Part shown: positions 1 to 64,000 of the stretch, in pieces
Layout of the letters: the number at the start of each line of letters is the position of its first letter
How positions within the stretch are numbered: the stretch's first letter is position 1
Source of the DNA: a virus
IMG/VR virus record: IMGVR_UViG_3300020392_000005
Strand: one strand, 5' to 3'
Length of the DNA: 64,000 bases
Notes under the pieces: generated by a model
Told to the model about the DNA's origin: nothing
What the model saw: the letters and a program-made list of their open reading frames with translations, nothing else
Database searches by the model: none
Position numbers and translations under genes: made by a program

Positions 1-125
1 TAGGTTAATCTTTCCAAGACACCAAAGTATGCCCACACGCCGACACAAACAGCTGCTATAATAGCAAGTAAATTTTTCATCGGCATAGACACAGCAGTTG
101 CGTCTGATATATCTAATCGTTTCAT
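1..125 (-). CDS. Hypothetical membrane protein, runs off the window
   Basis: Manual translation MKRLDISDATAVSMPMKNLLAIIAAVCVGVWAYFGV...; AAGGAG RBS upstream. Confidence 0.7.
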   Translation of the reverse strand, partial: MKRLDISDATAVSMPMKNLLAIIAAVCVGVWAYFGVLERLT

Positions 126-132
126 AAACTCC

Positions 133-353
133 TTATATCATATTTTTGGGCACACTAGAACCGGCTTTACCTGCGTTCTCTCTTCGTGCCTTTTCTTTTT
201 CTTCTTTAATGTGTTTCACTAATAAGCCCACATATACATCCCGTTCCCACGGAATCATATTCTCTAACTCACTCAACGAATATTTATGATGTTGAATAAG
301 TGCAAAATTAGTTTCGTAATAGGCCTCTAGGGATTCGTGGGCGAGGCAGATAC
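133..353 (-). CDS. gp51: gp51-like baseplate hub assembly chaperone segment (no own start codon; probable -1 frameshift extension of gp26)
   Basis: Manual translation RICLAHESLEAYYETNFALIQHHKYSLSELENMIPWERDVYVGLL... matches the gp51 motif of marine T4-likes; not in the ORF track. Confidence 0.85.
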
Positions 354-1061
354 GAAAAAATCTTGTAGTCCTGTAAAGGTAACTTCGGACTCCTTCTTCG
401 TTTTGGGATTAACAACCTTTAATGTGTGTCTCAACCTAGGCATTTCATCAAAAAACTTTCTGATTAATGCAAACTGGTCAGTATTCAAGTTATTGAAAAA
501 GTCTGTTAGTTCAGCCTTTGATGTATCTTTCGCTGGGTAAATCTTGTCTCCCTCATAGATATGGTCAATACAACTTATCATCATATCAAACACTTTATCA
601 GCGCTCATATCCTTATCTATGCCCATTGGGACAGATTTTAGCGTAGGATACTTCATTACTAATCCTAACTTTCTTTCTTCATCTAACACAACATTATTAG
701 TATGTTTATCATCTACCTGGACCTCTACCGTAGTTAGGTCTACCTCAACTGGTATAAGTGTAATCTTATCTTCTGGACAGATTACTTGAAATTTACCAAC
801 TTCACCAACACTCTTCGCTCTTATGTTTAAGAACAAATACTCTACATCAAATAGAGGTAAATCTTCTGCTTTTAATTTACCCATTGTACAGGCATTGACT
901 AGGTCAATCGTAGCGTTCTTCATCGCTTCGTCTTCACCTGTTTCTAATGCCATCATTAATAGTTTTTCTTCTTTAACTAGAAATGGTCTGTATTTGACTT
1001 GTTGGTCTACTGAAGGTAATGTCAACTCATATGTTGGGACTTCAATCTTCGGTAATGCCAT
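327..1061 (-). CDS. gp26: Baseplate hub subunit/assembly chaperone gp26
   Basis: MALPKI.P.YEL.LPS...YRPFLVKEEK.L, LFLNIRAKSVGE and C-terminal GLQDFF motifs. Confidence 0.9.
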   Translation of the reverse strand: MALPKIEVPTYELTLPSVDQQVKYRPFLVKEEKLLMMALETGEDEAMKNATIDLVNACTMGKLKAEDLPLFDVEYLFLNIRAKSVGEVGKFQVICPEDKITLIPVEVDLTTVEVQVDDKHTNNVVLDEERKLGLVMKYPTLKSVPMGIDKDMSADKVFDMMISCIDHIYEGDKIYPAKDTSKAELTDFFNNLNTDQFALIRKFFDEMPRLRHTLKVVNPKTKKESEVTFTGLQDFFVSASPTNP

Positions 1062-1084
1062 AATGTTTCATCTCCTAATAATTT

Positions 1085-2029
1085 TTATATATTTAGTGGT
1101 GGAAACTTAAATGGAGGCATAACTCTTCCACCAGTAATCTTGCCGATTGGAAAGCTTCGTTTCAAATCTTCAAGCACGCCTCTACCTGCTCTTCTCAATT
1201 CAGGTGGTAACTTATTAAGTATACCGCCAAGGAAACCTGGGTCGCCTTGTTTAATAACTGGTTGAGCAAATTCTGATTGACCAATATGAAATTTATTCTG
1301 TTGGTCTAGTGCAAAGTTTAACCAATACCTATATGTAAAGGTAACTTCAAATGTCTGTACTTCACTTGTCTCGGCTGCATATGATAGTTCACCTACTTTT
1401 GTAGGATATGCTTCCCATAGTCTTACGCCATATGTTGCTTCGTCTCTTTCTTGTACTGCTGGTGATGAACCTAATTGTAAAATGTTTATAGGTGCAACAT
1501 ACTCATCATAATAACTAAAATTGTGTGTCATATTACTAAAACTAGTCTTCTGCCACATTTCAAACATTATTCTTTCTCTAGCATATTTGTCTGTTAAGAA
1601 AGTCATATTGACATCAGCCATTTCATAATCGTACACTATGTTTCGTGCAGGACCATTATGTTTTACTTTCTTAACTTTCATTGTTCTTTCAGGCATTGAT
1701 ACTGATTGAACAAATGCTTGTACTCTTCGTTGTAGATTAGCCTCGTTTGCATACTTTCTAAACTCAGCACCTTTAACCATACCATCTGAACCAACTTCTT
1801 GTAGTGGTCCTCTAGGTAAGTCAAAGATAACATAGTATTTACTCTTACGAGCAAAACCTTCTGCCTCGTTTACATAGGCTTGAAATCTACCTATTGTCGT
1901 TGCAGGATTAGCACCTGCCTTCTGTTTAAATCTTGGGTCTCTATTGATGTTATCCATAGAACGGTCTCTTGGGATACCTATTCTGATATCCATACCGCCT
2001 ATTCGTTTACCACCTCTTAAAATCGCCAT
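1085..2029 (-). CDS. Tail-tube-fold baseplate/tail tube junction protein (gp54/gp48/gp19 family)
   Basis: Tube-fold motifs (SVSMPER, YDEYVAPI.I.QL, LWEAYPT, FEVTFTYRYW); start moved to the ATG at 2029. Confidence 0.75.
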   Translation of the reverse strand: MAILRGGKRIGGMDIRIGIPRDRSMDNINRDPRFKQKAGANPATTIGRFQAYVNEAEGFARKSKYYVIFDLPRGPLQEVGSDGMVKGAEFRKYANEANLQRRVQAFVQSVSMPERTMKVKKVKHNGPARNIVYDYEMADVNMTFLTDKYARERIMFEMWQKTSFSNMTHNFSYYDEYVAPINILQLGSSPAVQERDEATYGVRLWEAYPTKVGELSYAAETSEVQTFEVTFTYRYWLNFALDQQNKFHIGQSEFAQPVIKQGDPGFLGGILNKLPPELRRAGRGVLEDLKRSFPIGKITGGRVMPPFKFPPLNI

Positions 2030-2163
2030 TACTTCGTACCGCTTCTTACTTGCCAACCATAGAAACTTAATTTACTTTTTAGTTTCATATAAAATCTAGT
2101 TATATCTTTTTTGATAGGCATTATGTAAGGTGTGTTTCTTTGTCTATTATGTCTTTTTATCAT
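2029..2163 (-). CDS. Small basic hypothetical protein (44 aa)
   Basis: Manual ORF MIKRHNRQ...SGTK with TAATG coupling at both ends. Confidence 0.55.
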   Translation of the reverse strand: MIKRHNRQRNTPYIMPIKKDITRFYMKLKSKLSFYGWQVRSGTK

Positions 2164-2549
2164 TATGCTACCTTATCTCTTTTCTTTTTAAAGTCTGCAA
2201 TAGCAGCTTTGATTGCGTCTTCAGCCAATACACTACAATGTATTTTTACTGGAGGCAAAGCAAGCTCTTCTGCAATTTCTGAATTTTTAATTTCAGTTGC
2301 TTGTTCTAGGCTCTTACCTTTTACCATTTCAGTAATAAGAGAAGATGAAGCTATAGCACTACCACAACCAAATGTTTTAAACTTTGCGTCTTTAATAATA
2401 TCGTTCTCTATTTCAATTTGCAATTTCATTACATCACCACAAGCAGGAGCACCAACAAGTCCTGTACCTACATTAGGTTTAGTCTTGTCCATCGTGCCTA
2501 CATTCCTTGGGTTCTCATAATGGTCTATTAGTTGTTTTGAATACGCCAT
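2163..2549 (-). CDS. iscU: Fe-S cluster scaffold IscU/NifU
   Basis: YS..IDHYENPRNVG, GAPACGDVM, FGCGSAIASSS, LPPVKIHCS. Confidence 0.97.
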   Translation of the reverse strand: MAYSKQLIDHYENPRNVGTMDKTKPNVGTGLVGAPACGDVMKLQIEIENDIIKDAKFKTFGCGSAIASSSLITEMVKGKSLEQATEIKNSEIAEELALPPVKIHCSVLAEDAIKAAIADFKKKRDKVA

Positions 2550-2551
2550 AA

Positions 2552-2698
2552 CTATTTCCTCCTATGTGTATTTTTGTTTCTGCCCATATAATAGTCTCCA
2601 GGTTCATAGTCCCATCTATGTCCGTGATGGCCTCTTAAATCAGCCCAAAACATCCTAGCTTTAACTATCAACACTCTCCACCATAATCTCTTTGCCAC
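2552..2698 (-). CDS. Small hypothetical protein (48 aa)
   Basis: Manual ORF from GTG: MAKRLWWRVLIVKARMFWADLRGHHGHRWDYEPGDYYMG...; fills the gap exactly. Confidence 0.6.
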   Translation of the reverse strand: MAKRLWWRVLIVKARMFWADLRGHHGHRWDYEPGDYYMGRNKNTHRRK

Positions 2699-3256
2699 TT
2701 AAATTCCTCGTCTACTTCTACTCCATACCGTTGTTGCTGGTTGCTTTCTGAATTGCTGTACAGGTAGGTACACAGCGATTGCCGCTTCAGGTGCGTCAAC
2801 TCTCAAAAAACTACTTCGTATATGACCATACAAATATTTATGTAATGTCGGCTTGACCATTGGTATGTTCTTAACCGTATCATAATTAACTTCTATTCGT
2901 GTACCTCTCTTCGTAGCGTCACCTGACAAATAAGCGTCTAATCTTCTTAACAAAGTAAATCTCATTGCTGGTGGCAAATAGTGAAAGTTCATACCTATAA
3001 ACCCACCTTTGATTGGGTCTAAAGGCAACACCAAAGGAAAAGTATCATAGTAAGGTAATGTCTTTTTAAACTTCGGGTCATAGAAAAACATATTAAGTCT
3101 ACCTTGACTAGGTCTACTATTCAATTTACCACTTCTCATCAATGCTCTTGCTGATGATGTATTTGCGATAGATTGAACGGCCTTTCTATACCAAGCTCCT
3201 GACTTACGATTATTACCTGCGTCTTTTACAATTGGGTCTAATAGTGATATTGCCAT
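2699..3256 (-). CDS. gp2: DNA end protector protein gp2
   Basis: F.YDPK.K..LPYYD.FPLV, G.N.HYLPP..R motifs; late promoter upstream. Confidence 0.9.
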   Translation of the reverse strand: MAISLLDPIVKDAGNNRKSGAWYRKAVQSIANTSSARALMRSGKLNSRPSQGRLNMFFYDPKFKKTLPYYDTFPLVLPLDPIKGGFIGMNFHYLPPAMRFTLLRRLDAYLSGDATKRGTRIEVNYDTVKNIPMVKPTLHKYLYGHIRSSFLRVDAPEAAIAVYLPVQQFRKQPATTVWSRSRRGI

Positions 3257-3264
3257 AACACTTA

Positions 3265-3272
3265 TATTTATA
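3265..3272 (-). promoter_or_regulatory. T4-type late promoter (TATAAATA)
   Basis: Exact consensus 8 nt upstream of gp2. Confidence 0.85.
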
Positions 3273-3280
3273 TAGAAATG

Positions 3281-3309
3281 ACAAAGGGTACCAGAAAGGT
3301 ACCCTTTGT
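3281..3309 (-). terminator. Hairpin/terminator after gp32
   Basis: ACAAAGGGTACC / GGTACCCTTTGT 12-bp perfect inverted repeat. Confidence 0.75.
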
Positions 3310-3337
3310 TTTTAAAGTAATGTAGGAAAGAGAGAGA

Positions 3338-4246
3338 TTATTCGTCTTCTGCGAGTTTTGAAAAGTAAGATAATGTATCATCATCTTCACCGCTAGACGC
3401 CTCATTACTTTGAACCGAAGCAGCAGCCGTAGCTGGTGCAGCCTGCATAGTAGTAGGTGGGAGGTCTATATCACTAGCAGTCTCGGTATTCTTTGAACCA
3501 CTAATCACACGATTTAATTTTTCTTTCAAATCGTCATATGATTTAAAGTTAGCAGCTTCAAGGAATGGCTTAAGAGGATATTGTTTCGCCCAAGTCTCTT
3601 TGATAACATTGTCATCAGCATTAAGAGCACCAGGCGCCTCAAATTCAGATTTATCATAATTCCAGAATCCATCTACCTTTCTAATCTTCAACTTGAAGTT
3701 AGCACCTGACCAGAAGTCAAATGGGTTAAATGGTTTCTCATCTTCAAACGCAGGATTCATTGCTTCTGTAATCTTATTGAAAATCTTTTTACCGAATTTA
3801 AATAAGAAAACTTTTCCTTCGTTCTCTGGATGTTGTGGGTCTGATACAACATAGACATTGCTGTAATAAGAGAGTTTTCTTTTTCTCTTTCTTGCAATCT
3901 CTTTATCACTATCAACACCAGTATTCCATAATCTAGTATTCTCTTCTGACACAGGATCCTTCTGACCTAGTGTAGTTAGAGAGTTCTCAATATACCAACC
4001 ACCAGGACCTTGGAAAGCGTGAGACCATACTCTTGCCCAAGGCATTTCTTCGCCTTGACTAGCAGGTAAAAATCTTAACACAGCATATCCGTTACCAGTT
4101 TTATCTAACTCTGGTTTCCACAGCCTGTCATCTTGGTATTTGTTTTTGGTTTTAGCAGCGTCCTCAGGATTGAGGTTTGCTTCTATTTGTTTTGTTAACT
4201 TGTCAAAATTACTTTGACTATTCTTTAAGTTTTCAAAAGCGTCCAT
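3338..4246 (-). CDS. gp32: Single-stranded DNA-binding protein gp32
   Basis: DDRLWKP.LDK.GNGYAV.RFLP, GWYIENS.TT, NPFDFW.GANFKLKI, acidic tail. Confidence 0.97.
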   Translation of the reverse strand: MDAFENLKNSQSNFDKLTKQIEANLNPEDAAKTKNKYQDDRLWKPELDKTGNGYAVLRFLPASQGEEMPWARVWSHAFQGPGGWYIENSLTTLGQKDPVSEENTRLWNTGVDSDKEIARKRKRKLSYYSNVYVVSDPQHPENEGKVFLFKFGKKIFNKITEAMNPAFEDEKPFNPFDFWSGANFKLKIRKVDGFWNYDKSEFEAPGALNADDNVIKETWAKQYPLKPFLEAANFKSYDDLKEKLNRVISGSKNTETASDIDLPPTTMQAAPATAAASVQSNEASSGEDDDTLSYFSKLAEDE

Positions 4247-4316
4247 AAAGTTTCTCCTTGTATGTATTTCGTATTTGTATTTTTTGTAAGTATCATAATA
4301 TAAATTTCAATATTAT

Positions 4317-4324
4317 TATTTATA
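4317..4324 (-). promoter_or_regulatory. T4-type late promoter
   Basis: TATAAATA upstream of gp32. Confidence 0.8.
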
Positions 4325-4333
4325 CAAGTTCTC

Positions 4334-4374
4334 ATCATAACAGATAATATATCTATTGTCAAGCACCTGTAAAA
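4334..4374 (-). promoter_or_regulatory. Sigma70-type promoter for gp32 with extended -35 box
   Basis: TTGACA-N17-TATGAT; 21 bp identical to 18780-18800. Confidence 0.8.
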
Positions 4375-4970
4375 GTCTCTTTCATAGTCAATTTCGCATT
4401 AGTTCTATTGAACCTTTGAAAGGGCAAAAACTTTTTAATTCGTTTACTATATTCTTTCCATACTACTTTCTCAACAATCTCTCTATCCCATTGTTTAATG
4501 AATCCCAATAGGGTTTCAAAGACGCTAAAAGTTTCATAACTAATTCTTTTGGATAAGAGAAGTTTGAAGAAAGGTGGATGTTGTCCTCCAACAACTGCAA
4601 AGAGATTATCAAAAGTAAGGTTATTATGGCCCATATAATCCCGAATAATATTACACTCACTCCTAAAGTTATAACTAAAAGCGTCTTTATACTTTCTATG
4701 AGAAAGGTAAATATCTTCGCCATCACTTCTGGCAAGGTCGCCAATCCACTTTTTATCATTGTACAAAAAGTTTGATACAAAGAAATCAAGCGCTTGTTCT
4801 GCGTTATACTTTTTAGATAATTTGTGAAAGAAGTATCTGTCATTTCTCTTCGTAAATGTTTCTAGTTTACAATTAACTTTACCTGCATATTGTATATAGT
4901 CATAACTATCGGTTGTGTAATGTAATTTAACACCCAACCAGATTTTAAAAACATCAAAGCCGCCATACAT
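4359..4970 (-). CDS. gp59: Helicase loader gp59
   Basis: FDV...LG.KLH.T..SYDY..Y.GK, F.KRNDRYFF.KL; lies between gp33 and gp32. Confidence 0.9.
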   Translation of the reverse strand: MYGGFDVFKIWLGVKLHYTTDSYDYIQYAGKVNCKLETFTKRNDRYFFHKLSKKYNAEQALDFFVSNFLYNDKKWIGDLARSDGEDIYLSHRKYKDAFSYNFRSECNIIRDYMGHNNLTFDNLFAVVGGQHPPFFKLLLSKRISYETFSVFETLLGFIKQWDREIVEKVVWKEYSKRIKKFLPFQRFNRTNAKLTMKETFTGA

Positions 4971-5188
4971 TATAAAGGTAGTTCTCCTTCAGTAGTCTTG
5001 GTAACAAGATTGAGTTTTTGTGCCTCAATAGTTAGTTTCTCTTTTAATGATTTATTAACTAACGGACCTACCGTACCTGTATCTATACCCCGACTTTCAC
5101 AATAATTTACTATACACTCCATATATGAAGTGCCAGGGTGTTCTTTTCTATACTTCTCAATCTCTAAACTAAATTGTTTGCTGTTCAT
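4970..5188 (-). CDS. gp33: Late transcription coactivator gp33
   Basis: FS.EIE...SY.ECIV.YCE...LKEKL..EA..LN...LPL. Confidence 0.9.
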   Translation of the reverse strand: MNSKQFSLEIEKYRKEHPGTSYMECIVNYCESRGIDTGTVGPLVNKSLKEKLTIEAQKLNLVTKTTEGELPL

Positions 5189-5316
5189 AAATTTTGACCT
5201 ATTATATCAGTTTTTAAACATAGTAATTCAAATATCTCTACTGCAAAAACATAACCCATATAAAAAGTAAACATATATGAAAATGCTACAATAGCACTTA
5301 TTAAAAATATCTTCAT
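5185..5316 (-). CDS. Small membrane protein (43 aa), probably leaderless
   Basis: Manual ORF MKIFLISAIVAFSYMF...; ATG 7 nt after the -10 box. Confidence 0.6.
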   Translation of the reverse strand: MKIFLISAIVAFSYMFTFYMGYVFAVEIFELLCLKTDIIGQNL

Positions 5317-5322
5317 TATTAT

Positions 5323-5351
5323 ACTATATCAGGTCTATGCCTATTTGTCAA
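5323..5351 (-). promoter_or_regulatory. Sigma70-type promoter
   Basis: TTGACA-N17-TATAGT. Confidence 0.8.
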
Positions 5352-5623
5352 GCAGCTGTGCCTTGGGCGGGTCGTTGTTGAGGACCAGGTAAATCGTTCT
5401 CAAACTCTTCAATTGCTTGACCACAACCTATCTCCACGACATCATAAACATCGCCTTCTGCATACAATTGATTTTTAAGTCCTTGATACAATGGCATATA
5501 ATTAAACGCCACAAACGCTTGGCACTCGTCTAGGGTCTCAAAAGTATACCCTGGATGTTGTCTTGGTACCACATCACCGTTTATGTTTATAAGCATTGCA
5601 ACTATAAGAAATACCGTCTTCAT
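5348..5623 (-). CDS. Hypothetical protein with N-terminal hydrophobic segment and 2 Cys
   Basis: ORF track; GAGG RBS. Confidence 0.7.
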   Translation of the reverse strand: MKTVFLIVAMLININGDVVPRQHPGYTFETLDECQAFVAFNYMPLYQGLKNQLYAEGDVYDVVEIGCGQAIEEFENDLPGPQQRPAQGTAA

Positions 5624-5642
5624 TTTTTTGTCCTCTCTTTAT

Positions 5643-5893
5643 AGTGAGTATGTTTCTGTTGCCAAGTACATACTCAAACTCCGTTGCCTTAATTAGGCAG
5701 CAAGGGCAAATGTATTATTGCCAGTTAAAATGCGTTTAAGTTCGCCAACTATTAATCTCCAGTATGGTTTCAATGTGTGTCTATCCTCACTCACCCCCAA
5801 AAAGCACACACCTATATTGTGTGTTTTTTGCGATTGGTGGAGGTGCTGGGAGTTGCACCCAGGTCCACTCCATCTAATTAACATACTATCAAT
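5643..5893 (-). ncRNA. ssrA: Two-piece (circularly permuted) alphaproteobacterial-type tmRNA
   Basis: T-arm plus CACCTCC-A-CCA (ends at 5835) precedes GGGGGTG (starts at 5798), giving a G3:U70 Ala stem; hairpin intervening segment; UAACU-G resume context; tag GNNTFALAA* (5722-5693); terminal GGCAACAGAA hairpin; outer ends approximate. Confidence 0.93.
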
Positions 5894-5895
5894 GA

Positions 5896-6090
5896 TTAAT
5901 TCTTTTTAATTTTGTCGCAGGATTCTGTGTTCGCTTTTAATCCTAATTCTTTTGAATATATCCATACATAAGAATATGCTACCGTTTCGTCAATCGTATA
6001 ACATTTCTTACCAAATGATATTCTTGGATCCTTAGGTATAGAACAAGCACTCAATACAAGTCCCATAATTAAAACCATTAAATATTTCAT
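5896..6090 (-). CDS. Small lipoprotein
   Basis: Lipobox LSAC. Confidence 0.7.
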   Translation of the reverse strand: MKYLMVLIMGLVLSACSIPKDPRISFGKKCYTIDETVAYSYVWIYSKELGLKANTESCDKIKKN

Positions 6091-6101
6091 TTTTACTCTT
6101 T

Positions 6102-6440
6102 CTATTTTGTGTTATCAGGTACTATAACAAAATCATAAATCTTATATAATACGCATTTATCTATTCTATCTGGTGTTTCTATTGTTGCAATCAACTCATT
6201 ACCTTTCTTGTAATGTATAACTGCAAAGACAGGTTCTCCTGTCGCTTCACCACCTTGTCTACCAAATCCTATATGAACAGGTTTAAAACCTTCTGTCTCT
6301 ATAAACTCCTCTACGGCAGCATACTCACCACAAAGTATTGGACTATGAGACGGAAAAAATAATCCGTTCAAATGTTCACTCGCATACACCAAACTTGTCA
6401 TCACACTTAACATAACAACAAGTAAAGATTTCTTTAGCAT
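6102..6440 (-). CDS. Hypothetical exported protein
   Basis: Signal peptide; AAGGAG RBS. Confidence 0.7.
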   Translation of the reverse strand: MLKKSLLVVMLSVMTSLVYASEHLNGLFFPSHSPILCGEYAAVEEFIETEGFKPVHIGFGRQGGEATGEPVFAVIHYKKGNELIATIETPDRIDKCVLYKIYDFVIVPDNTK

Positions 6441-6503
6441 TAGTTTGCTCCTTCTTTATAGAGGCGGCAAACAGATAAGTTCACCTCTCGCTATTATATG
6501 TGT

Positions 6504-7187
6504 TTATGTCTGTTTCGTTTTCTCTTGGTAATATTTATAAAATTTCTCAACAGATTTCTCTAGTTCTGCGACATAATCTTTAGGATTTTTTATCCACTCT
6601 TGCATAGAGCCGTCTTCGCCTGCAATTAGCACGACTATTTGTTCTATCGGTTTACCGTATATCTCTTCGTACATTAACGCATAAGCAGTACATTGTAAAA
6701 AGTAGTTGTCTACCCACTCTTCAATCTTCTGTTTGTTAGCAGTTTTGAAGTCTATAACAGATAACTTACCTCTATACTCGGCAACACAATCGGTTTGACC
6801 TGCAACGGTCAGTTTCTTACTACACATAATCGCTTCAATCAGGTGTATATTGTCTATGTTGTCAAGGTAAGGTTTCATAAGTCTAAACAGACCTAATGGT
6901 AATACACCTCTTTCTTCTGGTGTTTCACCTTTTAAATAATTCTCAACTAGAGTATGTGTCGCTTTACCTCTACCTGCAGCTCGTCTCATTTCAAAGTTCG
7001 CAACGGCTTCACCGATGTTCTCACGCCACTTTTTTAGACCTTCTGATTTTCTGATTGATAGTATTGAAGTGATAGACGGATAGTTATTGCCGTCAATAGA
7101 ATAAAAACGAACACCGTTTAAATTCTTGCCTTTTGTTTGAGGCAGTAATTGTTTATTCACATCAACAAATTTAAATGCTTTTGCCAT
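6504..7187 (-). CDS. PD-(D/E)XK / Cas4-like exonuclease
   Basis: YPSITSIL, RG...H, AG..DC, IDFKT, YFLQ..AY motifs. Confidence 0.9.
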   Translation of the reverse strand: MAKAFKFVDVNKQLLPQTKGKNLNGVRFYSIDGNNYPSITSILSIRKSEGLKKWRENIGEAVANFEMRRAAGRGKATHTLVENYLKGETPEERGVLPLGLFRLMKPYLDNIDNIHLIEAIMCSKKLTVAGQTDCVAEYRGKLSVIDFKTANKQKIEEWVDNYFLQCTAYALMYEEIYGKPIEQIVVLIAGEDGSMQEWIKNPKDYVAELEKSVEKFYKYYQEKTKQT

Positions 7188-7212
7188 TCTTTAATCTCCA
7201 AGTTAGTGTCTC

Positions 7213-7241
7213 ATTATATACAATTCAGTTTAGTTTGTCAA
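7213..7241 (-). promoter_or_regulatory. Sigma70-type promoter
   Basis: Perfect TTGACA-N17-TATAAT. Confidence 0.85.
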
Positions 7242-7308
7242 GCGCCTATGACGACCTATGTTTCATATACATAGAATTTAAGTCTTCAGCACTAAACTGC
7301 CCAAGCGC

Positions 7309-7779
7309 TCACTCGGGTTTGTATTCCTCGTATTGTGTCTTACCTTGGTCATTTCTAAATGCTCTCAATGTAGACTTTCTGTTTTCAGATGGACTTTTAT
7401 ACGAGCAATGTATCCATCCTGAATTAGGTTCATCAACTTTGTGAAATTCCAATATCAACTGGTCATAATCAAGGTTATCAATTATCCACTTTGCCAGTTC
7501 AGCATTGGGAACCCCAAAGATTTCAAAGTCAGCGGCTTGCCCTTTAGCGTGCTGTGAATTAACACTACTTCCTATTGCAACACATAACTCTTCACTTCTG
7601 AAACCGCTTGATACGGAAACAACTGAAGCATAATGGTCTCTAACAGGTTGTAGTATGTTCTCACAAAGTTTCTGCAAATTAGTAATCTGGTCGTCATTAG
7701 GATTATTATTAATGCCTTTACGCTCTGCTGTTTGAGAAGCAGTCATTTCCTTTAGACTAAAGTTTTTGCTTAACTTCAT
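7309..7779 (-). CDS. Peptidase M15A, putative endolysin
   Basis: LSKNFSL.E, SSGFR, SQH..GQAADF, WIH Zn-peptidase motifs. Confidence 0.9.
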   Translation of the reverse strand: MKLSKNFSLKEMTASQTAERKGINNNPNDDQITNLQKLCENILQPVRDHYASVVSVSSGFRSEELCVAIGSSVNSQHAKGQAADFEIFGVPNAELAKWIIDNLDYDQLILEFHKVDEPNSGWIHCSYKSPSENRKSTLRAFRNDQGKTQYEEYKPE

Positions 7780-7785
7780 ATTTTC

Positions 7786-8172
7786 TTATCCTCTTGTTAG
7801 TTTAAGTATTTTCTCAATTTGTGCCTTAATGATAGGACCTCTATTAGGCCAATGTATATAAGGCTCTTCTGATTTAGAAAGATTGTAAAGAAAAGGTAAT
7901 ATAATCTTTTCAACTTCTTTAAATCTTTTTTCTGTTTCTTCTGAAGTCAACTCTTTAGTTATAGTTTCCTTCTCGGCGACAATCTGAAAAATCTCGTTCA
8001 TCGCTGACTTGATTGAAGAAACATCTTTTTTCAAGTCTTTTAATTCGTCTGTACTAGCAATCTTACTAGTATCAATAGAAGGAGTTTTAGGCGCCTCAGC
8101 GGCCGTTCCTGCAATACCCCAATCATCATTAAGGTCAAAACCTCTCATATAATCTGGTATGTCTTTACTCAT
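7786..8172 (-). CDS. Conserved hypothetical protein (coiled coil, YIHWPNR motif)
   Basis: ORF track, start moved to MSKDIP. Confidence 0.75.
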   Translation of the reverse strand: MSKDIPDYMRGFDLNDDWGIAGTAAEAPKTPSIDTSKIASTDELKDLKKDVSSIKSAMNEIFQIVAEKETITKELTSEETEKRFKEVEKIILPFLYNLSKSEEPYIHWPNRGPIIKAQIEKILKLTRG

Positions 8173-8383
8173 CTTCTTCCTCCTCATTAGGTTCAAATAT
8201 ATGTTGTCTTATATTCTTACCTGTTTGCATTTGTGTACCTAGGTCAATAGCATTATACGCCAAACTTACATTATTTTTACTTACGGCAGCACTTGTCATA
8301 CCACCTACGGTAAACATAGATGAAAAGTTAACAGAGCAACCTGTTAAAAATATAAAAACCGATATGATACCTATTAATCTCAT
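8165..8383 (-). CDS. Small lipoprotein
   Basis: Lipobox LTGC; acidic C-terminus. Confidence 0.65.
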   Translation of the reverse strand: MRLIGIISVFIFLTGCSVNFSSMFTVGGMTSAAVSKNNVSLAYNAIDLGTQMQTGKNIRQHIFEPNEEEEDE

Positions 8384-8673
8384 TTGATTATTTTATGTTT
8401 CCTTAATACCTGTCTTGTTTTGATTTCTTTAGTTGACGCTTTGCCGTGTCTGTCTGCAAACGGCGTACCTGGATTACGCTCAGCTATCTTTGATTGTAAT
8501 TCTTTCCAGCCTCCATCGTTTTTGATACCTCCAGTACCACTTATTATATTTATGCTACTGACTTTCTGCTGAATATGAGGATTTTGTTCTAAATATGTCT
8601 CCTTTTCAGATATTGACATAAATTCAGAATACTCTTTTCCTGTCTTCTTATTGATGAAATCGTATGTTGGCAT
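8380..8673 (-). CDS. FmdB-like (MPTY) protein lacking the Zn cysteines
   Basis: MPTYDF.N..TG...DGGW.E motif common in T4-like phages. Confidence 0.7.
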   Translation of the reverse strand: MPTYDFINKKTGKEYSEFMSISEKETYLEQNPHIQQKVSSINIISGTGGIKNDGGWKELQSKIAERNPGTPFADRHGKASTKEIKTRQVLRKHKIIK

Positions 8674-9059
8674 TATTTCAAACTTAAATGATACAACGCT
8701 TGTGAGGTAACATCTGTCATTTCTTCCAGTATGCTATCAATATCAATGTATTGTTTGTTATCATTTATACCATCAATGTATTTTGCACACTTTGATAGGT
8801 AACCTGAATATTCTACGATACTATGTTTAGTATGTTCAGGTGATTGATAATTCTGTAATGTATGTTGTCCACTCTCTATGTGTATTCGTTTATCTTGGTT
8901 ACCTTGCCAAGTCTCAACTAACTGGTCGTTTAATTTCCATAACTTCTCGTAATATTCTCCTAGTGCTTCGTGTTCAGCATAACCTTTTGTCTGCCAATGT
9001 GCCAGTTGAATATTATTTAAGAATACTATTGTCTTACCGACTAACTCTTCTATCATCAT
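8673..9059 (-). CDS. Ferritin/Dps-like four-helix protein
   Basis: HWQT...HEAL..YY..L...D.LVE..QG pattern. Confidence 0.7.
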   Translation of the reverse strand: MMIEELVGKTIVFLNNIQLAHWQTKGYAEHEALGEYYEKLWKLNDQLVETWQGNQDKRIHIESGQHTLQNYQSPEHTKHSIVEYSGYLSKCAKYIDGINDNKQYIDIDSILEEMTDVTSQALYHLSLK

Positions 9060-9070
9060 AACTTGCCTTT

Positions 9071-9232
9071 CTAAACTTTATAATTATGAACCTTTGGTTT
9101 AAGGTCTTCCTCTTTTTGTTTCTTCTCTTTTTCAATAACATTATTAGCAACTATGTATGCTATCATAAAACCTACTATGGTAATTAAGATACCAAACACA
9201 CCCATTAATAATCCGTGTTCTAGTCCTATCAT
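9071..9232 (-). CDS. Small single-TM protein (53 aa)
   Basis: Manual ORF MIGLEHGLLMGVFG...; ATGA coupling. Confidence 0.6.
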   Translation of the reverse strand: MIGLEHGLLMGVFGILITIVGFMIAYIVANNVIEKEKKQKEEDLKPKVHNYKV

Positions 9233-9855
9233 ATATTGTACATTTCTCCTTGGTCTGCTAATTCTGCTAACTTACAACCTTCTGTATACCATTCAGGTGC
9301 TTTACCAGGTAAAGTCCAGGCAGCAAACCTTCGTTTTTTCATTACATAATATTGTCTATACGATTTGACAACATCAATGTTACCTTCTTCGTCAAACGCC
9401 TTACACTCTTCAGGCATTGCTGGTGTAGGTAAAGTACCAATAGTTCCTAATGGTGCATTTTTAGGTGGTTGACTTAACAACTCACCGAGTAATAAAAATG
9501 ATTTATGACCACCTGTCTTTTTGTTTTTAGGAAATCTTTCCATAAATTCGTCATTGAGAGCTTTGAAGTGTCTGTATAACCATATGTAGTTATACGCTGA
9601 CTTGATTACCCACTTCGTACTAGGGTGACCTAACCAACCTGCTTTGTAAATGATATTCTCTTCGTTTGCATTATCTAATCGCCATCTTTTAATACTTCTA
9701 CCGTTTTTAGTTTTGTCTGTATATGGCGTACCATCTAACACTCGTTTTGCTGTACATAGCATTTGAGCACTCTCTAGTATCATCTTTACAATATGTTTAT
9801 CACAAGCCATCTTGGCTGCGATAATAGGGTCTTTGTCAAGTACAAATATATTCAT
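9229..9855 (-). CDS. Pyrimidine-dimer DNA glycosylase (DenV-like) family protein
   Basis: MNIF.LD.DP..AA...CDKH.VKM.LE.AQML, HPS..W, AMP, YR.YY. Confidence 0.8.
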   Translation of the reverse strand: MNIFVLDKDPIIAAKMACDKHIVKMILESAQMLCTAKRVLDGTPYTDKTKNGRSIKRWRLDNANEENIIYKAGWLGHPSTKWVIKSAYNYIWLYRHFKALNDEFMERFPKNKKTGGHKSFLLLGELLSQPPKNAPLGTIGTLPTPAMPEECKAFDEEGNIDVVKSYRQYYVMKKRRFAAWTLPGKAPEWYTEGCKLAELADQGEMYNI

Positions 9856-9995
9856 TAGTTCACCTTATTAAATTTTATACACAACTGCTTCCAGACACCA
9901 GTCCAGAACATAGTCGCCCACTTTGATTGTGCTTTGTTCATCATTTTCTCAGCATTACCAATCAATTCGTTTTGTCTCTTTTTTGTGTAATTCAT
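9855..9995 (-). CDS. Small hypothetical protein (46 aa), probably leaderless
   Basis: Manual ORF MNYTKKRQNELIG...KVN; TAATG coupling to the next gene. Confidence 0.6.
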   Translation of the reverse strand: MNYTKKRQNELIGNAEKMMNKAQSKWATMFWTGVWKQLCIKFNKVN

Positions 9996-10001
9996 AGTCA
10001 T

Positions 10002-10030
10002 ATAATATCACTTTCCTGTTTAGTTGTCAA
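10002..10030 (-). promoter_or_regulatory. Sigma70-type promoter
   Basis: TTGACA-N17-TATTAT. Confidence 0.7.
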
Positions 10031-11090
10031 GCTTAGATTTCACTAGTGTTTTGTCGGTTTCCACATCTTCAGCACTCATTTCCTTTACCGAAGAGGCATT
10101 CCAGTCTAATATCTGGTCCATTTTGATACGAATTTCGTCAGGATCCAGACCCATTGCTCTAATCTCTTTGTCACCTAATAAGGTAAAAAACTTCTCATAG
10201 TCTTCATTTGTTAAGTTCTTTTTAGCAAACTTCTTAAAAAACTCTTTGTAGTTCTTATTCTGTTTAATACTTTCTGCAAGTTTCTTCTCGTCTCGTTTTA
10301 ACTGCAAGTCTTCTTTTCTATTCTTTCTTTTCTTATCTGCGGCTCTTCGTTCTAAAAAACCTGCAAGTGATATATTGGCAGCGATTAATAACAATACTGC
10401 TAATGGGTCAAATACAAATATCAATACAATGATTACCCACCTTACTGCCTCGTCAAAATAGTCTTTTGCATTATCACCATAAATTAATTCTGCAATATAT
10501 TTTAGAGGTCCTACTTCTGCCTCTATCTTCGCCTGGTCTAATTCTATTGTGTTCTTCTCTAACATTAACTTGTCTATGTTATCCATAGCACTATCAATTG
10601 TTAGTTTTAATTCTTTTCTTTCTTCTTCTTGTTTTCGTCTTTCTCTTAAACCTCTTGTTGCATATTCTTTATTTAAATATACCTCAATAGATTTATCAAG
10701 TTGTAGTAAAGTCTTTTCTGCTCTTTCTATAACTCTCTCTTCTTGTAATATTCTCTGGTCTATTAATGTAATCTTACTCGTATAGTTTGTAGTAGGAGTT
10801 ACCTGGTCTAAATGTGCCTTTGATAAGAAACCAAATATACCCATAGAGGTAACAAATACTAACACGATAACCGAAGTTGTCAAGTAGTATTTTATTGTTT
10901 TAGGTAAGTTCTTATTGTGCCAGTTTTGATATAACCAAGAAGCAGTAACCAATTTACCGACTTCTAATACACCACCCATTACCATAATAGGTATCTTCGC
11001 ACCTGCAAAGATGGCCGCAAGACCTAGTATACTATACAAGGCTGCTACTGCCGATATTGATATCGCTGATAGAAATGCTATTATACCCAA
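10020..11090 (-). CDS. Membrane protein with coiled coil (3 TM + coiled coil + TM)
   Basis: LEVGKLV.ASWLY, TSMGIFGFLSKAH, VGP.KYIA, FDPLAV motifs typical of large phages. Confidence 0.8.
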   Translation of the reverse strand: MGIIAFLSAISISAVAALYSILGLAAIFAGAKIPIMVMGGVLEVGKLVTASWLYQNWHNKNLPKTIKYYLTTSVIVLVFVTSMGIFGFLSKAHLDQVTPTTNYTSKITLIDQRILQEERVIERAEKTLLQLDKSIEVYLNKEYATRGLRERRKQEEERKELKLTIDSAMDNIDKLMLEKNTIELDQAKIEAEVGPLKYIAELIYGDNAKDYFDEAVRWVIIVLIFVFDPLAVLLLIAANISLAGFLERRAADKKRKNRKEDLQLKRDEKKLAESIKQNKNYKEFFKKFAKKNLTNEDYEKFFTLLGDKEIRAMGLDPDEIRIKMDQILDWNASSVKEMSAEDVETDKTLVKSKLDN

Positions 11091-11093
11091 TGT

Positions 11094-11405
11094 TTATCTC
11101 CTATGTACTATATATTCGTAACCATCTAACTTTTCTAATTTCTTTTGTGTAAAAGAAAAGTTATCATCATCTAGGTAAGTTCTCATCTTCTTAAATATCT
11201 TTGCTGATTGTCTACCTGGAAAACAACTCATAACATCTTTTTGCCAGTTGCCAGTAAAGTATACTTTCTTCTGACCTCGTTTTAGTCGTTCAAATATTAC
11301 GAAAGATTTATTAATCATATCTTTAAGATAAGGATCCATATACGGACGATTATCTTCTTTGATGTTCATATAACTTTCTTCCATCCAATTATTAGGTCTT
11401 GTCAT
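11094..11405 (-). CDS. Hypothetical protein
   Basis: ORF track; coupled to the upstream gene. Confidence 0.7.
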   Translation of the reverse strand: MTRPNNWMEESYMNIKEDNRPYMDPYLKDMINKSFVIFERLKRGQKKVYFTGNWQKDVMSCFPGRQSAKIFKKMRTYLDDDNFSFTQKKLEKLDGYEYIVHRR

Positions 11406-12094
11406 TACATATTCTCCTCAAGTTTTCGTATCTTCTTAATAATAAAAATTACTCGTTTATCATAGTCAGGCGTTGTACTAAACTTCTTAATGTGTTGTAC
11501 AAGTACCAATGGGTCAAGGTATCCGTCTCTTGCTAACATTTCTGTTCTCACTTTACGGAAGTCTTCATATGCAGGATGCTCGTTGAGCAATCGCATATAT
11601 TCTTTTACACTATCGCATTTACTAGCGAATATTCTTACACCCCAACCACGCCATTTCTTAACGCCGTGAGGTATCATATGTGGCATATCTTTATTCCAAG
11701 TTCGTATACCGAACAAGTTATTACCTTCTACTGCAAATCTACTCGTACCCCAACCACTCTCTAACGCAGCCTGAGCTGTTATCATTTCGTATGGTATTCT
11801 GAATACTTTAGGTTGTGTGAAGTTTAGGTAATTGATACACTTATGAGTTGCCCTAACGAATTGTAAATCGTTGTTGTATTGAAATTCAGGCTCTCGTAAG
11901 TCTAGTTCTTTAAGTTTATCAAGGTAAGAGTTCTCGTACTCTATCTTAATATGTCTTAATGTAAAATCGTTAGGATAAAATGTACCAACTGCAAATATAA
12001 AAAATATAGATACGATTATCGCTGATACACGCTTTGCCCAATACTTTGTAATGGACCAATAGTCTTTTGTTTGTTTCACTTTATTTCTCACCAT
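11405..12094 (-). CDS. Glucosaminidase (GH73/Bax-like) with N-terminal TM
   Basis: AQAALESGWGTSRFA..GNNLFGIR, LN.HPAY..FR. Confidence 0.9.
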   Translation of the reverse strand: MVRNKVKQTKDYWSITKYWAKRVSAIIVSIFFIFAVGTFYPNDFTLRHIKIEYENSYLDKLKELDLREPEFQYNNDLQFVRATHKCINYLNFTQPKVFRIPYEMITAQAALESGWGTSRFAVEGNNLFGIRTWNKDMPHMIPHGVKKWRGWGVRIFASKCDSVKEYMRLLNEHPAYEDFRKVRTEMLARDGYLDPLVLVQHIKKFSTTPDYDKRVIFIIKKIRKLEENM

Positions 12095-12109
12095 AATATA
12101 ATATTAGTA

Positions 12110-12532
12110 TTAAATCATATTAATGCCTGCTCTTTTCATTTTAGGTTTAAATGAATAGAACAGCTTATTATGATTGCCACTATCTCCTACATTTCTCATT
12201 TGATACAGATGGACAATTTCGTGTGCAAGTGTATCAATGAATTGTCTTTTGTTGGCATAGGTTGTGTTCATTTCTAAATGAAACACGGAAGTGCCTTTTC
12301 GTTCCCACTCCCATTGAGTTACCTGGCCAAAGCATTTCTGCCTTCTCAAATCTTTTATAACAACATCATTGAAAGGTGCTAATATTCCGTCAAACACCGT
12401 ATCATTAATATACTTAAACCACTTCTTAATATCTTTGTAGGTAGTATAGTACTTTGTAGTATGCTCACACTCGGCTTTTACTTTTTTCTTTAAAGTTGCA
12501 TACCTAACTGATTTAGGTTTCAAAGATGGCAT
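12110..12532 (-). CDS. SprT-like zinc metalloprotease
   Basis: TLAHEIVHLYQ...H...F. Confidence 0.8.
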   Translation of the reverse strand: MPSLKPKSVRYATLKKKVKAECEHTTKYYTTYKDIKKWFKYINDTVFDGILAPFNDVVIKDLRRQKCFGQVTQWEWERKGTSVFHLEMNTTYANKRQFIDTLAHEIVHLYQMRNVGDSGNHNKLFYSFKPKMKRAGINMI

Positions 12533-12542
12533 TGTTCTCTCT

Positions 12543-12692
12543 CTATTTTTTGTTTCTTTTTTCTTTATACTCTTTATATTCTAAAGATAGAAATATCCAG
12601 ATACTAGCAAATACTATAATCCAGATTTCTTTAGGTGCGATTGAATACAACAATTGTGTAAAATCATACCCAACTTCAAAAAATCGTTCCAC
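12543..12692 (-). CDS. Small single-TM protein (49 aa)
   Basis: Manual ORF from GTG with GGAGG RBS. Confidence 0.6.
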   Translation of the reverse strand: MERFFEVGYDFTQLLYSIAPKEIWIIVFASIWIFLSLEYKEYKEKRNKK

Positions 12693-12701
12693 GGTTCCTC
12701 C

Positions 12702-13022
12702 CTAGTTGTTTTCTAATGATTTCTTATATCTTTTGTCTGCATTTAATCTAATATCAGTTGCGATACCTTCTAGTATAGCAGGTAAATGCTTCTCCATAGT
12801 AAAAGTTAAGTCAATAGCAAACTTGTGGATTAACCTTTCAAGTTCAGCTGACATTACTTTGTTATGGTCTATGTTGCCTGATATTGTCTCTTTAAGTATA
12901 TGAGCGCTAGTCGCTGTAGCGTATTCACTTGCTTTCGCTTTCTGCATAGTCAAGTGTAGACCTACACCCATTAACCATATAAAAAAACATATGTAAACAA
13001 AGGTTTTCAATACTCTTATCAT
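12702..13022 (-). CDS. Hypothetical exported/membrane protein
   Basis: ORF track; N-terminal TM/signal. Confidence 0.7.
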   Translation of the reverse strand: MIRVLKTFVYICFFIWLMGVGLHLTMQKAKASEYATATSAHILKETISGNIDHNKVMSAELERLIHKFAIDLTFTMEKHLPAILEGIATDIRLNADKRYKKSLENN

Positions 13023-13054
13023 AATATAATAGTCCTCGCTTTCATTATGTATTT

Positions 13055-13090
13055 ATTCTATCAGGTTTTAGGATATATGTCAAGCAAAAA
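13055..13090 (-). promoter_or_regulatory. Sigma70-type promoter
   Basis: TTTTTTGCTTGACA-N17-TAGAAT. Confidence 0.75.
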
Positions 13091-13130
13091 ATACCCTTAT
13101 TTTACTAGTATTTCTGCAACTTTTAGTTGT

Positions 13131-13640
13131 CTAAATTTTGACAAAATCATCATTCCAACCAAACGCTTCTTTTACTAGATTTGCTGTAAGACCTTTATAT
13201 GTGTTATTCAGTTTCTTCTCTTTTACATTAATCAATAAGTCTGCCTCTGATTTATGTAAACCTTCTAAAATCTGAATAAACAAAGTCTCTTTTCTCATCT
13301 TGTTAAGATTAGCGTCAGCACCTTTTACAAAGTGCCATAGTCTCTTCGCCTCTTGGTCAAGGTAAGTATGTTCAGTTCCTAATGGCGCTTCGTTAGCGAT
13401 ATAAGGTGGTGAACCAGCAGGTAAATCCCACTCAATCTTTGGGTCAAATGCACCTTTGAGAATTTGTCTCAATGCAGGACTATCGTATTGTGTTAGGATT
13501 TCTAGTTTCTTAGCCTTGTCTTTAGCGTTATTAACTTTGGTAAGAATTTCGTGGAATGTTAAAGCCATCTTGCTACTAGTTTCGTTTGCCGCTTTAAGAG
13601 CATTGTTTTGTAGTGCAGGATTTGATTTTACTTCAGCCAT
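13131..13640 (-). CDS. Conserved T4-like hypothetical protein
   Basis: FD..I.W.LP.G.PPY, R.E.LFIQ.LEGLH..EA motif; late promoter upstream. Confidence 0.8.
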   Translation of the reverse strand: MAEVKSNPALQNNALKAANETSSKMALTFHEILTKVNNAKDKAKKLEILTQYDSPALRQILKGAFDPKIEWDLPAGSPPYIANEAPLGTEHTYLDQEAKRLWHFVKGADANLNKMRKETLFIQILEGLHKSEADLLINVKEKKLNNTYKGLTANLVKEAFGWNDDFVKI

Positions 13641-13675
13641 TTCAGTTTCTCCTTAATTTATTCATTTTATTAATA

Positions 13676-13683
13676 TATTTATA
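13676..13683 (-). promoter_or_regulatory. T4-type late promoter
   Basis: TATAAATA. Confidence 0.8.
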
Positions 13684-13687
13684 CAGG

Positions 13688-13945
13688 TTATCTACCTATC
13701 TTCTTACTACGACCCATAGGTACCTTGACCCATCGGTCAATCTTACTACCTTTTCGGTTCGTATATTCAACTCTTAACTCCTTCGTACCTTTCGGTGCCG
13801 AGTTTTGTATAGACTTGAATATCTTTTTAAACGACAAACCTTCTTTAGTTTCTTTAAATTCTTTGCCGTCTGTTATCGTTATATTCAACTTCCGTTTAGA
13901 AGTCGTCTTATTAAATATGTTTCCAAATGTTGCAATACCTGTCAT
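13688..13945 (-). CDS. Basic hypothetical protein
   Basis: ORF track; AGGAG RBS. Confidence 0.7.
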   Translation of the reverse strand: MTGIATFGNIFNKTTSKRKLNITITDGKEFKETKEGLSFKKIFKSIQNSAPKGTKELRVEYTNRKGSKIDRWVKVPMGRSKKIGR

Positions 13946-13953
13946 TTATTCTC

Positions 13954-14175
13954 CTATTGATAACTTGCATATACCACAAAGACTAAACACATTACAAAGC
14001 ATATTGCAAGTGTATGATTACCTAAATTCCAAGCACTTGTACCTACCGTATCTGGATTCTTTGGGTCAATCATTGCCTCTTTAGTTGTAAGTTTCCTCTT
14101 CTGTAATTTAGGACCTTGTATGATATCATTACCATACTGGTCTTCTGTTTCAAATAGTTGTGGTTGTTCACTCAT
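13954..14175 (-). CDS. Hypothetical protein with C-terminal TM
   Basis: ORF track. Confidence 0.65.
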   Translation of the reverse strand: MSEQPQLFETEDQYGNDIIQGPKLQKRKLTTKEAMIDPKNPDTVGTSAWNLGNHTLAICFVMCLVFVVYASYQ

Positions 14176-14387
14176 TAAAATTTTCTTACTATATGTTTTC
14201 TTAACTCTTTAACAAAAAATTCAATCTTATCTATTGCACCTATCAATGTAGGGTCTGTAATATAATTAGTTTGACTTTTTAATCTATCGTATTCTTTCAA
14301 AGGTATCGTAACCGTTGATTGTTCGTTCTCATAAGTCAAGTCGTGGTCGTGTGTATCTCTTCCGTGTTGTGTATCGTCTGTACTCAT
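14175..14387 (-). CDS. Hypothetical protein
   Basis: ORF track; coupled. Confidence 0.65.
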   Translation of the reverse strand: MSTDDTQHGRDTHDHDLTYENEQSTVTIPLKEYDRLKSQTNYITDPTLIGAIDKIEFFVKELRKHIVRKF

Positions 14388-14496
14388 AATATTTGTAATA
14401 TGAAAGGTGAAGTCGTATACAATCTGGCGCTTCCTTCACCTATCATATATTCTCCTATCGTTGTACTCATATCTTTCTTTGTAGTTGTTGTTATAA

Positions 14497-14530
14497 AGGA
14501 GGCGGGTCCACTCTCGCTTTACCGCCTCCT
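14497..14530 (-). terminator. GC-rich hairpin, possible terminator or processing site
   Basis: AGGAGGCGG / CCGCCTCCT stem followed by a short T run. Confidence 0.55.
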
Positions 14531-14578
14531 CTATTTTCCTCAAGCCTATTTTAATTAGGTAGAAGAGGAATTAGGTTA

Positions 14579-14842
14579 TTATGCTGAGTAAGCAACTTGC
14601 TTACCGAACACCTTGTTGATACCAGCAGCGATAATCGCTTTGCTTGGTGTACCAACTCTATAAGATACTCCAGTTTTTGACCTATTCTCATAAATCATTA
14701 AACCTTCGTTTCTCAATTTACCAACCATAGCAGCTGGTGATTTAAGGTCAAATTTATTCCTTAGAGTTTTCCAAGAAACATCTGAACCTGTTTGGAAAAG
14801 ATTTCTAATCTTTTCAGTTTTTGATAGAGCTTTTCTACCCAT
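14579..14842 (-). CDS. Winged-helix-like DNA-binding protein
   Basis: SK..KI.NL...G..V.W..L...F.L.SP...V..LR.EG..IY.N...YR.G.P; start moved to MGRKALS (AGGAG RBS). Confidence 0.7.
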   Translation of the reverse strand: MGRKALSKTEKIRNLFQTGSDVSWKTLRNKFDLKSPAAMVGKLRNEGLMIYENRSKTGVSYRVGTPSKAIIAAGINKVFGKQVAYSA

Positions 14843-14968
14843 AACATTATCTCCTTTTGATAATTTAAAAATGTTAAACATAATGTCTAACCTCCATTGT
14901 TTGATTTTTATGTCTTGTCTGACAATCGCTATGGTAAATCGCATTATAATGGTTTATCATAGTCAATT

Positions 14969-15499
14969 CTATTTCTCCGTATCACTAGGCGGACCATCAT
15001 CATTTGGGTCTTCGCCAGGAAACGGATTAAATTCAAAGTCTTCTGTAAATACAAACATACCATTGTTTCTATCGTTTAGTTCATCTGATACATTTTTATT
15101 AATCGGTTTTGTAGTCGCTGTACTATCATCTGTCATATTACCATATTCAATACGAGCGGTCACTACACCTGCTTTATTCATCTTTAGTTTAACAGATTGG
15201 TCTATAACTTTATGTATAGGATGTGCAACACTAAATTGTCTATACAATAGACCTCTGATAGCATCCATAACAAGTGCTAAATCTTTTGTAAAGTTATCTT
15301 GTTTGGTATCTAATTGCATACCAACAAACTCTCTAATCAAATCTAATCCTAGTTTATCTGTACTAGTCTCTACAAATTTTGCTGTCTGATAATCTCTCAT
15401 CTTCTTCTGTGCCTTTGGGTCAACAGAAATAGGTTGTTTCTTCATCTTGTTTTCAGGAAACAAGATAACATTATCAAACTTATCTTTATCTTTATCCAT
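14969..15499 (-). CDS. Hypothetical protein (NVILFP motif)
   Basis: ORF track; start adjusted. Confidence 0.7.
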   Translation of the reverse strand: MDKDKDKFDNVILFPENKMKKQPISVDPKAQKKMRDYQTAKFVETSTDKLGLDLIREFVGMQLDTKQDNFTKDLALVMDAIRGLLYRQFSVAHPIHKVIDQSVKLKMNKAGVVTARIEYGNMTDDSTATTKPINKNVSDELNDRNNGMFVFTEDFEFNPFPGEDPNDDGPPSDTEK

Positions 15500-15764
15500 C
15501 GTGTATGATTGAACCTTTGAAGTCAACTTTACCTTCTTTGTTATAGTGTTCTATTAACTGATTGTAACCGCCAACTAACTCGCCATCTATCTTAATCTGT
15601 GGCATACTTCTAACTCTTTTACCTATATCTTTTAACATATCGTCAACACTATCAAAAGATTCCATTTTCTTTTCTTCAAATTTCAAGCCAAGGCCTTTTA
15701 GTAAGGCCTTTGCTTTATCACAATAAACACAATTGTTTTTTGAATATACAATTATATTACTCAT
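15492..15764 (-). CDS. nrdC: Glutaredoxin (NrdC-like)
   Basis: CVYC, PQI.IDG..VGGY. Confidence 0.92.
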   Translation of the reverse strand: MSNIIVYSKNNCVYCDKAKALLKGLGLKFEEKKMESFDSVDDMLKDIGKRVRSMPQIKIDGELVGGYNQLIEHYNKEGKVDFKGSIIHDG

Positions 15765-16404
15765 TGCCTTCTTTCTTTTTCTTTGAAGTCTCTTCAACTG
15801 ACTTGAAGGCTTCAGCAGCTTTTAGTTTAATTTTATGACTATCTACAACTTCTTGTATTGTGTAATCATACATCTTATTAAACTCTCCTAGAGGTAATCT
15901 TAAACCAATCCAAGCACGATAGTAACCTTTCTTTGTTCTGGTAACTTCCTGTGCAAAGATTTCATATCCTCTAACTGGCGTATTCGCAATGATATTAACC
16001 ATCGCTGTTTCAACTTCTGTAACCACGGTCTTAACATTAGTCTTACCTATCTCGGTTACAAATATCTTCGCCTTCTTATTCATTTCACCTGCAACAATAT
16101 CAGCCATTTCTGCTTTCGCAATCAATTTTGCTTTCTCTATCGCAAGTTCAAGTGATGGTGATACACTAGTACCTACACCGAAGATACAAGCCTTGTCATC
16201 TTCGTCTGTTTTGACTAGACCATTGTTCGCCCACATTGATATATCACAATGTTTCTTAACATCAAAGTCTGCCATATACCATTTAGGCACTTCGTTAACT
16301 ATCTTATCACTCTCTTGTTTTATCTTGTATGTTTTAGATGAACAAGCGTTAAGTGTTATCGCCAAAGCAGCAATTACACCTATTTTGATTATGTTTTTAT
16401 ACAT
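15757..16404 (-). CDS. LPP20-like lipoprotein
   Basis: Lipobox LNAC, VP.WY, G.G...S..L.LA..KA...AK. Confidence 0.75.
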   Translation of the reverse strand: MYKNIIKIGVIAALAITLNACSSKTYKIKQESDKIVNEVPKWYMADFDVKKHCDISMWANNGLVKTDEDDKACIFGVGTSVSPSLELAIEKAKLIAKAEMADIVAGEMNKKAKIFVTEIGKTNVKTVVTEVETAMVNIIANTPVRGYEIFAQEVTRTKKGYYRAWIGLRLPLGEFNKMYDYTIQEVVDSHKIKLKAAEAFKSVEETSKKKKEGNE

Positions 16405-16552
16405 TTTCTTTTACACTCCTAACTATACTATACAACATTTCACTAAACTTGTCAATAAGCTGATTATTTTCAATATAAGCAACTACATCGGAAGCTGTAG
16501 CACCTGTCATAATAATAACTAGGAGACCGATAATAATAACATTTTTTATCAT
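16397..16552 (-). CDS. Small membrane protein (51 aa)
   Basis: Manual ORF MIKNVIIIGLLVIIMTG...; TAATG coupling. Confidence 0.6.
   Translation of the reverse strand: MIKNVIIIGLLVIIMTGATASDVVAYIENNQLIDKFSEMLYSIVRSVKENV
16427..16455 (-). promoter_or_regulatory. Sigma70-type promoter inside the small ORF
   Basis: TTGACA-N17-TATAGT. Confidence 0.7.
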
Positions 16553-17130
16553 TATTTTCTCTCCCATTGACCATCATTTGTTAAACACGCCTTACCGATG
16601 GCTTTGTAAGCGTGTGAAGGTTGAGAATACAACCTACAATATTCAGGAGCGTTCAAATCTTTGTAATAGAAGGCAGCAAATAGTTCCCAATAACCAGGTT
16701 TCTTTGCTTTCTCTAACTCAATTTGTTTCTCCAATTCTGCAATCTTTTCCTTATCTGTTCTACCGTGTTCAGTATCAGCACATTCCATAATTTCTTCTTT
16801 GACAATCTCATCACCTTTTTGTCTTATAACAATCTTAATGAAACACCATTGTCCGTCTCGTTCAAATCTCTCTAGTGTTGTTGATTTTAGAATACCTTTT
16901 TTCTCGTTCTCTTCAATTAGTTTTAATTTGTCTTCTACTTTTTTTGATATCTCGTTTATATATACATCTGCCACAGGCGCTGAATTGACCTTACTCTCTT
17001 CTTTATATGTAATAGGTTTCTTCATAATCCAATCGTCTGCCTTGGCGTGGTCATACACTAACATAATACCAAAAGTAAATATAGCAACAACCCATATCGT
17101 AGGTAAGTGGTCTAGTATCCATCTTTTCAT
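16552..17130 (-). CDS. Exported protein with 17-kDa-antigen-like C-terminus
   Basis: Signal/TM; C-terminal YCR...G.AC...DG.W. Confidence 0.65.
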   Translation of the reverse strand: MKRWILDHLPTIWVVAIFTFGIMLVYDHAKADDWIMKKPITYKEESKVNSAPVADVYINEISKKVEDKLKLIEENEKKGILKSTTLERFERDGQWCFIKIVIRQKGDEIVKEEIMECADTEHGRTDKEKIAELEKQIELEKAKKPGYWELFAAFYYKDLNAPEYCRLYSQPSHAYKAIGKACLTNDGQWERK

Positions 17131-17687
17131 TTGTACATACTTCCTTTCTCTACCCAACGACCATCAGGCATTTGACATACAACACCAAATCTAGTGTCTA
17201 CATCTTGCGAACCGATACCAACAACTGGCCAAGAGTTCTTAATATTAAAATTACTTTCATACTCTTTACAAATCAAAGGACCTTGAGCATAACTTCTGTT
17301 TATCTTCACGGTGCCATTTGAACCTGTCTTACTATTATACCAGTTCGTATAACTCGCAACACCAGGACCATTATTTAAATGGTCTACAAATACTGCATTG
17401 TGCAAATCATAATCACTATCATATAATAAATTACTGCCGGCAAACGAACCTAATATCGTGCAACCTGCAACTAAATATGGGTGGGCGTCAAGTAATTCTA
17501 AACAACTCATAGCACCTGTCGCACCTCCTAGTACTGCACCTAAATGAGACCTTGTAAATGTAGGTCTCTCATCTTGGTTAATACTATTATTGACAATCAT
17601 ATTAGAACCGTCAATCTTCTTATTATTAGCACACGCACCTAGCGTGAAACTAATTAGTAAAATCAAAATTATTTTCTCTAATTTCAT
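17127..17687 (-). CDS. Glycine-zipper lipoprotein, Rickettsia 17-kDa surface antigen-like
   Basis: Lipobox LGAC, GAVLGGATG, W.N..TG..G, CKEY, VCQ.PDG.W. Confidence 0.8.
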   Translation of the reverse strand: MKLEKIILILLISFTLGACANNKKIDGSNMIVNNSINQDERPTFTRSHLGAVLGGATGAMSCLELLDAHPYLVAGCTILGSFAGSNLLYDSDYDLHNAVFVDHLNNGPGVASYTNWYNSKTGSNGTVKINRSYAQGPLICKEYESNFNIKNSWPVVGIGSQDVDTRFGVVCQMPDGRWVEKGSMYK

Positions 17688-17856
17688 TACATACCTTTTG
17701 TTGATTTTCAGATAATATTACAGCAAAGTCGTTTGCTGTGTTATCAACGACAAACCTTTCAGCCATTTTACTATCTGTCCACCAGACCTGTGCCCTAGCA
17801 GATACAGGCCTGATTAGGAAGGTTCCGTCGTTGGCACTTGTCAATTGAAAGTCCAT
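17650..17856 (-). CDS. Hypothetical protein
   Basis: ORF track; start moved to MDFQLTS (TAATG coupling). Confidence 0.65.
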   Translation of the reverse strand: MDFQLTSANDGTFLIRPVSARAQVWWTDSKMAERFVVDNTANDFAVILSENQQKVCNEIRENNFDFTN

Positions 17857-18122
17857 TAGTTCTTTACCACCAATGATTTCAACTTCGCCCAAGTTTGAGC
17901 AGTTTGTTTCTTCATATCTGCCCAACTCTCCTTTTGATATTCTTTAGTCTTCTCAACTTCGTTAGTTAAAAAGTTTCCTACTTTAGTAGGTACATTTACA
18001 ATAGTTTCTTTTACTTCTGTTAATGTATAAGTTTTCTCTTCTGCATTTGCCATACTCATTGATAATGCTATCACCATAACCAAAGAAGCAACAAATAGCA
18101 ATACTCTATTCAAGTTCCACAT
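17856..18122 (-). CDS. Hypothetical exported protein
   Basis: Signal peptide ending ANA; start adjusted. Confidence 0.65.
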   Translation of the reverse strand: MWNLNRVLLFVASLVMVIALSMSMANAEEKTYTLTEVKETIVNVPTKVGNFLTNEVEKTKEYQKESWADMKKQTAQTWAKLKSLVVKN

Positions 18123-18123
18123 A

Positions 18124-18453
18124 TTATATCTTCTTTCCCATTGTTTTAATATCGCTCTCATCAACAACCTGGTAATTGCCTTTGTTGTATGCGATACCTA
18201 TTGTTTTACCAGCAGGCAACTTTGGTCTCATCATTGTTCTTTTGACACAAGCGCCTGGGATTCTATCACTCGTAGGTATAGAATTTCTATCACTAGAATA
18301 GTCAGGGAAAGGATAACCTTTGAAATTATTAATCACTCTACCTTTACTATCTAATCTTACACCGATTGACTTCAACCATTTCATATAGTCTTTCTTGGCA
18401 ATCTCTATTCTCATATCTCTAGTTAAGAGTTTCTTCTTCTTTGTCCGTGCCAT
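18124..18453 (-). CDS. Conserved basic hypothetical protein (AYNKG.YQ motif)
   Basis: ORF track; start adjusted. Confidence 0.7.
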   Translation of the reverse strand: MARTKKKKLLTRDMRIEIAKKDYMKWLKSIGVRLDSKGRVINNFKGYPFPDYSSDRNSIPTSDRIPGACVKRTMMRPKLPAGKTIGIAYNKGNYQVVDESDIKTMGKKI

Positions 18454-18739
18454 ACATTTTTCTTTCGTGTGCTTTCTGGTCTGCATAAGTCTTACCAAAT
18501 ACTTTTAAGTAAAAGGCGTCTCTCGGATTAGGTGCTGACCAACACGATATTAAATTGTCAAATTGTTTTACTGATATCTTAACATCCCTCATATATTGAG
18601 GTGTCTCTTGTTTAAACTTCTTTAGACCTTTAAGATAATTGATACGATTTACATAAGTCTTCTTTTTAGACTTCTCATCTTTTGCTGTGGCGTCTTTAAA
18701 TTCGTTCAACACCATTTCTTTTGTGTAGTTAAATGACAT
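18419..18739 (-). CDS. Hypothetical protein
   Basis: ORF track; GGAGG RBS. Confidence 0.7.
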   Translation of the reverse strand: MSFNYTKEMVLNEFKDATAKDEKSKKKTYVNRINYLKGLKKFKQETPQYMRDVKISVKQFDNLISCWSAPNPRDAFYLKVFGKTYADQKAHERKMYGTDKEEETLN

Positions 18740-18759
18740 ATTTGACCTCCATTGTTATC

Positions 18760-18800
18760 ATCATACTATAATACCCTTATATTGTCAAGCACCTGTAAAA
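18760..18800 (-). promoter_or_regulatory. Sigma70-type promoter with extended -35 box
   Basis: TTTTACAGGTGCTTGACA-N17-TATGAT. Confidence 0.8.
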
Positions 18801-18884
18801 CCTCTATTTTACTAGGTTTTCTTGGAAAAGCGAGGGCGTAGGAGGGCGCTGGACAGGGTCTAGGGCACTCCCACGATAGATATA

Positions 18885-19166
18885 TCATCCTTTTTTTCGC
18901 CCTTTTTTGTTTTTACCAGACAAATATGCTGGTGACTTCTTTCTTGCTTTTGCAACTTTCTTCTCAATGCCTTCTTTAATCATAGCATTTCTTTTTTGTT
19001 TTGAAAGTGGCAAATCAAGTTGAACAGGTTTACCTATCATAATAGATAACCGAGTTTTAATCTGTTTGATTAATCCTCTAACGCCATCTGCTTGTATTAA
19101 CAGATAGACAAAAGCACCACCGACTATGGTAAGTGTAATGAGTCCCAAAAAACTTTCTGTAAACAT
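18885..19166 (-). CDS. Hypothetical protein with N-terminal TM
   Basis: ORF track; GGAGG RBS. Confidence 0.7.
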   Translation of the reverse strand: MFTESFLGLITLTIVGGAFVYLLIQADGVRGLIKQIKTRLSIMIGKPVQLDLPLSKQKRNAMIKEGIEKKVAKARKKSPAYLSGKNKKGRKKG

Positions 19167-19175
19167 ATATCCTCC

Positions 19176-19400
19176 TTAATCAATTGGGTCGTTAGCAAGT
19201 TCGCCCACAGGCATTACAATCTTTTCAGAAGGTACGGTCTTCTCAATGTCGGGAGCATAATATAACTCAAACTCGTCTACTTCTTTCTGCCTGTGTGCGA
19301 TATTAATATCTACTTGTTTGATGGCCTCTTTTACCTGACCATTAACAAGCAGGTTCTTAATTTTTTTAAAATCGTCCATTGTGTTTAGTACATCTATCAT
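19176..19400 (-). CDS. Hypothetical protein
   Basis: ORF track. Confidence 0.65.
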   Translation of the reverse strand: MIDVLNTMDDFKKIKNLLVNGQVKEAIKQVDINIAHRQKEVDEFELYYAPDIEKTVPSEKIVMPVGELANDPID

Positions 19401-19645
19401 TGCTTTAATACCTCTCTAGCAATCTTAACTTTTTCTTTTGCAAGTTTATATACATATGAACCGGTCTCTTTGTTAGGACCTTCAATCGGAAAGATAGACC
19501 AACCTATGGCAGAACCATAAACAAACTCTATCATACCGACACTATCTCTTTGAAATTGTCTTCCTAGTCTAACTCTTCCGTCATTGCCAGTTACCTTATC
19601 TAAAGTAATCTGAGCTTCTTGTTTCGTCATTGCATAAGTGGTCAT
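19397..19645 (-). CDS. Hypothetical protein
   Basis: ORF track; start moved to the TAATG-coupled ATG. Confidence 0.65.
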   Translation of the reverse strand: MTTYAMTKQEAQITLDKVTGNDGRVRLGRQFQRDSVGMIEFVYGSAIGWSIFPIEGPNKETGSYVYKLAKEKVKIAREVLKQ

Positions 19646-19929
19646 TACTTCCACCACTCATTTTCTTGTTCTATTGCAATATCAACATCTGACTTTTCTT
19701 TTTCAGTATAGTTCTCTTGTATCTGGTCAAAATAACACCAGTAAGTACCATTGTCACCTGAATATGTAACCGCACCAGTATAACCTAGTGAAGTGTCATA
19801 TGTCTTCGCATTTAAAGCAGTATCGTTCTCAGCAGCTATATCTGTTTTTTCTGTTGCGATACCGATATTAATTATCTCGCCAACTCTACCGTGGTTGCCA
19901 AGTATTTTATCACCTACATTTATTATCAT
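19645..19929 (-). CDS. Hypothetical protein (possible SH3-like barrel)
   Basis: ORF track; GGAGG RBS. Confidence 0.65.
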   Translation of the reverse strand: MIINVGDKILGNHGRVGEIINIGIATEKTDIAAENDTALNAKTYDTSLGYTGAVTYSGDNGTYWCYFDQIQENYTEKEKSDVDIAIEQENEWWK

Positions 19930-19941
19930 AATATAATCCTC

Positions 19942-20409
19942 CTAATTTGTGTGTAGTCTTTTTCTGATAGGATTTCTTTTTAAAGTTAATTCAGGATTAA
20001 AGTCTTTTCTAAAACCTTGTCTATCATAAGATTGACCATAATCGTTGAACATTTTTTTGTCTCCTGCAGCCGTATTACCAAATACATCTTCGTATGTTTG
20101 ATAGTATTGGTTCTCATTAATCAACTCTACTTTAGAGACTTTAGCATAGTTGCTTGCTGTTTCTTTGTAATTCCAATCAAGGAATTTTACAATCTTTAAT
20201 TTTACTTTATCAGTAAAAATATGTTTGAATTTCATAGGTACATTTCTGTATACGGTCTCATAGGCATAAAAAAACTCACCTTGCATTTCAGGATCCATAT
20301 ACTCTCTTAAATAACAAACATTAAAAGTACCACCTTCTATGTGTTCTTCCATAGGTTTACCTTCAAAATAAATGTCTTTGAATTTCTGTTGGTCTAATTT
20401 GTTATTCAT
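19942..20409 (-). CDS. Hypothetical protein
   Basis: ORF track. Confidence 0.7.
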   Translation of the reverse strand: MNNKLDQQKFKDIYFEGKPMEEHIEGGTFNVCYLREYMDPEMQGEFFYAYETVYRNVPMKFKHIFTDKVKLKIVKFLDWNYKETASNYAKVSKVELINENQYYQTYEDVFGNTAAGDKKMFNDYGQSYDRQGFRKDFNPELTLKRNPIRKRLHTN

Positions 20410-20427
20410 AATGTCCTTCTGTTAGTG

Positions 20428-20610
20428 TTAGTATAAGTCTATAACTTCGTCAACATTGTAGTCATATATACCACATAACTCAACATTGTCAACTTTTAAG
20501 ATATCAGTTTTACACTTATCATAAGTGATTTTGTTATCTTTATATTTGTCAAGTATATCGTCTACTTGTTTCTCAGCGTCATCCCACGCCATTTGTTTTA
20601 CTTTTGCCAT
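20428..20610 (-). CDS. Small acidic hypothetical protein
   Basis: ORF track; AAGGAG RBS; first gene after a promoter. Confidence 0.7.
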   Translation of the reverse strand: MAKVKQMAWDDAEKQVDDILDKYKDNKITYDKCKTDILKVDNVELCGIYDYNVDEVIDLY

Positions 20611-20655
20611 AGTGTTTCTCCTTTGGTTGTAGTGTTATTAATTAAAATCATACTT

Positions 20656-20698
20656 AATAGTATCATATCTGTAATATATGTCAAGCAAAAAACGAGCA
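20656..20698 (-). promoter_or_regulatory. Sigma70-type (early) promoter with GCTC upstream box
   Basis: GCTCGTTTTTTGCTTGACA...TACTAT. Confidence 0.7.
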
Positions 20699-20702
20699 TA
20701 TT

Positions 20703-20942
20703 TTACGAAAAAATCCCTAAATTTATTGACATTCCAATCAAGGAAACCGTTGTTAATACTAGGTTTGTGATAATTATAGACCATTCTCGCCATAGATATC
20801 CTACGGTTACCCAAATAACGCCCCCTAAACACATTATAAGAGGGCCTAAAGGGTATATATTGAACGAATTAAACCCTACTCCTATTATTAAAGTGAAGGT
20901 TCCTAACCATTTTAGTGTATTTGTCATAGTGTTTTTATTCAT
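20703..20942 (-). CDS. Small 3-TM membrane protein
   Basis: Three hydrophobic segments; LKW.GT...N.YP.G...W motif. Confidence 0.7.
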   Translation of the reverse strand: MNKNTMTNTLKWLGTFTLIIGVGFNSFNIYPLGPLIMCLGGVIWVTVGYLWREWSIIITNLVLTTVSLIGMSINLGIFS

Positions 20943-20948
20943 ATTATA

Positions 20949-20990
20949 ACTATACCATAAGTTGAATACTATGTCAAGCGAAAAATGAGC
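20949..20990 (-). promoter_or_regulatory. Sigma70-type (early) promoter with GCTC upstream box
   Basis: GCTCATTTTTCGCTTGACA-N17-TATAGT. Confidence 0.8.
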
Positions 20991-21021
20991 TTTTTTATGA
21001 TTATTTTGTTCTTATTTTGTT

Positions 21022-21417
21022 CTATTTTGAAAGTCTGATAATCTTTTCAACAAGTCCTGCAAATCCTATCTGTCTTTGCATTGTTAGTAATTCTCGTATT
21101 CCTAGATGTTTGAAATCGTCTAGCGTGAGTTGTGCTATATCTTCTGCCTTTTCTCCGTTTACTATGTCTATGATTATCTTTGCTGTGCCTTTTGTGATAA
21201 AGGCGTCTCCGTCGTGTTTGTAGGTCATAGTTCCGTCTTCGTTCTTATTACCTACTACCCATAGGTTGCTGGCACAACCTCGTATCTTATTGTCGTCTAT
21301 CTTCTCTTCATTTGTAAGAGGTTCTACCTCTCTCGCAATATCAACCAGATACATCAATCTATGATGGCCTTCTAGTGTCTTTAACTCTTCACCTCTTGCT
21401 TTAATCTTCTCTATCAT
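21022..21417 (-). CDS. sufE: SufE-family sulfur acceptor
   Basis: IRGCAS.LW, D.DA.I.KG, LG...LL...R..G. Confidence 0.9.
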   Translation of the reverse strand: MIEKIKARGEELKTLEGHHRLMYLVDIAREVEPLTNEEKIDDNKIRGCASNLWVVGNKNEDGTMTYKHDGDAFITKGTAKIIIDIVNGEKAEDIAQLTLDDFKHLGIRELLTMQRQIGFAGLVEKIIRLSK

Positions 21418-21650
21418 ATTAACCAGTTGTACATTGCTCTCATACTTAATATTAAATACATCAACTCCATCAATGCTCTAGGATAGTCTTTATCTCGCCA
21501 CCCAAAGTATACCCACATAAAGCAGGCGATAACAGATAGTAACCAACCTATCCATTGTGTTGATACATTTGCTTCTGATAGTATATAGACACTCGCTACT
21601 GCAATGCCTAGTCCTAACCATCTTCCTTTATTTTGCCAAAATCGTATCAT
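21414..21650 (-). CDS. Small 3-TM membrane protein (PnuC/SemiSWEET-half-like)
   Basis: Three TM segments, W.GW...W pattern, C-terminal NW. Confidence 0.6.
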   Translation of the reverse strand: MIRFWQNKGRWLGLGIAVASVYILSEANVSTQWIGWLLSVIACFMWVYFGWRDKDYPRALMELMYLILSMRAMYNWLI

Positions 21651-22182
21651 ATCCCACCATTGCTATATAATAACTATCTACGATATCGGTAACTGGATTA
21701 TTAAGAGTTGTCTGGTCTAGTTCTTCCATTAAATGGATACCAGTCTCTTCATAAAAGTTGTCAAACATTTTCTCTTTGTCTGCGTTACCTTTACCTGTAG
21801 CTGTTTTCTTAATTACACTAGGTACTAAAGTATGAAACTTAATACCTCTTTTATAAAGTTTGTGTTTTAACAAACCTGTGTTTTCTGCAAGGTTGAATAC
21901 TCTACCTTTTGAACCGAAACTATAATCTTCTATGAATACGATAGGGTTGACTACATTACCTATCATATCAAATACCCAATCGGATATCTGGTCGTGTCGT
22001 TCTTGTTGTGAATTGAAATCTTTGAAAGGATAACCAGTAATCTTACCGGCCATAAATGAACCTTCATACTTTTTAACTTTAGTTAAGTAATGAAATTCAC
22101 ACTCACTTATTAATGGTCTATCATCACATATACACAGGCAAGGACCTGTTAGTGAATAATCAATCCCAATTATCTTCGTCAT
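21628..22182 (-). CDS. RuvC-like Holliday junction resolvase
   Basis: IGIDYS, FIEDYSF, KK.ATGKGNA.K, DIVDS. Confidence 0.85.
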   Translation of the reverse strand: MTKIIGIDYSLTGPCLCICDDRPLISECEFHYLTKVKKYEGSFMAGKITGYPFKDFNSQQERHDQISDWVFDMIGNVVNPIVFIEDYSFGSKGRVFNLAENTGLLKHKLYKRGIKFHTLVPSVIKKTATGKGNADKEKMFDNFYEETGIHLMEELDQTTLNNPVTDIVDSYYIAMVGYDTILAK

Positions 22183-22321
22183 CTGTGGTCTCCTCTATCT
22201 CGTCTGAATTGTCTATCGCCGCTCCACAGAAAGGGCAACTGATTGGTTCTAAATCTTCGTTCTCCCACTTTACTTCGTAGGACTCCTCGCAAGAGGAACA
22301 CTTCATCGCTGTCTTGTTCAT
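22160..22321 (-). CDS. Small zinc-ribbon protein with acidic tail (53 aa)
   Basis: Manual ORF MNKTAMKCSSC...CPFCG...DEDNWD. Confidence 0.75.
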   Translation of the reverse strand: MNKTAMKCSSCEESYEVKWENEDLEPISCPFCGAAIDNSDEIEETTDDEDNWD

Positions 22322-23424
22322 TATAGCTTAAATTTTTTGAATTGGTCTTTTTCTACATCTTGTTTAATGCCACCAATTACATAACTTTCTATTTCAGTTT
22401 CTTGTGGTGCATTTTGTAAACTTCTGCTATTAAACCAATGTTCAGTCCAAGGTAGTGGATTAACTTTACCTTGTTCATATATTGGTTTTAATCCAATCGC
22501 TTTCATCCTCTTGTTCGCTGTCCACTCAACATAGTTATGTAGTAATTTTTCTGATAGTCCTACCATAGAACCTTTTGAGAATAAATGTGTTGCCCAACGC
22601 TTCTCTTCGTCAACAGCGTCTTTGTATAATTGTTCAACATACTTCTCATTGTTCTTAATTACTTTGTTCATAACTTTATCGTTTTCAGGACCACGATAGT
22701 TGTTAATTATTCTTTGTGATACTGCAAGATGTTGGCTCTCGTCTCTAGCAATAAACGATATAATCTTTGCACTACCTTCCATAAGTTTAAGTTCACCGAA
22801 AGCAAAACTACAAGCAAACGATACATAAAATCTTAAACCTTCTAATATGTTTACGGTAACTAGTGTACGCCATAACTTCTCTTTCAAGTCATACTCATCA
22901 ACTTCATTACCTAAACTCTTCTTCATACCTAAATTAATCAGTTCATCATAATGTTCAGTAACCGATTTACTTCTTCTCTCTATCTTCTCATCTGAAATAA
23001 TAGTATCAAATACTTCTGATGGATTAGAATATAAGTTTTTAATAATGTATGTATAACTTCTACTATGAATAGTCTCCATAAAGTCCCAAGTTATAATACA
23101 ACCTTCTAATTCTGGTAATGATACAAATGGTAAGAAAGCAAGACAAGGTCCTCTACCTTGTACACTATCTAACATAGTTTGATATTTTAGATTACTCGTA
23201 AATATAAACTTCTGTTCTGGTCTTAATGTTGACCAATCTGACCTGTCTTTCTGTAAAGATACTTCTTCAGGTCTCCAAAAGAAACCTAATTGTTGTTGTG
23301 TCAACTTATCAAATATAGGATACTTCATATTGTCGTATCTTTGTACCTGTAAGTCTTCACCAAAAAACATAGGTTGTTTTGTGAAATCTAAATCTTTATC
23401 TTTATTAAATACGCTACTTGCCAT
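22321..23424 (-). CDS. nrdB: Class Ia ribonucleotide reductase beta subunit
   Basis: FFWRPEE, ETIHSRSY, EG.RFY, RDE..H, APQE.E...Y. Confidence 0.98.
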   Translation of the reverse strand: MASSVFNKDKDLDFTKQPMFFGEDLQVQRYDNMKYPIFDKLTQQQLGFFWRPEEVSLQKDRSDWSTLRPEQKFIFTSNLKYQTMLDSVQGRGPCLAFLPFVSLPELEGCIITWDFMETIHSRSYTYIIKNLYSNPSEVFDTIISDEKIERRSKSVTEHYDELINLGMKKSLGNEVDEYDLKEKLWRTLVTVNILEGLRFYVSFACSFAFGELKLMEGSAKIISFIARDESQHLAVSQRIINNYRGPENDKVMNKVIKNNEKYVEQLYKDAVDEEKRWATHLFSKGSMVGLSEKLLHNYVEWTANKRMKAIGLKPIYEQGKVNPLPWTEHWFNSRSLQNAPQETEIESYVIGGIKQDVEKDQFKKFKL

Positions 23425-24086
23425 TACTTCTTCTCTTTCTTATTTCTCTTTACATCTTTATAAAAATAGTCATTTGTATCACCAAAGAATATATCACCTT
23501 TCTCGCAAAAGAAGTATCTACTTGATACTTGAAAGTCAGGTGTCTTTAATTCTTTAGGTGTTAGTGATTGTTCAAACCATAACATACGATTGTTAGGTTG
23601 AGCGAAAAATTGTCCGTTCTCTAGTTTACCAAAGTTATGTTGTTTGTGTTCACTCGGTACTTCAGCGACACTTGTATTTATCATATTTGGATCACTATGT
23701 ACACTATCAATAGTAAACAGATATTCGCCGTTAACAATGCCTTTATCTTTTATCCATATCTGTACATCACAATTCTTTAGTATTGATTTTGACCAGACTT
23801 GGATATCATAACTAAAACTATCCCATAGTTCTAGTTGATTTAAACTTAATTGTTCCTTTAAATCTATATCTGTTTTCCATACGAAAGCAGATAAAGGAAA
23901 CTTATCAAAACAAGCACCGTATTCAGGCAGATATGCCTCAAACATCAATGCTCTTCCTTGCATACTTTTAACTGATATAAGAACACACTCTACAAATTGT
24001 CCGTGTCCTTTTTCTAAATCGTGTAAATACTCTTTCTTAACCCAACATTTAATATAGGGTACATTTGCTACAAAGTTCATCTTCAC
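23424..24086 (-). CDS. Conserved marine-phage hypothetical protein between nrdA and nrdB
   Basis: EYLFTID, EHK, NGQF.AQPNNR motifs. Confidence 0.75.
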   Translation of the reverse strand: MKMNFVANVPYIKCWVKKEYLHDLEKGHGQFVECVLISVKSMQGRALMFEAYLPEYGACFDKFPLSAFVWKTDIDLKEQLSLNQLELWDSFSYDIQVWSKSILKNCDVQIWIKDKGIVNGEYLFTIDSVHSDPNMINTSVAEVPSEHKQHNFGKLENGQFFAQPNNRMLWFEQSLTPKELKTPDFQVSSRYFFCEKGDIFFGDTNDYFYKDVKRNKKEKK

Positions 24087-24092
24087 CTCTCA

Positions 24093-26459
24093 TTATATAT
24101 TACAAGCCTCACACTCGCCTTCTGTTTCAGTTGACGCACTCTCATTTATTTGTACATCATTTAATACATCTGGTTTAGTATCTGGTTGTAAGTTTACTGA
24201 ACCTATCTCTTGCTCTTCGTATGTCAAAGGATGTAAAGGTTCTTGTTCTTTTTTGCCGTCATATGTATTCTGATAATATGAAGTCTTCCAACCATACTTA
24301 TATGTATTCAATAAGTCCTGTGCCATAGTAGATACAGGTACTTGATTATCAGAATAGTTTTCAGGATTATAAGACCAGTTACCAGATATACCTTGGTCAA
24401 AATACTTCTGCATTACTGACACAACATTTATATATCCTTCGTTTGATTTCATATCCCATAACAAAGTATAGTTATTTTTAAGTCTCGTATAATCAGGCAC
24501 TACTTGTTTCAAAGTTCCTTTCTTACTCTTCTTAATAGATAAGAAGTCTCTAGGTGGTTCAATGCCGTTTGTAGCATTAGAAACCACACTAGAGCTTTCA
24601 GAAGGCATTTGGGCGGAGAGAGTGCTATGTCTGAGCCCATACTTGGTAATGTCTTGTCTTAACTCTTCCCAATCAAAGCTGAGTTTCCGATTTACAATCT
24701 CATCAACTTCTTTTTTGTAAGTGTCAATAGGCAAGACGCCATCTGAATACTTTGTCCTATCAAAATACTCACACTTGCCTTTTTCTTTTGCAAGTTCATT
24801 TGAGGCATTTAATAGGTAATACTGGAATGCTTCTGTTAATTTATCAACTTCTTTCCACGCCATCTTTTGGTCGTATGTATAACCTTTCTTCGCAAGGTAA
24901 TGAGCAAGACCGATATAACCGATACCTAAACTTCTTCTTGCCTTTGTAGATATCTCGGCAGCCATAACAGGATACTTCTGATGGTCTATAATCTCGTCTA
25001 GTGCTCTTACTGATAAATCACATAAGTTTTCTAACTCATCTAAATTCTTTAATATACCAACATTGATTGCACTTAATATACATAGAGCAATCTCACCTGC
25101 ACCATCTATGTGTTCAATAGGGTCAGTAGGTAATGTAATCTCCTGACATAGGTTTGACATATTAACTTTATCTTTGAAACTACTATGTGAATTAGCGTGG
25201 TCAATATTCATAATATAGATACGACCTGTTTCTGCTCTTTCTTTTAGTAAGTCAAAGAATAGTTTTTGTGCTGGTACTTTCTTTCTGAATATACTTGTAT
25301 CTTTCTCATACTTCGTATACATCTTATCAAACTCTTCTGTACCAAACGCTTCATATAAACCTGGTACTTCGTGTGGTGAAAATAAAGTTATATCATCATC
25401 GCTGATAAATCTTTCATAGAATAGTTTAGATATCTGTATAGAGTAATCTAGTTTTCTAACTCTATTATCTTCACTACCTTTATTGTTTTTTAATACTATA
25501 ATATCTTCTATCTCTTTGTGCCAGATAGGAAAGTGAACCGTAGCACAACCGCCTCTTACTCCGTTTTGTGTACAGGACTTAACCGTTGCTTCAAACTTCT
25601 TTAAGAAAGGAACAACACCTGTATGTGCAACTTCACCACCTCTAATTTTAGAATTGATACCTCTTATTCTACCCATATTCAATCCGATACCTGCTCTTTG
25701 TGCTGTGTAATAACCAACTGCCATATCACTTGAAAAGATACTAGGTAAAGTATCGTTAACATCTACTAGTACACAACTAGCATATTGTCTCATAGGTGTT
25801 CTTACACCTGCCATAACAGGAGTAGGAATGTTTATTTGAAATTTAGATATTGCGTTGTAATATTTTCTGATATAGGTAAGTCTTTTGTTTTTAGGATACT
25901 TTGCAAAGATAGTGGCGGCAATCATCATATACATTTGTTGAGGCGTCTCGTATATAACTCCTGTACTTCTGTCTTGTACAAGATACTTATCCATCACTTG
26001 TCTTAAACCTGCATATGTAAAACTATAATCTCTATCGTGGTCAATCATAGTATTCATACGGTCAAATTCTGACTTGTCATACCAGGTAAGTATATCTTTA
26101 TCATACACACCTAACTCTACACACTTCTTAACGCAAGTATGTAAATGAGGATGGTCCCACAATCTTCTGTTAATAGATTTTCTCAAACTATAAAGTAATA
26201 GTCTGGCTGCAACATATTGATAGTTAGGATTTTCTAGTGAGATTAAATCTGAAGCTGACCTTATTAGAATTTGTTGTATCTGGTCAGTAGGAATGTTATC
26301 ATAAAATTGTAGACCACTATTCATTTCAACTAATGATGAAGACACACCAGTTATATCTTCACAAGCATACTCAACCATATCGTGGATTTTATCAATGTTA
26401 AGAGGTTCTCTACCTCTCCCGTTTCTCTTAATAACAAATATTTCTTTTCCGTTCACCAT
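24093..26459 (-). CDS. nrdA: Class Ia ribonucleotide reductase alpha subunit with ATP cone
   Basis: VIKRNG ATP cone, SCVL, SNLCQEI, C-terminal CEAC. Confidence 0.98.
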   Translation of the reverse strand: MVNGKEIFVIKRNGRGREPLNIDKIHDMVEYACEDITGVSSSLVEMNSGLQFYDNIPTDQIQQILIRSASDLISLENPNYQYVAARLLLYSLRKSINRRLWDHPHLHTCVKKCVELGVYDKDILTWYDKSEFDRMNTMIDHDRDYSFTYAGLRQVMDKYLVQDRSTGVIYETPQQMYMMIAATIFAKYPKNKRLTYIRKYYNAISKFQINIPTPVMAGVRTPMRQYASCVLVDVNDTLPSIFSSDMAVGYYTAQRAGIGLNMGRIRGINSKIRGGEVAHTGVVPFLKKFEATVKSCTQNGVRGGCATVHFPIWHKEIEDIIVLKNNKGSEDNRVRKLDYSIQISKLFYERFISDDDITLFSPHEVPGLYEAFGTEEFDKMYTKYEKDTSIFRKKVPAQKLFFDLLKERAETGRIYIMNIDHANSHSSFKDKVNMSNLCQEITLPTDPIEHIDGAGEIALCILSAINVGILKNLDELENLCDLSVRALDEIIDHQKYPVMAAEISTKARRSLGIGYIGLAHYLAKKGYTYDQKMAWKEVDKLTEAFQYYLLNASNELAKEKGKCEYFDRTKYSDGVLPIDTYKKEVDEIVNRKLSFDWEELRQDITKYGLRHSTLSAQMPSESSSVVSNATNGIEPPRDFLSIKKSKKGTLKQVVPDYTRLKNNYTLLWDMKSNEGYINVVSVMQKYFDQGISGNWSYNPENYSDNQVPVSTMAQDLLNTYKYGWKTSYYQNTYDGKKEQEPLHPLTYEEQEIGSVNLQPDTKPDVLNDVQINESASTETEGECEACNI

Positions 26460-26472
26460 TATAACTCCTTAA

Positions 26473-27477
26473 TTAAATCTTTTTATATTGTACTAGTGCC
26501 TGTTTTGCTGATAGTTTAGAATATGTGTTGATACTTATAATTTCATCTAATTGTATTTTAGATACACCTGTCATAATTAGGTCATTAACATCTTTAAGTT
26601 GTATCTCGTTAGGCCAGATAAAAATGTTATAACCTAAATCTATAATCTTTTCCATACGCTGTATTATTTCTTTGTTTCGTGGTTCGTTATCAAATATATA
26701 TGTCACCTTTTCAGGATTTATTTTACTATCTAGTGTCAAATCAGCGCCACCAGCAGCAAGACAATTATCTAAAAATAAACTATCAATAGGACCTTCAACT
26801 ACAAATAGATTTTGTGCAAAATTTATTCTTTCAAGTCCATATATCTTTTGTTTGTTCTCATCAAGTTTAATGGTTACATATTTAGGTGTCTCTTTGCCAA
26901 AGGCACGACCTTGATACGCAAACACTTTACCTGTTTCATCATAGAAAGGTATCACCAATCTAGGATGGTCATACTTACTCTTATTATATTTTCGTGGTGC
27001 TAACTTATGTGCCCACTCATAAAATTTATTACATAGAAAAAGTTTATCAAAATGATGTTCGGGTATACATCTATTCTTAATATACTTCTTGGCAGGATGG
27101 TCGTCATTTAAATCTGCAATAGAAGTTAAATCACTTATATAATCGTTTTCTAACTTTGGTTTAAAATCAAACTTAAACTCTGGTTCTTTAGTAGCAGGAG
27201 CACTATTCTTGTATCGTTCTAATATGTATCTGTCGTGTACCTTTGGGTCTATAAACTTTAAGAAGTTTGCTAGATTTTGACCCATACCACAATTGTGGCA
27301 CTTGAAGAACATATCGTTTTTCTTACGATACATATACCCACGAGCTTTGAGTTTTGATTTCTGACTATCGCCACAATGAGGACATCTGAAGTTGTACAGA
27401 TAATCTGACTTCTTCTTAAACAGACCTAATCGGGCTGATATTTCTGATATAAATTTTAAATCAATATAACTAGACAT
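26473..27477 (-). CDS. gp61: DNA primase gp61
   Basis: RCP.CGDS / CHNC Zn finger, VEGPIDS, DNEPRN, KD.ND. Confidence 0.97.
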   Translation of the reverse strand: MSSYIDLKFISEISARLGLFKKKSDYLYNFRCPHCGDSQKSKLKARGYMYRKKNDMFFKCHNCGMGQNLANFLKFIDPKVHDRYILERYKNSAPATKEPEFKFDFKPKLENDYISDLTSIADLNDDHPAKKYIKNRCIPEHHFDKLFLCNKFYEWAHKLAPRKYNKSKYDHPRLVIPFYDETGKVFAYQGRAFGKETPKYVTIKLDENKQKIYGLERINFAQNLFVVEGPIDSLFLDNCLAAGGADLTLDSKINPEKVTYIFDNEPRNKEIIQRMEKIIDLGYNIFIWPNEIQLKDVNDLIMTGVSKIQLDEIISINTYSKLSAKQALVQYKKI

Positions 27478-27488
27478 AGCAATTTTAC

Positions 27489-27523
27489 ATACTATACTAT
27501 CTTATATCATTTGTCAAGCACCT
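27489..27523 (-). promoter_or_regulatory. Sigma70-type promoter for primase
   Basis: GGTGCTTGACA-N17-TAGTAT. Confidence 0.75.
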
Positions 27524-28001
27524 ATGGGGCGACTTTTATCATTTCTATAACTAATGGGAAATTTCTTGCTAGTATGAAACCAACAACGATAGAACCACCA
27601 ATAATTAGATACTTCCATTTCTCTAATACATTAACTCTACTTCCGATTGTATTCTTAATAGTTAAGATTTCGTTCATTATTCTTTTTTCAGTAAGTTCCA
27701 TATGCTCTTTTATTTCACTAAATCTCTTATCACTATCTTCCTGTCGGTCTTTGAGTTTTTGAAAGATTATCTCATCTAGTTTTTCTGATTGAGATAATTT
27801 CTCTTCGTGTACCGCCAACATAGATTTTATGCTTGACGATATATTGGTAAGTTTTTCAATAGCAGTATCAAGTCTTTTGTGAACCATATTCGTTTGTTGT
27901 ATCTCGGTTTTTAAGACTTCAATACTTGTCCTATTTTCGTGTATTTCTTTAGCAAGACTACTTAAAGTTTTTCGTGTCTCACCGTTTCCATTACTAACCA
28001 T
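27522..28001 (-). CDS. Coiled-coil protein with C-terminal TM
   Basis: RLD.AI.KL...MLAVHEEK, LEKWK + TM. Confidence 0.75.
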   Translation of the reverse strand: MVSNGNGETRKTLSSLAKEIHENRTSIEVLKTEIQQTNMVHKRLDTAIEKLTNISSSIKSMLAVHEEKLSQSEKLDEIIFQKLKDRQEDSDKRFSEIKEHMELTEKRIMNEILTIKNTIGSRVNVLEKWKYLIIGGSIVVGFILARNFPLVIEMIKVAP

Positions 28002-28014
28002 TAGTTATTACCTC

Positions 28015-28347
28015 TTAGCCTGCTAAAGGATTCTTTGCCTTTAATTTTAGTTCTTGTATCTGAAGTTTTAGTACTTCAATCTCTTTCTCGTTGACTTTTG
28101 ATTGTGTTCTATTCTTATCAACACTACCTGAAATATCAGCAGGTATCTTACCTTCTAATTCTGTAATTTTTATTTCTAGTGATTTTATTGATTCCTGAAT
28201 AGGTGCAATGTCAACACCTTTTCTTTCTTCAATCGCTTGAAGTTTTGTAGTAAGTTCACCGTATTTTACAAACCCACCACCAATAGCAACTACAGCCGCA
28301 ATTAAAGCAGCCACACTTGCCAAGTTATCTTTTAATTGTTTTATCAT
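28015..28347 (-). CDS. Membrane-anchored coiled-coil protein (C-terminal NPL)
   Basis: N-terminal TM, coiled coil. Confidence 0.75.
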   Translation of the reverse strand: MIKQLKDNLASVAALIAAVVAIGGGFVKYGELTTKLQAIEERKGVDIAPIQESIKSLEIKITELEGKIPADISGSVDKNRTQSKVNEKEIEVLKLQIQELKLKAKNPLAG

Positions 28348-30161
28348 AATTGTTCCTTTAATTGTTGTATCTCTATCAATAGTCTATTCTCCTCAGTTTT
28401 AATTCTATCTAACTCTTTCTTTGTACTTGCCAAAGGGTCGTTATCAGTATATTTCGCTAAGGTGATATCAGTATAAATTTGTTGTTGCTCAATATTTAGT
28501 TGATTAAAGAAATCTACATTACCATCAGGTAGTTGTTTAGACTGGTAAAAGTTAGTCTTCTTATATTCTGACATATCAGGAGCGTTATCGTTCATCGCCT
28601 TCAATGTGATATATTGTACTGCCTTTACTTTCTGGTCTACACTCATTAATGTTTGCTCTAATCTTTTAATAATCTTCTCTACTTTAGCACTTATGCTGCT
28701 GGATACATCTTTCTCAATTCGTGTATCAACATTTGCCGTTTCTGTTGTGCCAGTCTCATCTGCATCCACTCCTTCTTCATTTGTCTCCGTCTCCGTCTCT
28801 CTTTCTGCTTCCGTATTTTCATCCACAGAAGTGTTAGTTCCTTCTTCTTCTGTTGATGATTCCGTCTCCATTGTGTTCGTACTGCCTGTCTCATTTTCTT
28901 CAATAGTCTCGGTGTTAGTAGTTGTTTCCTCGGTATTTGAATTTGGATTATTTGCATTTGTTTCCTCGGGTTGTGGTTTCTCTTCCATTACAGGTTCTTC
29001 TATCTCTTCTTCTTTGATAGTTTCTTCTTTAATGGTCTCTTCTTCCAAAGGTTTTGTTGTTATAACATTGGCGTTCTCCTCTAGTTTAGGTTCTTCTAAT
29101 TTAGGTTTCTCCATAATTAACTCTTCCTTCATTATATTACCTACTTCTTCAAAAAACTCTTCCTCTGTTAAATTCTCTTCTACTAATGCTGTGTTAAATT
29201 CTTCTACTAAATTCTCTTTGACTAAAACTTCTTTAAAGTTCTCAATCATTAATACTTCTAATACTTCTAATTTGATTTCTTCTAATGGTTCTAATTCTAA
29301 TGTTTCTAATTCTAGTTTAGGTAAAGTTGCAAACTCAAAAGTTTCTATCTCTTCTATTTGTTCTAAATTAATCTCTTCTATCTTACCTATTAGTTCTTCA
29401 ATCTGTTCCTGTGCTTCTGTAATCTGTTCTTGGGATTCTGTTATATTCTCTTGTTCTTGTAATGTTAGTGCTTGATAGTCTATGTCTAATAATGTAGCAG
29501 TTAAACTTGCACCTAATAAGTTAGGACCAATAGATGAGCTGTGAGAAGTATTACTTCCGTCAGTACCTTGCCACTCCCACTCATAGTTTCTAGCACCTGT
29601 GCCTGTGTGTGTTATACTATCTTGGTATGTAAATGTATTTGAGTTGTAACCGGCGTCATTGTTTCTTTGAAATGTAGTTATGCCTAATAGGTTACCACTA
29701 CCATCTGTTATTTTGATTGTTGTTTTAAATGTATCTCTCGCACCACCACCTAGACTTGCTTGACCACATTGATAAGATGAACCTTGCCACTCGCAATTCT
29801 GTATTTCAGTAATACCATCTAGTCTTACACCACCATCTAAACTATCGTTAGTAGTTGTATGTGTACCACCATTTTGTTTTGTTGTTGAGATACCTACTAG
29901 AGAACCTGTATCTGAAACGATACCTTGACCTTTTGCCTCTAGTTCTTTTTGAAATGCTTGTATACCACTATCAATGGTAAAACCTTGACCTGAACCTACT
30001 TTATCAGGTGCTAAATTATCTGTCGTATTTTGAAATGATGATTGTCCAGCACCTGCATTTGGTAATAAGTTACCTGAAGTTGCTGTTTCGGCCTTACTTA
30101 CGCTTTGCGAAATTGTAAGGATTAATATCGTCAGCAAAACGGTCAATCTTAAACCACACAT
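28344..30161 (-). CDS. Exported protein: beta-rich N-domain, very acidic stalk, C-terminal coiled coil
   Basis: Signal peptide; Gly/Thr/Ser-rich domain; Glu/Thr-rich low complexity. Confidence 0.8.
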   Translation of the reverse strand: MCGLRLTVLLTILILTISQSVSKAETATSGNLLPNAGAGQSSFQNTTDNLAPDKVGSGQGFTIDSGIQAFQKELEAKGQGIVSDTGSLVGISTTKQNGGTHTTTNDSLDGGVRLDGITEIQNCEWQGSSYQCGQASLGGGARDTFKTTIKITDGSGNLLGITTFQRNNDAGYNSNTFTYQDSITHTGTGARNYEWEWQGTDGSNTSHSSSIGPNLLGASLTATLLDIDYQALTLQEQENITESQEQITEAQEQIEELIGKIEEINLEQIEEIETFEFATLPKLELETLELEPLEEIKLEVLEVLMIENFKEVLVKENLVEEFNTALVEENLTEEEFFEEVGNIMKEELIMEKPKLEEPKLEENANVITTKPLEEETIKEETIKEEEIEEPVMEEKPQPEETNANNPNSNTEETTTNTETIEENETGSTNTMETESSTEEEGTNTSVDENTEAERETETETNEEGVDADETGTTETANVDTRIEKDVSSSISAKVEKIIKRLEQTLMSVDQKVKAVQYITLKAMNDNAPDMSEYKKTNFYQSKQLPDGNVDFFNQLNIEQQQIYTDITLAKYTDNDPLASTKKELDRIKTEENRLLIEIQQLKEQL

Positions 30162-30194
30162 ATGCCATAACTCCTATGAAAATTAATAATTCCA

Positions 30195-30974
30195 TTACTT
30201 ATCTTTCTTATTCTTTTTCTCTATTCTTTCTATTTTCTTTTCTAATTTCTTTGCGTAATCATCTAACTTCTTATTCTCTTTTCTTATCTCGTTAGCGATA
30301 GCAGTTTGTTCAGTTAAGCTATATTTTAAAGATTTCTCTTGTTCTTCACCTTTTGCTAGTTCTTTTTCTTTCTTCTCAATTACTTTAAGTTTCTCAACAT
30401 ACATATCATAATCAGGTCTTAACTTATCGTATTTCTTCCATTGTGTTTTCGCTTCTGCACCAATCTTACCTTCAAATGGACAAGGTGTACCAGATTGTTC
30501 CATTGCAAAGAACACTCTTGGATCCTGGCATAAAATTGACACAGCGGCCACCTTCATACCTAAATCGTTTAATACTTTACTTAATTTAATTCTTTCACAA
30601 TTCTCGTCTTTAATATGAGCACCTAGAGACAAACCTATACCTGGGTATTGTAAACCACCAGAGTATCCCATAACGCAAACATCTTGCGACATTGCACTCA
30701 TTGATGGTGCTGACGCTGTGTTTTGTTGGTCTCTTATATTTGAATTGTTGTTTGTGGTAGAATTAGTCGTACTTGTGGTGCTACTACTAGACCCACTTTC
30801 ATAAGTCGTAGTTGATTCCTGGGAGTATCCTCCGCTAATTGTAGTATTAGAGCCAGAAGTGTTTGTCTGGGAATTAGTGGTCGCTCCGCTGTTTGTAGTG
30901 TCAGCCCAAACTGGACCTAGTGAGAGTCCAATCATAATGAAACATAACAAAATAGATTTATATAATCTATCCAT
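30195..30974 (-). CDS. Exported Cys-containing protein with Thr/Ser/Asn-rich N-terminus
   Basis: Signal peptide; SAPS...QDVC, DENCERIKL, CQD.RV..AM...GTPCP..GKIG. Confidence 0.8.
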   Translation of the reverse strand: MDRLYKSILLCFIMIGLSLGPVWADTTNSGATTNSQTNTSGSNTTISGGYSQESTTTYESGSSSSTTSTTNSTTNNNSNIRDQQNTASAPSMSAMSQDVCVMGYSGGLQYPGIGLSLGAHIKDENCERIKLSKVLNDLGMKVAAVSILCQDPRVFFAMEQSGTPCPFEGKIGAEAKTQWKKYDKLRPDYDMYVEKLKVIEKKEKELAKGEEQEKSLKYSLTEQTAIANEIRKENKKLDDYAKKLEKKIERIEKKNKKDK

Positions 30975-31001
30975 AGTTAGGTTCCTGTTTTTTATATGCT
31001 A

Positions 31002-31364
31002 TTATTTAGTTGGAGTAGTCTCTTCAGCTTCGTAATAATTCTGATATTCTGAAACTATATCGTCAAGTTTTTTCATATGTGCTCTTATCTGAGCAAAGTT
31101 TTTTGCAATCAACTGAAAATCTTTGTCAGTTAATCCAAAGAGGACTGGGTCTATACCTTGTTCCTCTAGTTTTGCCATAACTTCTTCTGCGTTATCAGAA
31201 GTTATGATAACCCATTTAAGTTTTTCTAATTGTGGTGGCGTAGGTGTTTTTAAGTTTAGAGGTTGTCTCTCAACTTCTGTCGTAAAAATATCTAGTTTCT
31301 TAACAGACGAACAGCCTGATAATAATACTGCGACAAATAGTATACTAATTATTGTACGGTACAT
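31002..31364 (-). CDS. Putative o-spanin (Rz1-like lipoprotein)
   Basis: Lipobox LSGC, Pro-rich stretch; overlaps the upstream i-spanin candidate. Confidence 0.65.
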   Translation of the reverse strand: MYRTIISILFVAVLLSGCSSVKKLDIFTTEVERQPLNLKTPTPPQLEKLKWVIITSDNAEEVMAKLEEQGIDPVLFGLTDKDFQLIAKNFAQIRAHMKKLDDIVSEYQNYYEAEETTPTK

Positions 31365-31824
31365 AACTTGGATTTGCTATACTCGGACACTCTCTATTGA
31401 TTTCCGATTTCTTTGTAGCAGCCTTCTCTTTGTCGGTAAGTTCAGCACCCATTGCAATTTCTAAACAACGCAACGCATTATCACTACCTTTGTTAATTAT
31501 TCTTTCTATGACTTTAGGTTTCTCTTTTGCGACTTTACCGAAGTCTCTACCGCCTTTGTTAAACCTTTTGTCTAAATCATTAATGTCTTTCTTCAAAGCA
31601 TTAACTAACTTGTTCATCTTTTCGTTGGCCGCAAGTATCTTACCAAAGTCTTCAGCTTGTTGTGCTATGACTTTCTTTTGACTTTCTACACTTGCTTCTA
31701 GTTTGATTTGGTTCTCTTTTAGAATTGCATTATCTCTTTGCAACTTCATAACATATATACCTGCACCAGCGATAGCTGCCACAAGCACACCAACCATAAC
31801 CATTTTTACGCCACCAAATATCAT
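31345..31824 (-). CDS. Putative i-spanin (Rz-like)
   Basis: N-terminal TM, long coiled coil, C-terminal Cys pair. Confidence 0.65.
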   Translation of the reverse strand: MIFGGVKMVMVGVLVAAIAGAGIYVMKLQRDNAILKENQIKLEASVESQKKVIAQQAEDFGKILAANEKMNKLVNALKKDINDLDKRFNKGGRDFGKVAKEKPKVIERIINKGSDNALRCLEIAMGAELTDKEKAATKKSEINRECPSIANPSYVPYNN

Positions 31825-31834
31825 TTAATTTCTC

Positions 31835-31948
31835 TTACTTCTTTTTCCAAAAGTATAGTTTGTTAAGTAGTTTAACTAAATCTTCGCACTTCTCGTTAAC
31901 ATACCAACCAACAACTACACCAATTATAAAACCGATTGTAATAAACAT
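31835..31948 (-). CDS. Small single-TM protein (37 aa)
   Basis: Manual ORF MFITIGFIIGVVVGWYVNEK... Confidence 0.6.
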   Translation of the reverse strand: MFITIGFIIGVVVGWYVNEKCEDLVKLLNKLYFWKKK

Positions 31949-32217
31949 TATTTTTTACCTCTTAATTTTACTTGTTCTACTTTTATTTTTGCTATCTCGT
32001 CTTCTAATTTATTTATTCGTTTTGATAACATAGGAAACTTTTTAATTAACTTTTCCTCTTTTGTCAAAACATCTAAATCATATCTTTTCGCTGCCCAATT
32101 ATAACATCTGTCAACTTTCTTATAAAACCATACGCCCATTTTAGTTTTCTTAAACCAAGCGTTAGTTGATTGACCTATAATTGCACCTGCGATTGCTTTT
32201 ACTAAAAAGAAATACAT
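31948..32217 (-). CDS. Hypothetical protein
   Basis: ORF track. Confidence 0.7.
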   Translation of the reverse strand: MYFFLVKAIAGAIIGQSTNAWFKKTKMGVWFYKKVDRCYNWAAKRYDLDVLTKEEKLIKKFPMLSKRINKLEDEIAKIKVEQVKLRGKK

Positions 32218-32218
32218 A

Positions 32219-32701
32219 TTACTTCGTAGGTTTCGCTCCTCTAGGTGCTGATGAGTTTATAGCGAAACGACCAAACAATCTTACACTATAATAAGCGGAC
32301 TTAATTTTCCACTTAGGAACAGAAGGTTCAGCGTATTGCATACCTTGTAAGAATATCTTATCCGCTATACTTCTATATATCTCTCTGGCTTTTTTCGTAG
32401 GTATAACACCATCTTTAAATGCACCATTTATTTTTTCGTATAATATATCGTGTACTACTGCACCTCTAGCGATATCAAACGGAGCAATAAATGCCCACGC
32501 CGCTCTCGGTACACTTGCAAGGTCAGTAATGTATCCTTTAGGTACGGTTACTTCACCTGTGTCTTTTACTGAAACACCACACTCAATTAATTTTGCTTTT
32601 TCGTCATCCGATAAGTCTGCTAAAAATGTTAACTTGTTGTTTAACACCCAATTCCTCGGTGGCAAGAATATAGCGTCTAGCAGTCCATTAAATCTACTCA
32701 T
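32219..32701 (-). CDS. DUF1353-like protein
   Basis: VP.G..TD.ASVPR, A.VHD.LY, AD.IF, Y..VR.FG. Confidence 0.8.
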   Translation of the reverse strand: MSRFNGLLDAIFLPPRNWVLNNKLTFLADLSDDEKAKLIECGVSVKDTGEVTVPKGYITDLASVPRAAWAFIAPFDIARGAVVHDILYEKINGAFKDGVIPTKKAREIYRSIADKIFLQGMQYAEPSVPKWKIKSAYYSVRLFGRFAINSSAPRGAKPTK

Positions 32702-32707
32702 ATATTT

Positions 32708-33769
32708 TTATTTACCTTTTTTGTTTTTGTCAATAAAGTTCTGGTAGACTTTACTTGCTTGACCTAAATCCTTTTTCTTTTCAGGATCCTTTGCTCTTTG
32801 ACTTGCTACTTTTGCTCTTTGTCCCATTGCAATTGCAGCCTGTATCTTATGAGCGTGTGTCTTGCCAGAATTTTTAATTTTGTTTACAGATTGAGTTGCT
32901 TTTTGTTTATCTGTAAAACCTAAACCGTGAATTGTACCTTTAGGATTTTCATCTGTATACAAATCACTATGTTTATCTGACCCAGCTTTCTGACCTTTCT
33001 TTCTAGGTATTCTAGCGTCTGCTTCTCTCGCTACTACTTTTAGATTGTGGTCTTTCTTACTTTGGTCAATGCCGTGTCTAGCATCCTTTTGCGACATTAG
33101 TCCTACACTTCGCATAGTTCTATGTCTTCCTTTAGGTGGTGTATCTCCTAGACTGGCGATTGGGTGCATTGCACCATAACTGCCACCACCTAAACCAATA
33201 CTGCCTAATGGTCCAACACCACCAGCACCGTATTCTTTTAATTTTGCTTTTTCTAAAATCGTTTTCTTTCTAGGTTCTTCAACAAACTCAATTTCTGTTT
33301 TACCATAAGTTTTATTATCAACAATAACATCTAGTCTATCTAACTGGTCTAGTATAGACTTCATCATTGTAGAGTTTGTTTCTTTATTTTCTTTGACGGT
33401 TGTACTAAACTTTTTCATTATAAGTTGTCGTAAAGCTTTCTCAGCTTCATTTTCGTCTTTGTACTTTTTATGTGATTTAGATAATGGGTGCATTCCGTTA
33501 GGGTTCATATCTACACCGCCGTGTGCGACAGCATTTGCTGGGGCGTCTTCTTTGACTACCTTCCAACCCATTTGTAAATAAGTTCTTAATTCAGCATCCC
33601 AAACAAGTCTTTCTTTTCCGTTCTTTGAAATCTTAACTTTCTTTTCAGTTATGTTTTCTTCAGGTACGCAATTAGGCACTTGTTTATTGCCTTTCTTTTT
33701 CATACCTACTTGTTTGTAACCTGTCCAGCAGGCTTCCCATACATCTTTAAATGTTTTAATATCTCGCAT
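32708..33769 (-). CDS. Modular putative internal head protein
   Basis: CTS-like N-terminus KTFKDVWE; CW.GYK.VG...VPNCVP and HSDLYTDENP modules separated by xxE sites. Confidence 0.65.
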   Translation of the reverse strand: MRDIKTFKDVWEACWTGYKQVGMKKKGNKQVPNCVPEENITEKKVKISKNGKERLVWDAELRTYLQMGWKVVKEDAPANAVAHGGVDMNPNGMHPLSKSHKKYKDENEAEKALRQLIMKKFSTTVKENKETNSTMMKSILDQLDRLDVIVDNKTYGKTEIEFVEEPRKKTILEKAKLKEYGAGGVGPLGSIGLGGGSYGAMHPIASLGDTPPKGRHRTMRSVGLMSQKDARHGIDQSKKDHNLKVVAREADARIPRKKGQKAGSDKHSDLYTDENPKGTIHGLGFTDKQKATQSVNKIKNSGKTHAHKIQAAIAMGQRAKVASQRAKDPEKKKDLGQASKVYQNFIDKNKKGK

Positions 33770-34343
33770 TTAAATAATCTCCAGGTATTAATACCTCTCT
33801 ATTATCTGTCTCTAAAGTATATATGTCCATACCGAACGCTGTATTTGTTGGTTTTACTTCGTTCTCTACATCAAAAGGTGTGCCTGCAGGTAAAAACTCT
33901 TCACCATCAAATACACTTTCTTTTAATTGATACAGACCAGGTACTAAAGTTCTATTCTCAAAATACTCTTCGTTTAGTTCCTGTGTATACTTAAACTCGT
34001 CAACAGATTTTAAATACTTAACACAGGTACTCTCTAAATTGTTACCGTGTTCAGTATAGTAATCTTTATCTTCTTTTACTAATAGAGTTAAAGCAGTTGC
34101 AAAACTACCTATACGACCACCTAATCCTACTTTACTTAATATTCTTTTCAGATTGAATACAAATCTATGTAGCATTGTGTAGGCGTTCTTTTCTTTTGTA
34201 GTTTTCAAAGATAAAAATTTCTTTAATACTTTACCTTTCTCATCAATAATACCTAATTTAAAAGCAGGTTGCTTGTTAAAAGGTGTTACCAACATCTTCA
34301 CTACTCTATACGCTATCAATAAATCAATTGCTCTTGTTGCCAT
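33756..34343 (-). CDS. Conserved T4-like hypothetical protein
   Basis: KLGIID..G, AYT..HR.VFNLKR motif. Confidence 0.75.
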   Translation of the reverse strand: MATRAIDLLIAYRVVKMLVTPFNKQPAFKLGIIDEKGKVLKKFLSLKTTKEKNAYTMLHRFVFNLKRILSKVGLGGRIGSFATALTLLVKEDKDYYTEHGNNLESTCVKYLKSVDEFKYTQELNEEYFENRTLVPGLYQLKESVFDGEEFLPAGTPFDVENEVKPTNTAFGMDIYTLETDNREVLIPGDYLNARY

Positions 34344-34705
34344 TATAGTTTCTCTAACTCTCTTTTTATTAACTCGTCTTCCGTTAAAGCGATTAACTCT
34401 TTCGGATACAAGTAATCCAAATATGTAAAAACAGACTTTAATATCGGCCAGTATTTTGTGTCATTTTTATATAACAACAATGTAATACAAGCGTCTATAC
34501 CAAATACATTTTGCAACACTACAATATGATTTACAACAAGTCTAATCTTTATAGAACCAGTTGTTTCATATTTTCTGAATAACCTTTTGAGATATTTAAA
34601 TCTCTTTATATCATCCCAAAATTCTTTTTCAGTTTCAAATGTCGGATTGTCGTAATGCTTTTGTGCATACAACAACCAATTATCTTTGGTTATCTGTTTG
34701 AACAT
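34343..34705 (-). CDS. Conserved T4-like hypothetical protein
   Basis: HYDNP...EF..D.KRFKY.KRL, NH...L.NVFG motif. Confidence 0.8.
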   Translation of the reverse strand: MFKQITKDNWLLYAQKHYDNPTFETEKEFWDDIKRFKYLKRLFRKYETTGSIKIRLVVNHIVVLQNVFGIDACITLLLYKNDTKYWPILKSVFTYLDYLYPKELIALTEDELIKRELEKL

Positions 34706-34710
34706 CTAAT

Positions 34711-35166
34711 TTACACTAATTTAGCGTAAACCTTTGATGAACCGTTAGACAATGTTTCAAACTTAACCTCTAATTTCAAGTTATCAATTCCAGGACCATT
34801 ATCTACTACCACATCTTCAGGTTTAGTTTCAGTTGTTTTACCATATGTACCACCGAATTGTTTTACTTCAGCAGTAACCGTACCAGCGTCACCTTCTAAT
34901 TTAACAGGACTAATATCTAATCCTATTCTCATTAGATTTTCTCTTAATTTGTCAACTGCGTATTGTGGTTTAATGTATTCCATATCGGCTACACTACCTA
35001 CAAAAGCATTAACTCTTTTAAGAACGCTTGGGTCTTTCAAATTTGCTGTTCCTAATGAACCATCTTCAACTGCATTACTTGTAGAAGTACCAGTTGTAGC
35101 GGCACCATATTTGATAGCATTTGATTTCACATTGCCTTCTTTTAAATGTTCTTTAAAAGTTTTCAT
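34711..35166 (-). CDS. Putative virion internal protein
   Basis: N-terminus MKTFKEHLKE, close to the T4 IP capsid-targeting sequence. Confidence 0.7.
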   Translation of the reverse strand: MKTFKEHLKEGNVKSNAIKYGAATTGTSTSNAVEDGSLGTANLKDPSVLKRVNAFVGSVADMEYIKPQYAVDKLRENLMRIGLDISPVKLEGDAGTVTAEVKQFGGTYGKTTETKPEDVVVDNGPGIDNLKLEVKFETLSNGSSKVYAKLV

Positions 35167-35175
35167 TTTTTTCTC

Positions 35176-35385
35176 CTACTTATATTTGTCCGACTTTACT
35201 TTAGAACCATCTGCTCTAGGTATCATACCTTTTGCTTTTAGATGAGCCTTATCTGTAAAGCCTGCCTTACCTGCTTTGTATCGCTTCATAGCGTCAGCAG
35301 TATTAGGCGCTTTCTCATTTACTAAATCTTCTTCAAAGTCTTTCAACTCTTCGTCTTCGTTAAACTTTGTGAACGACTTAACCAT
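35176..35385 (-). CDS. Small putative internal protein
   Basis: MVKSFTKFNE; AHLKAKG.IPRADG module. Confidence 0.65.
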   Translation of the reverse strand: MVKSFTKFNEDEELKDFEEDLVNEKAPNTADAMKRYKAGKAGFTDKAHLKAKGMIPRADGSKVKSDKYK

Positions 35386-35614
35386 CTTTTTTATCTTCTT
35401 TTTTAAGTTGTTGTTCAGCGCTTCTCAATGTCAAATCGCTTTCTTCTTTTCTCATCAACTTTTCAAGTATCTGTACTGCACCGTGAACGGCGTTTAAACT
35501 TGCTCTGGACTTTGCTAAGTCTTCTTCAAGTCTTTGTACGGATTCTTGTAGTTTTGTTCTTTCGCCAAGAAGTTGATTATATTCTTTCTCAACGACACCT
35601 ATACTTAAACTCAT
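35378..35614 (-). CDS. Small coiled-coil protein
   Basis: ORF track; AGGAG RBS. Confidence 0.7.
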   Translation of the reverse strand: MSLSIGVVEKEYNQLLGERTKLQESVQRLEEDLAKSRASLNAVHGAVQILEKLMRKEESDLTLRSAEQQLKKEDKKDG

Positions 35615-35634
35615 TATGTTCTCCTAATTATAAA

Positions 35635-36084
35635 TTACGCAACTACAAAACCGTGTCCGCCTATTACATTCCATTTAGAATTTTTAAATAAACATACAAC
35701 GGTTTCACCTTCAGCATTAAGAGTGATAGTTGAACCACCTCTTAAATTTGTTGGTGTTATTGTTATCGCATTAGAAGCTGTTCCTGTTGCGATAATTACT
35801 TTTTGTTGTCCATCAGCACCATCTTGTAATGATAATGCAGCTACACCAGCACTTTGGTCAACTTCAGTTATTGCTGAAGATGTATCAATTGCTGTATCTG
35901 TATGTGTTAACGCTTCAGACGCTTGTTTCAAACCTACGAAAGTAGGAATGTTTTCAAAAACATCTTTTGCGGTAACTCTTTTATTGATTGGTGTATTTTG
36001 GACATCATCAACAATATGAAATAAATCTCCACTTGCTAATGATTTACCTAGGTCGTCTAGGGCTGTGATTTTTTTATCTGCCAT
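35635..36084 (-). CDS. Putative virion structural protein
   Basis: MADKKITAL N-terminus typical of fibre/decoration proteins; late promoter upstream. Confidence 0.7.
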   Translation of the reverse strand: MADKKITALDDLGKSLASGDLFHIVDDVQNTPINKRVTAKDVFENIPTFVGLKQASEALTHTDTAIDTSSAITEVDQSAGVAALSLQDGADGQQKVIIATGTASNAITITPTNLRGGSTITLNAEGETVVCLFKNSKWNVIGGHGFVVA

Positions 36085-36150
36085 TTTATTCTCCTATAAT
36101 TCCGAGTTAACGGTAAACTACTCATTGCATTATACAATGACCATATACAC

Positions 36151-36158
36151 TATTTATA
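36151..36158 (-). promoter_or_regulatory. T4-type late promoter
   Basis: TATAAATA. Confidence 0.85.
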
Positions 36159-36163
36159 CAAAC

Positions 36164-36189
36164 AAAAAGGGGACCACAAAGGATCCCCT
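36164..36189 (-). terminator. Rho-independent terminator
   Basis: AGGGGA..CC / GG.CCCC stem plus T run on the minus strand. Confidence 0.7.
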
Positions 36190-36215
36190 AATTATTATAT
36201 TTGAATTTTTACTTA

Positions 36216-36710
36216 TTAAGCGTCTGCAAATTCTGTATCGTCACCTTGGTCACCTGCGATAGATGACATAGCAACTAGTACTTCTGTCTGCACTCTTCCA
36301 CTTCTTCCACCAGAACCGGCTACTCTTCGTACCCAACCAGCGTGTGCTGTTTTTGTAGTACCAACACCTTGTTCAGTAGTGTCAACACCGAATACTTTTG
36401 TCGGGTCTCCTTGAGTACCAGATGAATTGGCACTTTCAGAAGTTGTTACCGATTTAGGTTTTTCGGATAAAGTGTATGCTGTAGCACTTCCTACTGCTGT
36501 TAATGTTGCACCAGGTACACCAGCAACAACCGTTGCTGAAGTATCACTAGCAATAGCAGTAATTAAGTAATCTTCGCTTGCAACTCTAATATAGTCTCCA
36601 ACAGCTGCTTGTGTTGTTAAAGCAGTTGAAGAACCAGTAACCGCACCAGCAGAGCTGATTGCTACCGTTCCTGAAGCTGTTTTAGAGTCCTTGTTTCCCC
36701 ACGCACTCAT
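36216..36710 (-). CDS. Putative virion structural protein (Ala/Thr/Gly-rich)
   Basis: MS.WG..D...HAGWV...GRSGRV..E.LVA motif; own late promoter and terminator. Confidence 0.75.
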   Translation of the reverse strand: MSAWGNKDSKTASGTVAISSAGAVTGSSTALTTQAAVGDYIRVASEDYLITAIASDTSATVVAGVPGATLTAVGSATAYTLSEKPKSVTTSESANSSGTQGDPTKVFGVDTTEQGVGTTKTAHAGWVRRVAGSGGRSGRVQTEVLVAMSSIAGDQGDDTEFADA

Positions 36711-36770
36711 AGTTGTTCTCCTATTTCTAAATTAATTTTTAAGCTTAAAGATTAATCTAATCTTCGTTAT

Positions 36771-36778
36771 TATTTATA
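36771..36778 (-). promoter_or_regulatory. T4-type late promoter
   Basis: TATAAATA. Confidence 0.85.
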
Positions 36779-36779
36779 A

Positions 36780-37364
36780 CTATTTGAAACCTAGTTTTTT
36801 GAGTTGGGATATAGTGTTGGAAGTAGAGGTGTGTAGTATTCCGATACCGCCTCTTGCTTTGAATTGTGATATGTTCTTTGAATAGTCGTCAATCAGTATA
36901 GTAGGCATACCTCCTACTTTAGCAAAGTTTTGTTTCTCTCTTCTTTTTACTAGATTAACTTTTGCACCAGACATACCTAATCTTGTTCTAGCCCATTTAC
37001 TTTTGCCAGGTATACAATTAGGGTCAGTAGTTTGTTCTACGAAAGCAGATAATATGTGTGGGTCATACTTATTAATAAATGACCATAGTCTTTGACCACC
37101 TGGATTCCAAGGTAGATTACTCCAGAAGTTAGGAGTATTCATAATTGGTTTCCACTTATCTCTTATTGTCTTAAATTTTGTTCTAGGTTCTTTTGCCCAT
37201 TGGGACATAGGCATACCAACTGCTCTTTCTGCAGCCTGTTCAAAATTACACAGGACTCCGTCCATATCACAATAAATTCTAGGTAGTTTTTTGTCAACGA
37301 GAGAATACTCGTTTAGGTTTTTTACCTGATAGATAACATCTTGTCTTAATTCTTTAAACTTCAT
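36780..37364 (-). CDS. HAD-superfamily phosphatase (5'(3')-nucleotidase-like)
   Basis: IYCDMDGVL, ILS, GK..W, LIDD motifs; start moved to MKFKEL. Confidence 0.88.
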   Translation of the reverse strand: MKFKELRQDVIYQVKNLNEYSLVDKKLPRIYCDMDGVLCNFEQAAERAVGMPMSQWAKEPRTKFKTIRDKWKPIMNTPNFWSNLPWNPGGQRLWSFINKYDPHILSAFVEQTTDPNCIPGKSKWARTRLGMSGAKVNLVKRREKQNFAKVGGMPTILIDDYSKNISQFKARGGIGILHTSTSNTISQLKKLGFK

Positions 37365-37390
37365 AGTGTTTCCTTGTCTCATTATGCTTT

Positions 37391-37432
37391 ATTATTACAC
37401 ATTTTCTAGCAAAAGTCAAGCAAAAAATGAGC
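37391..37432 (-). promoter_or_regulatory. Sigma70-type promoter with GCTC upstream box
   Basis: GCTCATTTTTTGCTTGACT...TAATAAT. Confidence 0.7.
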
Positions 37433-37438
37433 AATTTT

Positions 37439-37744
37439 TTACACTTGATAGTCTATTTTAGGGTTTACTTCTACCTTATCTGACTTTGTTTTGTTATCTG
37501 TTAATTTCTTTTCAGGTGCCTTTGATTTAATGTCTAAAGGGTCTTTCTCTACTGCATTTTTAGGTAGAACCGTATCACCAGAATGGTCTTCTTTCTTTGC
37601 TCTTAATTTTGCAAGGTCAGAACCATCTATTTTACCGTTCTTGTTAACATCTAATTTCTTTTGTTTAGGTGTTAACTTTTCATTTACTTTAGAGATTGCG
37701 TCTTCTAACGAACCTGGTTTAATATCTAAATATCTTTTTCCCAT
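37439..37744 (-). CDS. Small putative internal protein with EF-hand-like loop
   Basis: KQKKLDVNKNGKIDG.D..KLR module. Confidence 0.7.
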   Translation of the reverse strand: MGKRYLDIKPGSLEDAISKVNEKLTPKQKKLDVNKNGKIDGSDLAKLRAKKEDHSGDTVLPKNAVEKDPLDIKSKAPEKKLTDNKTKSDKVEVNPKIDYQV

Positions 37745-39903
37745 TATTTACTTCCTCTAACTTTCTTTGCTAAATCTTTATCTGCACCGCCCCAAGTACC
37801 ACTTGATTTGGTTACAAAAGAGTTTACTCTAGCAAGTGCCCATTGTTGTTGTGTAGCACCTGGTCTATGACCACCTTTCCACGCAGCCATTCCTCTATCA
37901 TAAACTTTCTTTAAAATAGAATACGGCATACCTGTCTTATCAGCTTTGTTTCTTACTGCTTTAATACTTTCATAAGTCATTTTAGCAGGATGATTTTTGT
38001 TTTCTACTTTCATTTTTTTCTTTACCATATTAGTTGCGGTACCGTATCTTACATCATCGCCTTTTTCTTTACCATATCTATCTCTAAATGATTTCTTTGG
38101 TAAGTCATCAGCAACTTTGTGTACCATTTTTATTTGTTTTTTAGATAGGTCAGCTTCAGTTTTAAGTGCCTTCTCTAAATCTTTTGCTTGTTTAGTATGT
38201 GCCTTAACTGCACCTTTCAATTGTTTGATAACATCTTTTACAGCAGGTTTATCTTTACTATCTAAATCTTCTTTCTTCATTTCTTTGTCTCTTAATAATT
38301 TGTTTGCGAGACCTATTGATAATGGTACCTCACCTGTATCTGGATTAGGTTCAGGTTTTACAGCTTTATTCTTTTCTATTTCTAATTTCTGTTTAAGTAA
38401 TGCGACTTGGTCTTTTAGAGCAGCGATACTCTCTTTAGATTTATCTTCTTTCTCTTTAGACTTATCTTCGTCTTTACCTTTTAACATATCTTTTAATTTC
38501 ATTTTTTCCTCTGGTTCTTGTTCTTGTTCAAACATACTACCAAATATTCTAGCGTATGGGTCTCTTGCATATAAGTGACCGCCGTGTGTATCAAATCTAG
38601 TTTTTAACTTATTCATAAAGTCTTTGTTGGTTACATTACCTCTTGCACCTTTGGCAGGAGCATTAACACCAGCAGGTTTAAATAAGTCACCTGTATTCTT
38701 ATCTATGAAAGCGTGTATACTTCTCTTCTGTCCGTTTTCTGTATCGTGTATCTTAATGTATTTAGGACCTACCGTTTTCATTAAATCTCTTTTTTGTTTT
38801 GCATAAAGACCTTTGAAACTAGGATGATTTTTAATCTTGTCTTGTCCTATCTTAATGTAATCATCAACGCCTTTCATTACGGCAGCGTTTTCTGCTACAT
38901 ATTCTTCTTTCTGCATAACTCTTACATCATCGCCAAACTTTGCGACAACTTGTTTGTGTATGTTCTCTATATCTTTTGCACTATCAACTCTTACTTCTGA
39001 ACCAGAAGCTGATAGTTCACCACCACCAATCTTACCTTTAAACATATTGGCAACTTGTTTTGCTTGTGATGAGTTCTTACACATATATTCAATGTATTCT
39101 GCATATTCTTTTAATTCGTTTTCTTCTCTAATTCTTACATAAAATCTATTGTTAAATGGTGATTGATAACCGTCTGCTTTAGCACCTTTGTTTGATTGCA
39201 TATAAGCACTAGCGGCATTTCTTGCCATTGTCATATTAGGATAAACCTTATCTAAAACTTTTGTACCATTTCTTAATTTCATAGTCTCTTCTTTAGTAGG
39301 TTTCATACCTTGTTTTTTTAATCTGTCTATGTCTGCTTCTGACGGAGCGTTCTCATTAGTTTCTGTATTATTATCTTTATAGTCGTCTGTCTTTTTCTTT
39401 TGAATACCTTTAGCGCCGTGGTCACTAGTATGTGTTTCTGTAATCTCTTCCCAAGATTTATTTTCAAAAGCAGATAACTTAACTCCTTTAGGTACTTGAA
39501 TACCTTTCTGTATCATACGACTAGCAGCCATCGCTGAAAGAAAAGGAATGTCTGCTTTGTAAAGTTTAGGTAGTTGTGAATTTGTAATTTTGTCAAAGAT
39601 GTTTCTTAATTGATTAGCTCTTGCAAGTGAAATTCTTGCACCTTTAAGTCCTGAATATTCTTTTTTAAGTTTCTGTATTTGTGCGTCTGTAAACTCCCAC
39701 AACATACTTTCAGGTAAGTCTTCCTCACCTAGTATTGACTTAACCGTAGACAACGGAAGTTTCATCTTCTTTGCTATCTCTTCAGGTGATGAACCACCTG
39801 CGAACATAGTGGCAATTGTTTTCATCTTACCTTCGTCTAGCTGTATATCGTTTGCCCAGACTTCAGCGATTGCTTCTGCCATTGTCTTTTTGTATCTTGT
39901 CAT
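37744..39903 (-). CDS. Large modular putative internal head (poly)protein
   Basis: Lys-rich modules separated by (L/I/V)xE sites; C-terminal VY.RGMAAW..GHRPGA..QQWA.ARVNSF domain. Confidence 0.7.
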   Translation of the reverse strand: MTRYKKTMAEAIAEVWANDIQLDEGKMKTIATMFAGGSSPEEIAKKMKLPLSTVKSILGEEDLPESMLWEFTDAQIQKLKKEYSGLKGARISLARANQLRNIFDKITNSQLPKLYKADIPFLSAMAASRMIQKGIQVPKGVKLSAFENKSWEEITETHTSDHGAKGIQKKKTDDYKDNNTETNENAPSEADIDRLKKQGMKPTKEETMKLRNGTKVLDKVYPNMTMARNAASAYMQSNKGAKADGYQSPFNNRFYVRIREENELKEYAEYIEYMCKNSSQAKQVANMFKGKIGGGELSASGSEVRVDSAKDIENIHKQVVAKFGDDVRVMQKEEYVAENAAVMKGVDDYIKIGQDKIKNHPSFKGLYAKQKRDLMKTVGPKYIKIHDTENGQKRSIHAFIDKNTGDLFKPAGVNAPAKGARGNVTNKDFMNKLKTRFDTHGGHLYARDPYARIFGSMFEQEQEPEEKMKLKDMLKGKDEDKSKEKEDKSKESIAALKDQVALLKQKLEIEKNKAVKPEPNPDTGEVPLSIGLANKLLRDKEMKKEDLDSKDKPAVKDVIKQLKGAVKAHTKQAKDLEKALKTEADLSKKQIKMVHKVADDLPKKSFRDRYGKEKGDDVRYGTATNMVKKKMKVENKNHPAKMTYESIKAVRNKADKTGMPYSILKKVYDRGMAAWKGGHRPGATQQQWALARVNSFVTKSSGTWGGADKDLAKKVRGSK

Positions 39904-40199
39904 TTTTTTTCCTCGTATTCTTTAATGTCTATTATTAATCTACCTTCACCTTTGTGTAATCTATGATACACCATTTTAGGTATATAATACTCACTACCTA
40001 CTTTTAACTCTTCAGGCAACTGATTATCCATTTGAAGTTTCCAATTAACACCAGAGACAATCTTAATCTTTCTATCTAACTTGTCTCTATGCCAAATTAG
40101 TTCTTTGTCTTCAATGTCATTATTGAAAACTCTCTGGTGTATACCATTTGTTTTAAAATCAGTATACGGTTTACCAAAAGAAGTTTCCACCATTGCCAA
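39900..40199 (-). CDS. Cupin-like small protein
   Basis: EL.WHRD..DR, W..Q.DN.LP, HRL.KG motif. Confidence 0.7.
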   Translation of the reverse strand: MAMVETSFGKPYTDFKTNGIHQRVFNNDIEDKELIWHRDKLDRKIKIVSGVNWKLQMDNQLPEELKVGSEYYIPKMVYHRLHKGEGRLIIDIKEYEEKK

Positions 40200-40707
40200 G
40201 TCCTAAACTCTTTGCATATCTAGGCAAATTACAAGCCCAATATGACGCCTTTGTTTTATCCTTTTGACTAGCACATCTATGTCTAGCTGCAAAGGACTTT
40301 CTAGCTTTGGGGTCGTTTAGTTTCACTTTCAATCCTGTTGTATCTCCCCAAGTCACCTTCTTAATCTTATCGCCGTCTTTGACGAATACATAAAACTTTT
40401 TAGGTCCACCTCTTTTAGGTTTGTTCAAAGGAGGATTCTTTTCCTCTTCTGCAATCGGTATATCTAAAGGCACATTTTGCTCTTCGTATATACCAAACTC
40501 ACCTATATCAGTTGATAGTAATTCTCTATCCCAAGCACTATCTACTTCTAATAGACCTTCATTATACATATCTCTTGCCTCTCTAAACAAGGCATAAAAT
40601 TCTTCACTATGAATACGATAGATGTTATTCGCTAGAGGTATGTTATTCTCTATGTGATAATGCAACGACTTCGTTATCTTTTCTGCGTAATCACTAAATC
40701 TTAACAT
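40171..40707 (-). CDS. Putative internal protein with basic C-terminal domain
   Basis: MLRFSDYAE; LNKPKRGG.KKFYV.V, ARKSFAARH.C, YWAC. Confidence 0.7.
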   Translation of the reverse strand: MLRFSDYAEKITKSLHYHIENNIPLANNIYRIHSEEFYALFREARDMYNEGLLEVDSAWDRELLSTDIGEFGIYEEQNVPLDIPIAEEEKNPPLNKPKRGGPKKFYVFVKDGDKIKKVTWGDTTGLKVKLNDPKARKSFAARHRCASQKDKTKASYWACNLPRYAKSLGLGNGGNFFW

Positions 40708-43636
40708 ACTCTTTAAACGATTGCACTTTCAACCGTTCCTCCATCTTTTTCACAGCTTCGTCAATCTCTTTTTGATACTCTTCGCCGTATCGTTTCTTAT
40801 ATTTATCAATAGTCTCACTTGAAGCAGCCCACTCTTTTATATCTTCTGTGGTAATCTTCTCTGGTGCTTGTTCAGCACGCTTTTTAGTGTCTACTGATTT
40901 CTCATTTGGCGTCTGTCCAGGCGTGATTTCTTTAGTATGATTGGCATAATCAGCACCTATTTCGTATGCTTCTTTGCCGTACATCTGGTTAAATTTCTTT
41001 GTGTGTTTAGATGTTTTAGTCTTTGCACCTTTATCACCTGGGGCAGCTTTGTAATCACTATCTTTGTCTGATTTACTATACTTCTGTTTAGAGAAATGAC
41101 TTGCTCTCTTTTCTTTTTCACCTTTTTTCAAATCTTTATAGTATTTTTTAGGTTGTGTTCCGTCTTTCTTTTTGACATCTTTATCTTGTGGTAACTTCTT
41201 ACCATATGCTTCTTTTAGTTTCATATCTATTTCTTTCTCGGACATAGCTTCAAAACCATAATCTACATTTAAATCGTGTTCGTGTATTCTAACTTCATCT
41301 ACTTGTGGTGTAGGAATACAATCCCATATCCAACATTTGTGTAAGTTAGAATTGTTATCTTCTAATACAATGTAATTTGTTCCTCTTCTTACTACTTTAC
41401 CAGAAACATCTTGTTTTTGGTCTTCAACTATATCGTCTTGTTTAAATAATTGTTCTCTTATGTAAAGGTCTCTTACCTGCCATTGAGTAAAGTTTTCAAT
41501 AGAAGATATAGGTTTCATAGTACCTAATCCGTGAGATTGCATATTCGCTTGTAAGTTCATACCTTTTCTAACTAGACCAAACAACTTCTGTTTGTCTCTA
41601 AATGAAGTAGGTAATCCTCTTTGAAAAGATTTAAAATCATCTTTTGCGGCTGCGTCTCTCATCTTACTTGCACTCATACCTGTTGCACCTTCAGCGTCTG
41701 GGTCTCTTTCGCCAGCACTTACAACATTAATTTTATCGTACTCGTAATCAGTACCTCTTGCCTTTACGCCGTTATATCTGTTTAGTAGTGTTTCAAATTC
41801 TCTTACTCTATCTGAACCAACTACCATTGTTATTTCGTTTGCTTTACCATTTAGTTTATTGATAACTTCAATCGCTGTTCTAGCGCCAGGTATTTGTTTT
41901 ATCTTACTAGCATATCTAGGAAACATTGATTTCATAATTCTAATTTTGTCATCAACTTTTAATGGATTCTTTTTACTATCAAAAGAACCACTAGGTACTA
42001 TAATAAAATCATTTGCACCTACACTCGCAACTTTATTAATAAGTTTTTCGTGTCCTATTGTTGGTGGATTAAATCTACCAAAGGTAAATGCAATATGTTT
42101 TTTAGGTGTACCTGTTGCTTCTTTTAAACTATCTATTTCTCTATCTGTTATATTACCATCATCTAAAATATCTTTACACTTCTTATAGAATTTTAAGTAA
42201 TGGTATTTCTCTAACATTTTATAGATAACATTTTTAGGAAGTTTGTGTTTCTTACCAAACTCTCTAATTTCTTCTGGCGACATATCACTTTGAAATGCAG
42301 CTTGTCTGTCTTGTATAACTTGGTCGCCTGTATCAATGATAGATTGTATACTATCTTCAATCTCATCTAATTTATTTCTTATCATAGATTGTAGATTGTC
42401 AACATCATCATTTGATAATCCTCTTAATTCTTTGTAATCAATTATATCTCTTACTAGTTCGCCTTTGACAACATCTAACTCCATAACTTTCTTACCGAAG
42501 TCGTCCATATATTTGTCTTTGTCAAACTCTTCTTTCTCTGGTCTTCTGACAAACTTATTATTCTCTACATCAAATACGCCATCTGCCATACTATCATTTT
42601 TCTCTTTGACAGCAGGGTCTACTATTACAAAATAATTGATTGGGTGTTTAGTACCTGGTACTAGTTTACCATTTACATCTTTTAAGTTCTTTCTTAATGC
42701 CTCTAACGCAGCTTCTCTTTCTTCTTCTTTGACATCAAACAATATATTAATATCTAAATCTGCGTCTTCTCTATATCTCTTTGTTAAGATAGAACCGATT
42801 AATGAATACTTTTTGATTGGGTGATATTGTGCAAATTGTTTTAGTTGTGCGTCTATCATATCTTTCACAACTTTTTTTAATTTAGGATTGTTTGTTTCTG
42901 CGTCATCAAATACGCCAGGTGCATATCTCTTTCTAGGAATATCTATAATACTTTCCTGAATATTAACCATATTGATTAATTTTTTAGCAATCTTAACACT
43001 TTCCTCGTGGTCAGAAGGATAATGCCAACCTGCAATAACTCTTCCATAACCACACTCGTCAGCAAGTTCAATAAGATTATCTTTATGTTTAGGATATAAT
43101 TTACCATAGTATTCTGCAAGTAATCTACTTTGCAAACTATGACCTGATGGATACGCAGGAGTTTTCATAGTATCAGAAATTAATTCCATACTATCAAACT
43201 TTAAATTCATTGCGTCTGCAAGTTCATATGGTCTAGGTCTTTGAAATTTATTCTTGTAATATCTAACAACACCACTACCTGCTTTTTTAATCTCGCTTAT
43301 ATCACTATCTTTGTATTCTAAATTGTTTTCATCTAGGTATTTTTTTATACCATAAAAAGTTTCTTGGTCGTGGTTCTCTACACTTTTTTCTATATCACTA
43401 TTTCTACTCTTAAATAGTTCTATCATAGTGTTCATTTCATCTTTAGTTTCAGGACTATCGTTCTCTGGTGGCGTCTCTACATCAATATCTTTCCAGTTAC
43501 CATCTATATTCTGTACAGGTTTAGGTTCTACTTTAGGGTGTGTCAAATCATTTAGGTCTTCGTCAACCATCTTCTTTCTTTTAAGAAGTTCTTTCACATA
43601 GTTTCTATAATATGCGTTTTGAAAATTATCTGGCAT
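40694..43636 (-). CDS. Multidomain protein: PAP2 phosphatase + Pol-beta-type nucleotidyltransferase + HIGH-type (cytidylyl/adenylyl)transferase + basic tail
   Basis: K..F.RPRP / YPSGH / R...G.HYPSD; IGS...DADLD; FGRFNPPTIGH, VVGSDR, SAG.RDPD, MSASKMR. Confidence 0.88.
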   Translation of the reverse strand: MPDNFQNAYYRNYVKELLKRKKMVDEDLNDLTHPKVEPKPVQNIDGNWKDIDVETPPENDSPETKDEMNTMIELFKSRNSDIEKSVENHDQETFYGIKKYLDENNLEYKDSDISEIKKAGSGVVRYYKNKFQRPRPYELADAMNLKFDSMELISDTMKTPAYPSGHSLQSRLLAEYYGKLYPKHKDNLIELADECGYGRVIAGWHYPSDHEESVKIAKKLINMVNIQESIIDIPRKRYAPGVFDDAETNNPKLKKVVKDMIDAQLKQFAQYHPIKKYSLIGSILTKRYREDADLDINILFDVKEEEREAALEALRKNLKDVNGKLVPGTKHPINYFVIVDPAVKEKNDSMADGVFDVENNKFVRRPEKEEFDKDKYMDDFGKKVMELDVVKGELVRDIIDYKELRGLSNDDVDNLQSMIRNKLDEIEDSIQSIIDTGDQVIQDRQAAFQSDMSPEEIREFGKKHKLPKNVIYKMLEKYHYLKFYKKCKDILDDGNITDREIDSLKEATGTPKKHIAFTFGRFNPPTIGHEKLINKVASVGANDFIIVPSGSFDSKKNPLKVDDKIRIMKSMFPRYASKIKQIPGARTAIEVINKLNGKANEITMVVGSDRVREFETLLNRYNGVKARGTDYEYDKINVVSAGERDPDAEGATGMSASKMRDAAAKDDFKSFQRGLPTSFRDKQKLFGLVRKGMNLQANMQSHGLGTMKPISSIENFTQWQVRDLYIREQLFKQDDIVEDQKQDVSGKVVRRGTNYIVLEDNNSNLHKCWIWDCIPTPQVDEVRIHEHDLNVDYGFEAMSEKEIDMKLKEAYGKKLPQDKDVKKKDGTQPKKYYKDLKKGEKEKRASHFSKQKYSKSDKDSDYKAAPGDKGAKTKTSKHTKKFNQMYGKEAYEIGADYANHTKEITPGQTPNEKSVDTKKRAEQAPEKITTEDIKEWAASSETIDKYKKRYGEEYQKEIDEAVKKMEERLKVQSFKEYVKI

Positions 43637-44303
43637 TGCTTCTCTTTAATTGTAGTTCTTTTTCTATCCACTTTTTCGCTACATAATTTTGTACAGGAAC
43701 ACTAATTAATCTCCTTACTTGTTTAAATACTTTTAATAGTTCATCTTCTTTTGCGTCATTGTTATCAACGACTATCATATTTCTCATACCAAACATATTT
43801 TGAAATCTACCGATATTATTTTGTACGGTTTGCCAACTCTTTCTAGTAATATCTTCTGGCACGCTTCTAGTTCTAATTCTATTTCTTTGTAATGCAACTT
43901 CTAAACTAGTGTTTACAAATATCATATAAGTGTCATAACCTAACATCTGTAGCATACTTCTTTGTTTATTAATTACATTATAATCTCTACCTGTTGCGTC
44001 TATAACTAAACCTAGTCTACCTCTAATGTATCTGTCCATCTGGTCGCCTGTAATCTGTTTTGCTCTTTGTCTCAATGGGTCTCTAGCACTTGCTTCATTA
44101 TCAGGCATTTTCAATGATAGACCTGCTTTCTTTAGATACATTTCAAATCTTGTATCAGAATTAACCATCTTTAAACCTAATCCTAAAGTTGTTCTATTGG
44201 TTACATAAGTCTTACCAGAACCAGGACCACCTGCAAGAAAAAATGCTTTGAATATTCCTGGGTCGTAAACACCTTCTTGTATTATAGATTTAAATTGTTT
44301 CAT
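43626..44303 (-). CDS. P-loop kinase (Zeta toxin/PNK-like)
   Basis: GGPGSGKT, VID.T, AL.RN..R.R.VP. Confidence 0.85.
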   Translation of the reverse strand: MKQFKSIIQEGVYDPGIFKAFFLAGGPGSGKTYVTNRTTLGLGLKMVNSDTRFEMYLKKAGLSLKMPDNEASARDPLRQRAKQITGDQMDRYIRGRLGLVIDATGRDYNVINKQRSMLQMLGYDTYMIFVNTSLEVALQRNRIRTRSVPEDITRKSWQTVQNNIGRFQNMFGMRNMIVVDNNDAKEDELLKVFKQVRRLISVPVQNYVAKKWIEKELQLKRSNAR

Positions 44304-44590
44304 ACTTTATATAGAGTATACTTTAAAGTTATCTCTTCTCCTTTTTTAATATCTTTTAATGTTTGCACATAAAACTTACCATCAACTTCTATCTTCTGTA
44401 CATTTGGTTTATCACTATGATTTATGAAACCACCTAGTGGCGTTCTATATAATTCTCTTCCATAGTTCAACCAACCTATACCCAAGTCTGTCCACTTGTC
44501 AATCTTCTTTGTTGCGAAAACTCCGTAACCTTCTATGGGCGATAACTTTAGTGTCAAATTATCAGGCAAAGGTCTATACTTATCTGTCAT
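44300..44590 (-). CDS. Minimal SET-domain protein (lysine methyltransferase fold)
   Basis: GYGVFA, FINHS..PN, DI..GEEIT..Y. Confidence 0.9.
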   Translation of the reverse strand: MTDKYRPLPDNLTLKLSPIEGYGVFATKKIDKWTDLGIGWLNYGRELYRTPLGGFINHSDKPNVQKIEVDGKFYVQTLKDIKKGEEITLKYTLYKV

Positions 44591-44894
44591 CTCCGCTACC
44601 GTGTATCTTGTCCTCTTCTAATCGTTTCTGTAATTTAAATATATTAGATTGTGCTACATCATCTAATCGTATATCTAAATCGTTTGCTAATGCACTAACA
44701 TACCATAGTACATCACCTAATTCTTTTTTAATATCTTCTTTTGAGAAAGTGTTACCGTCTCTCATATTCTTTTTAATTTTATCTGCAACTTCGCCAACTT
44801 CTGAACAAAGTCCTATCATAGGATAAGTTATCTTATCTTTTGCAGGATAAACTGCTGATGATATACTTAATGCTTGATAATCATTAAAGTTCAT
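44580..44894 (-). CDS. mazG: MazG-like nucleotide pyrophosphohydrolase
   Basis: GL.SEVGEV..K.KK, ELGDVLWY, N..KL..R. Confidence 0.92.
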   Translation of the reverse strand: MNFNDYQALSISSAVYPAKDKITYPMIGLCSEVGEVADKIKKNMRDGNTFSKEDIKKELGDVLWYVSALANDLDIRLDDVAQSNIFKLQKRLEEDKIHGSGDDR

Positions 44895-45468
44895 TTTGTA
44901 TCTCCTTTATAATATCTTTCGCAATATCACCAGGCTCTTTTCCTTGTGCCTTAATACTAACAAAGCCTGGTTGTCTTTTGAAGTAATCAATCGCTGGACC
45001 TGTTTCTTTTTTATACAAGGCAATTCTATCAGATATAATATCTGGTTTATCATCGGCTCTTCCTCTCTTTGTCAATCTTCTAATTACTTCTTCTTTATCC
45101 ACATCTAAAAATACAACAACATCATAACCTATGCCAAACTTTTCCATATCTCTAACTTGTTGCATATATCTAGGATAACCATCTAGTACATAACCTTTTG
45201 TTGCACTTGCAACTTCTTTTCTAATAAGTTTTAAAACTATATCGTTAGGTGCAAACTTACCTTGGTCTAATAAATTCTTAATCTTCTGACCATCAGGACC
45301 ACCTTTGTCAATTTCTTTTCTCAATAAACCACCTGGGTATATGTGTTTGATACCAAAGTGTCTAATGATGTATTCAGAATAGGTTGACTTACCTGAACCA
45401 GGACCACCCATAATGACTACACGAACCATCTTGGCTTCTTTTAAAAAATTAACAAATGTCTGTACCAT
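44884..45468 (-). CDS. adk: Adenylate kinase (short type)
   Basis: GGPGSGKST, G.LLR, LDGYPR...Q, R.R.DD. Confidence 0.92.
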   Translation of the reverse strand: MVQTFVNFLKEAKMVRVVIMGGPGSGKSTYSEYIIRHFGIKHIYPGGLLRKEIDKGGPDGQKIKNLLDQGKFAPNDIVLKLIRKEVASATKGYVLDGYPRYMQQVRDMEKFGIGYDVVVFLDVDKEEVIRRLTKRGRADDKPDIISDRIALYKKETGPAIDYFKRQPGFVSIKAQGKEPGDIAKDIIKEIQNEL

Positions 45469-45502
45469 TCTTTCTCCTGTTTCTGTTTCTAAAAAAATCT
45501 TT

Positions 45503-45634
45503 CTATCCTATTAAATACATTATTAAAATACCGATTGCTAATCCTTCTAACCACGCCAGATATACTGACTTCAAAGGATGCTCGTGTATGAAATTAAACT
45601 TCCAGTCTAATATTTCTTTTATAAATTTTTTCAT
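45503..45634 (-). CDS. Small membrane protein (43 aa)
   Basis: Manual ORF MKKFIKEILDW...AWLEGLAIGILIMYLIG. Confidence 0.6.
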   Translation of the reverse strand: MKKFIKEILDWKFNFIHEHPLKSVYLAWLEGLAIGILIMYLIG

Positions 45635-46851
45635 TATCCTTTTACCCAATCTTTTGCGATAGTAAAGTTTGCTCTACTAAACTCTAATCTATCTACTAGT
45701 TTGACTACATTACCTATCTTATCTGTAGCAACAAATCCTTCAGGTGCGGTAACTCTATAACCACTATCAGTTCTAATAAAGTGACCAACACTTTGTATCT
45801 GTGCTAACTTCTGCAATATTGTATTCTTCGCTGTTTGCAAAGTCATATATGTTGCGATAGAAAAATATAGTGCTTGTTTGTTTCTATCAATAAATTTTAA
45901 ATTGTTATCTTTTGCATTTATATATTTCTCTTTACCTCTAGCAGTTTTCTTACTATCTATTTCTGCTTGTATAAAGTTCTCATAGTAATCTCTAAATCTA
46001 TCTTGTAATGTTCTAACACTACCCATACCACCTTTACTATCTCTAATGACAGAATTGAAAAATGTCTTTAGTCTGAAACCAACTGACAACTGGTCATTAC
46101 TATCAAATAGATTTAACAAAGGTCCTGCCTTCTGTAAACTACCTTCTGCCATTCTTAATTGTGCATTAAACTTAGCAACTTCTGCTCTACTCATTGTTGC
46201 ACTACCACTAGTATCTTTGTATTGTGCCGATGGTACGAATACACTAGCAGAATTGATACCTCTTACATAACCGAAACTTGCATTTAAACTATCCATTGCA
46301 TTACCATTATATTGAGTATGAAATACAATACCTAGTCTTGCTCTTGCAACTTTTCTACCAGCGCTACTATCAACTGGTAAAGCATATGTAATTGTGTTAG
46401 GTGTAAAAGAAATCATAGATTGACCATCTATGTTTACTACTTTCTTTTCTTCACTAGTAAATAATAAATCGCCTTGTAAGATACCTCTTATACCTAACTT
46501 TTTTAATTCTCTTAAACAGACTTGAAGTTTAGACGCAACAGGACCACTATGGTTTCTGTTTATGTCTGAAACGGTATAATTGATTTTGGGAGTTCTATTG
46601 AATACAGATTTTGTTCCAACAAAGAATTTGTTGTTTTCAGGATTGATACCACAAACTATGGCAGGTGCACCGTCCCATTTAACGGTTACATTTACTTTCT
46701 TGCTTGAGTTACCTACAAGCATTTTTTGTAAAGACTTTAAAAATGCAATCGCATTTCTACCACCTTTAGCGCCGTCATTTATAATACTATCTTCTAAATG
46801 CTCTAGGTGTGTGTTCGTACCTGAGCTTGAATATCCTTTAAAACTAAACAT
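45634..46851 (-). CDS. Conserved large-phage protein (DUF6267-like) with ATP-dependent ligase/capping-type motifs
   Basis: N.HLEHLED; KWDG (motif I), LQGD (III), EGFV (IV), VKLV (V). Confidence 0.7.
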   Translation of the reverse strand: MFSFKGYSSSGTNTHLEHLEDSIINDGAKGGRNAIAFLKSLQKMLVGNSSKKVNVTVKWDGAPAIVCGINPENNKFFVGTKSVFNRTPKINYTVSDINRNHSGPVASKLQVCLRELKKLGIRGILQGDLLFTSEEKKVVNIDGQSMISFTPNTITYALPVDSSAGRKVARARLGIVFHTQYNGNAMDSLNASFGYVRGINSASVFVPSAQYKDTSGSATMSRAEVAKFNAQLRMAEGSLQKAGPLLNLFDSNDQLSVGFRLKTFFNSVIRDSKGGMGSVRTLQDRFRDYYENFIQAEIDSKKTARGKEKYINAKDNNLKFIDRNKQALYFSIATYMTLQTAKNTILQKLAQIQSVGHFIRTDSGYRVTAPEGFVATDKIGNVVKLVDRLEFSRANFTIAKDWVKG

Positions 46852-46918
46852 TTTTGTCCTTCATTTTTTCCATATACAAATAAACTATCCATCAATATAA
46901 TACTCACTTCGTCTCTTA

Positions 46919-46926
46919 TATTTATA
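46919..46926 (-). promoter_or_regulatory. T4-type late promoter heading the enzyme/internal-protein block
   Basis: TATAAATA inside an imperfect palindrome GTCTTATAAATATAAGAGAC. Confidence 0.85.
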
Positions 46927-46929
46927 AGA

Positions 46930-48348
46930 CTATGACACTTTTACAAAGAAACTAGATAAATCAGTATTACTAGCCGCATATCTGATAATATCAGTAGCGA
47001 TAGCGTTTCTTTGTGCTCCTGTGCCTGACATAAAAGTGTCTAAAAATTGTAGACACATATTCTTTGAGAAGATAAAACCACCTTTGAGTTCTAAACATTT
47101 TGCAATAAATGTCTTTACATCAACAGGATTCTTTGCATATTTTTTATATAAAACATACATATCGTTTAACTTCACTTGATTACTAGGTGTCTCTCGCCAA
47201 CCTTGACCTTTGAGACCACCACCTATACTTCTTCTCATATGTTTCTCACAATAGAAGTTTAGGTTACCACCACCAATCTTACCACCGGCAGCAGCCACAC
47301 CTTTTATTTCACCTTGCCAACTTGAAGTAGAATTAAATGCTCTGAATTGTACCTCACCTGTACCTATCTTAAAGTACATATCAACACTTGAAAAGAAATC
47401 ATTGTTTCTTCCAAAAGTAAAACCTTTAAAGGTATGTGTTATTTCTTTTGTTCTAGTAGGTTCGTTAAACTCTTTTAGAGAAACCGTATTGCCTAGTTTC
47501 TTTAATGAGATTCCTAAAAGAAATGTTTTAGGACTTCCTATACGACCTGCTTTATCTAATACTGCCTGATTAATTACAGACCAATCTTTTGTAAATTCTT
47601 TTAATGGGTCACTTGCAGGTGACATTGTTGTCATCCATATATCACCTGGATTCCATTTATCATCTGAAAACGAACCTGGTGCCTGTGGCATTTTACCATC
47701 TTTTTGTGCTTGTGCTTTATCCATTCTTGCAACTTCTTTTTTAGCACGATATACTTTACTCATAAAATTACTACCTCTATGAAAGTATACTGCACCTTGC
47801 ACTTTGTTTTTATATTTTCTGTATACTGCGTTTGCACTCTTAATAAATGTATCAGATTGTAACCAATCTTCAGGACATCTATCTTTAAATGCTTTGTATG
47901 CTACGGTTGCCTGTACATACTTTGCGGCCTTCTCCATATTCTTATCTGTAATATCAGAAGAAGTTATAGGTCCTCTCTTAACATTAAAGGCAAGTGAACA
48001 ATAATAACATTGACCACTCTCGGTTACTGCGGTTACAGCCGCACCACCACCAGAACCACCACCTCCTCCGAAGAGTGGCGATTTATATATCTTCGTAATA
48101 GGAACAACTTCTGTTTTGTTTCCTGTATCTGATTTACAAACGATTGAGAAAGGATAGGTATTAGGTTTACCTTCTATTGATATACCTGTAAGTTTACGAC
48201 CTGAAGAAGTCTTACCTTCTACAAATCGTTCTTTATTCTTAATCATAAGTTCGCATATGGCAAATCTAGTCTTGCCTGCGTACTTACCATTCTTTGAGAC
48301 ATATGCTTTGCCGTCTCTAATGAAATCGTTTTTTCCTAATGTTGCCAT
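46930..48348 (-). CDS. Putative restriction-endonuclease-fold protein
   Basis: T..TES, DKWNPGDIW...GISLKK (PD-(D/E)XK variant). Confidence 0.6.
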   Translation of the reverse strand: MATLGKNDFIRDGKAYVSKNGKYAGKTRFAICELMIKNKERFVEGKTSSGRKLTGISIEGKPNTYPFSIVCKSDTGNKTEVVPITKIYKSPLFGGGGGSGGGAAVTAVTESGQCYYCSLAFNVKRGPITSSDITDKNMEKAAKYVQATVAYKAFKDRCPEDWLQSDTFIKSANAVYRKYKNKVQGAVYFHRGSNFMSKVYRAKKEVARMDKAQAQKDGKMPQAPGSFSDDKWNPGDIWMTTMSPASDPLKEFTKDWSVINQAVLDKAGRIGSPKTFLLGISLKKLGNTVSLKEFNEPTRTKEITHTFKGFTFGRNNDFFSSVDMYFKIGTGEVQFRAFNSTSSWQGEIKGVAAAGGKIGGGNLNFYCEKHMRRSIGGGLKGQGWRETPSNQVKLNDMYVLYKKYAKNPVDVKTFIAKCLELKGGFIFSKNMCLQFLDTFMSGTGAQRNAIATDIIRYAASNTDLSSFFVKVS

Positions 48349-48365
48349 AATAGTTCTCCTTTAAG

Positions 48366-48397
48366 AGTATACTAGACAATATTTATTCTTATGTCAA
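48366..48397 (-). promoter_or_regulatory. Sigma70-type promoter
   Basis: GTGCTTGACA-N17-TAGTAT. Confidence 0.65.
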
Positions 48398-48406
48398 GCA
48401 CAAACT

Positions 48407-48483
48407 TGGCGACCTTGGCAGGACTTGAACCTGCAACATCTAGTTTAGAAGACTAGTGCTCTATCCAGTTGAGCTACAAGGCC
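48407..48483 (-). tRNA. tRNA-Arg (anticodon UCU), CCA encoded
   Basis: GGCCTTG/CAAGGTC acceptor stem, D arm AGCTCAACTGGATAGAGC, CTAGT-CTTCTAA-ACTAG, GGTTCAAGTCC. Confidence 0.97.
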
Positions 48484-48493
48484 TTCTTCCAAG

Positions 48494-48757
48494 TTAGTCG
48501 TAATAAGAACAAAGAAAGTGAGGAATACCACCATTGACTTCCCAAACTCTATGTTTGTTTTGAAATCTTACAAGAGCTCTGGCGTCTTTCTCAAAGAAGT
48601 AGTCTTTGATAATAGTACCGGTAGGTTTTTCAGTAACCCTCCAGTATATCTTACCTCTCTTCTTAACCATAGATTTAGTGTAATGTAATTTCTCACCTTC
48701 TTCTAATGGTCGTGTTCCTTCTTGTCTTGTTTTTGTTATATTTTTTTTACGAGGCAT
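48494..48757 (-). CDS. Basic hypothetical protein
   Basis: ORF track; start moved to MPRKKN. Confidence 0.7.
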   Translation of the reverse strand: MPRKKNITKTRQEGTRPLEEGEKLHYTKSMVKKRGKIYWRVTEKPTGTIIKDYFFEKDARALVRFQNKHRVWEVNGGIPHFLCSYYD

Positions 48758-48758
48758 A

Positions 48759-50123
48759 TTAAACTTTGAAATCAGAAAACTTATCGTATGGGTCAGTTTC
48801 AATCTCTTTCTCCTGATTGGCGTCTACAATGTTTTGTGCTTTTTGCTCTACATCATACAATCTCATCTTACTTCTATCAACGCCGATTATAAAAGAACGA
48901 TTGATTGCTGGGTCGCTATATCTGTTTTTAAGTTGTTTAACTTTCATCTGATTAAGACTATCTAGTTCTTCACTAGTCATTAATGCAAACATAAAATCAG
49001 CAGTAGCAGGTAGACCAAAACTTTCTGAAGTATCTTCTAATCCAATATCAGTAGATACAAAACCACTTCTTGTGGTTTGAGTTGCCGTGAATATAGGTAA
49101 TTTAAATTCAACAGCAAGACCTCGTAATTCTTCTGCGATTGCTTTTATATAGAAATAAGATGATATATTACCACCTTTAAATCTACTAGAGGCACATATA
49201 TTCAAATAGTCAATAAACAATACATCAGGTTTAAAACTCTTCTTTAATGCAAGTTCATTTAACAATGCTTTGAAATGTCCACTATGAGCAGAAGCAGTAG
49301 GATATTCTTTAATGATTAATTTACCAGGCGACTTACTTTTTAATCTTTCAACTCTATCATCAAACATTGTTTTAGGTAGAGCGTGTAAATCATCTGTACT
49401 AACATCTAATAGGTTAGCGTCTATTCTTTCTGCAATTCTTTCCTCAGCCATTTCTAGGGTTACATACAATACATTTTTACCTTCAAGTATACTAGAGGCG
49501 GCGAGGTGACACATAAACAAAGATTTACCAACACCTGTACCTGCAAGACAAACATTTAAAGTCTTCTGCGGAACACCGCCTTTAGTTATCTTATTGAAAT
49601 ATTGTAAGTCAAATGGTAATCTTAATTCAGTTCTATGGTACCAATCAAATCTATCATCTGCGTCATCAATGTAATCGTGCCCAATATGATTATCAAAAGA
49701 CACAGCAAGAGCTTCAGATAAAATTGAAGGAATGGCCTCCGGAGTTCTTTTCTTGTCTTTTCCATCCAAGATTTTAATGCCGTTAAGTACTGCATTGTTT
49801 ACCGCCTTGTCTTTACAGAATTTCTCCGTAGTATCAAACAACCATTGTAATTCGTTCTCTTCGTAAGAAAGTCCGTTTATAGTTTGTTTAATTGCCTTAT
49901 ACTCTTCCTCGGTAATATCTTTTCTATTTCCTAATTCTATAATCAAGGTTTCTTTTGTAGGAAGATTATTATATTTATCTACAAACTGATATATTTGGTC
50001 AAACAAAATTTTATCTGTACGATTAGCAAAGTAATCATCTTTTAGAAAAGGCAAAACTTTTCTACAATAATCTTCATTAAAAATTAAGTTTGTTAGTATT
50101 GTGTCTTCTATTCTATTTGTCAT
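48759..50123 (-). CDS. gp41: Replicative helicase gp41
   Basis: AGTGVGKS, TLEMAEE, IDYLNIC, SESFGLPATAD, KNRY. Confidence 0.97.
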   Translation of the reverse strand: MTNRIEDTILTNLIFNEDYCRKVLPFLKDDYFANRTDKILFDQIYQFVDKYNNLPTKETLIIELGNRKDITEEEYKAIKQTINGLSYEENELQWLFDTTEKFCKDKAVNNAVLNGIKILDGKDKKRTPEAIPSILSEALAVSFDNHIGHDYIDDADDRFDWYHRTELRLPFDLQYFNKITKGGVPQKTLNVCLAGTGVGKSLFMCHLAASSILEGKNVLYVTLEMAEERIAERIDANLLDVSTDDLHALPKTMFDDRVERLKSKSPGKLIIKEYPTASAHSGHFKALLNELALKKSFKPDVLFIDYLNICASSRFKGGNISSYFYIKAIAEELRGLAVEFKLPIFTATQTTRSGFVSTDIGLEDTSESFGLPATADFMFALMTSEELDSLNQMKVKQLKNRYSDPAINRSFIIGVDRSKMRLYDVEQKAQNIVDANQEKEIETDPYDKFSDFKV

Positions 50124-50436
50124 CAAGGATTGTACCATTCTTTATTCTTTCATCTAATATTTCAACTAATATATCACCAATATACTTTATAAATGCAGGT
50201 TGGTCAATATCCAAGTCCAGTTCTTCTGGTTTTCTCAATAGAGTCCATTGAAACTGCAAAGGAAGATTGCCGTCAGATTGTTCTTCATTACCAAACTGCA
50301 CCTTGCCGTATTTGTAGATTACATCTTTGTACTTGCCTTCAACGATTTTTATACTACTAAAATCGTCTCCGTCTCTTTGTACATAGACATATCTCTTATT
50401 CGCCGTAGAGGAATTTTCTTTTTGCTTGTTCATCAA
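50113..50436 (-). CDS. Hypothetical protein in the gp40 position (between uvsX and gp41)
   Basis: G.Y...IY.YG.V...L.F motif; synteny. Confidence 0.7.
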
Positions 50437-51415
50437 TCTTTTCTAATACTTCTTTTGTAAAATACTTTTCAGGTTCGTTCATTATAGACTTACCGAAGAC
50501 TTTAGTACCATCAGGCATTTCATATCTAGTAGATACCTTTTTGAATACACCACTCTCTTCTGCAAGTTCAATTAAACCATAATGTTTATCTAAACCTTTT
50601 TCGTAAGTTAAAAGTACATCTATCATTGCATTTTCTTTTGTCAACCTTGACTTGTAGTTTTTACAATGAATAATATTACCGACAACTTCTGTGCCGTCTT
50701 TGACTTTTCTCTTACCTAAATAAATGATTGATGAGGCAGCGTATTTAAGACCAGAGCCGCCGCCCATTTCTTTTTGTGGGAACATTGAACCGATTACATC
50801 ATAAGTATGATTGGTCATAATCATAGGTACATTTGCCTTACCTAGTTTCAATGTTAATACTCTAAATGTTGACTTCACAATTTGAGACCTTGTCATATCT
50901 CTAGTCTCTTTACCTTCGGCAGTATCTTCCATTTCTTTTGTAGTAGATAACATACCTAAACTATCTAAAACAAACATAATAGGTTTTCTATCTTTTTCAG
51001 GTTGTTCTAGGTACTTGTCAACGATTTTAATTGATTGTGTTCTAAATTCTTGTACGGTTGCAACAGGAACAACTACAAATCTTTTACTATCAATACCTCT
51101 ATCTTCAATCATATTTTTAGATACTGCACTCTCACTTTCAAAGTAAATGATACCTGCGTCTTTGTCCATATCTAAAAAGTTCTTACAGATAGATAAAGCA
51201 AAAAATGTTTTACCTGTAGCACTTTCACCAGCGATAGCGGTGATTTTATTAGCAGGCATACCGCCATATATACTGCCTGATAATAACGCATTAAGAGAAT
51301 AGCAACCTGTGTCAACAAAGTTGGTCACATCGCCAGCGTCTATGCCTTCACTTGCTAGTGTAGCATATTCATTGCCAGTCTCTTTAATAATGTCTTTAAG
51401 AAAGTCTTTTGTCAT
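50396..51415 (-). CDS. uvsX: RecA-like recombinase UvsX
   Basis: [28 protein letters not shown]. Confidence 0.97.
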
Positions 51416-51424
51416 AATTTCTCC

Positions 51425-51453
51425 ATACTATACTAATTTAACTTATTTGTCAA
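51425..51453 (-). promoter_or_regulatory. Sigma70-type promoter for uvsX
   Basis: TTGACA-N17-TAGTAT. Confidence 0.7.
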
Positions 51454-51769
51454 CAGCCTGTTTCGCTCTTAACACAACTTTTCTACCAGTAGAAATGCCT
51501 TCGCCTTCTATCCGATATTGTTCATCTTTGGGAACCCAACTTGCTGGTGGTTCTTCGTACTCTTCTGGTGGTATTCTATCCCAAAGGTGTTGACCAAAGT
51601 CGCTAGGTGCAACCTCACCATATTGAGTATTGAACATACGGCCATCAAACTTATGTGCCATTTCAAATATCTTTTCTTTATTGTATGCAACTTTCCGTTG
51701 ATAATCGTAATAAGGTTTTAAGTCGCTTTCGTATTCTGATTTTTTTATCATTTCTCTCCGTTGTGTCAT
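51443..51769 (-). CDS. Hypothetical protein
   Basis: ORF track. Confidence 0.7.
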   Translation of the reverse strand: MTQRREMIKKSEYESDLKPYYDYQRKVAYNKEKIFEMAHKFDGRMFNTQYGEVAPSDFGQHLWDRIPPEEYEEPPASWVPKDEQYRIEGEGISTGRKVVLRAKQAVDK

Positions 51770-53019
51770 AGAAAACTTTCCAATGTCGCTCTTCTGCTTG
51801 AAGAGAAGAAGTCGTAATCTTTAGGACCAAAACACCATACATTTTCAATATACTTCATTGCCATAAATTTATTCAGTTCTTCTTTGGTCTTAAACTTTGC
51901 ATTACCTTGAGGTCTTTGCATAATGACCATACCAATCTGACCTATGAATTTGTCTCTATTACTATTTATTAATTCATCACTTGACCTGTATCGTACATTT
52001 TTGACTTTCGGATCCATTATATTTACTAACATAAATTTAGATTTAGAAAGTGTCTTTTCTGCGACAGGTAAATAGAAGTCATCACGCCATCTTTCATATT
52101 CATTAAATTTAAACCAAGATTGATTTTCTTCTAGTTCACCACCTTTATTATATTCTTCTGTACTAAAATAAGGCGGACTTGTAAACGCACAATCTATATC
52201 TGGTAACTCATCATAAGGTAAATTTTCTGCACCACAATTGTATATCTTAACTTTCTTATTAGGAAAGAATTTACTATACTCTTCAATCTGTTTCATATAT
52301 TGTTTATATGTGTTAGGGTTTGGGTCACAACCATAATATTCAGTTGCATTACTAGCAAAGAAACCTGCAAGTCTATCACCCCAACCACAAGAGGTATCTA
52401 ATACGGTGTTCGCTTTTGTCATATCATATATTGTCTTCGCAACGACAGGTTTAAATTGTGTTGCAATATATGTACCTAATCTAAAGGCACTCATATATGT
52501 ACCTTCTCTTAAATGTCTTTCAGTATTAATGCCACGCCATATAGGACCTAGACAACGCCATACATCTTTTGCGTCACCATTATTCCACACATCAATAGGT
52601 GCTTTGAAACCATAACTACTACAATTCAATCTTAAATGTTGATGAAAGTAATTAGATGATACATTGTATATTGAAGGAGCGTCTATGATACCTAGACCAT
52701 AATCTTTAAAGTTATATTCGTAATCATCATACTTCTCAAATACTTCTTTCTCTATCTGTTCTTTAGGTGTACAGATTTTAGATGTATCAAACTTACTTAA
52801 ATCAATTATATTCTTTCTCATATCTGCATATGATATTTGTTTCAAAGGAAACTTCGGTCTTTCATTTGCGATATATTGAGACAACAAAACTCTAAATTGT
52901 TCTTTGCCTAACTCTTCTGTCCATCTATCAAACTGGATAGTGTCCATTATAGGCAAACCGTTTTCGTCTGCGTAATCTTTAAGATTTAAGGTCGTATTCA
53001 AAGTTATAACTCGTTTCAT
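51766..53019 (-). CDS. DNA amino-methyltransferase (N6-A/N4-C)
   Basis: LDTSCGWGDRL SAM motif, FTSPPY catalytic motif; C-terminal clamp-binding-like LESFL. Confidence 0.88.
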   Translation of the reverse strand: MKRVITLNTTLNLKDYADENGLPIMDTIQFDRWTEELGKEQFRVLLSQYIANERPKFPLKQISYADMRKNIIDLSKFDTSKICTPKEQIEKEVFEKYDDYEYNFKDYGLGIIDAPSIYNVSSNYFHQHLRLNCSSYGFKAPIDVWNNGDAKDVWRCLGPIWRGINTERHLREGTYMSAFRLGTYIATQFKPVVAKTIYDMTKANTVLDTSCGWGDRLAGFFASNATEYYGCDPNPNTYKQYMKQIEEYSKFFPNKKVKIYNCGAENLPYDELPDIDCAFTSPPYFSTEEYNKGGELEENQSWFKFNEYERWRDDFYLPVAEKTLSKSKFMLVNIMDPKVKNVRYRSSDELINSNRDKFIGQIGMVIMQRPQGNAKFKTKEELNKFMAMKYIENVWCFGPKDYDFFSSSRRATLESFL

Positions 53020-53461
53020 TATTATTCAATAGAAAGGCACCGTTCTTTATATGAAACTTATATGCCATTTCTGTCAATGGTGATAAAGTCACCAATCTTT
53101 TTATATTAGGATAGTTTTTCAAATCGTCTCGTATTGCAAATATAATATCTCTACCTGCACCTTTACGCCAACCTGTTGACCATACGGTATATGCAACTGC
53201 AATATGACCATCAGGATTAGAAAACCTATCTAGTTCTTCTTCGTTCTTCGGTACTTCTGTACAATATGCTACACAACATATCGCAAGAGGAACATCTACG
53301 AAAGAACCATCTGCTCTACTAATATCACTATTCATAAGACCATATATTTCTCTACCTTTTGAAGTTCTAAACTCAATAGATAGATGAGGTCTTACTGGAT
53401 CCACATCAACTTTTTCAGGATCCAATTCTGTTTGTTTCTGTAAAATATCCAACTTATCCAT
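52979..53461 (-). CDS. GNAT-fold protein (malonyl-CoA-decarboxylase-like TLSP motif)
   Basis: DPVRPH, YTVWS...GAGR.I, VTLSP, FH..NGA. Confidence 0.6.
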   Translation of the reverse strand: MDKLDILQKQTELDPEKVDVDPVRPHLSIEFRTSKGREIYGLMNSDISRADGSFVDVPLAICCVAYCTEVPKNEEELDRFSNPDGHIAVAYTVWSTGWRKGAGRDIIFAIRDDLKNYPNIKRLVTLSPLTEMAYKFHIKNGAFLLNNNETSYNFEYDLKS

Positions 53462-53467
53462 AAACTC

Positions 53468-53617
53468 CTAACTTGTATATGCAATCTCTAAAAATTTTAT
53501 TGCACCACAAATAATTAATAGTTGTATAAACGACAATCTAGTCAACGCTAAATTTGCACCTAATCTAAATGCAAATATCAATAAGAACCAGGCGATGATT
53601 ATATCTAGTTGTGTCAT
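53468..53617 (-). CDS. Small 2-TM protein (49 aa)
   Basis: Manual ORF MTQLDIIIAWFLL...; ATGA coupling to gp43. Confidence 0.6.
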   Translation of the reverse strand: MTQLDIIIAWFLLIFAFRLGANLALTRLSFIQLLIICGAIKFLEIAYTS

Positions 53618-56109
53618 ACAAAAAAACTTTCTAAACTTGCTTTTGGTTCAGCAGTCCAATTAATCGCACCCAATATAAATCTCATTGGGTCTAAAAATGT
53701 TTTCTCAAACTGCAAATCATAATCAACATATTCCTTTAGTTTAAACTCTCTAGGTAAAGTAGAGATATAACTACACACATTGAATTTGAAAGGATTAGGT
53801 TCTTTTAATAATATAAACTTAATCTTGTCACCTTCTTGTATTAAAGGATACTTGTAATCTAAATTTTGATTTTTTAGATGATAATTATATATAAGACTTC
53901 CTTTAATGTGTATCGGCGTACCTTTAATAAAAATGTCGCTAGGTGAGAAATACTTTCTCAAATTATTACAACTTCTAGGAAACGCAATCTGTTCAGGTTC
54001 ATAGTCTTTATATTCTGCTCTAAACTTTGCGATATAATTATGTAAATCAGTTTCTTCTTTATTCATAACTATTTTAATCGCTTCTCTAATCGCAACTCTA
54101 CAAACTTCAGGTGTTGAAGATTTAACTGCCTCAATGCCCATAATCTTTAGTTTAGGTTCTTCGTATCTAAAACCTTCTTCATCTAATACATTTAACATAT
54201 ATCTTTTCTTGGCAGTCCAGATACCTTTGTCTGCGATACACTCTCGTTTCATAACCATCTTTTGTTGAAATGCGTTTGTGTATCTTGCAAGTTCATTGAA
54301 ACACTTATCAATAAAAGGTTCAAGTTTATTCTCTACAACTTTATTGATAAAGTTTATCTTCTGTTCTTTAGTTTTATCTTTACATACTTTGTCAACAAGT
54401 TTATCTAAACACAAATAGATACTATCGGTATCACTTGCAACGATATAATCAACTTGGTCTTTAGTCTGTAATATATCGTTCATATATTTGTTTACTTGTT
54501 GTTCAATATACTGAATAATAAACTGCCCAGCAGTTGTAATCGCTGTCGCCTGGTGAACATTATAAAATCTAAAATACTGATTACCTATTGCACCATAAGC
54601 ACTATTCAATGATATTTTCTTTGCCCATTGTATATTATGACAACGAGATATTTCTTTTTCATATATTGGGTCTTTTGTTTTCTGAAATTCTTTCTTTGCT
54701 TCAAACTCTAATTTCTTAAAATGCACTCGGTCATTATACATCTTTTCCATAAGTTTAGGTAAGAAGCCTTGACTATCTGTTTTAAACATAGCACCATTAG
54801 GCGTAATCGTACACCCCTCCGTTTCCAGATAGTCTAAAGGCGTCTTTTGTTGCAACATTTTATTAACACTAATACCTTGAGGTTTTACACCTATCATTTT
54901 TTCAGGCGATATATTATATTGCATAATCAAATGAGGATATAGTGAGTTAATATCAAATGAAACAATCCATTTGTGTTGACCAACTTGTGGCGTCTTAACA
55001 TATGCGCCAGTATATTTCTCTTCTTTTACATTGTCGCCTCTAGGCGGCAGATGTATATTCTCTTTAAGAAGATGATTATAGATTAATGTATCCCATAGTC
55101 TTACTTCCGAAAAGACATCTTGGTAATTAATCTTTGCCTCATAGGCCATTGTTAAGATAAGTTCAATCAATCTTAACTTGTCTTCAAGTTGGTCAACAAG
55201 TTCAACATCTTTAATATTGTAATCAACAAAACTTTGAAAATCGTTTGTATACCATTCTCTAAATGTATCGTATGGGTTACTATCTTTACCATCGCTACCT
55301 AATTCTACTTTTGCGATATAGTCTAGTTTATAACTCTCTTGTCTAACAGGTATAAACTTCTTATACAAGTCAAGGTAATCTAACATTGTAATACCTTTTA
55401 TATCATAAGCAGTTTGGGCACGACCTCTTACCGTAATTTGTTCGTGTTCTATCAAACCCCAAGGCGATAATTTATTAATTACTTTGTCGCCTACTAGATG
55501 TTTTATTCTATTACATAGATAAGGTAAGTCAAAGAATTTAGTATTCCAACCTGTGATAATATCAGGATAGTTTTTAGTCCAGAATTTAAAAAACTCCATC
55601 AGTAATTGTTTTTCTGATTGACACTCAATATAGGTTACATCTGGACGCTTTGTGAAGAATGGTTTAGTTCCCCAGGTGATTATATTTTTATTTGATTGAT
55701 TTTTGATAGTAAGACATAAAATCTCTTCAATAGGATTTTCAACATCAGGGAAACCTTTTTCAGCGGTCACCTCTATATCTAATGTGAATATCTTAATTAA
55801 GTTTTTATCAAACTGAATATCACCTGGGTAGTTCTTTGCGATATACTGGAAATGATATCTGTCGTTTCCGTATAAGGGAGCAGAAGAATTTGTATAATTT
55901 CTTTTGAAGTCTCGGCACTTGTATATACTATCAAATGAGATAGGTTTTAAATTCTGACCTTGTAATGTTTTGTGATTAGTTTCGTTTTGTGTGATTGCAA
56001 ATAGAGTAGGTCTAAAATTTACCTTCTCTCTAAACTCTTCGCCTTCGTGTACACCTCTAACTAAAAGGTTGCCTTTATATTCTATTACATCTTTGTAAAA
56101 ATTAAACAT
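53614..56109 (-). CDS. gp43: Family B DNA polymerase gp43
   Basis: DIEV exo I, SFDINSLYP, K...NS.YG, DTDS, KKRY, C-terminal SLESFF. Confidence 0.98.
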   Translation of the reverse strand: MFNFYKDVIEYKGNLLVRGVHEGEEFREKVNFRPTLFAITQNETNHKTLQGQNLKPISFDSIYKCRDFKRNYTNSSAPLYGNDRYHFQYIAKNYPGDIQFDKNLIKIFTLDIEVTAEKGFPDVENPIEEILCLTIKNQSNKNIITWGTKPFFTKRPDVTYIECQSEKQLLMEFFKFWTKNYPDIITGWNTKFFDLPYLCNRIKHLVGDKVINKLSPWGLIEHEQITVRGRAQTAYDIKGITMLDYLDLYKKFIPVRQESYKLDYIAKVELGSDGKDSNPYDTFREWYTNDFQSFVDYNIKDVELVDQLEDKLRLIELILTMAYEAKINYQDVFSEVRLWDTLIYNHLLKENIHLPPRGDNVKEEKYTGAYVKTPQVGQHKWIVSFDINSLYPHLIMQYNISPEKMIGVKPQGISVNKMLQQKTPLDYLETEGCTITPNGAMFKTDSQGFLPKLMEKMYNDRVHFKKLEFEAKKEFQKTKDPIYEKEISRCHNIQWAKKISLNSAYGAIGNQYFRFYNVHQATAITTAGQFIIQYIEQQVNKYMNDILQTKDQVDYIVASDTDSIYLCLDKLVDKVCKDKTKEQKINFINKVVENKLEPFIDKCFNELARYTNAFQQKMVMKRECIADKGIWTAKKRYMLNVLDEEGFRYEEPKLKIMGIEAVKSSTPEVCRVAIREAIKIVMNKEETDLHNYIAKFRAEYKDYEPEQIAFPRSCNNLRKYFSPSDIFIKGTPIHIKGSLIYNYHLKNQNLDYKYPLIQEGDKIKFILLKEPNPFKFNVCSYISTLPREFKLKEYVDYDLQFEKTFLDPMRFILGAINWTAEPKASLESFFV

Positions 56110-56464
56110 TATTATAGTCTCTCAAATACACTTTCATACCATTATGTTTAGGTCTTAATACGACCTGACACGCTAACCTAGAATACATACGGTCATATTC
56201 AGGTTGTTGTTCTAAAATTTCTGTTTCTAAACTATTATAGTCTGCAATTCCAACTTTGTCAATATCCTCTTTAATATTAATATGACAGGTACCACAACTT
56301 TGATTGCCGCCACAATCTCCTGGTACTTCATCAATAGTAGGTTCTGCATACACACGAGCAGCATCCATCAATGTCATACCTACCGGTACTCTAACATCTT
56401 GCACTTGACCTTGTTTATTAACGAAATGAATTGTTAGAGTTTCTTTATACTCTATACCACTCAT
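56102..56464 (-). CDS. fdx: [2Fe-2S] ferredoxin (adrenodoxin/ISC type)
   Basis: CGG..SC.TCH...SRLACQ. Confidence 0.92.
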   Translation of the reverse strand: MSGIEYKETLTIHFVNKQGQVQDVRVPVGMTLMDAARVYAEPTIDEVPGDCGGNQSCGTCHINIKEDIDKVGIADYNSLETEILEQQPEYDRMYSRLACQVVLRPKHNGMKVYLRDYNNV

Positions 56465-56766
56465 TATGTTATTAATTGAGGTCCTGTTTTCTGTATTATT
56501 TTGCTTACGCTTTGATTATAACTAGCAAGTAAATCTTGTTTAGGTTCAACGATTACTAATATATGTTTCTCGTCAAAAGTAATATCGTCTGTTTCTGCAT
56601 ATGGTATATATGTGAACATACCAAACTTAATTGCCTCACCAGGTTTAGGTTGAGAAGTTGGATATATGATGTAAGGTTTCTTAATGTTTACAACACCAGA
56701 ACCTTCTTTTACTTCACCAATCAAATCTTCACCAGTTGTTAATCTTACTATCTTTATATTTTTCAT
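56464..56766 (-). CDS. Sm-like small protein
   Basis: IVRL.TGED.I, PYA, Y...S.II motif common in T4-likes. Confidence 0.7.
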   Translation of the reverse strand: MKNIKIVRLTTGEDLIGEVKEGSGVVNIKKPYIIYPTSQPKPGEAIKFGMFTYIPYAETDDITFDEKHILVIVEPKQDLLASYNQSVSKIIQKTGPQLIT

Positions 56767-56784
56767 AATATCTCCATACTATCA

Positions 56785-58272
56785 TTATTTTTTCTTTTTG
56801 TCAATAGGTGGTAACCTTTTACTTAATACAAAAGTCCTGTTAGGATTAACAGACGCATTGAACATACGGATAACTTCTCTATTAAGTAATACATCGGACC
56901 TCGCCCTAGGTCTTTGGTCTAGTCCAAATTCTATATCTTTATATGTGAAACCATTAAAGGTTAAATCTAATAGTACGGTAGTTCTTACTTCTGATGGTTC
57001 GTCTCCTTCTGCGTTTGCTCTAAACACTCTGGACTCCCCGTACTTCGGTGCCGAATATTTTTTGCCATTGTAGTTCCAAGTTACCGTTTTACCATTTACT
57101 TTGATATCTTCGGCGTGCATTGAACAAGCGTGAGCACCGTTACCTGTATCCATCTTCGCTCTAATCTTACCTATGTCACCAACTTCAATAGTCTCTAACC
57201 AACCTACCTCTTGTAGTGATTGTCTATCCCAGTTGTCTCTATCTATGACATACTTAACAAAATTCTTAACAAGTTGCTTACCTGATATTGCACCCCCAGG
57301 TGTAGGTCCTTGTAAATCTTTATATAGATAACCTTCGTAATCTGCACCAGTACCTGGCGAACCATTTACTTCTAATAGATAATGTTTACCATCGTGGATT
57401 ATATGGTCAACTCCTACTAGGTATGCTTTACTTACTCTACTTGCTTTTAATACTAATTCAATCTCTTCTTCACTTAACTTATAAGGTTTCGCTTCTGCAC
57501 CTCTATGAGTATTAGTTCTAAAGTCAAATGATGATTGTATTCTTTTTGTACTTGCAAATATCTTATTGTCTACCACGAAAGTTCTTACATCAAACTTAAC
57601 AGGCATAAATTCTTGTATCAACAATTCAGCACCGTGTTTCCATAATGCCTGAATAGTAGATACTAGGGATTCATAACTATCTAATTTTACAACACCAATA
57701 CCTTGCGTTCCTGTTAGAGTTTTTAAGACAACAGGAAACTTATTACCTATTAGTTTCATTGCGTCATCTATATTCTTCTCGTTAGAAACGAAAGCAGTTC
57801 TAGGTGTAGGTATACCAAACTTCTCAAATAATAGAGCAGTTGTCAATTTGTTATTACAAGTTAACATAGCGTTTCTAGTATTACACATAAACGCACCTGA
57901 ATTTTGAAAGGCAGATATAATTGATAATCCACTTTCATCTTCTACTGCACCTGCTCTGGTAACACAAACGGTATCTTTACCTATAAATGTATGTTCAGTA
58001 TCTTTACCATCATAGTTATAGATTGTTAGAGTATTCTTCTCTTCGTCTTTACCTGTAATGATAGCGTGTCTAGTTTCAATAACTACACACTTGATATTTA
58101 ATTCTTCGCAAGTATCGTTAATAAGTTTTACGGTAAGTTCTTTGTCTTCTTTACCACCGACTTTTCTCTTTTTTAAATTAGGATTAGTCTTGGTAACAAC
58201 GGCAATCGTAATTGGTTTGCCTTCTCGTTCAACCTTTTCTGTTATGAAATCTTTAAACTTTGGTACTTGCAT
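56785..58272 (-). CDS. rimK: RimK-family ATP-grasp ligase fused to a RimK-associated (retropepsin-like) protease
   Basis: NK..T, K...GTQG.GV, QEF, D.R, FRTN, GVD, LEVN.SPG; C-terminal AKMDTGN. Confidence 0.88.
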   Translation of the reverse strand: MQVPKFKDFITEKVEREGKPITIAVVTKTNPNLKKRKVGGKEDKELTVKLINDTCEELNIKCVVIETRHAIITGKDEEKNTLTIYNYDGKDTEHTFIGKDTVCVTRAGAVEDESGLSIISAFQNSGAFMCNTRNAMLTCNNKLTTALLFEKFGIPTPRTAFVSNEKNIDDAMKLIGNKFPVVLKTLTGTQGIGVVKLDSYESLVSTIQALWKHGAELLIQEFMPVKFDVRTFVVDNKIFASTKRIQSSFDFRTNTHRGAEAKPYKLSEEEIELVLKASRVSKAYLVGVDHIIHDGKHYLLEVNGSPGTGADYEGYLYKDLQGPTPGGAISGKQLVKNFVKYVIDRDNWDRQSLQEVGWLETIEVGDIGKIRAKMDTGNGAHACSMHAEDIKVNGKTVTWNYNGKKYSAPKYGESRVFRANAEGDEPSEVRTTVLLDLTFNGFTYKDIEFGLDQRPRARSDVLLNREVIRMFNASVNPNRTFVLSKRLPPIDKKKK

Positions 58273-58702
58273 CCGAGGTCTCTTCCTTTTTGTCTTCTAG
58301 TTTCTTACCAATATTATATTTAGCACTCAAATTCCATTCTTTCTTTTCTTTAAAAGGTAATACTTTTATCTGACTTAAAGGTGCCTTATCTTCGGCTGCC
58401 TCTTTCTTAACTACTGATATTAAGTTCCAATCTTGTAGTAGTACGGCGATTGTATTTCTTCTTTGAATATCGTTTTGAGTTAATGTTGCTTTCTTACCAT
58501 CTAAAGCAAATAGTTCTTTGAAGTGTACAATGAAGTATTTACCTTGTTTGTGAAGTATATGGCAAGATTGAAATAGTGTCTTGTCTTTACGACTTGCAAC
58601 GCCTATTCTTGTTAATGTCTCTCTTACTTTTAAAAAATCGTCAGGTTGCTTTATTGTTACCTCAAGCATATCTTCTGGCGACCAGTTAACGCTATCTGTC
58701 AT
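58253..58702 (-). CDS. regA: Translational repressor RegA
   Basis: DDFLKVRETLTRIG, QSCHILHKQG.YFIVHFKE. Confidence 0.97.
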   Translation of the reverse strand: MTDSVNWSPEDMLEVTIKQPDDFLKVRETLTRIGVASRKDKTLFQSCHILHKQGKYFIVHFKELFALDGKKATLTQNDIQRRNTIAVLLQDWNLISVVKKEAAEDKAPLSQIKVLPFKEKKEWNLSAKYNIGKKLEDKKEETSDASTKV

Positions 58703-59094
58703 TTCTGTTTTCTCCCACCCTTTTGCAAGGATTTTTTTATAAGTTCAATTTGTTGTTTAGTCAATATGCTGAGAGCGGTCTTTGCTTTTTCATTACTATA
58801 ACCATAATACTCTTTTACATACTCTAAATTTGAAAGTTTTTCAACTTTTGCCCAACGAGCAAATCGCTTTTTCTTTCTTACAATATTTAGTAAAAACGAA
58901 TATTGAACCTGATTGGGAAGAAAATGATACCCGTTCATTTCATTTGCAATGGGTAAGGTATCGTGGTGATAAGATAGACAACGATTAACAATATACGCTG
59001 GGTACTTCTTCTCCCAGAATATATCTCCGTCTGCCATCAAGTCCTGTTTAGTGAAGTTAATACTATTCAGGTAATCTTTGAGTTCGTAAGCCAT
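58699..59094 (-). CDS. gp62: Clamp loader small subunit gp62
   Basis: YP.YIVNR.LS, ANEMN, EYYGYS.EKA. Confidence 0.93.
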   Translation of the reverse strand: MAYELKDYLNSINFTKQDLMADGDIFWEKKYPAYIVNRCLSYHHDTLPIANEMNGYHFLPNQVQYSFLLNIVRKKKRFARWAKVEKLSNLEYVKEYYGYSNEKAKTALSILTKQQIELIKKSLQKGGRKQK

Positions 59095-60038
59095 TATTTA
59101 AACTTACAATTTGCCATTATCTCGGTTAGACAAGCGACCATATTAATTTCTTGGTCTGCGACAAAAGCCGCCTTGTACTGATAACCTGCAAGAATAAGAA
59201 CAGATTGAGGTATAGATTTAGGGTCTAGTGCTTTATGTAATAACTCATAGATTGCTCTAAACATAGAGACAGGCTCTTTATCTATATTCTGTATAACCCA
59301 TTTACGCATATCATTAAATCTTTTTTCTTTTAATGTTGCGATTAGTTCTTTATTGTTTGCTTCTGATATGGAAAATAGTATCCCGCTATCAATCTTACCT
59401 CTTACTGAATATCTTTGAAGTTCATTGATAGTCCGTCTGAAATCAGGAAAGTGTTTGATAATTAATTCTGCTAATACTTTTTTATCAAAAGGTACCTTCT
59501 CTTCATTTAGAACACTAGTTAATCTTGTTAATAACTGGTCAGCACATTTCTTTCGTTGACCATTTACAACTTTAAAATCAATAACCGTACACCTTGATTG
59601 TAAGGCAGGTATGATTTTACTTTTAAAATTACAAGTAAATATAAATCTACAATTCTTATGAAACTCTTCCATAAAGTTTCTTAACGCAGGTTGCACACTA
59701 TCAGCATTTGTATAGTCTGCCTCGTCTAATATAATAACTTTATGTGGGGAATCTTCTGTAAGACTTACGGTACTCGCAAAGTTTTTGATTGTAGTTCTCA
59801 ATGTATCAATTTGACGACCTTCGTCTGACCCATTGAGGACCATATAATCAACACCTAACTCTTCACACAAAGCACGAGCAACGGTTGTCTTACCTGTGCC
59901 TGCTGTGCCTGATAGAAGTAGGTGACTTATCTGACCTTGTTTTAGAAAGTTTTGAAAAGTAGTTTTGATATCCTCTGGTAGAATACACTCACTAATTTTC
60001 TTGGGACGATATTTCTCAACCCATAAAAAATCTGCCAT
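59094..60038 (-). CDS. gp44: Clamp loader large subunit gp44
   Basis: LWVEKYRP, GTGKTT, DEAD, SRC, PDFRR. Confidence 0.97.
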   Translation of the reverse strand: MADFLWVEKYRPKKISECILPEDIKTTFQNFLKQGQISHLLLSGTAGTGKTTVARALCEELGVDYMVLNGSDEGRQIDTLRTTIKNFASTVSLTEDSPHKVIILDEADYTNADSVQPALRNFMEEFHKNCRFIFTCNFKSKIIPALQSRCTVIDFKVVNGQRKKCADQLLTRLTSVLNEEKVPFDKKVLAELIIKHFPDFRRTINELQRYSVRGKIDSGILFSISEANNKELIATLKEKRFNDMRKWVIQNIDKEPVSMFRAIYELLHKALDPKSIPQSVLILAGYQYKAAFVADQEINMVACLTEIMANCKFK

Positions 60039-60058
60039 AATATATACCTCATCACAAT

Positions 60059-60724
60059 TTAAAATTCACTTTCAGGTTCTAATGCAATCCAGTATTGTAC
60101 TGGTTTTTGTCTTCCAACAAAATGACTTATCTTCTGTTTTGAAACAGAAACATCATAATCATCTTCAATCATTTTAAAGTTTTCTGCCTTGAAGTATGCT
60201 TTGAAAGTCTTATCAGTTGTACCGATATCAATACTAAACTTATTAGACGCTTTGTTTTTTCTGTCATTAGCGACTAACTGAATTGTACTGCCGTTACCTA
60301 TAACTTCAATGTCAGGCAAGTTAAGAGTAACCACACCTTTCATTAATTTTGATAAGTTGTCTTTAGATAATTTAAATGCGATTTCAGTATCAGGCATTGT
60401 TATCGTTTTAGTAGGTGCAACAATAACTGATTTATCAGCGAAAGTATATTTACTAGCAGACTTACCATCTTTGCCAGATATACCTACACTTGTTCCACCA
60501 TTAAACTTCAATGTTGGAGTTTCAAATAAATCTAAAGTTCTCAAAAATTCAGGCAAGTCATATATTGCAAACTCTTGCTCAAAGTTTTCTTTAATACTAG
60601 CAGTTGCCAGTATGTTTTTCATAGTAGAAATTGTATTTAATTTCTCACCAGGTTTAACCAGAATATTCTGATTAATATTCGCAAAGTTTTTTAAGATTGC
60701 GATTGTATCGTTAGATAGGTTCAT
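60059..60724 (-). CDS. gp45: Sliding clamp gp45
   Basis: LKNFA.IN, FAIYDL.EFL, YWIALE. Confidence 0.95.
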   Translation of the reverse strand: MNLSNDTIAILKNFANINQNILVKPGEKLNTISTMKNILATASIKENFEQEFAIYDLPEFLRTLDLFETPTLKFNGGTSVGISGKDGKSASKYTFADKSVIVAPTKTITMPDTEIAFKLSKDNLSKLMKGVVTLNLPDIEVIGNGSTIQLVANDRKNKASNKFSIDIGTTDKTFKAYFKAENFKMIEDDYDVSVSKQKISHFVGRQKPVQYWIALEPESEF

Positions 60725-60750
60725 AATAAAGTTTCTCCTTAATTGTTTTC

Positions 60751-60779
60751 ATTATATAATAGTGTGGGTCCTTTGTCAA
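60751..60779 (-). promoter_or_regulatory. Sigma70-type promoter for the gp45 operon
   Basis: Perfect TTGACA-N17-TATAAT. Confidence 0.85.
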
Positions 60780-60786
60780 TAGGCGA

Positions 60787-61326
60787 CTAATTATTTCGTA
60801 AATAGTCAATAACATTTTTAGGTGTACTCTCAAAGTAAGGGTCATCATCTAATCCTTCGTTATTAATTCCAGGTTCTTGCCACCATTTCTCAATAACTCC
60901 GTCATTGATAACAGCCATATATCTCCAAGAACGATTACCGAAACCTAGATGGTTCTTACCTACAAGCATACCCATAAATCGTGTAAAGTTTCCTGAGCCA
61001 TCAGGTATCATTTTGACATTATCAATACCTAAACTCTTTGCCCAAGCGTTCATAACGAAACTATCGTTTACTGAAACGCAATAGACATCATCTACAGCTA
61101 GAAGTTTAATCTGACCATACTCTTTTTCAAAGCCTGGTAGTTGTTGTGAGGAACAAGTAGGCGTAAATGCACCTGGGAGAGAGAAAAGAACAACACGCTT
61201 ACCTTTAAAGTAATCGTCTGTCGTCATATTCTTCCACTCACCACCGATTGCACACCCGCCGTCTGTTGGAACCTCGTCACCAGTTCTAACTCTAAATGTA
61301 ACCTTTGGGATTTTCATACCTTGCAT
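60787..61326 (-). CDS. Peroxiredoxin (Prx5 type)
   Basis: LPGAFTPTCS, SVND.FVM.AW, RSWRY. Confidence 0.95.
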   Translation of the reverse strand: MQGMKIPKVTFRVRTGDEVPTDGGCAIGGEWKNMTTDDYFKGKRVVLFSLPGAFTPTCSSQQLPGFEKEYGQIKLLAVDDVYCVSVNDSFVMNAWAKSLGIDNVKMIPDGSGNFTRFMGMLVGKNHLGFGNRSWRYMAVINDGVIEKWWQEPGINNEGLDDDPYFESTPKNVIDYLRNN

Positions 61327-61365
61327 ATAGTTTACTCCATATTATAATTAACAAATCAATTCACT

Positions 61366-61394
61366 AATATATCAAATTGAGGTGGGATTGTCAA
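61366..61394 (-). promoter_or_regulatory. Sigma70-type promoter
   Basis: TTGACA-N17-TATATT. Confidence 0.6.
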
Positions 61395-61418
61395 TAGCCT
61401 GGCCCGAAGGCCAGACTA
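61395..61418 (-). terminator. cUUCGg hairpin terminator after hsp20
   Basis: TAGTCTGGCC-TTCG-GGCCAGGCTA. Confidence 0.75.
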
Positions 61419-61428
61419 TCTATTAATA

Positions 61429-61869
61429 TTACTTAATCGCAATATTTCTTGGTTTCTTATGGTCAGGTATAATTCTTTCCATAGATACCTTTAAAAGACC
61501 GTCTTTCAACTCGGCACCTTTGACTTCTACATCATCAGCGATTGTGAAAGATTTAGAAAAATACCTTTTAGCGATACCTTTATGGATTACTTCGCCATCT
61601 TTAGTTTCTTCTTTGTCTTCTTTTTTAGATTTAATTGATAGTACACCTTCTTCTAGGTTTACTTCAATGTCTTTTTTTGAATAACCAGCAAGAGCGATTT
61701 CTATATCGTACTTGTTCTTATCAGTTTTCACAATATTGTAATGTGGAAAACTAGGCATACTTGATAACATATCGCCTTCAAACATTTGTTCAAAATGGTC
61801 AAAGACATTATCAAATCCTACTGATACTGGTCTTAATTGATTGAAAATAGATAGTGCTTTATGTGTCAT
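61429..61869 (-). CDS. hsp20: Small heat shock protein Hsp20 (IbpA-like)
   Basis: FP.YNI, IEIALAG, HKGIA.R.F, A.L.DGLL, I.I tail. Confidence 0.96.
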   Translation of the reverse strand: MTHKALSIFNQLRPVSVGFDNVFDHFEQMFEGDMLSSMPSFPHYNIVKTDKNKYDIEIALAGYSKKDIEVNLEEGVLSIKSKKEDKEETKDGEVIHKGIAKRYFSKSFTIADDVEVKGAELKDGLLKVSMERIIPDHKKPRNIAIK

Positions 61870-61937
61870 TTCTAACCTCCTTTATTAAGCAAAGTTATTT
61901 TCTTTATATTACGACACCCTATTAGGCGTGTCATTAT

Positions 61938-61945
61938 TATTTATA
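61938..61945 (-). promoter_or_regulatory. T4-type late promoter for hsp20
   Basis: TATAAATA followed by a GACAC/GTGTC leader hairpin. Confidence 0.8.
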
Positions 61946-61969
61946 TAATCATTATTATATAAAATTCAA

Positions 61970-62165
61970 GTGGCTGTTTCTTTAAAGAGTATACAGCCAA
62001 AACTCTAGCGCTTTAGGTTCTTTTTTTAGATGTTGAACCACAGGGACACCCCAAACAAACATCAGCGACACCGCATTTGATTTTTGAAATCTGGTAGCGG
62101 CAACCTTTTACGCCTCAACTAGGACTTACGAACAGCCTAGCATATTATATATATCGGCGTAAAAC
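61970..62165 (-). ncRNA. Candidate structured RNA with two tandem H-type pseudoknots
   Basis: Several complementary pairs in a relatively GC-rich gap with no ORF in the track (see findings). Confidence 0.6.
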
Positions 62166-62167
62166 CC

Positions 62168-62377
62168 TTAATAACCTCTTTGAGCTTTTAATTTCTTCTG
62201 CTTCTTAATCCAAGCTCTAGTCATTTCTTTCTTTTTACGATTTCTTTTATCGCAAGGCTTTTCATAATATTGCCTTTGTCTCAACTCTTTAACAATACCT
62301 GCTTTCTGTACCTTCTTTTTAAGTACTCGCATTGCTTGTTCCAAGTTGTTATTTCTTACAACGACCGTTATACTCAC
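62168..62377 (-). CDS. rpsU: Ribosomal protein bS21
   Basis: V.VRNNN.EQA.R.LKKK....G...ELR.R.YYEKP...R.RKK. Confidence 0.93.
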   Translation of the reverse strand: MSITVVVRNNNLEQAMRVLKKKVQKAGIVKELRQRQYYEKPCDKRNRKKKEMTRAWIKKQKKLKAQRGY

Positions 62378-62390
62378 TTACATTACCTCC

Positions 62391-63041
62391 TTATCCATAG
62401 TAAACTCCTCCGTCAGTACCATTTAAATATGTATCTGGAACCTCGTTAGGTTTGTTATAACTAATTTGTAAATCCCATTTGGCATAAACATCACCACTTG
62501 ATATAACCTCTTCAACACCTTCGTGTGATAAGAAGTATCTCTTAACAATCTCTTCGCCGATGGTACCTTTCTTACCCATAACATTTGTATCGTTCTTTTT
62601 GTTTTTTGAATAAGTTGTATAACCATTATAAGTTCGCCACTTACCATTACCCATATGTCTTAAATGTTCTAGGTCGTCTTTATTCGTTATCTTACCCATT
62701 ACTTTCAACCAATCTTTAGTTGCCTTATGTCCTATAGGTATATTAAACCAGGGGTCATTGTAACCTTTAGGATATACAATCATACGATTTTGAAAGTGTA
62801 AACTTTGTTCTTTAGTTAACCAGTTGTGTAATGCAGGACCACTTGCCCTAACAATCTCACCTTCTCTAGGATGATTTATTGTCTGTGGTAACTTATAATC
62901 ACCACAACCTAGAAAGTAAACATACCTGACACCAAGTAAACTTTCAACTTGACTACCTTTGGCAGGATGTGCTACGATATCAAAACCGTGGTTTCTAGTG
63001 TATCGTAATGTTTGTGTTTTTATACTCACTTTAAATTTCAT
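62391..63041 (-). CDS. Hypothetical protein, possible partial PD-(D/E)XK domain at the C-terminus
   Basis: KG.IGEE.V..Y...WDL. Confidence 0.6.
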   Translation of the reverse strand: MKFKVSIKTQTLRYTRNHGFDIVAHPAKGSQVESLLGVRYVYFLGCGDYKLPQTINHPREGEIVRASGPALHNWLTKEQSLHFQNRMIVYPKGYNDPWFNIPIGHKATKDWLKVMGKITNKDDLEHLRHMGNGKWRTYNGYTTYSKNKKNDTNVMGKKGTIGEEIVKRYFLSHEGVEEVISSGDVYAKWDLQISYNKPNEVPDTYLNGTDGGVYYG

Positions 63042-63043
63042 AA

Positions 63044-63352
63044 TTAACTCCCGTTAAAAGCGTCTACATCAATACCCATATCAGGTTTTTCATTAGACTT
63101 GTTTTCACTATCTAATAACAATACTATGTAATGTATCGCCTTAAATAAATCCATTTTATTTCTGCCTGACTTCTTACCATATCTACATAGGTATTTAATC
63201 GCATTTGATTGACAGAAATCTTTATCAATATTTAAATGTCTTAACATATCTTGGACTTGAAATCCATCTTTAGTAGATGAATAATGTTGCCCATATGTTT
63301 TTTCAATATAACTTTTAATTTCGTCTAGTATTTTATCTTCATTGTATTTCAT
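63044..63352 (-). CDS. DUF3310-like (T7 gp1.7 nucleotide kinase-like) protein
   Basis: TY.QHY, FC.SNAIKYL.RYGKK...DL.KA.HY. Confidence 0.85.
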   Translation of the reverse strand: MKYNEDKILDEIKSYIEKTYGQHYSSTKDGFQVQDMLRHLNIDKDFCQSNAIKYLCRYGKKSGRNKMDLFKAIHYIVLLLDSENKSNEKPDMGIDVDAFNGS

Positions 63353-63377
63353 ATAGTCCTCATAGTTAGAGTGTGAT

Positions 63378-63408
63378 AAAAAGGAGAGGCGCCACTACAC
63401 GCCTCTCC
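63378..63408 (-). terminator. Rho-independent terminator
   Basis: GGAGAGGCG / CGCCTCTCC stem plus TTTTT on the minus strand. Confidence 0.8.
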
Positions 63409-63436
63409 AAGGACCACACTATGGATAGATTTTAAA

Positions 63437-64000
63437 TTAGACAAGGTCTTCCTCGTCTTCTTCGTCCTCACTATCATTGGACTCCATTTGTTGAGCTTTC
63501 AAGGCTTCAGCCTTTTGTTCTTCAGCGATACTTTCGGCAGTTGCCCCAGCATCCACTTTAGTGTACAAGTCAACAAAAGAAGCTTTTGTATCGTCATCAA
63601 ATCTATTCGTACACAATTCAATTGCCTTCATCTTATTACCGAAGATTGAATATGCTTGTACGATATGGACAAGTCTTCTAGTTGATATAATCTCATCAAC
63701 CCCACCATCAAAGTAGGTTTTTCTGATTACATCAGCCCAAGTTGATAACTTCTCAACATACTTTTCGTCTCTTTTGCCAGCGGCAGCAAGAGTGTTGTTA
63801 AGAATTTTCTGCTCTGTTTTTACAGCAGGATATTTCTGTTCAAAGGTTACTGGAAATCTTTCTAGGAACGCTTCGTTCAATATGTTAGTACCGATAAACT
63901 TGCCGTCTTCACTACCTTGACCTTTAGTGTTAGCAGTTGCAACAACATTGAAACCTTGAGCAGGTTTAACAAACTTGTTTATCTTTTTAACATAGACACC
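63437..64000 (-). CDS. cobS: CobS/MoxR-like AAA+ ATPase, start lies outside the window
   Basis: ATANTKG.GS..G.F.GTN.LNEAFLERF, ISTRRL. Confidence 0.9.
   Translation of the reverse strand, partial: GVYVKKINKFVKPAQGFNVVATANTKGQGSEDGKFIGTNILNEAFLERFPVTFEQKYPAVKTEQKILNNTLAAAGKRDEKYVEKLSTWADVIRKTYFDGGVDEIISTRRLVHIVQAYSIFGNKMKAIELCTNRFDDDTKASFVDLYTKVDAGATAESIAEEQKAEALKAQQMESNDSEDEEDEEDLV

Follow-up and report, generated by a model that had tools for sequence, protein, structure and literature searches.

Putative T4-type capsid-targeting leaders on a set of unrelated enzymes of a SAR11 pelagimyophage

Several unrelated proteins encoded on this stretch of phage DNA start with the same short leader. 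Judging from sequence and from the analogy with phage T4, these leaders are probably capsid-targeting sequences of the T4 type, ending at a prohead-protease site and marking enzymes as virion cargo. The cargo would comprise the 151-aa protein, the zeta-like kinase, the adenylate kinase (Adk) and the 719-aa protein, together with a RimK-like ligase encoded in another part of the window; the NT5C protein, the 69-aa protein and the ligase-like DUF6267 protein, whose tags are weaker, probably belong to it as well. As a T4 head-loading tag stands on several unrelated enzymes, an enzyme kit is probably carried into the next cell together with the DNA.

The window, i.e., the whole analysed stretch of 64,000 nucleotides with 113 open reading frames (ORFs), belongs to a pelagimyophage (Kyanoviridae), with a polymerase 67% identical to that of Pelagibacter phage Mosig. 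The host of this T4-like phage is the ocean bacterium SAR11. The genes for the gp41 helicase and the gp61 primase flank a block of 20 genes (Table 1), which is best explained as a late-transcribed virion-cargo module. The late-promoter motif cited in an earlier, sequence-only reading was found on the coding strand, with 68 nt between it and the DUF6267 start downstream, and TATAAATA or ATAAATA late-promoter motifs lie upstream of block genes, with none on the opposite strand. ATAAATA occurs 18 times in the window, on the coding strand only, where shuffles expect 39. A strong terminator (36168-36189) is located within the stretch of untagged structural-type genes at 35635..36778. The gene at 32219-32701, a neighbour of the block, is labelled tail assembly chaperone in PHROG.

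Table 1. Features of the block and of related genes in the window; a slash marks the candidate cleavage position.
Feature	Position	Strand	Remarks
353-aa basic protein	32708..33769	-	apparent tag MRDIKTFKDVWE, doubtful
151-aa protein	34711..35166	-	best leader, MKTFKEHLKE/G at 35134-35166
69-aa basic protein	35176..35385	-	leader-like MVKSFTKFNE
149-aa structural-type protein	35635-36084	-	untagged; TATAAATA ahead of gene at 36151-36158
164-aa structural-type protein	36216-36710	-	untagged; TATAAATA ahead of gene at 36771-36778
NT5C/HAD 5'-nucleotidase	36780..37364	-	possible 19-aa leader MKFKELRQDVIYQVKNLNE/Y
719-aa modular protein (DUF7717, DUF5824)	37744..39903	-	Pfam; leader MTRYKKTMAE/A at 39871-39903
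719-aa protein, internal junction YVAE/N	38878-38904	-	candidate cleavage junction
178-aa protein	40171..40707	-	MLRFSDYAE start, doubtful leader; ATAAATA upstream at 40800-40806
980-aa protein	40694..43636	-	PAP2 phosphatase, pol-beta NTase, cytidylyl/NMN-adenylyltransferase-like domain, DUF5824-like tail (Pfam + PHROG)
980-aa protein, junction KLKE/A	41201-41224	-	candidate cleavage junction
980-aa protein, junction SLKE/A	42107-42133	-	candidate cleavage junction
980-aa protein, junction NIQE/S	42941-42967	-	candidate cleavage junction
AAA_33/zeta-toxin-like P-loop kinase, 225 aa	43626..44303	-	Pfam + PHROG matches; leader MKQFKSIIQE/G at 44271-44303
SET-domain gene	44300-44590	-	without leader
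MazG	44580-44894	-	without leader
Adenylate kinase, 194 aa	44884..45468	-	Pfam ADK E = 2.6e-37; leader MVQTFVNFLKE/AK at 45430-45468
DUF6267 ligase-like nucleotidyltransferase, 405 aa	45634..46851	-	Pfam E = 1.9e-122
DUF6267 leader MFSFKGYSSSGTN	46813-46851	-	degenerate; starts MFSFKGY
T4-type late promoter motif TATAAATA	46919..46926	-	upstream of first block gene
472-aa protein	46930..48348	-	untagged; directly upstream of block; ATAAATA at 48380-48386
RimK-type ATP-grasp ligase + RimB-like Zn_protease domain, 495 aa	56785..58272	-	Pfam RimK E = 2.2e-35
RimK-like leader MQVPKFKDFITE/K	58234-58272	-	outside block, among replication genes

The leader pattern consists of a basic or polar residue, an aromatic around position 4, a hydrophobic residue around position 7 and then [LIV]-x-Glu. 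Leaders of the window end in LKE, IQE, LKE, MAE and ITE, and these ends are kept in orthologues. Aromatic or hydrophobic residues at about 4 and 7 are found in the 151-aa, kinase, Adk, 719-aa, RimK-like and DUF6267 proteins; the [LIV]-x-Glu end is absent from the DUF6267 protein of the window and from the 178-aa protein. The eight N-termini previously given as tag examples all exist at the start codons assigned to them, on the minus strand, with three strong (MKTFKEHLKE, MKQFKSIIQE, MVQTFVNFLKE), three intermediate (MVKSFTKFNE, MKFKEL...NLNE, MFSFKGY) and two doubtful cases that are probably not tags. Two leaders, MTRYKKTMAE/A of the 719-aa protein and MQVPKFKDFITE of the RimK-like protein, are additions to that list. 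The proposal that many unrelated ORFs are tagged thus stands for a core subset of the block and does not extend to the MazG, SET-domain, 164-aa, 149-aa and 472-aa proteins.

The shared tag is confirmed, and its enrichment exceeds chance for the core set. A regular expression derived in advance from T4 IPII and IPIII and from proteins that mass spectrometry had detected in cyanophages, ^M.{0,3}[KRQ].[FYL]..[FYILMVHW][ILVFM].E, matches 3 of the 113 ORF N-termini (151-aa protein, kinase and Adk). Interior positions predict 0.10 such matches (Poisson P = 1.8e-4), and shuffled N-termini 0.097 (P = 2e-4). Each of the three matches lies in one of the 20 genes of the block (Fisher P = 0.005). A harsher null, T4 itself, gives about two false matches in 565 first starts, or about 0.4 expected in the window. 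When 1045 candidate starts were scored with a position-specific scoring matrix (PSSM), true gene starts took four of the top five places.

Could such a motif arise by chance or from composition, in AT-rich phage genomes with common MK- starts and frequent Glu, Leu, Ile and Phe? The looser motif of the earlier reading also matches UvsX, two of its eight examples fail, and a strict T4-only expression yields several off-target matches in T4 itself. However, P is about 2e-4 in both the interior-position and the shuffle control, orthologues conserve the motif down to 45% identity, it is present in 42 of 104 diverse DUF6267 proteins, and it is associated with virion detection. Statistics and conservation argue strongly against a chance resemblance, which is very improbable.

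Among the tagged proteins, the 151-aa one is a candidate internal protein by its sequence: its start has the top PSSM score of the 1045 candidates, and its first six residues, MKTFKE, are those of T4 IPI. The leader is conserved in orthologues, the one of HTVC008M starting with MKSFKDFQNVNE, and the residues beyond it diverge. For the kinase, ten sequences down to 46% identity have invariant M1, E10 and G11 and a nearly invariant F4. Leaders of 8-14 aa head 106 of 120 kinase homologues, their ends located by a DPGIFKA anchor that the remaining 14 lack; all but two of the 106 end in [ILV]xE-G, the exceptions being IIQV-G and IIQE-V. Some orthologues begin with MLRFSQFISE, and in L031, L033 and L037 the kinase gene is fused in frame with the next gene.

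The Adk belongs to its family (PF00406, 128.7 bits vs. a cut-off of 26.8), has the P-loop and matches PDB Adk structures down to E = 1.5e-29. Its long start is preceded by a strong Shine-Dalgarno site, and orthologue leaders of 11-16 aa always end in LxE-AK. Residue 16 of the phage protein aligns with residue 2 of E. coli Adk. The AK1-type homologues carry a natural LKKTK before beta-1, which aligns with the phage LKEAK; hence, the phage extension is only a few residues longer than that of AK1. The earlier remark that the catalytic fold follows the Glu directly is approximately correct, with beta-1 about four residues further on in Adk and at residue 19 in the kinase. In AF2 models, the leaders are unstructured, with pLDDT below 50 for residues 1-9 of the kinase and 1-13 of the DUF6267 protein (90 overall). 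Across the orthologues of the kinase, Adk, RimK-like and 151-aa proteins, positions 4, 7 and 8 and the Glu are conserved, and the other positions and the leader length vary.

The leader of the 719-aa protein is present in 14 orthologues, which also share an invariant [LIV]xE/[NG] inside a linker of variable length; stand-alone DUF7717 proteins (125-140 aa) have T4-like leaders at the N-terminus. As in the 980-aa protein (below), the internal junction of the 719-aa protein is in register with the tag Glu of stand-alone homologues. Orthologues of the RimK-like protein (75 N-termini read, 80 loci) keep xFxx[FY][ILF]xE, followed by a variable linker, and KFKDFI.E, as in its leader, also heads the NTase gene of L046. 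This good tag is thus one outside the block, on a gene located among the replication genes.

The PAP2 phosphatase and the two nucleotidyltransferases, counted among the packaged enzymes in the earlier reading, reside in the 980-aa protein, which in this genome has no N-terminal tag. Its enzymes are set apart by internal [LIV]xE junctions, in register with the tag Glu of stand-alone homologues. For example, residue 1 of P0072, which starts with MKTFKE/SIIDIPRK, aligns to residue 223 of the 980-aa protein, DFLKE/AS of P0095 aligns to residues 502-508, and FLKE/A of the cytidylyltransferase is in register with the internal SLKE/A. Furthermore, [ILV]xE/SIID is invariant in 18 orthologues, and the mature N-terminus SIIDIPRK is preceded by MKTFKE, MISKFKDFIKE, NIQE or DVKE, depending on the genome. 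Homologues of the enzymes of this protein have been detected in cyanophage virions by mass spectrometry (PMC10665884, PMC9602691).

In the DUF6267 protein of the window, MFSFKGY retains F4 and Y7 and has lost the [IL]xE including the Glu. The 42 tagged proteins among the 104 representatives divide into 27 with strict-register MxxFxxF[ILV]xE and 15 relaxed ones; 17 have no leader. All 68 sequences compared share the motifs KxDG, EG and K without exception (K58, D60, G61, E371, G372 and K384), which correspond to motifs I (with the catalytic Lys), IV and V of the ATP-dependent ligase/covalent nucleotidyltransferase superfamily. The best structural matches are RNA and DNA ligases at Z 5.5-7.8; with VIA-align, they make up 14 of the best 15 matches, at Z of only 5.7-7.8, and Foldseek gave no match at E <= 0.001. 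For NT5C, orthologues place the true start at the second ATG, the PHROG 2643 alignment to the long ORF begins only at residue 31, and the HTVC008M orthologue starts with MKYSAFKAE. The mature part of the 69-aa protein shares 87% identity with the C-terminus of an HTVC008M protein of 170 aa. MLRFSDYAE of the 178-aa protein is doubtful as a tag, because MLRFSDY is conserved in orthologues and the Glu varies. Likewise doubtful is MRDIKTFKDVWE, since FKDVWEACWTGYKQVG belongs to a conserved domain and has an internal position in other PHROG families; the apparent tag of the 353-aa protein probably comes from a conserved module, ACWxGYxQVG...PNCVP. The match to UvsX was discarded as an ordinary UvsX N-terminus.

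The association with virions comes from two cyanophages. In S-CREM2, 52 proteins of about 221 were detected in virions by mass spectrometry (PMC10665884). The T4-only expression matches four real gene starts of this phage, ORF6 (SAM hydrolase), ORF14 (kinase), ORF136 and ORF154 (cytidylyltransferase), and all four are among the 52 (hypergeometric P about 0.003). In S-SCSM1, the NMNAT with the leader MKSFLQFLKE/A is a virion protein, and so are the syntenic ORFs 89-93, 95 and 97 (PMC9602691). The 472-aa protein of the window is 27% identical over 387 aa to one of these, ORF90, which was detected in the virion by mass spectrometry. The tagged proteins of both phages are 'non-structural' enzymes of purified virions according to the published mass spectrometry. 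Adk and the zeta-like kinase are not among the virion proteins named in the text of these papers, to which the comparison was confined.

The leader could instead be a real, conserved N-terminal element with another job, in a cytoplasmic complex (cf. the T4 dNTP synthetase complex), membrane attachment or stability, with virion detection due to co-purification. The cyanophage authors themselves raised the possibility that abundant enzymes co-purify with virions, RegA is also listed as a virion protein in S-SCSM1 (PMC9602691), and no published report of a neo-N-terminus after the Glu was found, cyanophages included. Contamination, however, would not pick exactly the proteins with T4-like tags, as in S-CREM2. 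At the positions to which targeting and cleavage have been mapped, the motif agrees with the T4 tag, and its Glu coincides with conserved polyprotein junctions, which is more in line with a protease site than with a docking helix. Such another job is unlikely.

Less likely still is a mounting of these proteins on the tail, baseplate or neck of the virion, with a motif that is no head-targeting signal. The syntenic block of S-SCSM1 includes ORF95, an annotated tail fiber and virion protein whose homologue in the window is the 164-aa protein, and the neighbour of the block has the chaperone label mentioned above. Yet the structural-looking members (164, 149 and 472 aa) are untagged and the tagged ones are soluble enzymes; moreover, the tag is the same as the head-targeting sequence of T4, and its conserved Glu is in keeping with head-protease specificity.

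Under the preferred reading, head cargo, the leader is proposed to work in analogy to that of T4 IPI-III: it would dock the precursor onto the scaffolding core during prohead assembly, and a gp21-type prohead protease would cleave after the leader Glu. The same protease may split the 980-aa and 719-aa proteins at their internal [LIV]xE junctions into separate enzymes. The mature proteins would remain in the head and exit together with the DNA when the next cell is infected. Members of the gp21 protease family PF03420 (Peptidase_S77) occur in HTVC008M, S-CREM2 and S-SCSM1 as well as on a 109-kb contig with this block; protease and scaffold are seen only in these relatives because the head genes lie outside the window. 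For this phage, we infer packaging, cleavage and injection by analogy. The central idea of tagged enzymes as virion cargo holds well on the comparative evidence and the two cyanophage proteomes, with several details corrected. The likely physiological role is nucleotide, NAD or RNA-repair chemistry ahead of phage gene expression.

In T4, IPI, IPII and IPIII carry a capsid-targeting sequence (Mullaney and Black 1996, reviewed in PMC9026906 and PMC3012670): IPII and IPIII start with MKTYQEFIAE and IPI with MKTFKEF...ITE. Targeting depends on residues 4 and 7, processing on residues 8 and 10 (PMC9026906). The literature yielded no published link between this tag and the phages compared here. Common to both systems are a leader of 10-19 aa on unrelated proteins, with aromatics at 4 and 7 and an [L/I]-x-Glu end, probably late expression (suggested here by promoter motifs) and a gp21-family protease encoded by the phage group. 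Unlike the small DNA-binding or anti-restriction proteins of T4, the cargo of the window consists mostly of enzymes (Adk, P-loop kinase, RimK-like, DUF6267, nucleotidyltransferases), some of it as multi-domain precursors with internal junctions, and leader length and register are looser. T4 Alt, an ADP-ribosyltransferase, is a head-packaged enzyme that gp21 trims and the phage injects along with its DNA (PMC9026906), but its leader is a different one, it is processed at both ends, and the window has no Alt homologue.

Ejection proteins of the giant phages SPN3US and phiKZ offer another parallel: a T4-like prohead protease is reported to cut many head proteins of these phages, among them enzymes, at Glu-ending sites (PMC5694885, PMC7411985). 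These phages belong to another lineage, with different propeptides and a far larger inner body. Further parallels are S-CREM2 (PMC10665884) and S-SCSM1 (PMC9602691); the papers on both describe the proteins as virion components but give no loading mechanism. Both share with the window the cytidylyltransferase domain, the gp41-gp61 neighbourhood and the leader (MKNFSSFLTE and MKSFLQFLKE), whereas in the phage of SAR11 this domain lies inside the 980-aa fusion, behind SLKE/A.

All genes of the window lie on the minus strand. Its DNA polymerase shares 67% identity with the enzyme of Pelagibacter phage Mosig and about 52% with the polymerases of T4-like cyanophages. The block at 32708-46926, which the sequence-only reading had proposed as a late operon of head-loaded enzymes, is syntenic with the 104-117 kb region of Pelagibacter phage HTVC008M (Kyanoviridae); a Megablast search with the block gave no match in the phage collection. 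Outside the block, a single 495-aa protein combines a RimK-type ATP-grasp ligase with a RimB-like Zn_protease domain. Its gene is inserted between regA and the polymerase cluster, a position at which HTVC008M carries no gene.

Genes and signals of the block (numbered in transcription order), its flanks and further loci discussed in the text
Feature	Coordinates	Strand	Remarks
gp41-type helicase	48759-50138	minus	block flank
Late-promoter motif, TATAAATA	46919-46926	minus	
1, DUF6267	45634-46851	minus	405 aa
2, adenylate kinase (Adk)	44884-45468	minus	
3-4, MazG; SET-domain protein		minus	
5, kinase	43626-44303	minus	AAA_33/zeta-toxin-like
6, 980-aa protein	40694-43636	minus	PAP2, pol-beta NTase, cytidylyltransferase-like and DUF5824-like parts
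7, 178-aa protein		minus	
8, 719-aa protein	37744-39903	minus	DUF7717 and DUF5824
9-10, 101-aa protein; NT5C-type nucleotidase		minus	
11-12, 164-aa and 149-aa proteins		minus	structural-looking
Intrinsic terminator, strong	36168-36189	minus	8-bp GC-rich stem and T run, directly after the 164-aa structural-type gene
13-14, 78-aa and 69-aa proteins		minus	small proteins
15, 151-aa protein	34711-35166	minus	small protein
16-18, DUF7207; 195-aa and 353-aa proteins		minus	
gp61-type primase	26473-27477	minus	block flank, followed by nrdA and nrdB
495-aa RimK-like protein	56785-58272	minus	outside the block
DUF6433 protein	13131-13640	minus	behind TATAAATA at 13676

The N-termini quoted as tags were each found at the start assigned to them. 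In the T4 record, IPII and IPIII begin with MKTYQEFIAE and IPI with MKTFKEF...ITE. According to the mutational map of the T4 leader, targeting depends on residues 4 and 7, and processing on residues 8 and 10 (PMC9026906). A position-specific matrix (PSSM), trained only on T4 and on cyanophage proteins detected by mass spectrometry, was used to score 1045 candidate starts across the six frames. Four of the five highest scores belong to gene starts (those of the 151-aa protein, Adk, the 495-aa protein and the kinase), and the remaining one to an internal Met. A regular expression fixed beforehand matches three of the 113 N-termini, with 0.10 expected (Poisson P = 1.8e-4; shuffle P = 2e-4), and the anticipated enrichment in the block is borne out, all three matches lying inside it (Fisher P = 0.005). 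As a positive control, the same expression recovers ipII, ipIII and gene 61.1 of T4, with only about two others among 565 first starts. A separate expression, built from T4 alone, matches three real gene starts in HTVC008M, adjacent genes in the syntenic block, and four in the T4-like cyanophage S-CREM2, all four being virion proteins (hypergeometric P about 0.003).

The notion of a tagged block stands for a subset of its proteins, but the MazG, SET-domain and structural-type proteins are untagged. Two of the quoted examples are probably not tags: that of the 353-aa protein belongs to a conserved module found internally in other phage families, and in the 178-aa protein the Glu is not conserved. 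The N-termini of UvsX and gp61 were rejected as candidates: though tag-like, they are ordinary conserved termini. In T4, the hypothetical ORF 61.1 (54 aa; NC_000866, 18966-19130) immediately precedes primase gene 61. Its leader, MKTFKEFIKE, is of the full capsid-targeting type, and the ORF occupies the 41-to-61 neighbourhood, as does the putative cargo block of the marine phages.

For the kinase, leaders were compared across 33 IMG/VR loci and 120 homologues from databases; leader length ranges from 8 to 14 residues (MKQFKQIIQE, MKTFKALIQE, MLRFSQFISE, MIPFILKE, MKKTLQEVRDYINE), and [ILV]-x-E-G precedes the conserved YDPGIFKA in all but two of the 106 homologues with an anchorable domain start. 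The Adk leaders (MVQTFVNFLKE, MDTFKQYLFNFLNE, MKTFRNFYEAQILE) have 11-16 residues and all end in L-x-E-A-K ahead of beta-1. This enzyme is of the short AK1-like type, and the AK1 segment LKKTK aligns with the phage LKEAK; the Adk "extension" is hence partly ancestral, since AK1 proteins already have LKKTK. Orthologues of the 151-aa protein keep MKTF[KR]EH[LI]KE and diverge right after it. The one in HTVC008M starts with MKSFKDFQNVNE and is 39% identical in its mature part; in the ESM Atlas, the 151-aa protein matched viral hypothetical clusters only. In the RimK-like orthologues (75 N-termini read from 80 loci), F-x-x-[FY]-[ILF]-x-E is kept and is followed by a variable linker.

The same signature is found inside the larger proteins. 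A metagenomic homologue consisting of the NTase and cytidylyltransferase parts starts with MKTFKE|SIIDIPRK (the bar marks the candidate cut), its residue 1 aligning to residue 223 of the 980-aa protein (MVNIQE|SIIDIPRK). At a related locus (L046, from 10670 onward), the NTase part is encoded separately, behind a leader of its own (MISKFKDFIKE|SIIDIPRR), and at another (L024, gene after 1656-2333) the sequence reads ...DVKE|SIID and the PAP2 domain is missing. The multi-enzyme protein is, judged from these two loci, modular between close relatives. All 18 orthologues compared have [ILV]-x-E|SIID. Cyanophage-type cytidylyltransferases (about 323 aa) begin with MKKFS[ED]FL[SK]E|A, which lines up with DSLKE|AT inside the 980-aa protein (residues 502-508). 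The junction [LIV]-x-E|[NG] of the 719-aa protein (336-338) is kept without exception in 14 orthologues, despite a preceding linker of variable length. Stand-alone DUF7717 proteins (125-140 aa) start with MKTYKQ..., MATKFKQYVQNLYVAE|SS or MKSFEKYLNE|, and resemble internal proteins of the kind known from T4. Three relatives (L031:1111-4656, L033:10001-13546 and L037:6265-9810) have the tagged kinase joined in frame to the 980-aa-type protein at LGIRE|S, as a single ORF of 1181 aa; in the window and most other relatives, the two genes are separate and overlap by 11 nt. An assembly error as the cause of this split was rejected, as most relatives show the same overlapping stop and start. In these alignments, the leaders are portable and the leader Glu marks a boundary.

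Among 150 DUF6267 representatives sharing <50% identity, 104 have a Met start and a recognizable domain start. Seventeen of these begin directly at the domain (MAKNTHLEHLED), 27 carry MxxFxxF[ILV]xE in strict register and 15 a relaxed form; other short extensions, many ending in LxE, are found in 23, and 22 are fusions with joints reading ...LTE|xKxNTH. The window copy retains F4 and Y7 and has lost [IL]xE. The KxDG, EG and K motifs are invariant. The AF2 model (pLDDT 90) has RNA/DNA ligase adenylyltransferase domains as best structural neighbors, at a modest Z of 5.5-7.8, and a Foldseek search of the model against the PDB gave no match at E <= 0.001. Sequence searches of PDB chains with the kinase and DUF6267 were likewise negative. 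The term "ligase-like" used in the earlier reading is reasonable, because of these motifs and a confident model with ligase neighbors. In the models of both the kinase and DUF6267, low confidence at the N-terminus is confined to the leader.

The late-promoter motif noted ahead of the block was found in place (Table). The window contains 18 copies of ATAAATA, every one on the coding strand and most of them shortly ahead of a gene; 39 copies are expected from shuffles. A functional late promoter element of the T4 type would be expected to behave in this way, and the core, at less than half its shuffle-expected frequency, appears to be selected against outside promoters. Other copies of the late-promoter motif in and near the block lie at 48380, 40800, 36771 and 36151; examples elsewhere among the 18 are at 3265, 13676 and 61938. 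A scan for sigma-70-type promoters found no excess (56 vs. 61.8 in shuffles). From 46851 to 36780, no terminator-like site was found on the minus strand. The strong terminator after the 164-aa gene is followed by a new TATAAATA, an arrangement that suggests a separately dosed, abundant transcript. One metatranscriptome paper gives no expression timing for the gene cluster. In the DUF6433 protein, an internal Met (13568) would give MALTFHEILTK, with a high PSSM score, but ending in Lys instead of Glu; the segment is also conserved in HTVC008M.

Head cargo addressed by T4-type capsid targeting is the best explanation of the leaders, and the tagged proteins are probably packaged and cleaved. A prohead protease was seen in relatives only, including a 109-kb contig carrying the block; the window lacks head genes. 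It is possible, if rather doubtful, that SAR11 myophages, and Kyanoviridae generally, pre-load their capsids with an enzyme kit, partly as polyproteins, that is injected with the DNA and restores the host. Such a kit would comprise adenylate kinase, the zeta-like kinase, an NMNAT-like adenylyltransferase, the PAP2 phosphatase, the pol-beta nucleotidyltransferase, the RNA-ligase-like DUF6267 and the RimK-like ligase; some would be made as polyproteins and cut by the head protease at [LIV]xE junctions. Injected with the DNA, they could restore nucleotides, NAD or RNA integrity in a host that is starved or sabotages itself, ahead of any phage gene expression. With such a kit, the proteins injected by the most abundant ocean myophages could be read straight from the genome. 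SAR11 is slow-growing and nutrient-limited, and the arrival of nucleotide kinases, NAD-related transferases and a ligase-like enzyme by injection could determine whether an infection gets under way. The head-cargo reading would also supply a simple sequence rule to predict the proteins that accompany the DNA into the host. The grammar of leaders and junctions suggests a natural modular route for addressing foreign proteins to these capsids.

Cyanophage virion proteomes offer a comparison; that of S-CREM1, with 14 proteins only, was too shallow and was set aside. For S-CREM2 (OR473000), 52 virion proteins are tabulated by mass spectrometry (PMC10665884). Its "regulatory" virion proteins, left unexplained by the authors, include the SAM hydrolase ORF6 (MKDFDSFLEE), the cytidylyltransferase ORF154 (MKNFSSFLTE) and the kinase ORF14 (KRFDAFLTE after a GTG start); ORF13 begins with MKDLHSFLTE and ORF136 with MQTFSMFFSE. 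ORF12 (7704-10313), a virion protein annotated as "CRISPR-Cas9 nuclease", carries LRFASFMAE at residues 17-25 and not at the annotated N-terminus, which points to a wrongly assigned start or to a longer leader. In the cyanophage S-SCSM1, the NMNAT (ORF91) is a virion protein with the leader MKSFLQFLKE|A. All listed ORFs of the syntenic stretch (89-93, 95 and 97) are flagged as virion proteins, and homologues of the window 472-aa protein, the cytidylyltransferase domain and the 164-aa protein are found there. A 106-aa hypothetical protein of the structural gene region (ORF30, MK867354, 44215-44535), not flagged as a virion protein, starts with MKTFKQFMSE and is a candidate internal protein missed by mass spectrometry. 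Both papers consider that enzymes may ride in the virion, co-purification being possible, and propose no loading mechanism (PMC10665884, PMC9602691); no paper linking "capsid targeting" to cyanophages was found in openly accessible full texts. If correct, the head-cargo reading would account for the recurrent metabolic enzymes in purified marine T4-like virions, and would extend the head-loading signal of T4 to a distant and very abundant phage family.

Follow-up and report, generated by a model that had tools for sequence, protein, structure and literature searches.

The operon around the 405-aa DUF6267 protein in the window, that is, the whole 64,000-nucleotide stretch of DNA analysed, is read here, with about even confidence, as a late-made and partly head-packaged module for end healing and sealing, in which DUF6267 would belong, as a strongly diverged member, to the covalent nucleotidyltransferase (ATP-dependent polynucleotide ligase) superfamily. 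The gene set is probably a nucleic-acid repair kit, and is possibly delivered together with the phage DNA.

As had been claimed in a first-pass annotation, the 405-aa protein carries KWDG, LQGD, EGFV and VKLV in the order of ligase motifs I, III, IV and V (Table 1). In an alignment of 105 diverse representatives (34-47% identity), K58, D60, G372 and K384 never vary, and conservation reaches at least 90% at G61, Q126, G127, D128, E371, D387 and R388. Since the motif residues are conserved across these representatives, the four motifs are no chance strings. The AF2 model (pLDDT 92.4, pTM 0.89) has a nucleotidyltransferase domain with a ligase-like fold, the outcome that had been proposed as a check on the motifs. 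In this predicted structure, motif I (K58-W-D60-G61) lies at the end of strand 54-58 and runs into a hairpin, and candidate motifs III (Q126-G127-D128), IIIa (F149/P151-N152-T153), IV (E371-G372) and V (K384) follow in order on strands. A helical insert of ~130 residues (about 220-350) sits between motifs IIIa and IV in the model, and only ~20 residues, forming one helix, follow motif V. No OB domain is found past motif V in the model, which has a helical domain instead, as in RNA ligases; in the structural ranking, RNA ligases stand above DNA ligases by 1-2 Z units, and RNA is the more likely substrate of DUF6267, rather than DNA. Two features count against the ligase reading, namely a motif III that ends in D, where E is usual, and a motif V with one lysine, where two are usual.

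No sequence method ties DUF6267 to any ligase: Pfam returned DUF6267 as the sole match and no ligase family, a PDB profile search found no ligase, and hhalign gave a probability of 1.3% when the DUF6267 alignment was compared with one of 43 Rnl1 sequences. The hhalign value and the missing Pfam match speak against membership of the Rnl1 family (RNA_lig_T4_1, PF09511), as the missing PF01068 match and the ~20-residue tail do against an ATP-dependent DNA ligase with OB domain and motif VI. The description of the protein as an unrecognised ligase holds for its predicted fold, which had gone unrecognised; the family itself is already named in Pfam.

Table 1. Features of the operon and its surroundings, with positions in the window.
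Feature	Position	Strand	Remarks
tRNA-Arg(UCU)	48410..48483	-	between gp41 helicase gene and 472-aa gene
472-aa protein	46930..48348	-	phrog_1462; syntenic upstream partner, outside late promoter
T4-type late promoter motif TATAAATA	46919..46926	-	68 nt upstream of DUF6267 start codon
405-aa DUF6267 protein	45634..46851	-	leader MFSFKGY
KWDG	46669-46680		DUF6267 residues 58-61
LQGD	46468-46479		DUF6267 residues 125-128
EGFV	45730-45741		DUF6267 residues 371-374
VKLV	45694-45705		DUF6267 residues 383-386
43-aa ORF	45503..45634	-	hydrophobic C-terminal half; overlaps DUF6267 stop (TAATG); read from sequence
Adenylate kinase (Adk)	44884..45468	-	PF00406, E 2.6e-37
MazG-type NTP pyrophosphohydrolase	44580..44894	-	PF03819, E 6e-14; no leader
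96-aa SET-domain protein	44300..44590	-	PF00856, E 4e-12; variable passenger
P-loop kinase, AAA_33/Zeta class	43626..44303	-	PF13671, E 6e-13; PF06414, E 1.4e-9
980-aa multi-enzyme protein	40694..43636	-	PAP2, Pol-beta NTase, HIGH adenylyltransferase
178-aa protein	40171..40707	-	phrog_7595
99-aa ORF	39900..40199	-	TTG start as listed, ATG at 40193; between 178-aa and 719-aa genes
719-aa protein	37744..39903	-	DUF7717 (372-445) and DUF5824 (640-702); leader-like start MTRYKKTMAEAIAE
101-aa protein	37439..37744	-	weak dockerin/EF-hand-like Ca-loop match, PF00404, E 6e-4, below cut-off
HAD-superfamily phosphatase	36780..37382	-	DMDG, NT5C-like; phrog_2643, E 6e-28

The late promoter motif has 8 copies in the window, all on the coding strand and all in a gap that directly precedes a gene start. 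As no further copy occurs before 36771-36778, the stretch between 46926 and 36780 can be read as a single late unit. The neighbours that had been listed beside the ligase-like protein are real and all on the minus strand: the Adk, MazG, kinase and HAD genes, and the gene of the 980-aa protein, which holds the PAP2, Pol-beta NTase and HIGH transferase domains. The Pfam name, the SET gene, the DUF7717/DUF5824 protein, the single late unit and the capsid-targeting-like leaders are additions to that earlier description. The SET gene is present in just 2 of the 82 related loci and a homologue of the 99-aa ORF, which has no Pfam or PHROG match, in 5 of the 82; the N-terminal part of the 719-aa protein is found in 8/8 clade A loci. 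In cyanophage-type loci, MazG is located upstream of DUF6267 instead.

The 980-aa protein consists, in order, of a PAP2 acid phosphatase domain (residues 124-213), an internal leader remnant (..VNIQE|SIIDIPR), a Pol-beta NTase (264-324, with GS...DxD intact), an NMNAT/PPAT-like HIGH domain (CTP_transf_like, 518-616), a small beta-barrel and a basic tail. PAP2 is a recent in-frame insertion, missing from a 93%-identical protein in a related locus (L003). For the Pol-beta domain, Pfam gives only NTP_transf_2 and Polbeta at E <= 0.01, and a distant kinship with RlaP is possible. The AF2 model of residues 497-900 matches NadD, PPAT and NadM alike in Foldseek (E about 1e-6), and the NMNAT motifs (H/T)xGH and SxxxxR are represented by TIGH and MSASKMR; the NCBIfam NMNAT models score 18-21 bits on this domain against cut-offs of 112-341. 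The HIGH domain belongs to the cyanophage phrog_395/3041 family (T4-GC 190), being 38-51% identical to the cyanophage copies. To our knowledge, none of the sealing pathways described so far, the T4 Pnkp/Rnl1 scheme included, has a step for an NMNAT-like enzyme.

The P-loop kinase also matches the phrog_505 polynucleotide kinase (E 3e-7), and shares with T4 Pnkp the P-loop alone and nothing Pnkp-specific. The HAD phosphatase, encoded by a separate gene, has no similarity to T4 Pnkp and, judged by its sequence, looks like a mononucleotide 5'(3')-nucleotidase, with a match to NT5C (PF06941, E 8.5e-5) just under the Pfam cut-off. Separate genes and superfamily-level matches do not make a T4 Pnkp-type end-healing enzyme, and the parallel once drawn with T4 Pnkp/Rnl1 is supported only in part, given this lack of specific similarity and the NMNAT-like partner, which has no place there.

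DUF6267 is carried by essentially all marine T4-like phages, with 366 genomes among Synechococcus phage records, 61 among Cyanophage records and 24 among Prochlorococcus phage records; the corresponding numbers for the HIGH NTase are 375, 61 and 24. This NMNAT/PPAT-like adenylyltransferase is the universal partner of DUF6267, adjoining or fused to it in either order, and accompanies it nearly everywhere (three identity bands: 14/14, 10/10 and 16/19). Only the pelagiphage-like clade (at least 58% identity) has the kinase, the Pol-beta NTase and the HAD phosphatase as constant members; there, flank-aware co-occurrence with DUF6267 in clade A is 15/15 for the kinase, 14/14 for the Pol-beta NTase, 14/14 for the CTP_transf_like domain and 5/5 for HAD; in cyanophage-type loci it drops to 2/23 for the kinase, 0/19 for the Pol-beta NTase and 1/11 for HAD. 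The expected co-occurrence is thus general for the HIGH NTase, and for the other three enzymes is confined to that clade. PAP2, SET, Adk and MazG are variable extras. Fusions join DUF6267 to the kinase (one case, P0238), DUF5824 to DUF6267-CTP (P0194), and the N-terminal part of the 178-aa protein to DUF6267 (P0211); in another locus (L061) DUF6267, kinase and HAD stand side by side. The kinase fusion and this adjacency lend support, at the level of gene arrangement, to the earlier idea of healing and sealing, which is weakened by the near absence of healing enzymes from cyanophage-type loci. Most cyanophage loci have DUF6267 with the NMNAT-like partner only, so that the core function of this pair must be something other than end-healing.

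The T4 capsid-targeting sequence and its rules have been described (PMC8442874, PMC9026906): in this 10-mer, positions 4 and 7 serve targeting, and positions 8 (I/L/V) and 10 (E) serve processing (PMC9026906). A leader of this type, MKxFxxFIxE, begins many of the operon proteins. That of the kinase, MKQFKSIIQE, satisfies the pattern; Adk has an N-terminal extension of 11 residues (MVQTFVNFLKE) before its P-loop, with the pattern shifted by one, and 5 of the 8 Adk ORFs of related loci bear a leader. The DUF6267 protein of the window starts with MFSFKGYSSSG, in which targeting positions 4 and 7 are kept and processing positions 8 and 10 are absent. The strict pattern is present in 23/62 DUF6267 and 19/45 NTase ORFs, compared with 17/634 other and 0/221 opposite-strand ORFs; examples are MKTYQRFMTE and MRFKDFIKE in NTase relatives and MKSFKQYLSE in DUF6267 relatives. 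In some phages, such as Syn1, neither DUF6267 nor the NMNAT-like protein has the leader. A gp21-type protease is found in relatives. The NMNAT-like protein has been detected in virions of S-SZBM1 (PMC9146016), S-CREM2 (PMC10665884) and S-SCSM1 (PMC9602691), and DUF6267 is unreported in these three virion proteomes: the S-SZBM1 virions yielded the NTase, which has a leader there, and not DUF6267, which has none, and in S-CREM2 DUF6267 is apparently absent, judged by gene position alone. Because most of the operon's enzymes carry propeptides resembling the T4 capsid-targeting sequence, loading into the prohead is probable for at least some of them.

The mechanism that we infer from the predicted fold and from the observed invariant motif residues, gene linkage and late-promoter motif would start with K58 of DUF6267 taking AMP from ATP. 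The AMP would be moved to a 5'-phosphate end and attack by the 3'-OH would then seal the break, with E371 (motif IV) and K384 (motif V) assisting the chemistry and the helical insert acting like the helical substrate-binding domains of Rnl1/Rnl2-type RNA ligases. In the pelagiphage-like lineage, the P-loop kinase would convert 5'-OH to 5'-P, the HAD and PAP2 phosphatases would strip 3'-phosphates, and the Pol-beta NTase would restore lost end nucleotides. The NMNAT/PPAT-like partner may make an adenylylated cofactor or adenylylate the 5'-phosphate end. Some of the leader-bearing enzymes would enter the prohead, lose their leaders to the gp21-type protease and be ejected along with the DNA, so as to be available before any phage gene expression. 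The sealing reading is also favoured by the lack of a match to any of five ligase families in HTVC008M, Syn1 and S-SZBM1. A wider proposal, made tentatively, is that the heads of marine T4-like phages are pre-loaded, by means of T4-type leaders and prohead protease, with a ready-made nucleic-acid/nucleotide repair kit (ligase, NMNAT-like adenylyltransferase, PNK-like kinase, Pol-beta NTase, phosphatases and Adk) that is ejected with the genome. Before expression of the first phage gene, such a kit would mend damage by host abortive-infection nucleases or by NAD/ATP-depleting defences, or breaks in the incoming DNA.

In another reading, DUF6267 would act in replication, as the DNA ligase that is 'missing' from marine T4-like phages, replacing gp30, sealing Okazaki fragments and recombination nicks, and having its neighbours as unrelated passengers. 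We consider this quite unlikely. Three non-Kyanoviridae (Stenotrophomonas phage DLP6, Pseudoalteromonas phage XG4 and Vibrio phage EniLVp02) own both a gp30-type ligase and DUF6267, from which it follows that DUF6267 is distinct from the gp30 ligase. Moreover, all ATP-dependent DNA ligases known to us have the OB domain that the model lacks, RNA ligases outrank them structurally, the late promoter and the leaders in the family would be odd for a replisome enzyme, and the tight fusion to the NMNAT-like enzyme would be left without explanation. That pairing would be explained if DUF6267 moves a nucleotide onto a 5' end without sealing; by such capping-like or 5'-adenylylating activity it would mark or protect RNA or DNA ends of phage or host, and the HIGH NTase would supply or edit the group in 5'-5' linkage. 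Capping enzymes, the human one included, rank among its best Foldseek rows with probability 0.3-0.6, 5'-5' pyrophosphate linkages are formed by both enzyme types, and the small beta-barrel predicted behind the HIGH domain could bind nucleic acid; we nonetheless give this reading a low probability.

The universal partner's resemblance to NadD/NadM/PPAT, with its weak NCBIfam NMNAT matches, also fits a module that works on small nucleotides and not on polymers, rebuilding ATP/NAD pools or destroying or making signal nucleotides; the enzyme-AMP of DUF6267 would then serve to synthesise or cleave dinucleoside polyphosphates or adenylylated cofactors, in concert with the NMNAT-like enzyme, Adk, MazG and the phosphatases. 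Ligases make ApnN side products, Adk and MazG lie inside the operon, the HAD is of the mononucleotidase type, and injected enzymes would suit an early defence that depletes NAD or ATP; a virion NMNAT has been suggested to adjust host NAD (PMC9602691). However, the Pfam search found none of the enzymes (Nampt, Nudix, PRPP-type or ADP-ribose) that would make an NAD route complete, the NMNAT equivalog models remain far under their cut-offs (20 bits vs 112-341), Adk and MazG are not core, and the kinase fusion and Pol-beta NTase indicate polymer ends. We know of no member of the ligase superfamily with a small molecule as main substrate, and regard this alternative as unlikely. Finally, the late promoter, the leaders in much of the family and the detection of DUF6267's neighbours in virions would suit a head-core or scaffold-type protein with ligase-like shape and no chemistry. 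This is highly improbable, as invariance across the 105 sequences falls precisely on the catalytic motif positions, fusions of DUF6267 to active-looking enzymes recur, and the protein itself was not seen in the S-SZBM1, and apparently the S-CREM2, proteome.

For the preferred sealing module, the nearest nick-sealing and repair RNA ligases are Naegleria NgrRnl (Rnl5; 5cot, 6vt0), T. brucei REL1 (1xdn) and T4 Rnl2 (1s68, 2hvq). They have no detectable sequence relationship to DUF6267, whose helical domain lies inside the nucleotidyltransferase domain (IIIa-IV), whereas theirs is appended at one end, and which differs in its motif III D, its single motif V lysine and its N-terminal capsid-targeting-like leader. 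Further known systems are the fungal Trl1 ligase-kinase and the T4 pair of Rnl1 and Pnkp, the latter repairing anticodon nuclease-cut tRNA; here, unlike in that pair, kinase and HAD are separate genes, occur as a set in one clade only and show nothing Pnkp-specific. We know of no packaging of T4 Rnl1 and Pnkp. Comparative genomics has described phage RNA-repair sets of RNA ligase, PNK, HAD and ligase-associated Pol-beta NTase (RlaP) (PMC7824862), and the same four enzyme classes share one operon here; in contrast to those sets, the putative ligase belongs to another family, one without annotation, the match of the Pol-beta domain is to generic NTP_transf_2 and not to RlaP, and an obligate NMNAT/PPAT-like partner and head-targeting leaders are added.

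As to packaging, T4 IPI-III and Alt are head-packaged, processed by gp21 and ejected, with MKTYQEFIAE as capsid targeting sequence. Common to both cases are a leader whose positions 4 and 7 are hydrophobic or aromatic, position 8 being I/L/V and position 10 E, late expression, and a gp21-type protease, here in relatives. The cargo differs, being nucleic-acid and nucleotide enzymes instead of small basic proteins or an ADP-ribosyltransferase, and the leader is optional in the DUF6267 family, the window's own copy lacking the processing residues. With respect to the 'cytidylyltransferase / NMNAT-like' virion protein of cyanophages (T4-GC 190), the HIGH domain is here fused behind Pol-beta NTase and PAP2, and the leader has turned into an internal cleavage-type site.

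The 472-aa protein upstream has a homologue, gp282, annotated as a virion protein in S-SCSM1. Its nearest named protein-atlas clusters are HpaII/HaeIII restriction enzymes (0.81), which serves as a lead only.

The 405-aa protein of this operon had been presented as unrecognised, a description that has to be withdrawn: it belongs to Pfam DUF6267 (E 1.9e-122) and phrog_455, and is no orphan. The motifs behind its proposed likeness to ligases are present at their places, namely KWDG (residues 58-61), LQGD (125-128), EGFV (371-374) and VKLV (383-386). Across 105 aligned homologues, which share 34-47% identity with the query, four residues never vary (K58, D60, G372 and K384), and a further seven (G61, Q126, G127, D128, E371, D387 and R388) show conservation of 90% or more. 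The AlphaFold2 model derived from this alignment is of high confidence (pLDDT 92.4, pTM 0.89) and has a ligase fold, in which motif V is followed by one short helix and the OB domain is absent. Ending without an OB domain is the architecture of RNA ligases, unlike that of DNA ligases or capping enzymes. Foldseek searches with the model returned weak rows only (E > 0.04), enriched for capping enzymes and ligases.

No sequence method links DUF6267 to ligases. Searches against the PDB, either by phmmer with the 405-aa protein or with the 105-sequence profile, gave coiled-coil noise and no ligase, and NCBIfam gave no match. Against single sequences, hhalign reached E 0.098 for T4 Rnl1 and E 0.57 for T4 Rnl2, values that establish no ligase homology, and against the Rnl1 family alignment it gave a probability of 1.3%. 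The sole local match, that to T4 Rnl1 at E 0.098, pairs EGFVA..VKL with EGYVA..FKI of motifs IV and V. In its proposed action the protein resembles repair ligases of the Rnl type assisted by Pnkp-like enzymes, yet it matches the profile of no named ligase family. Because the relationship escapes all sequence methods, we place DUF6267 in a family of its own, new and very divergent within the superfamily and outside Rnl1, Rnl2 and Rnl5. That its ligase fold is real and catalytic is considered very likely.

Among 1.8 billion cluster representatives (one per 50%-identity cluster), 2,673 clusters are related to DUF6267; the 105 aligned homologues were drawn from these. A look-alike search of the ESM Atlas with DUF6267 returned only unnamed viral clusters, and no paper was found naming DUF6267, DUF5824, DUF7717 or phrog_455. 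Together with an NMNAT-like partner, the HIGH NTase, the family is encoded in essentially all Kyanoviridae genomes, and the two are core genes of the ocean's most abundant myoviruses. Their distributions among sequenced phages nearly coincide (366, 61 and 24 Synechococcus, Cyanophage and Prochlorococcus records for DUF6267; 375, 61 and 24 for the HIGH NTase).

In the window, this partner is a domain of a 980-aa protein that also carries PAP2 and Pol-beta NTase domains. Residues 497-900 were modelled with a pLDDT of 75 overall and above 90 in the HIGH domain, whose TIGH and SASKMR motifs are intact. Databases usually label the domain a TagD-type glycerol-3-phosphate cytidylyltransferase, a label left unsupported by fold and motifs, which are nearest to NadD, PPAT and NadM; Foldseek ranked these three about equal (E ~1e-6). 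The NMNAT equivalog models scored far under their cut-offs against the HIGH domain. The partner is predicted to be an NMNAT/PPAT-type adenylyltransferase with a small beta-barrel behind it. PAP2 is inserted in frame: it is missing from a relative at 93% identity (L003, a related viral locus, 6210-8555), which shares the first 13 residues and then continues ..VKE/SIIDIPR (the slash marks the junction). The domain was gained or lost recently, inside a leader peptide. The leader of the relatives, MRFKDFIKE/SIIDIPR, is now internal (..VNIQE/SIIDIPR) after the inserted PAP2, an arrangement that would fit release of PAP2 by a protease.

Profile searches confirmed the identity of the enzymes that the first-pass annotation had listed beside the 405-aa protein. 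Their membership in one module was only partly borne out when the parts were located by tblastn in 80 related viral contigs, counting only loci with sufficient flank, in three bands of identity. The HIGH NTase is found nearly everywhere, and the kinase, Pol-beta NTase and HAD throughout the clade of at least 58% identity, but other neighbours are variable passengers.

Occurrence of module parts in related viral loci, by identity band
Part	>=58% (clade)	48-58%	<48% (cyanophage type)
HIGH NTase domain	14/14	10/10	16/19
Kinase	15/15	3/12	2/23
Pol-beta NTase	14/14	5/10	0/19
HAD	5/5	3/3	1/11
Adk	6/15	2/12	0/23
PAP2	0/14	0/10	1/19
SET	1/14	0/11	1/20

Fusions connect the same genes. In many clusters DUF6267 is fused with the HIGH NTase, in either order; one protein (P0194) links it to DUF5824, another (P0211) to the N-terminal portion of the 178-aa protein, and a third (P0238) to a kinase homologous to that of the window (residues 11-221, followed by DUF6267 at 235-633). 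Co-occurrence, fusions and the PAP2 insertion therefore resolve the module into three layers: a pair that is universal, healing enzymes specific to the clade, and passengers that vary. The 96-aa SET protein, a minimal SET domain (PF00856, E 4e-12), occurs in 2 of 82 related loci; a lysine methyltransferase-like gene is unusual in a phage.

The 472-aa upstream neighbour of DUF6267 (phrog_1462) has a GD...SLKK pattern, and among the named clusters of the protein atlas it comes closest to HpaII/HaeIII restriction endonucleases (0.81), a lead only. In S-SCSM1 (L092, NC_070962.1 85637-93179) its homologue, annotated as a virion protein, adjoins the NMNAT-like gene without DUF6267 between them, and in ACG-2014f phages the N-terminal half of DUF6267 alone matches, at ~45 kb, with the NTase gene far off at ~141 kb. 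Because of these arrangements, the trio formed by the 472-aa gene, DUF6267 and the NTase can be split.

Whether DUF6267 acts on DNA or RNA was approached through the other ligases of related complete phages. Searches for PF01068, PF09511, PF01653 and RtcB were negative in HTVC008M, Syn1 and S-SZBM1, as was that for PF09414 in HTVC008M and Syn1, in agreement with the literature on cyanophages lacking gp30; DUF6267 is therefore the only ligase-fold gene of these three phages. This would suit a plain replacement of gp30, an explanation demoted because a gp30-type ligase and DUF6267 coexist in Stenotrophomonas phage DLP6, Pseudoalteromonas phage XG4 and Vibrio phage EniLVp02. An RNA or mixed substrate is favoured in view of this coexistence, the architecture of the domains, the kinase fusion and the higher rank of RNA ligases relative to DNA ligases; DNA nick sealing is possible. 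Descriptions of this group of phages have for 15 years treated it as ligase-less, and a ligase-fold enzyme makes this gap directly testable biochemically.

In the proposed mechanism, K58 would be adenylylated and DUF6267 would seal ends healed by the kinase, phosphatases and Pol-beta NTase, and the HIGH enzyme would either make a cofactor or adenylylate ends. An RNA-repair scheme that combines ligase, PNK, HAD and Pol-beta NTase is known from phages (PMC7824862). The helpers of DUF6267 are related to Pnkp at superfamily level only, and T4 Pnkp/Rnl1 has nothing that corresponds to the obligate NMNAT-like partner of DUF6267 or to the head-targeting leaders. The chances of the whole healing-and-sealing reading are put at about even. 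We know of no precedent among known sealing pathways for the obligate pairing of a ligase-type with an NMNAT/PPAT-type adenylyltransferase, which may indicate new end chemistry.

The leaders resemble the capsid targeting sequence (CTS) of T4, MKTYQEFIAE (PMC8442874), in which positions 4 and 7 serve targeting, and 8 and 10 processing (PMC9026906). In the window they are found on the kinase (MKQFKSIIQE), Adk (MVQTFVNFLKE) and a 719-aa protein (MTRYKKTMAEAIAE). In related loci the NTase starts with MRFKDFIKE, MKSFLQFISE or even MKTYQRFMTE, and DUF6267 with the MKSFKQYLSE type followed by a conserved KNTHLEHLED. A strict CTS-like pattern is carried by 23/62 DUF6267, 19/45 NTase and 5/8 Adk ORFs, against 17/634 other same-strand, 0/221 opposite-strand, 0/33 gp41 and 0/11 MazG ORFs. 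The window's DUF6267 leader, MFSFKGYSSSG, is strictly conserved in the clade down to 65% identity; judged by the T4 positions, its targeting residues are retained and its processing residues absent. A gp21-type protease is encoded by relatives.

The NMNAT-like protein has been detected in the virion proteomes published for S-SZBM1, S-CREM2 and S-SCSM1. Of the two S-SZBM1 proteins, the NTase, which bears a leader (MRFRQFIIE), was found in virions, unlike the leaderless homologue of DUF6267 (MAKNTHLEHLED). Since some phages, such as Syn1, have a leader on neither protein, packaging appears to be frequent but optional. The proteins would be ejected along with the phage DNA, although delivery of a working kit as virion cargo seems rather unlikely. 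If the leaders act as in T4, these would be the first repair enzymes delivered in this way, and the leaders would give a sequence rule for spotting ejected proteins of uncultured marine phages. Beyond the operon, CTS-like leaders are also seen on 151-, 69- and 495-aa proteins.

Positions of features in the window
Feature	Position	Strand	Remark
Late-promoter consensus TATAAATA	3265, 4317, 6532, 13676, 36151, 36771, 46919, 61938	-	motif scan
tmRNA, permuted	5645-5943	-	RF04321 80.7 bits; RF01849 65.8 bits
151-aa protein	34711-35166	-	MKTFKEHLKE
69-aa protein	35176-35385	-	MVKSFTKFNE
Terminator hairpin	36168-36189	-	strong
Gene beyond operon	36216-36710	-	starts MSAWGNKDSK
HAD	36780-37382	-	
101-aa protein	37439-37744	-	DVNKNGKIDGSD
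980-aa protein	40694-43636	-	
PAP2 domain	42950-43570	-	~residues 24-227
Kinase	43626-44303	-	AAA_33/Zeta class
SET protein	44300-44590	-	
43-aa ORF	45503-45634	-	MKKFIKEILD at start
DUF6267 protein	45634-46851	-	
TATAAATA ahead of DUF6267	46919-46926	-	one of the eight copies; 68 nt before start
472-aa protein	46930-48348	-	
tRNA-Arg(UCU)	48410-48483	-	
DnaB/gp41-type helicase	48759-50138	-	
495-aa protein	56785-58272	-	MQVPKFKDFITE

All window genes lie on the minus strand (GC ~34%), with the DUF6267 operon shortly downstream of the helicase gene. The nearest isolate is Pelagibacter phage HTVC008M (Kyanoviridae), with 54% amino acid identity over the 405-aa protein; the 10-kb module had no megablast match among phage records, and the lineage appears to lack a close sequenced isolate. 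The tmRNA (tag GNNTFALAA by ARAGORN) is of alphaproteobacterial type, which fits a Pelagibacter-like host. Kinship with HTVC008M, this tmRNA and the tRNA-Arg therefore indicate that the source is an uncultured T4-like marine myovirus, probably a pelagiphage.

The eight copies of TATAAATA, the late-promoter consensus of T4, all lie on the coding strand, at short gaps just before starts, in a total not above shuffled expectation, and should provide a usable late-promoter map of the phage. After the copy ahead of DUF6267, the next lies just past the HAD gene. A sigma-70 promoter scan of the operon fell below shuffled expectation and was set aside. The gene that succeeds the operon has its own late promoter, is followed by the terminator and resembles a conserved 'virion structural protein' (MSLYG.TDS..) of Syn1, S-SZBM1 and HTVC008M. 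The 43-aa ORF, below the ORF-list limit (at least 50 aa), starts on the final base of the DUF6267 stop codon (TAATG) and has a hydrophobic, membrane-like end. The 101-aa protein has a weak dockerin/EF-hand-like Ca-loop (PF00404, E 6e-4, below cut-off).
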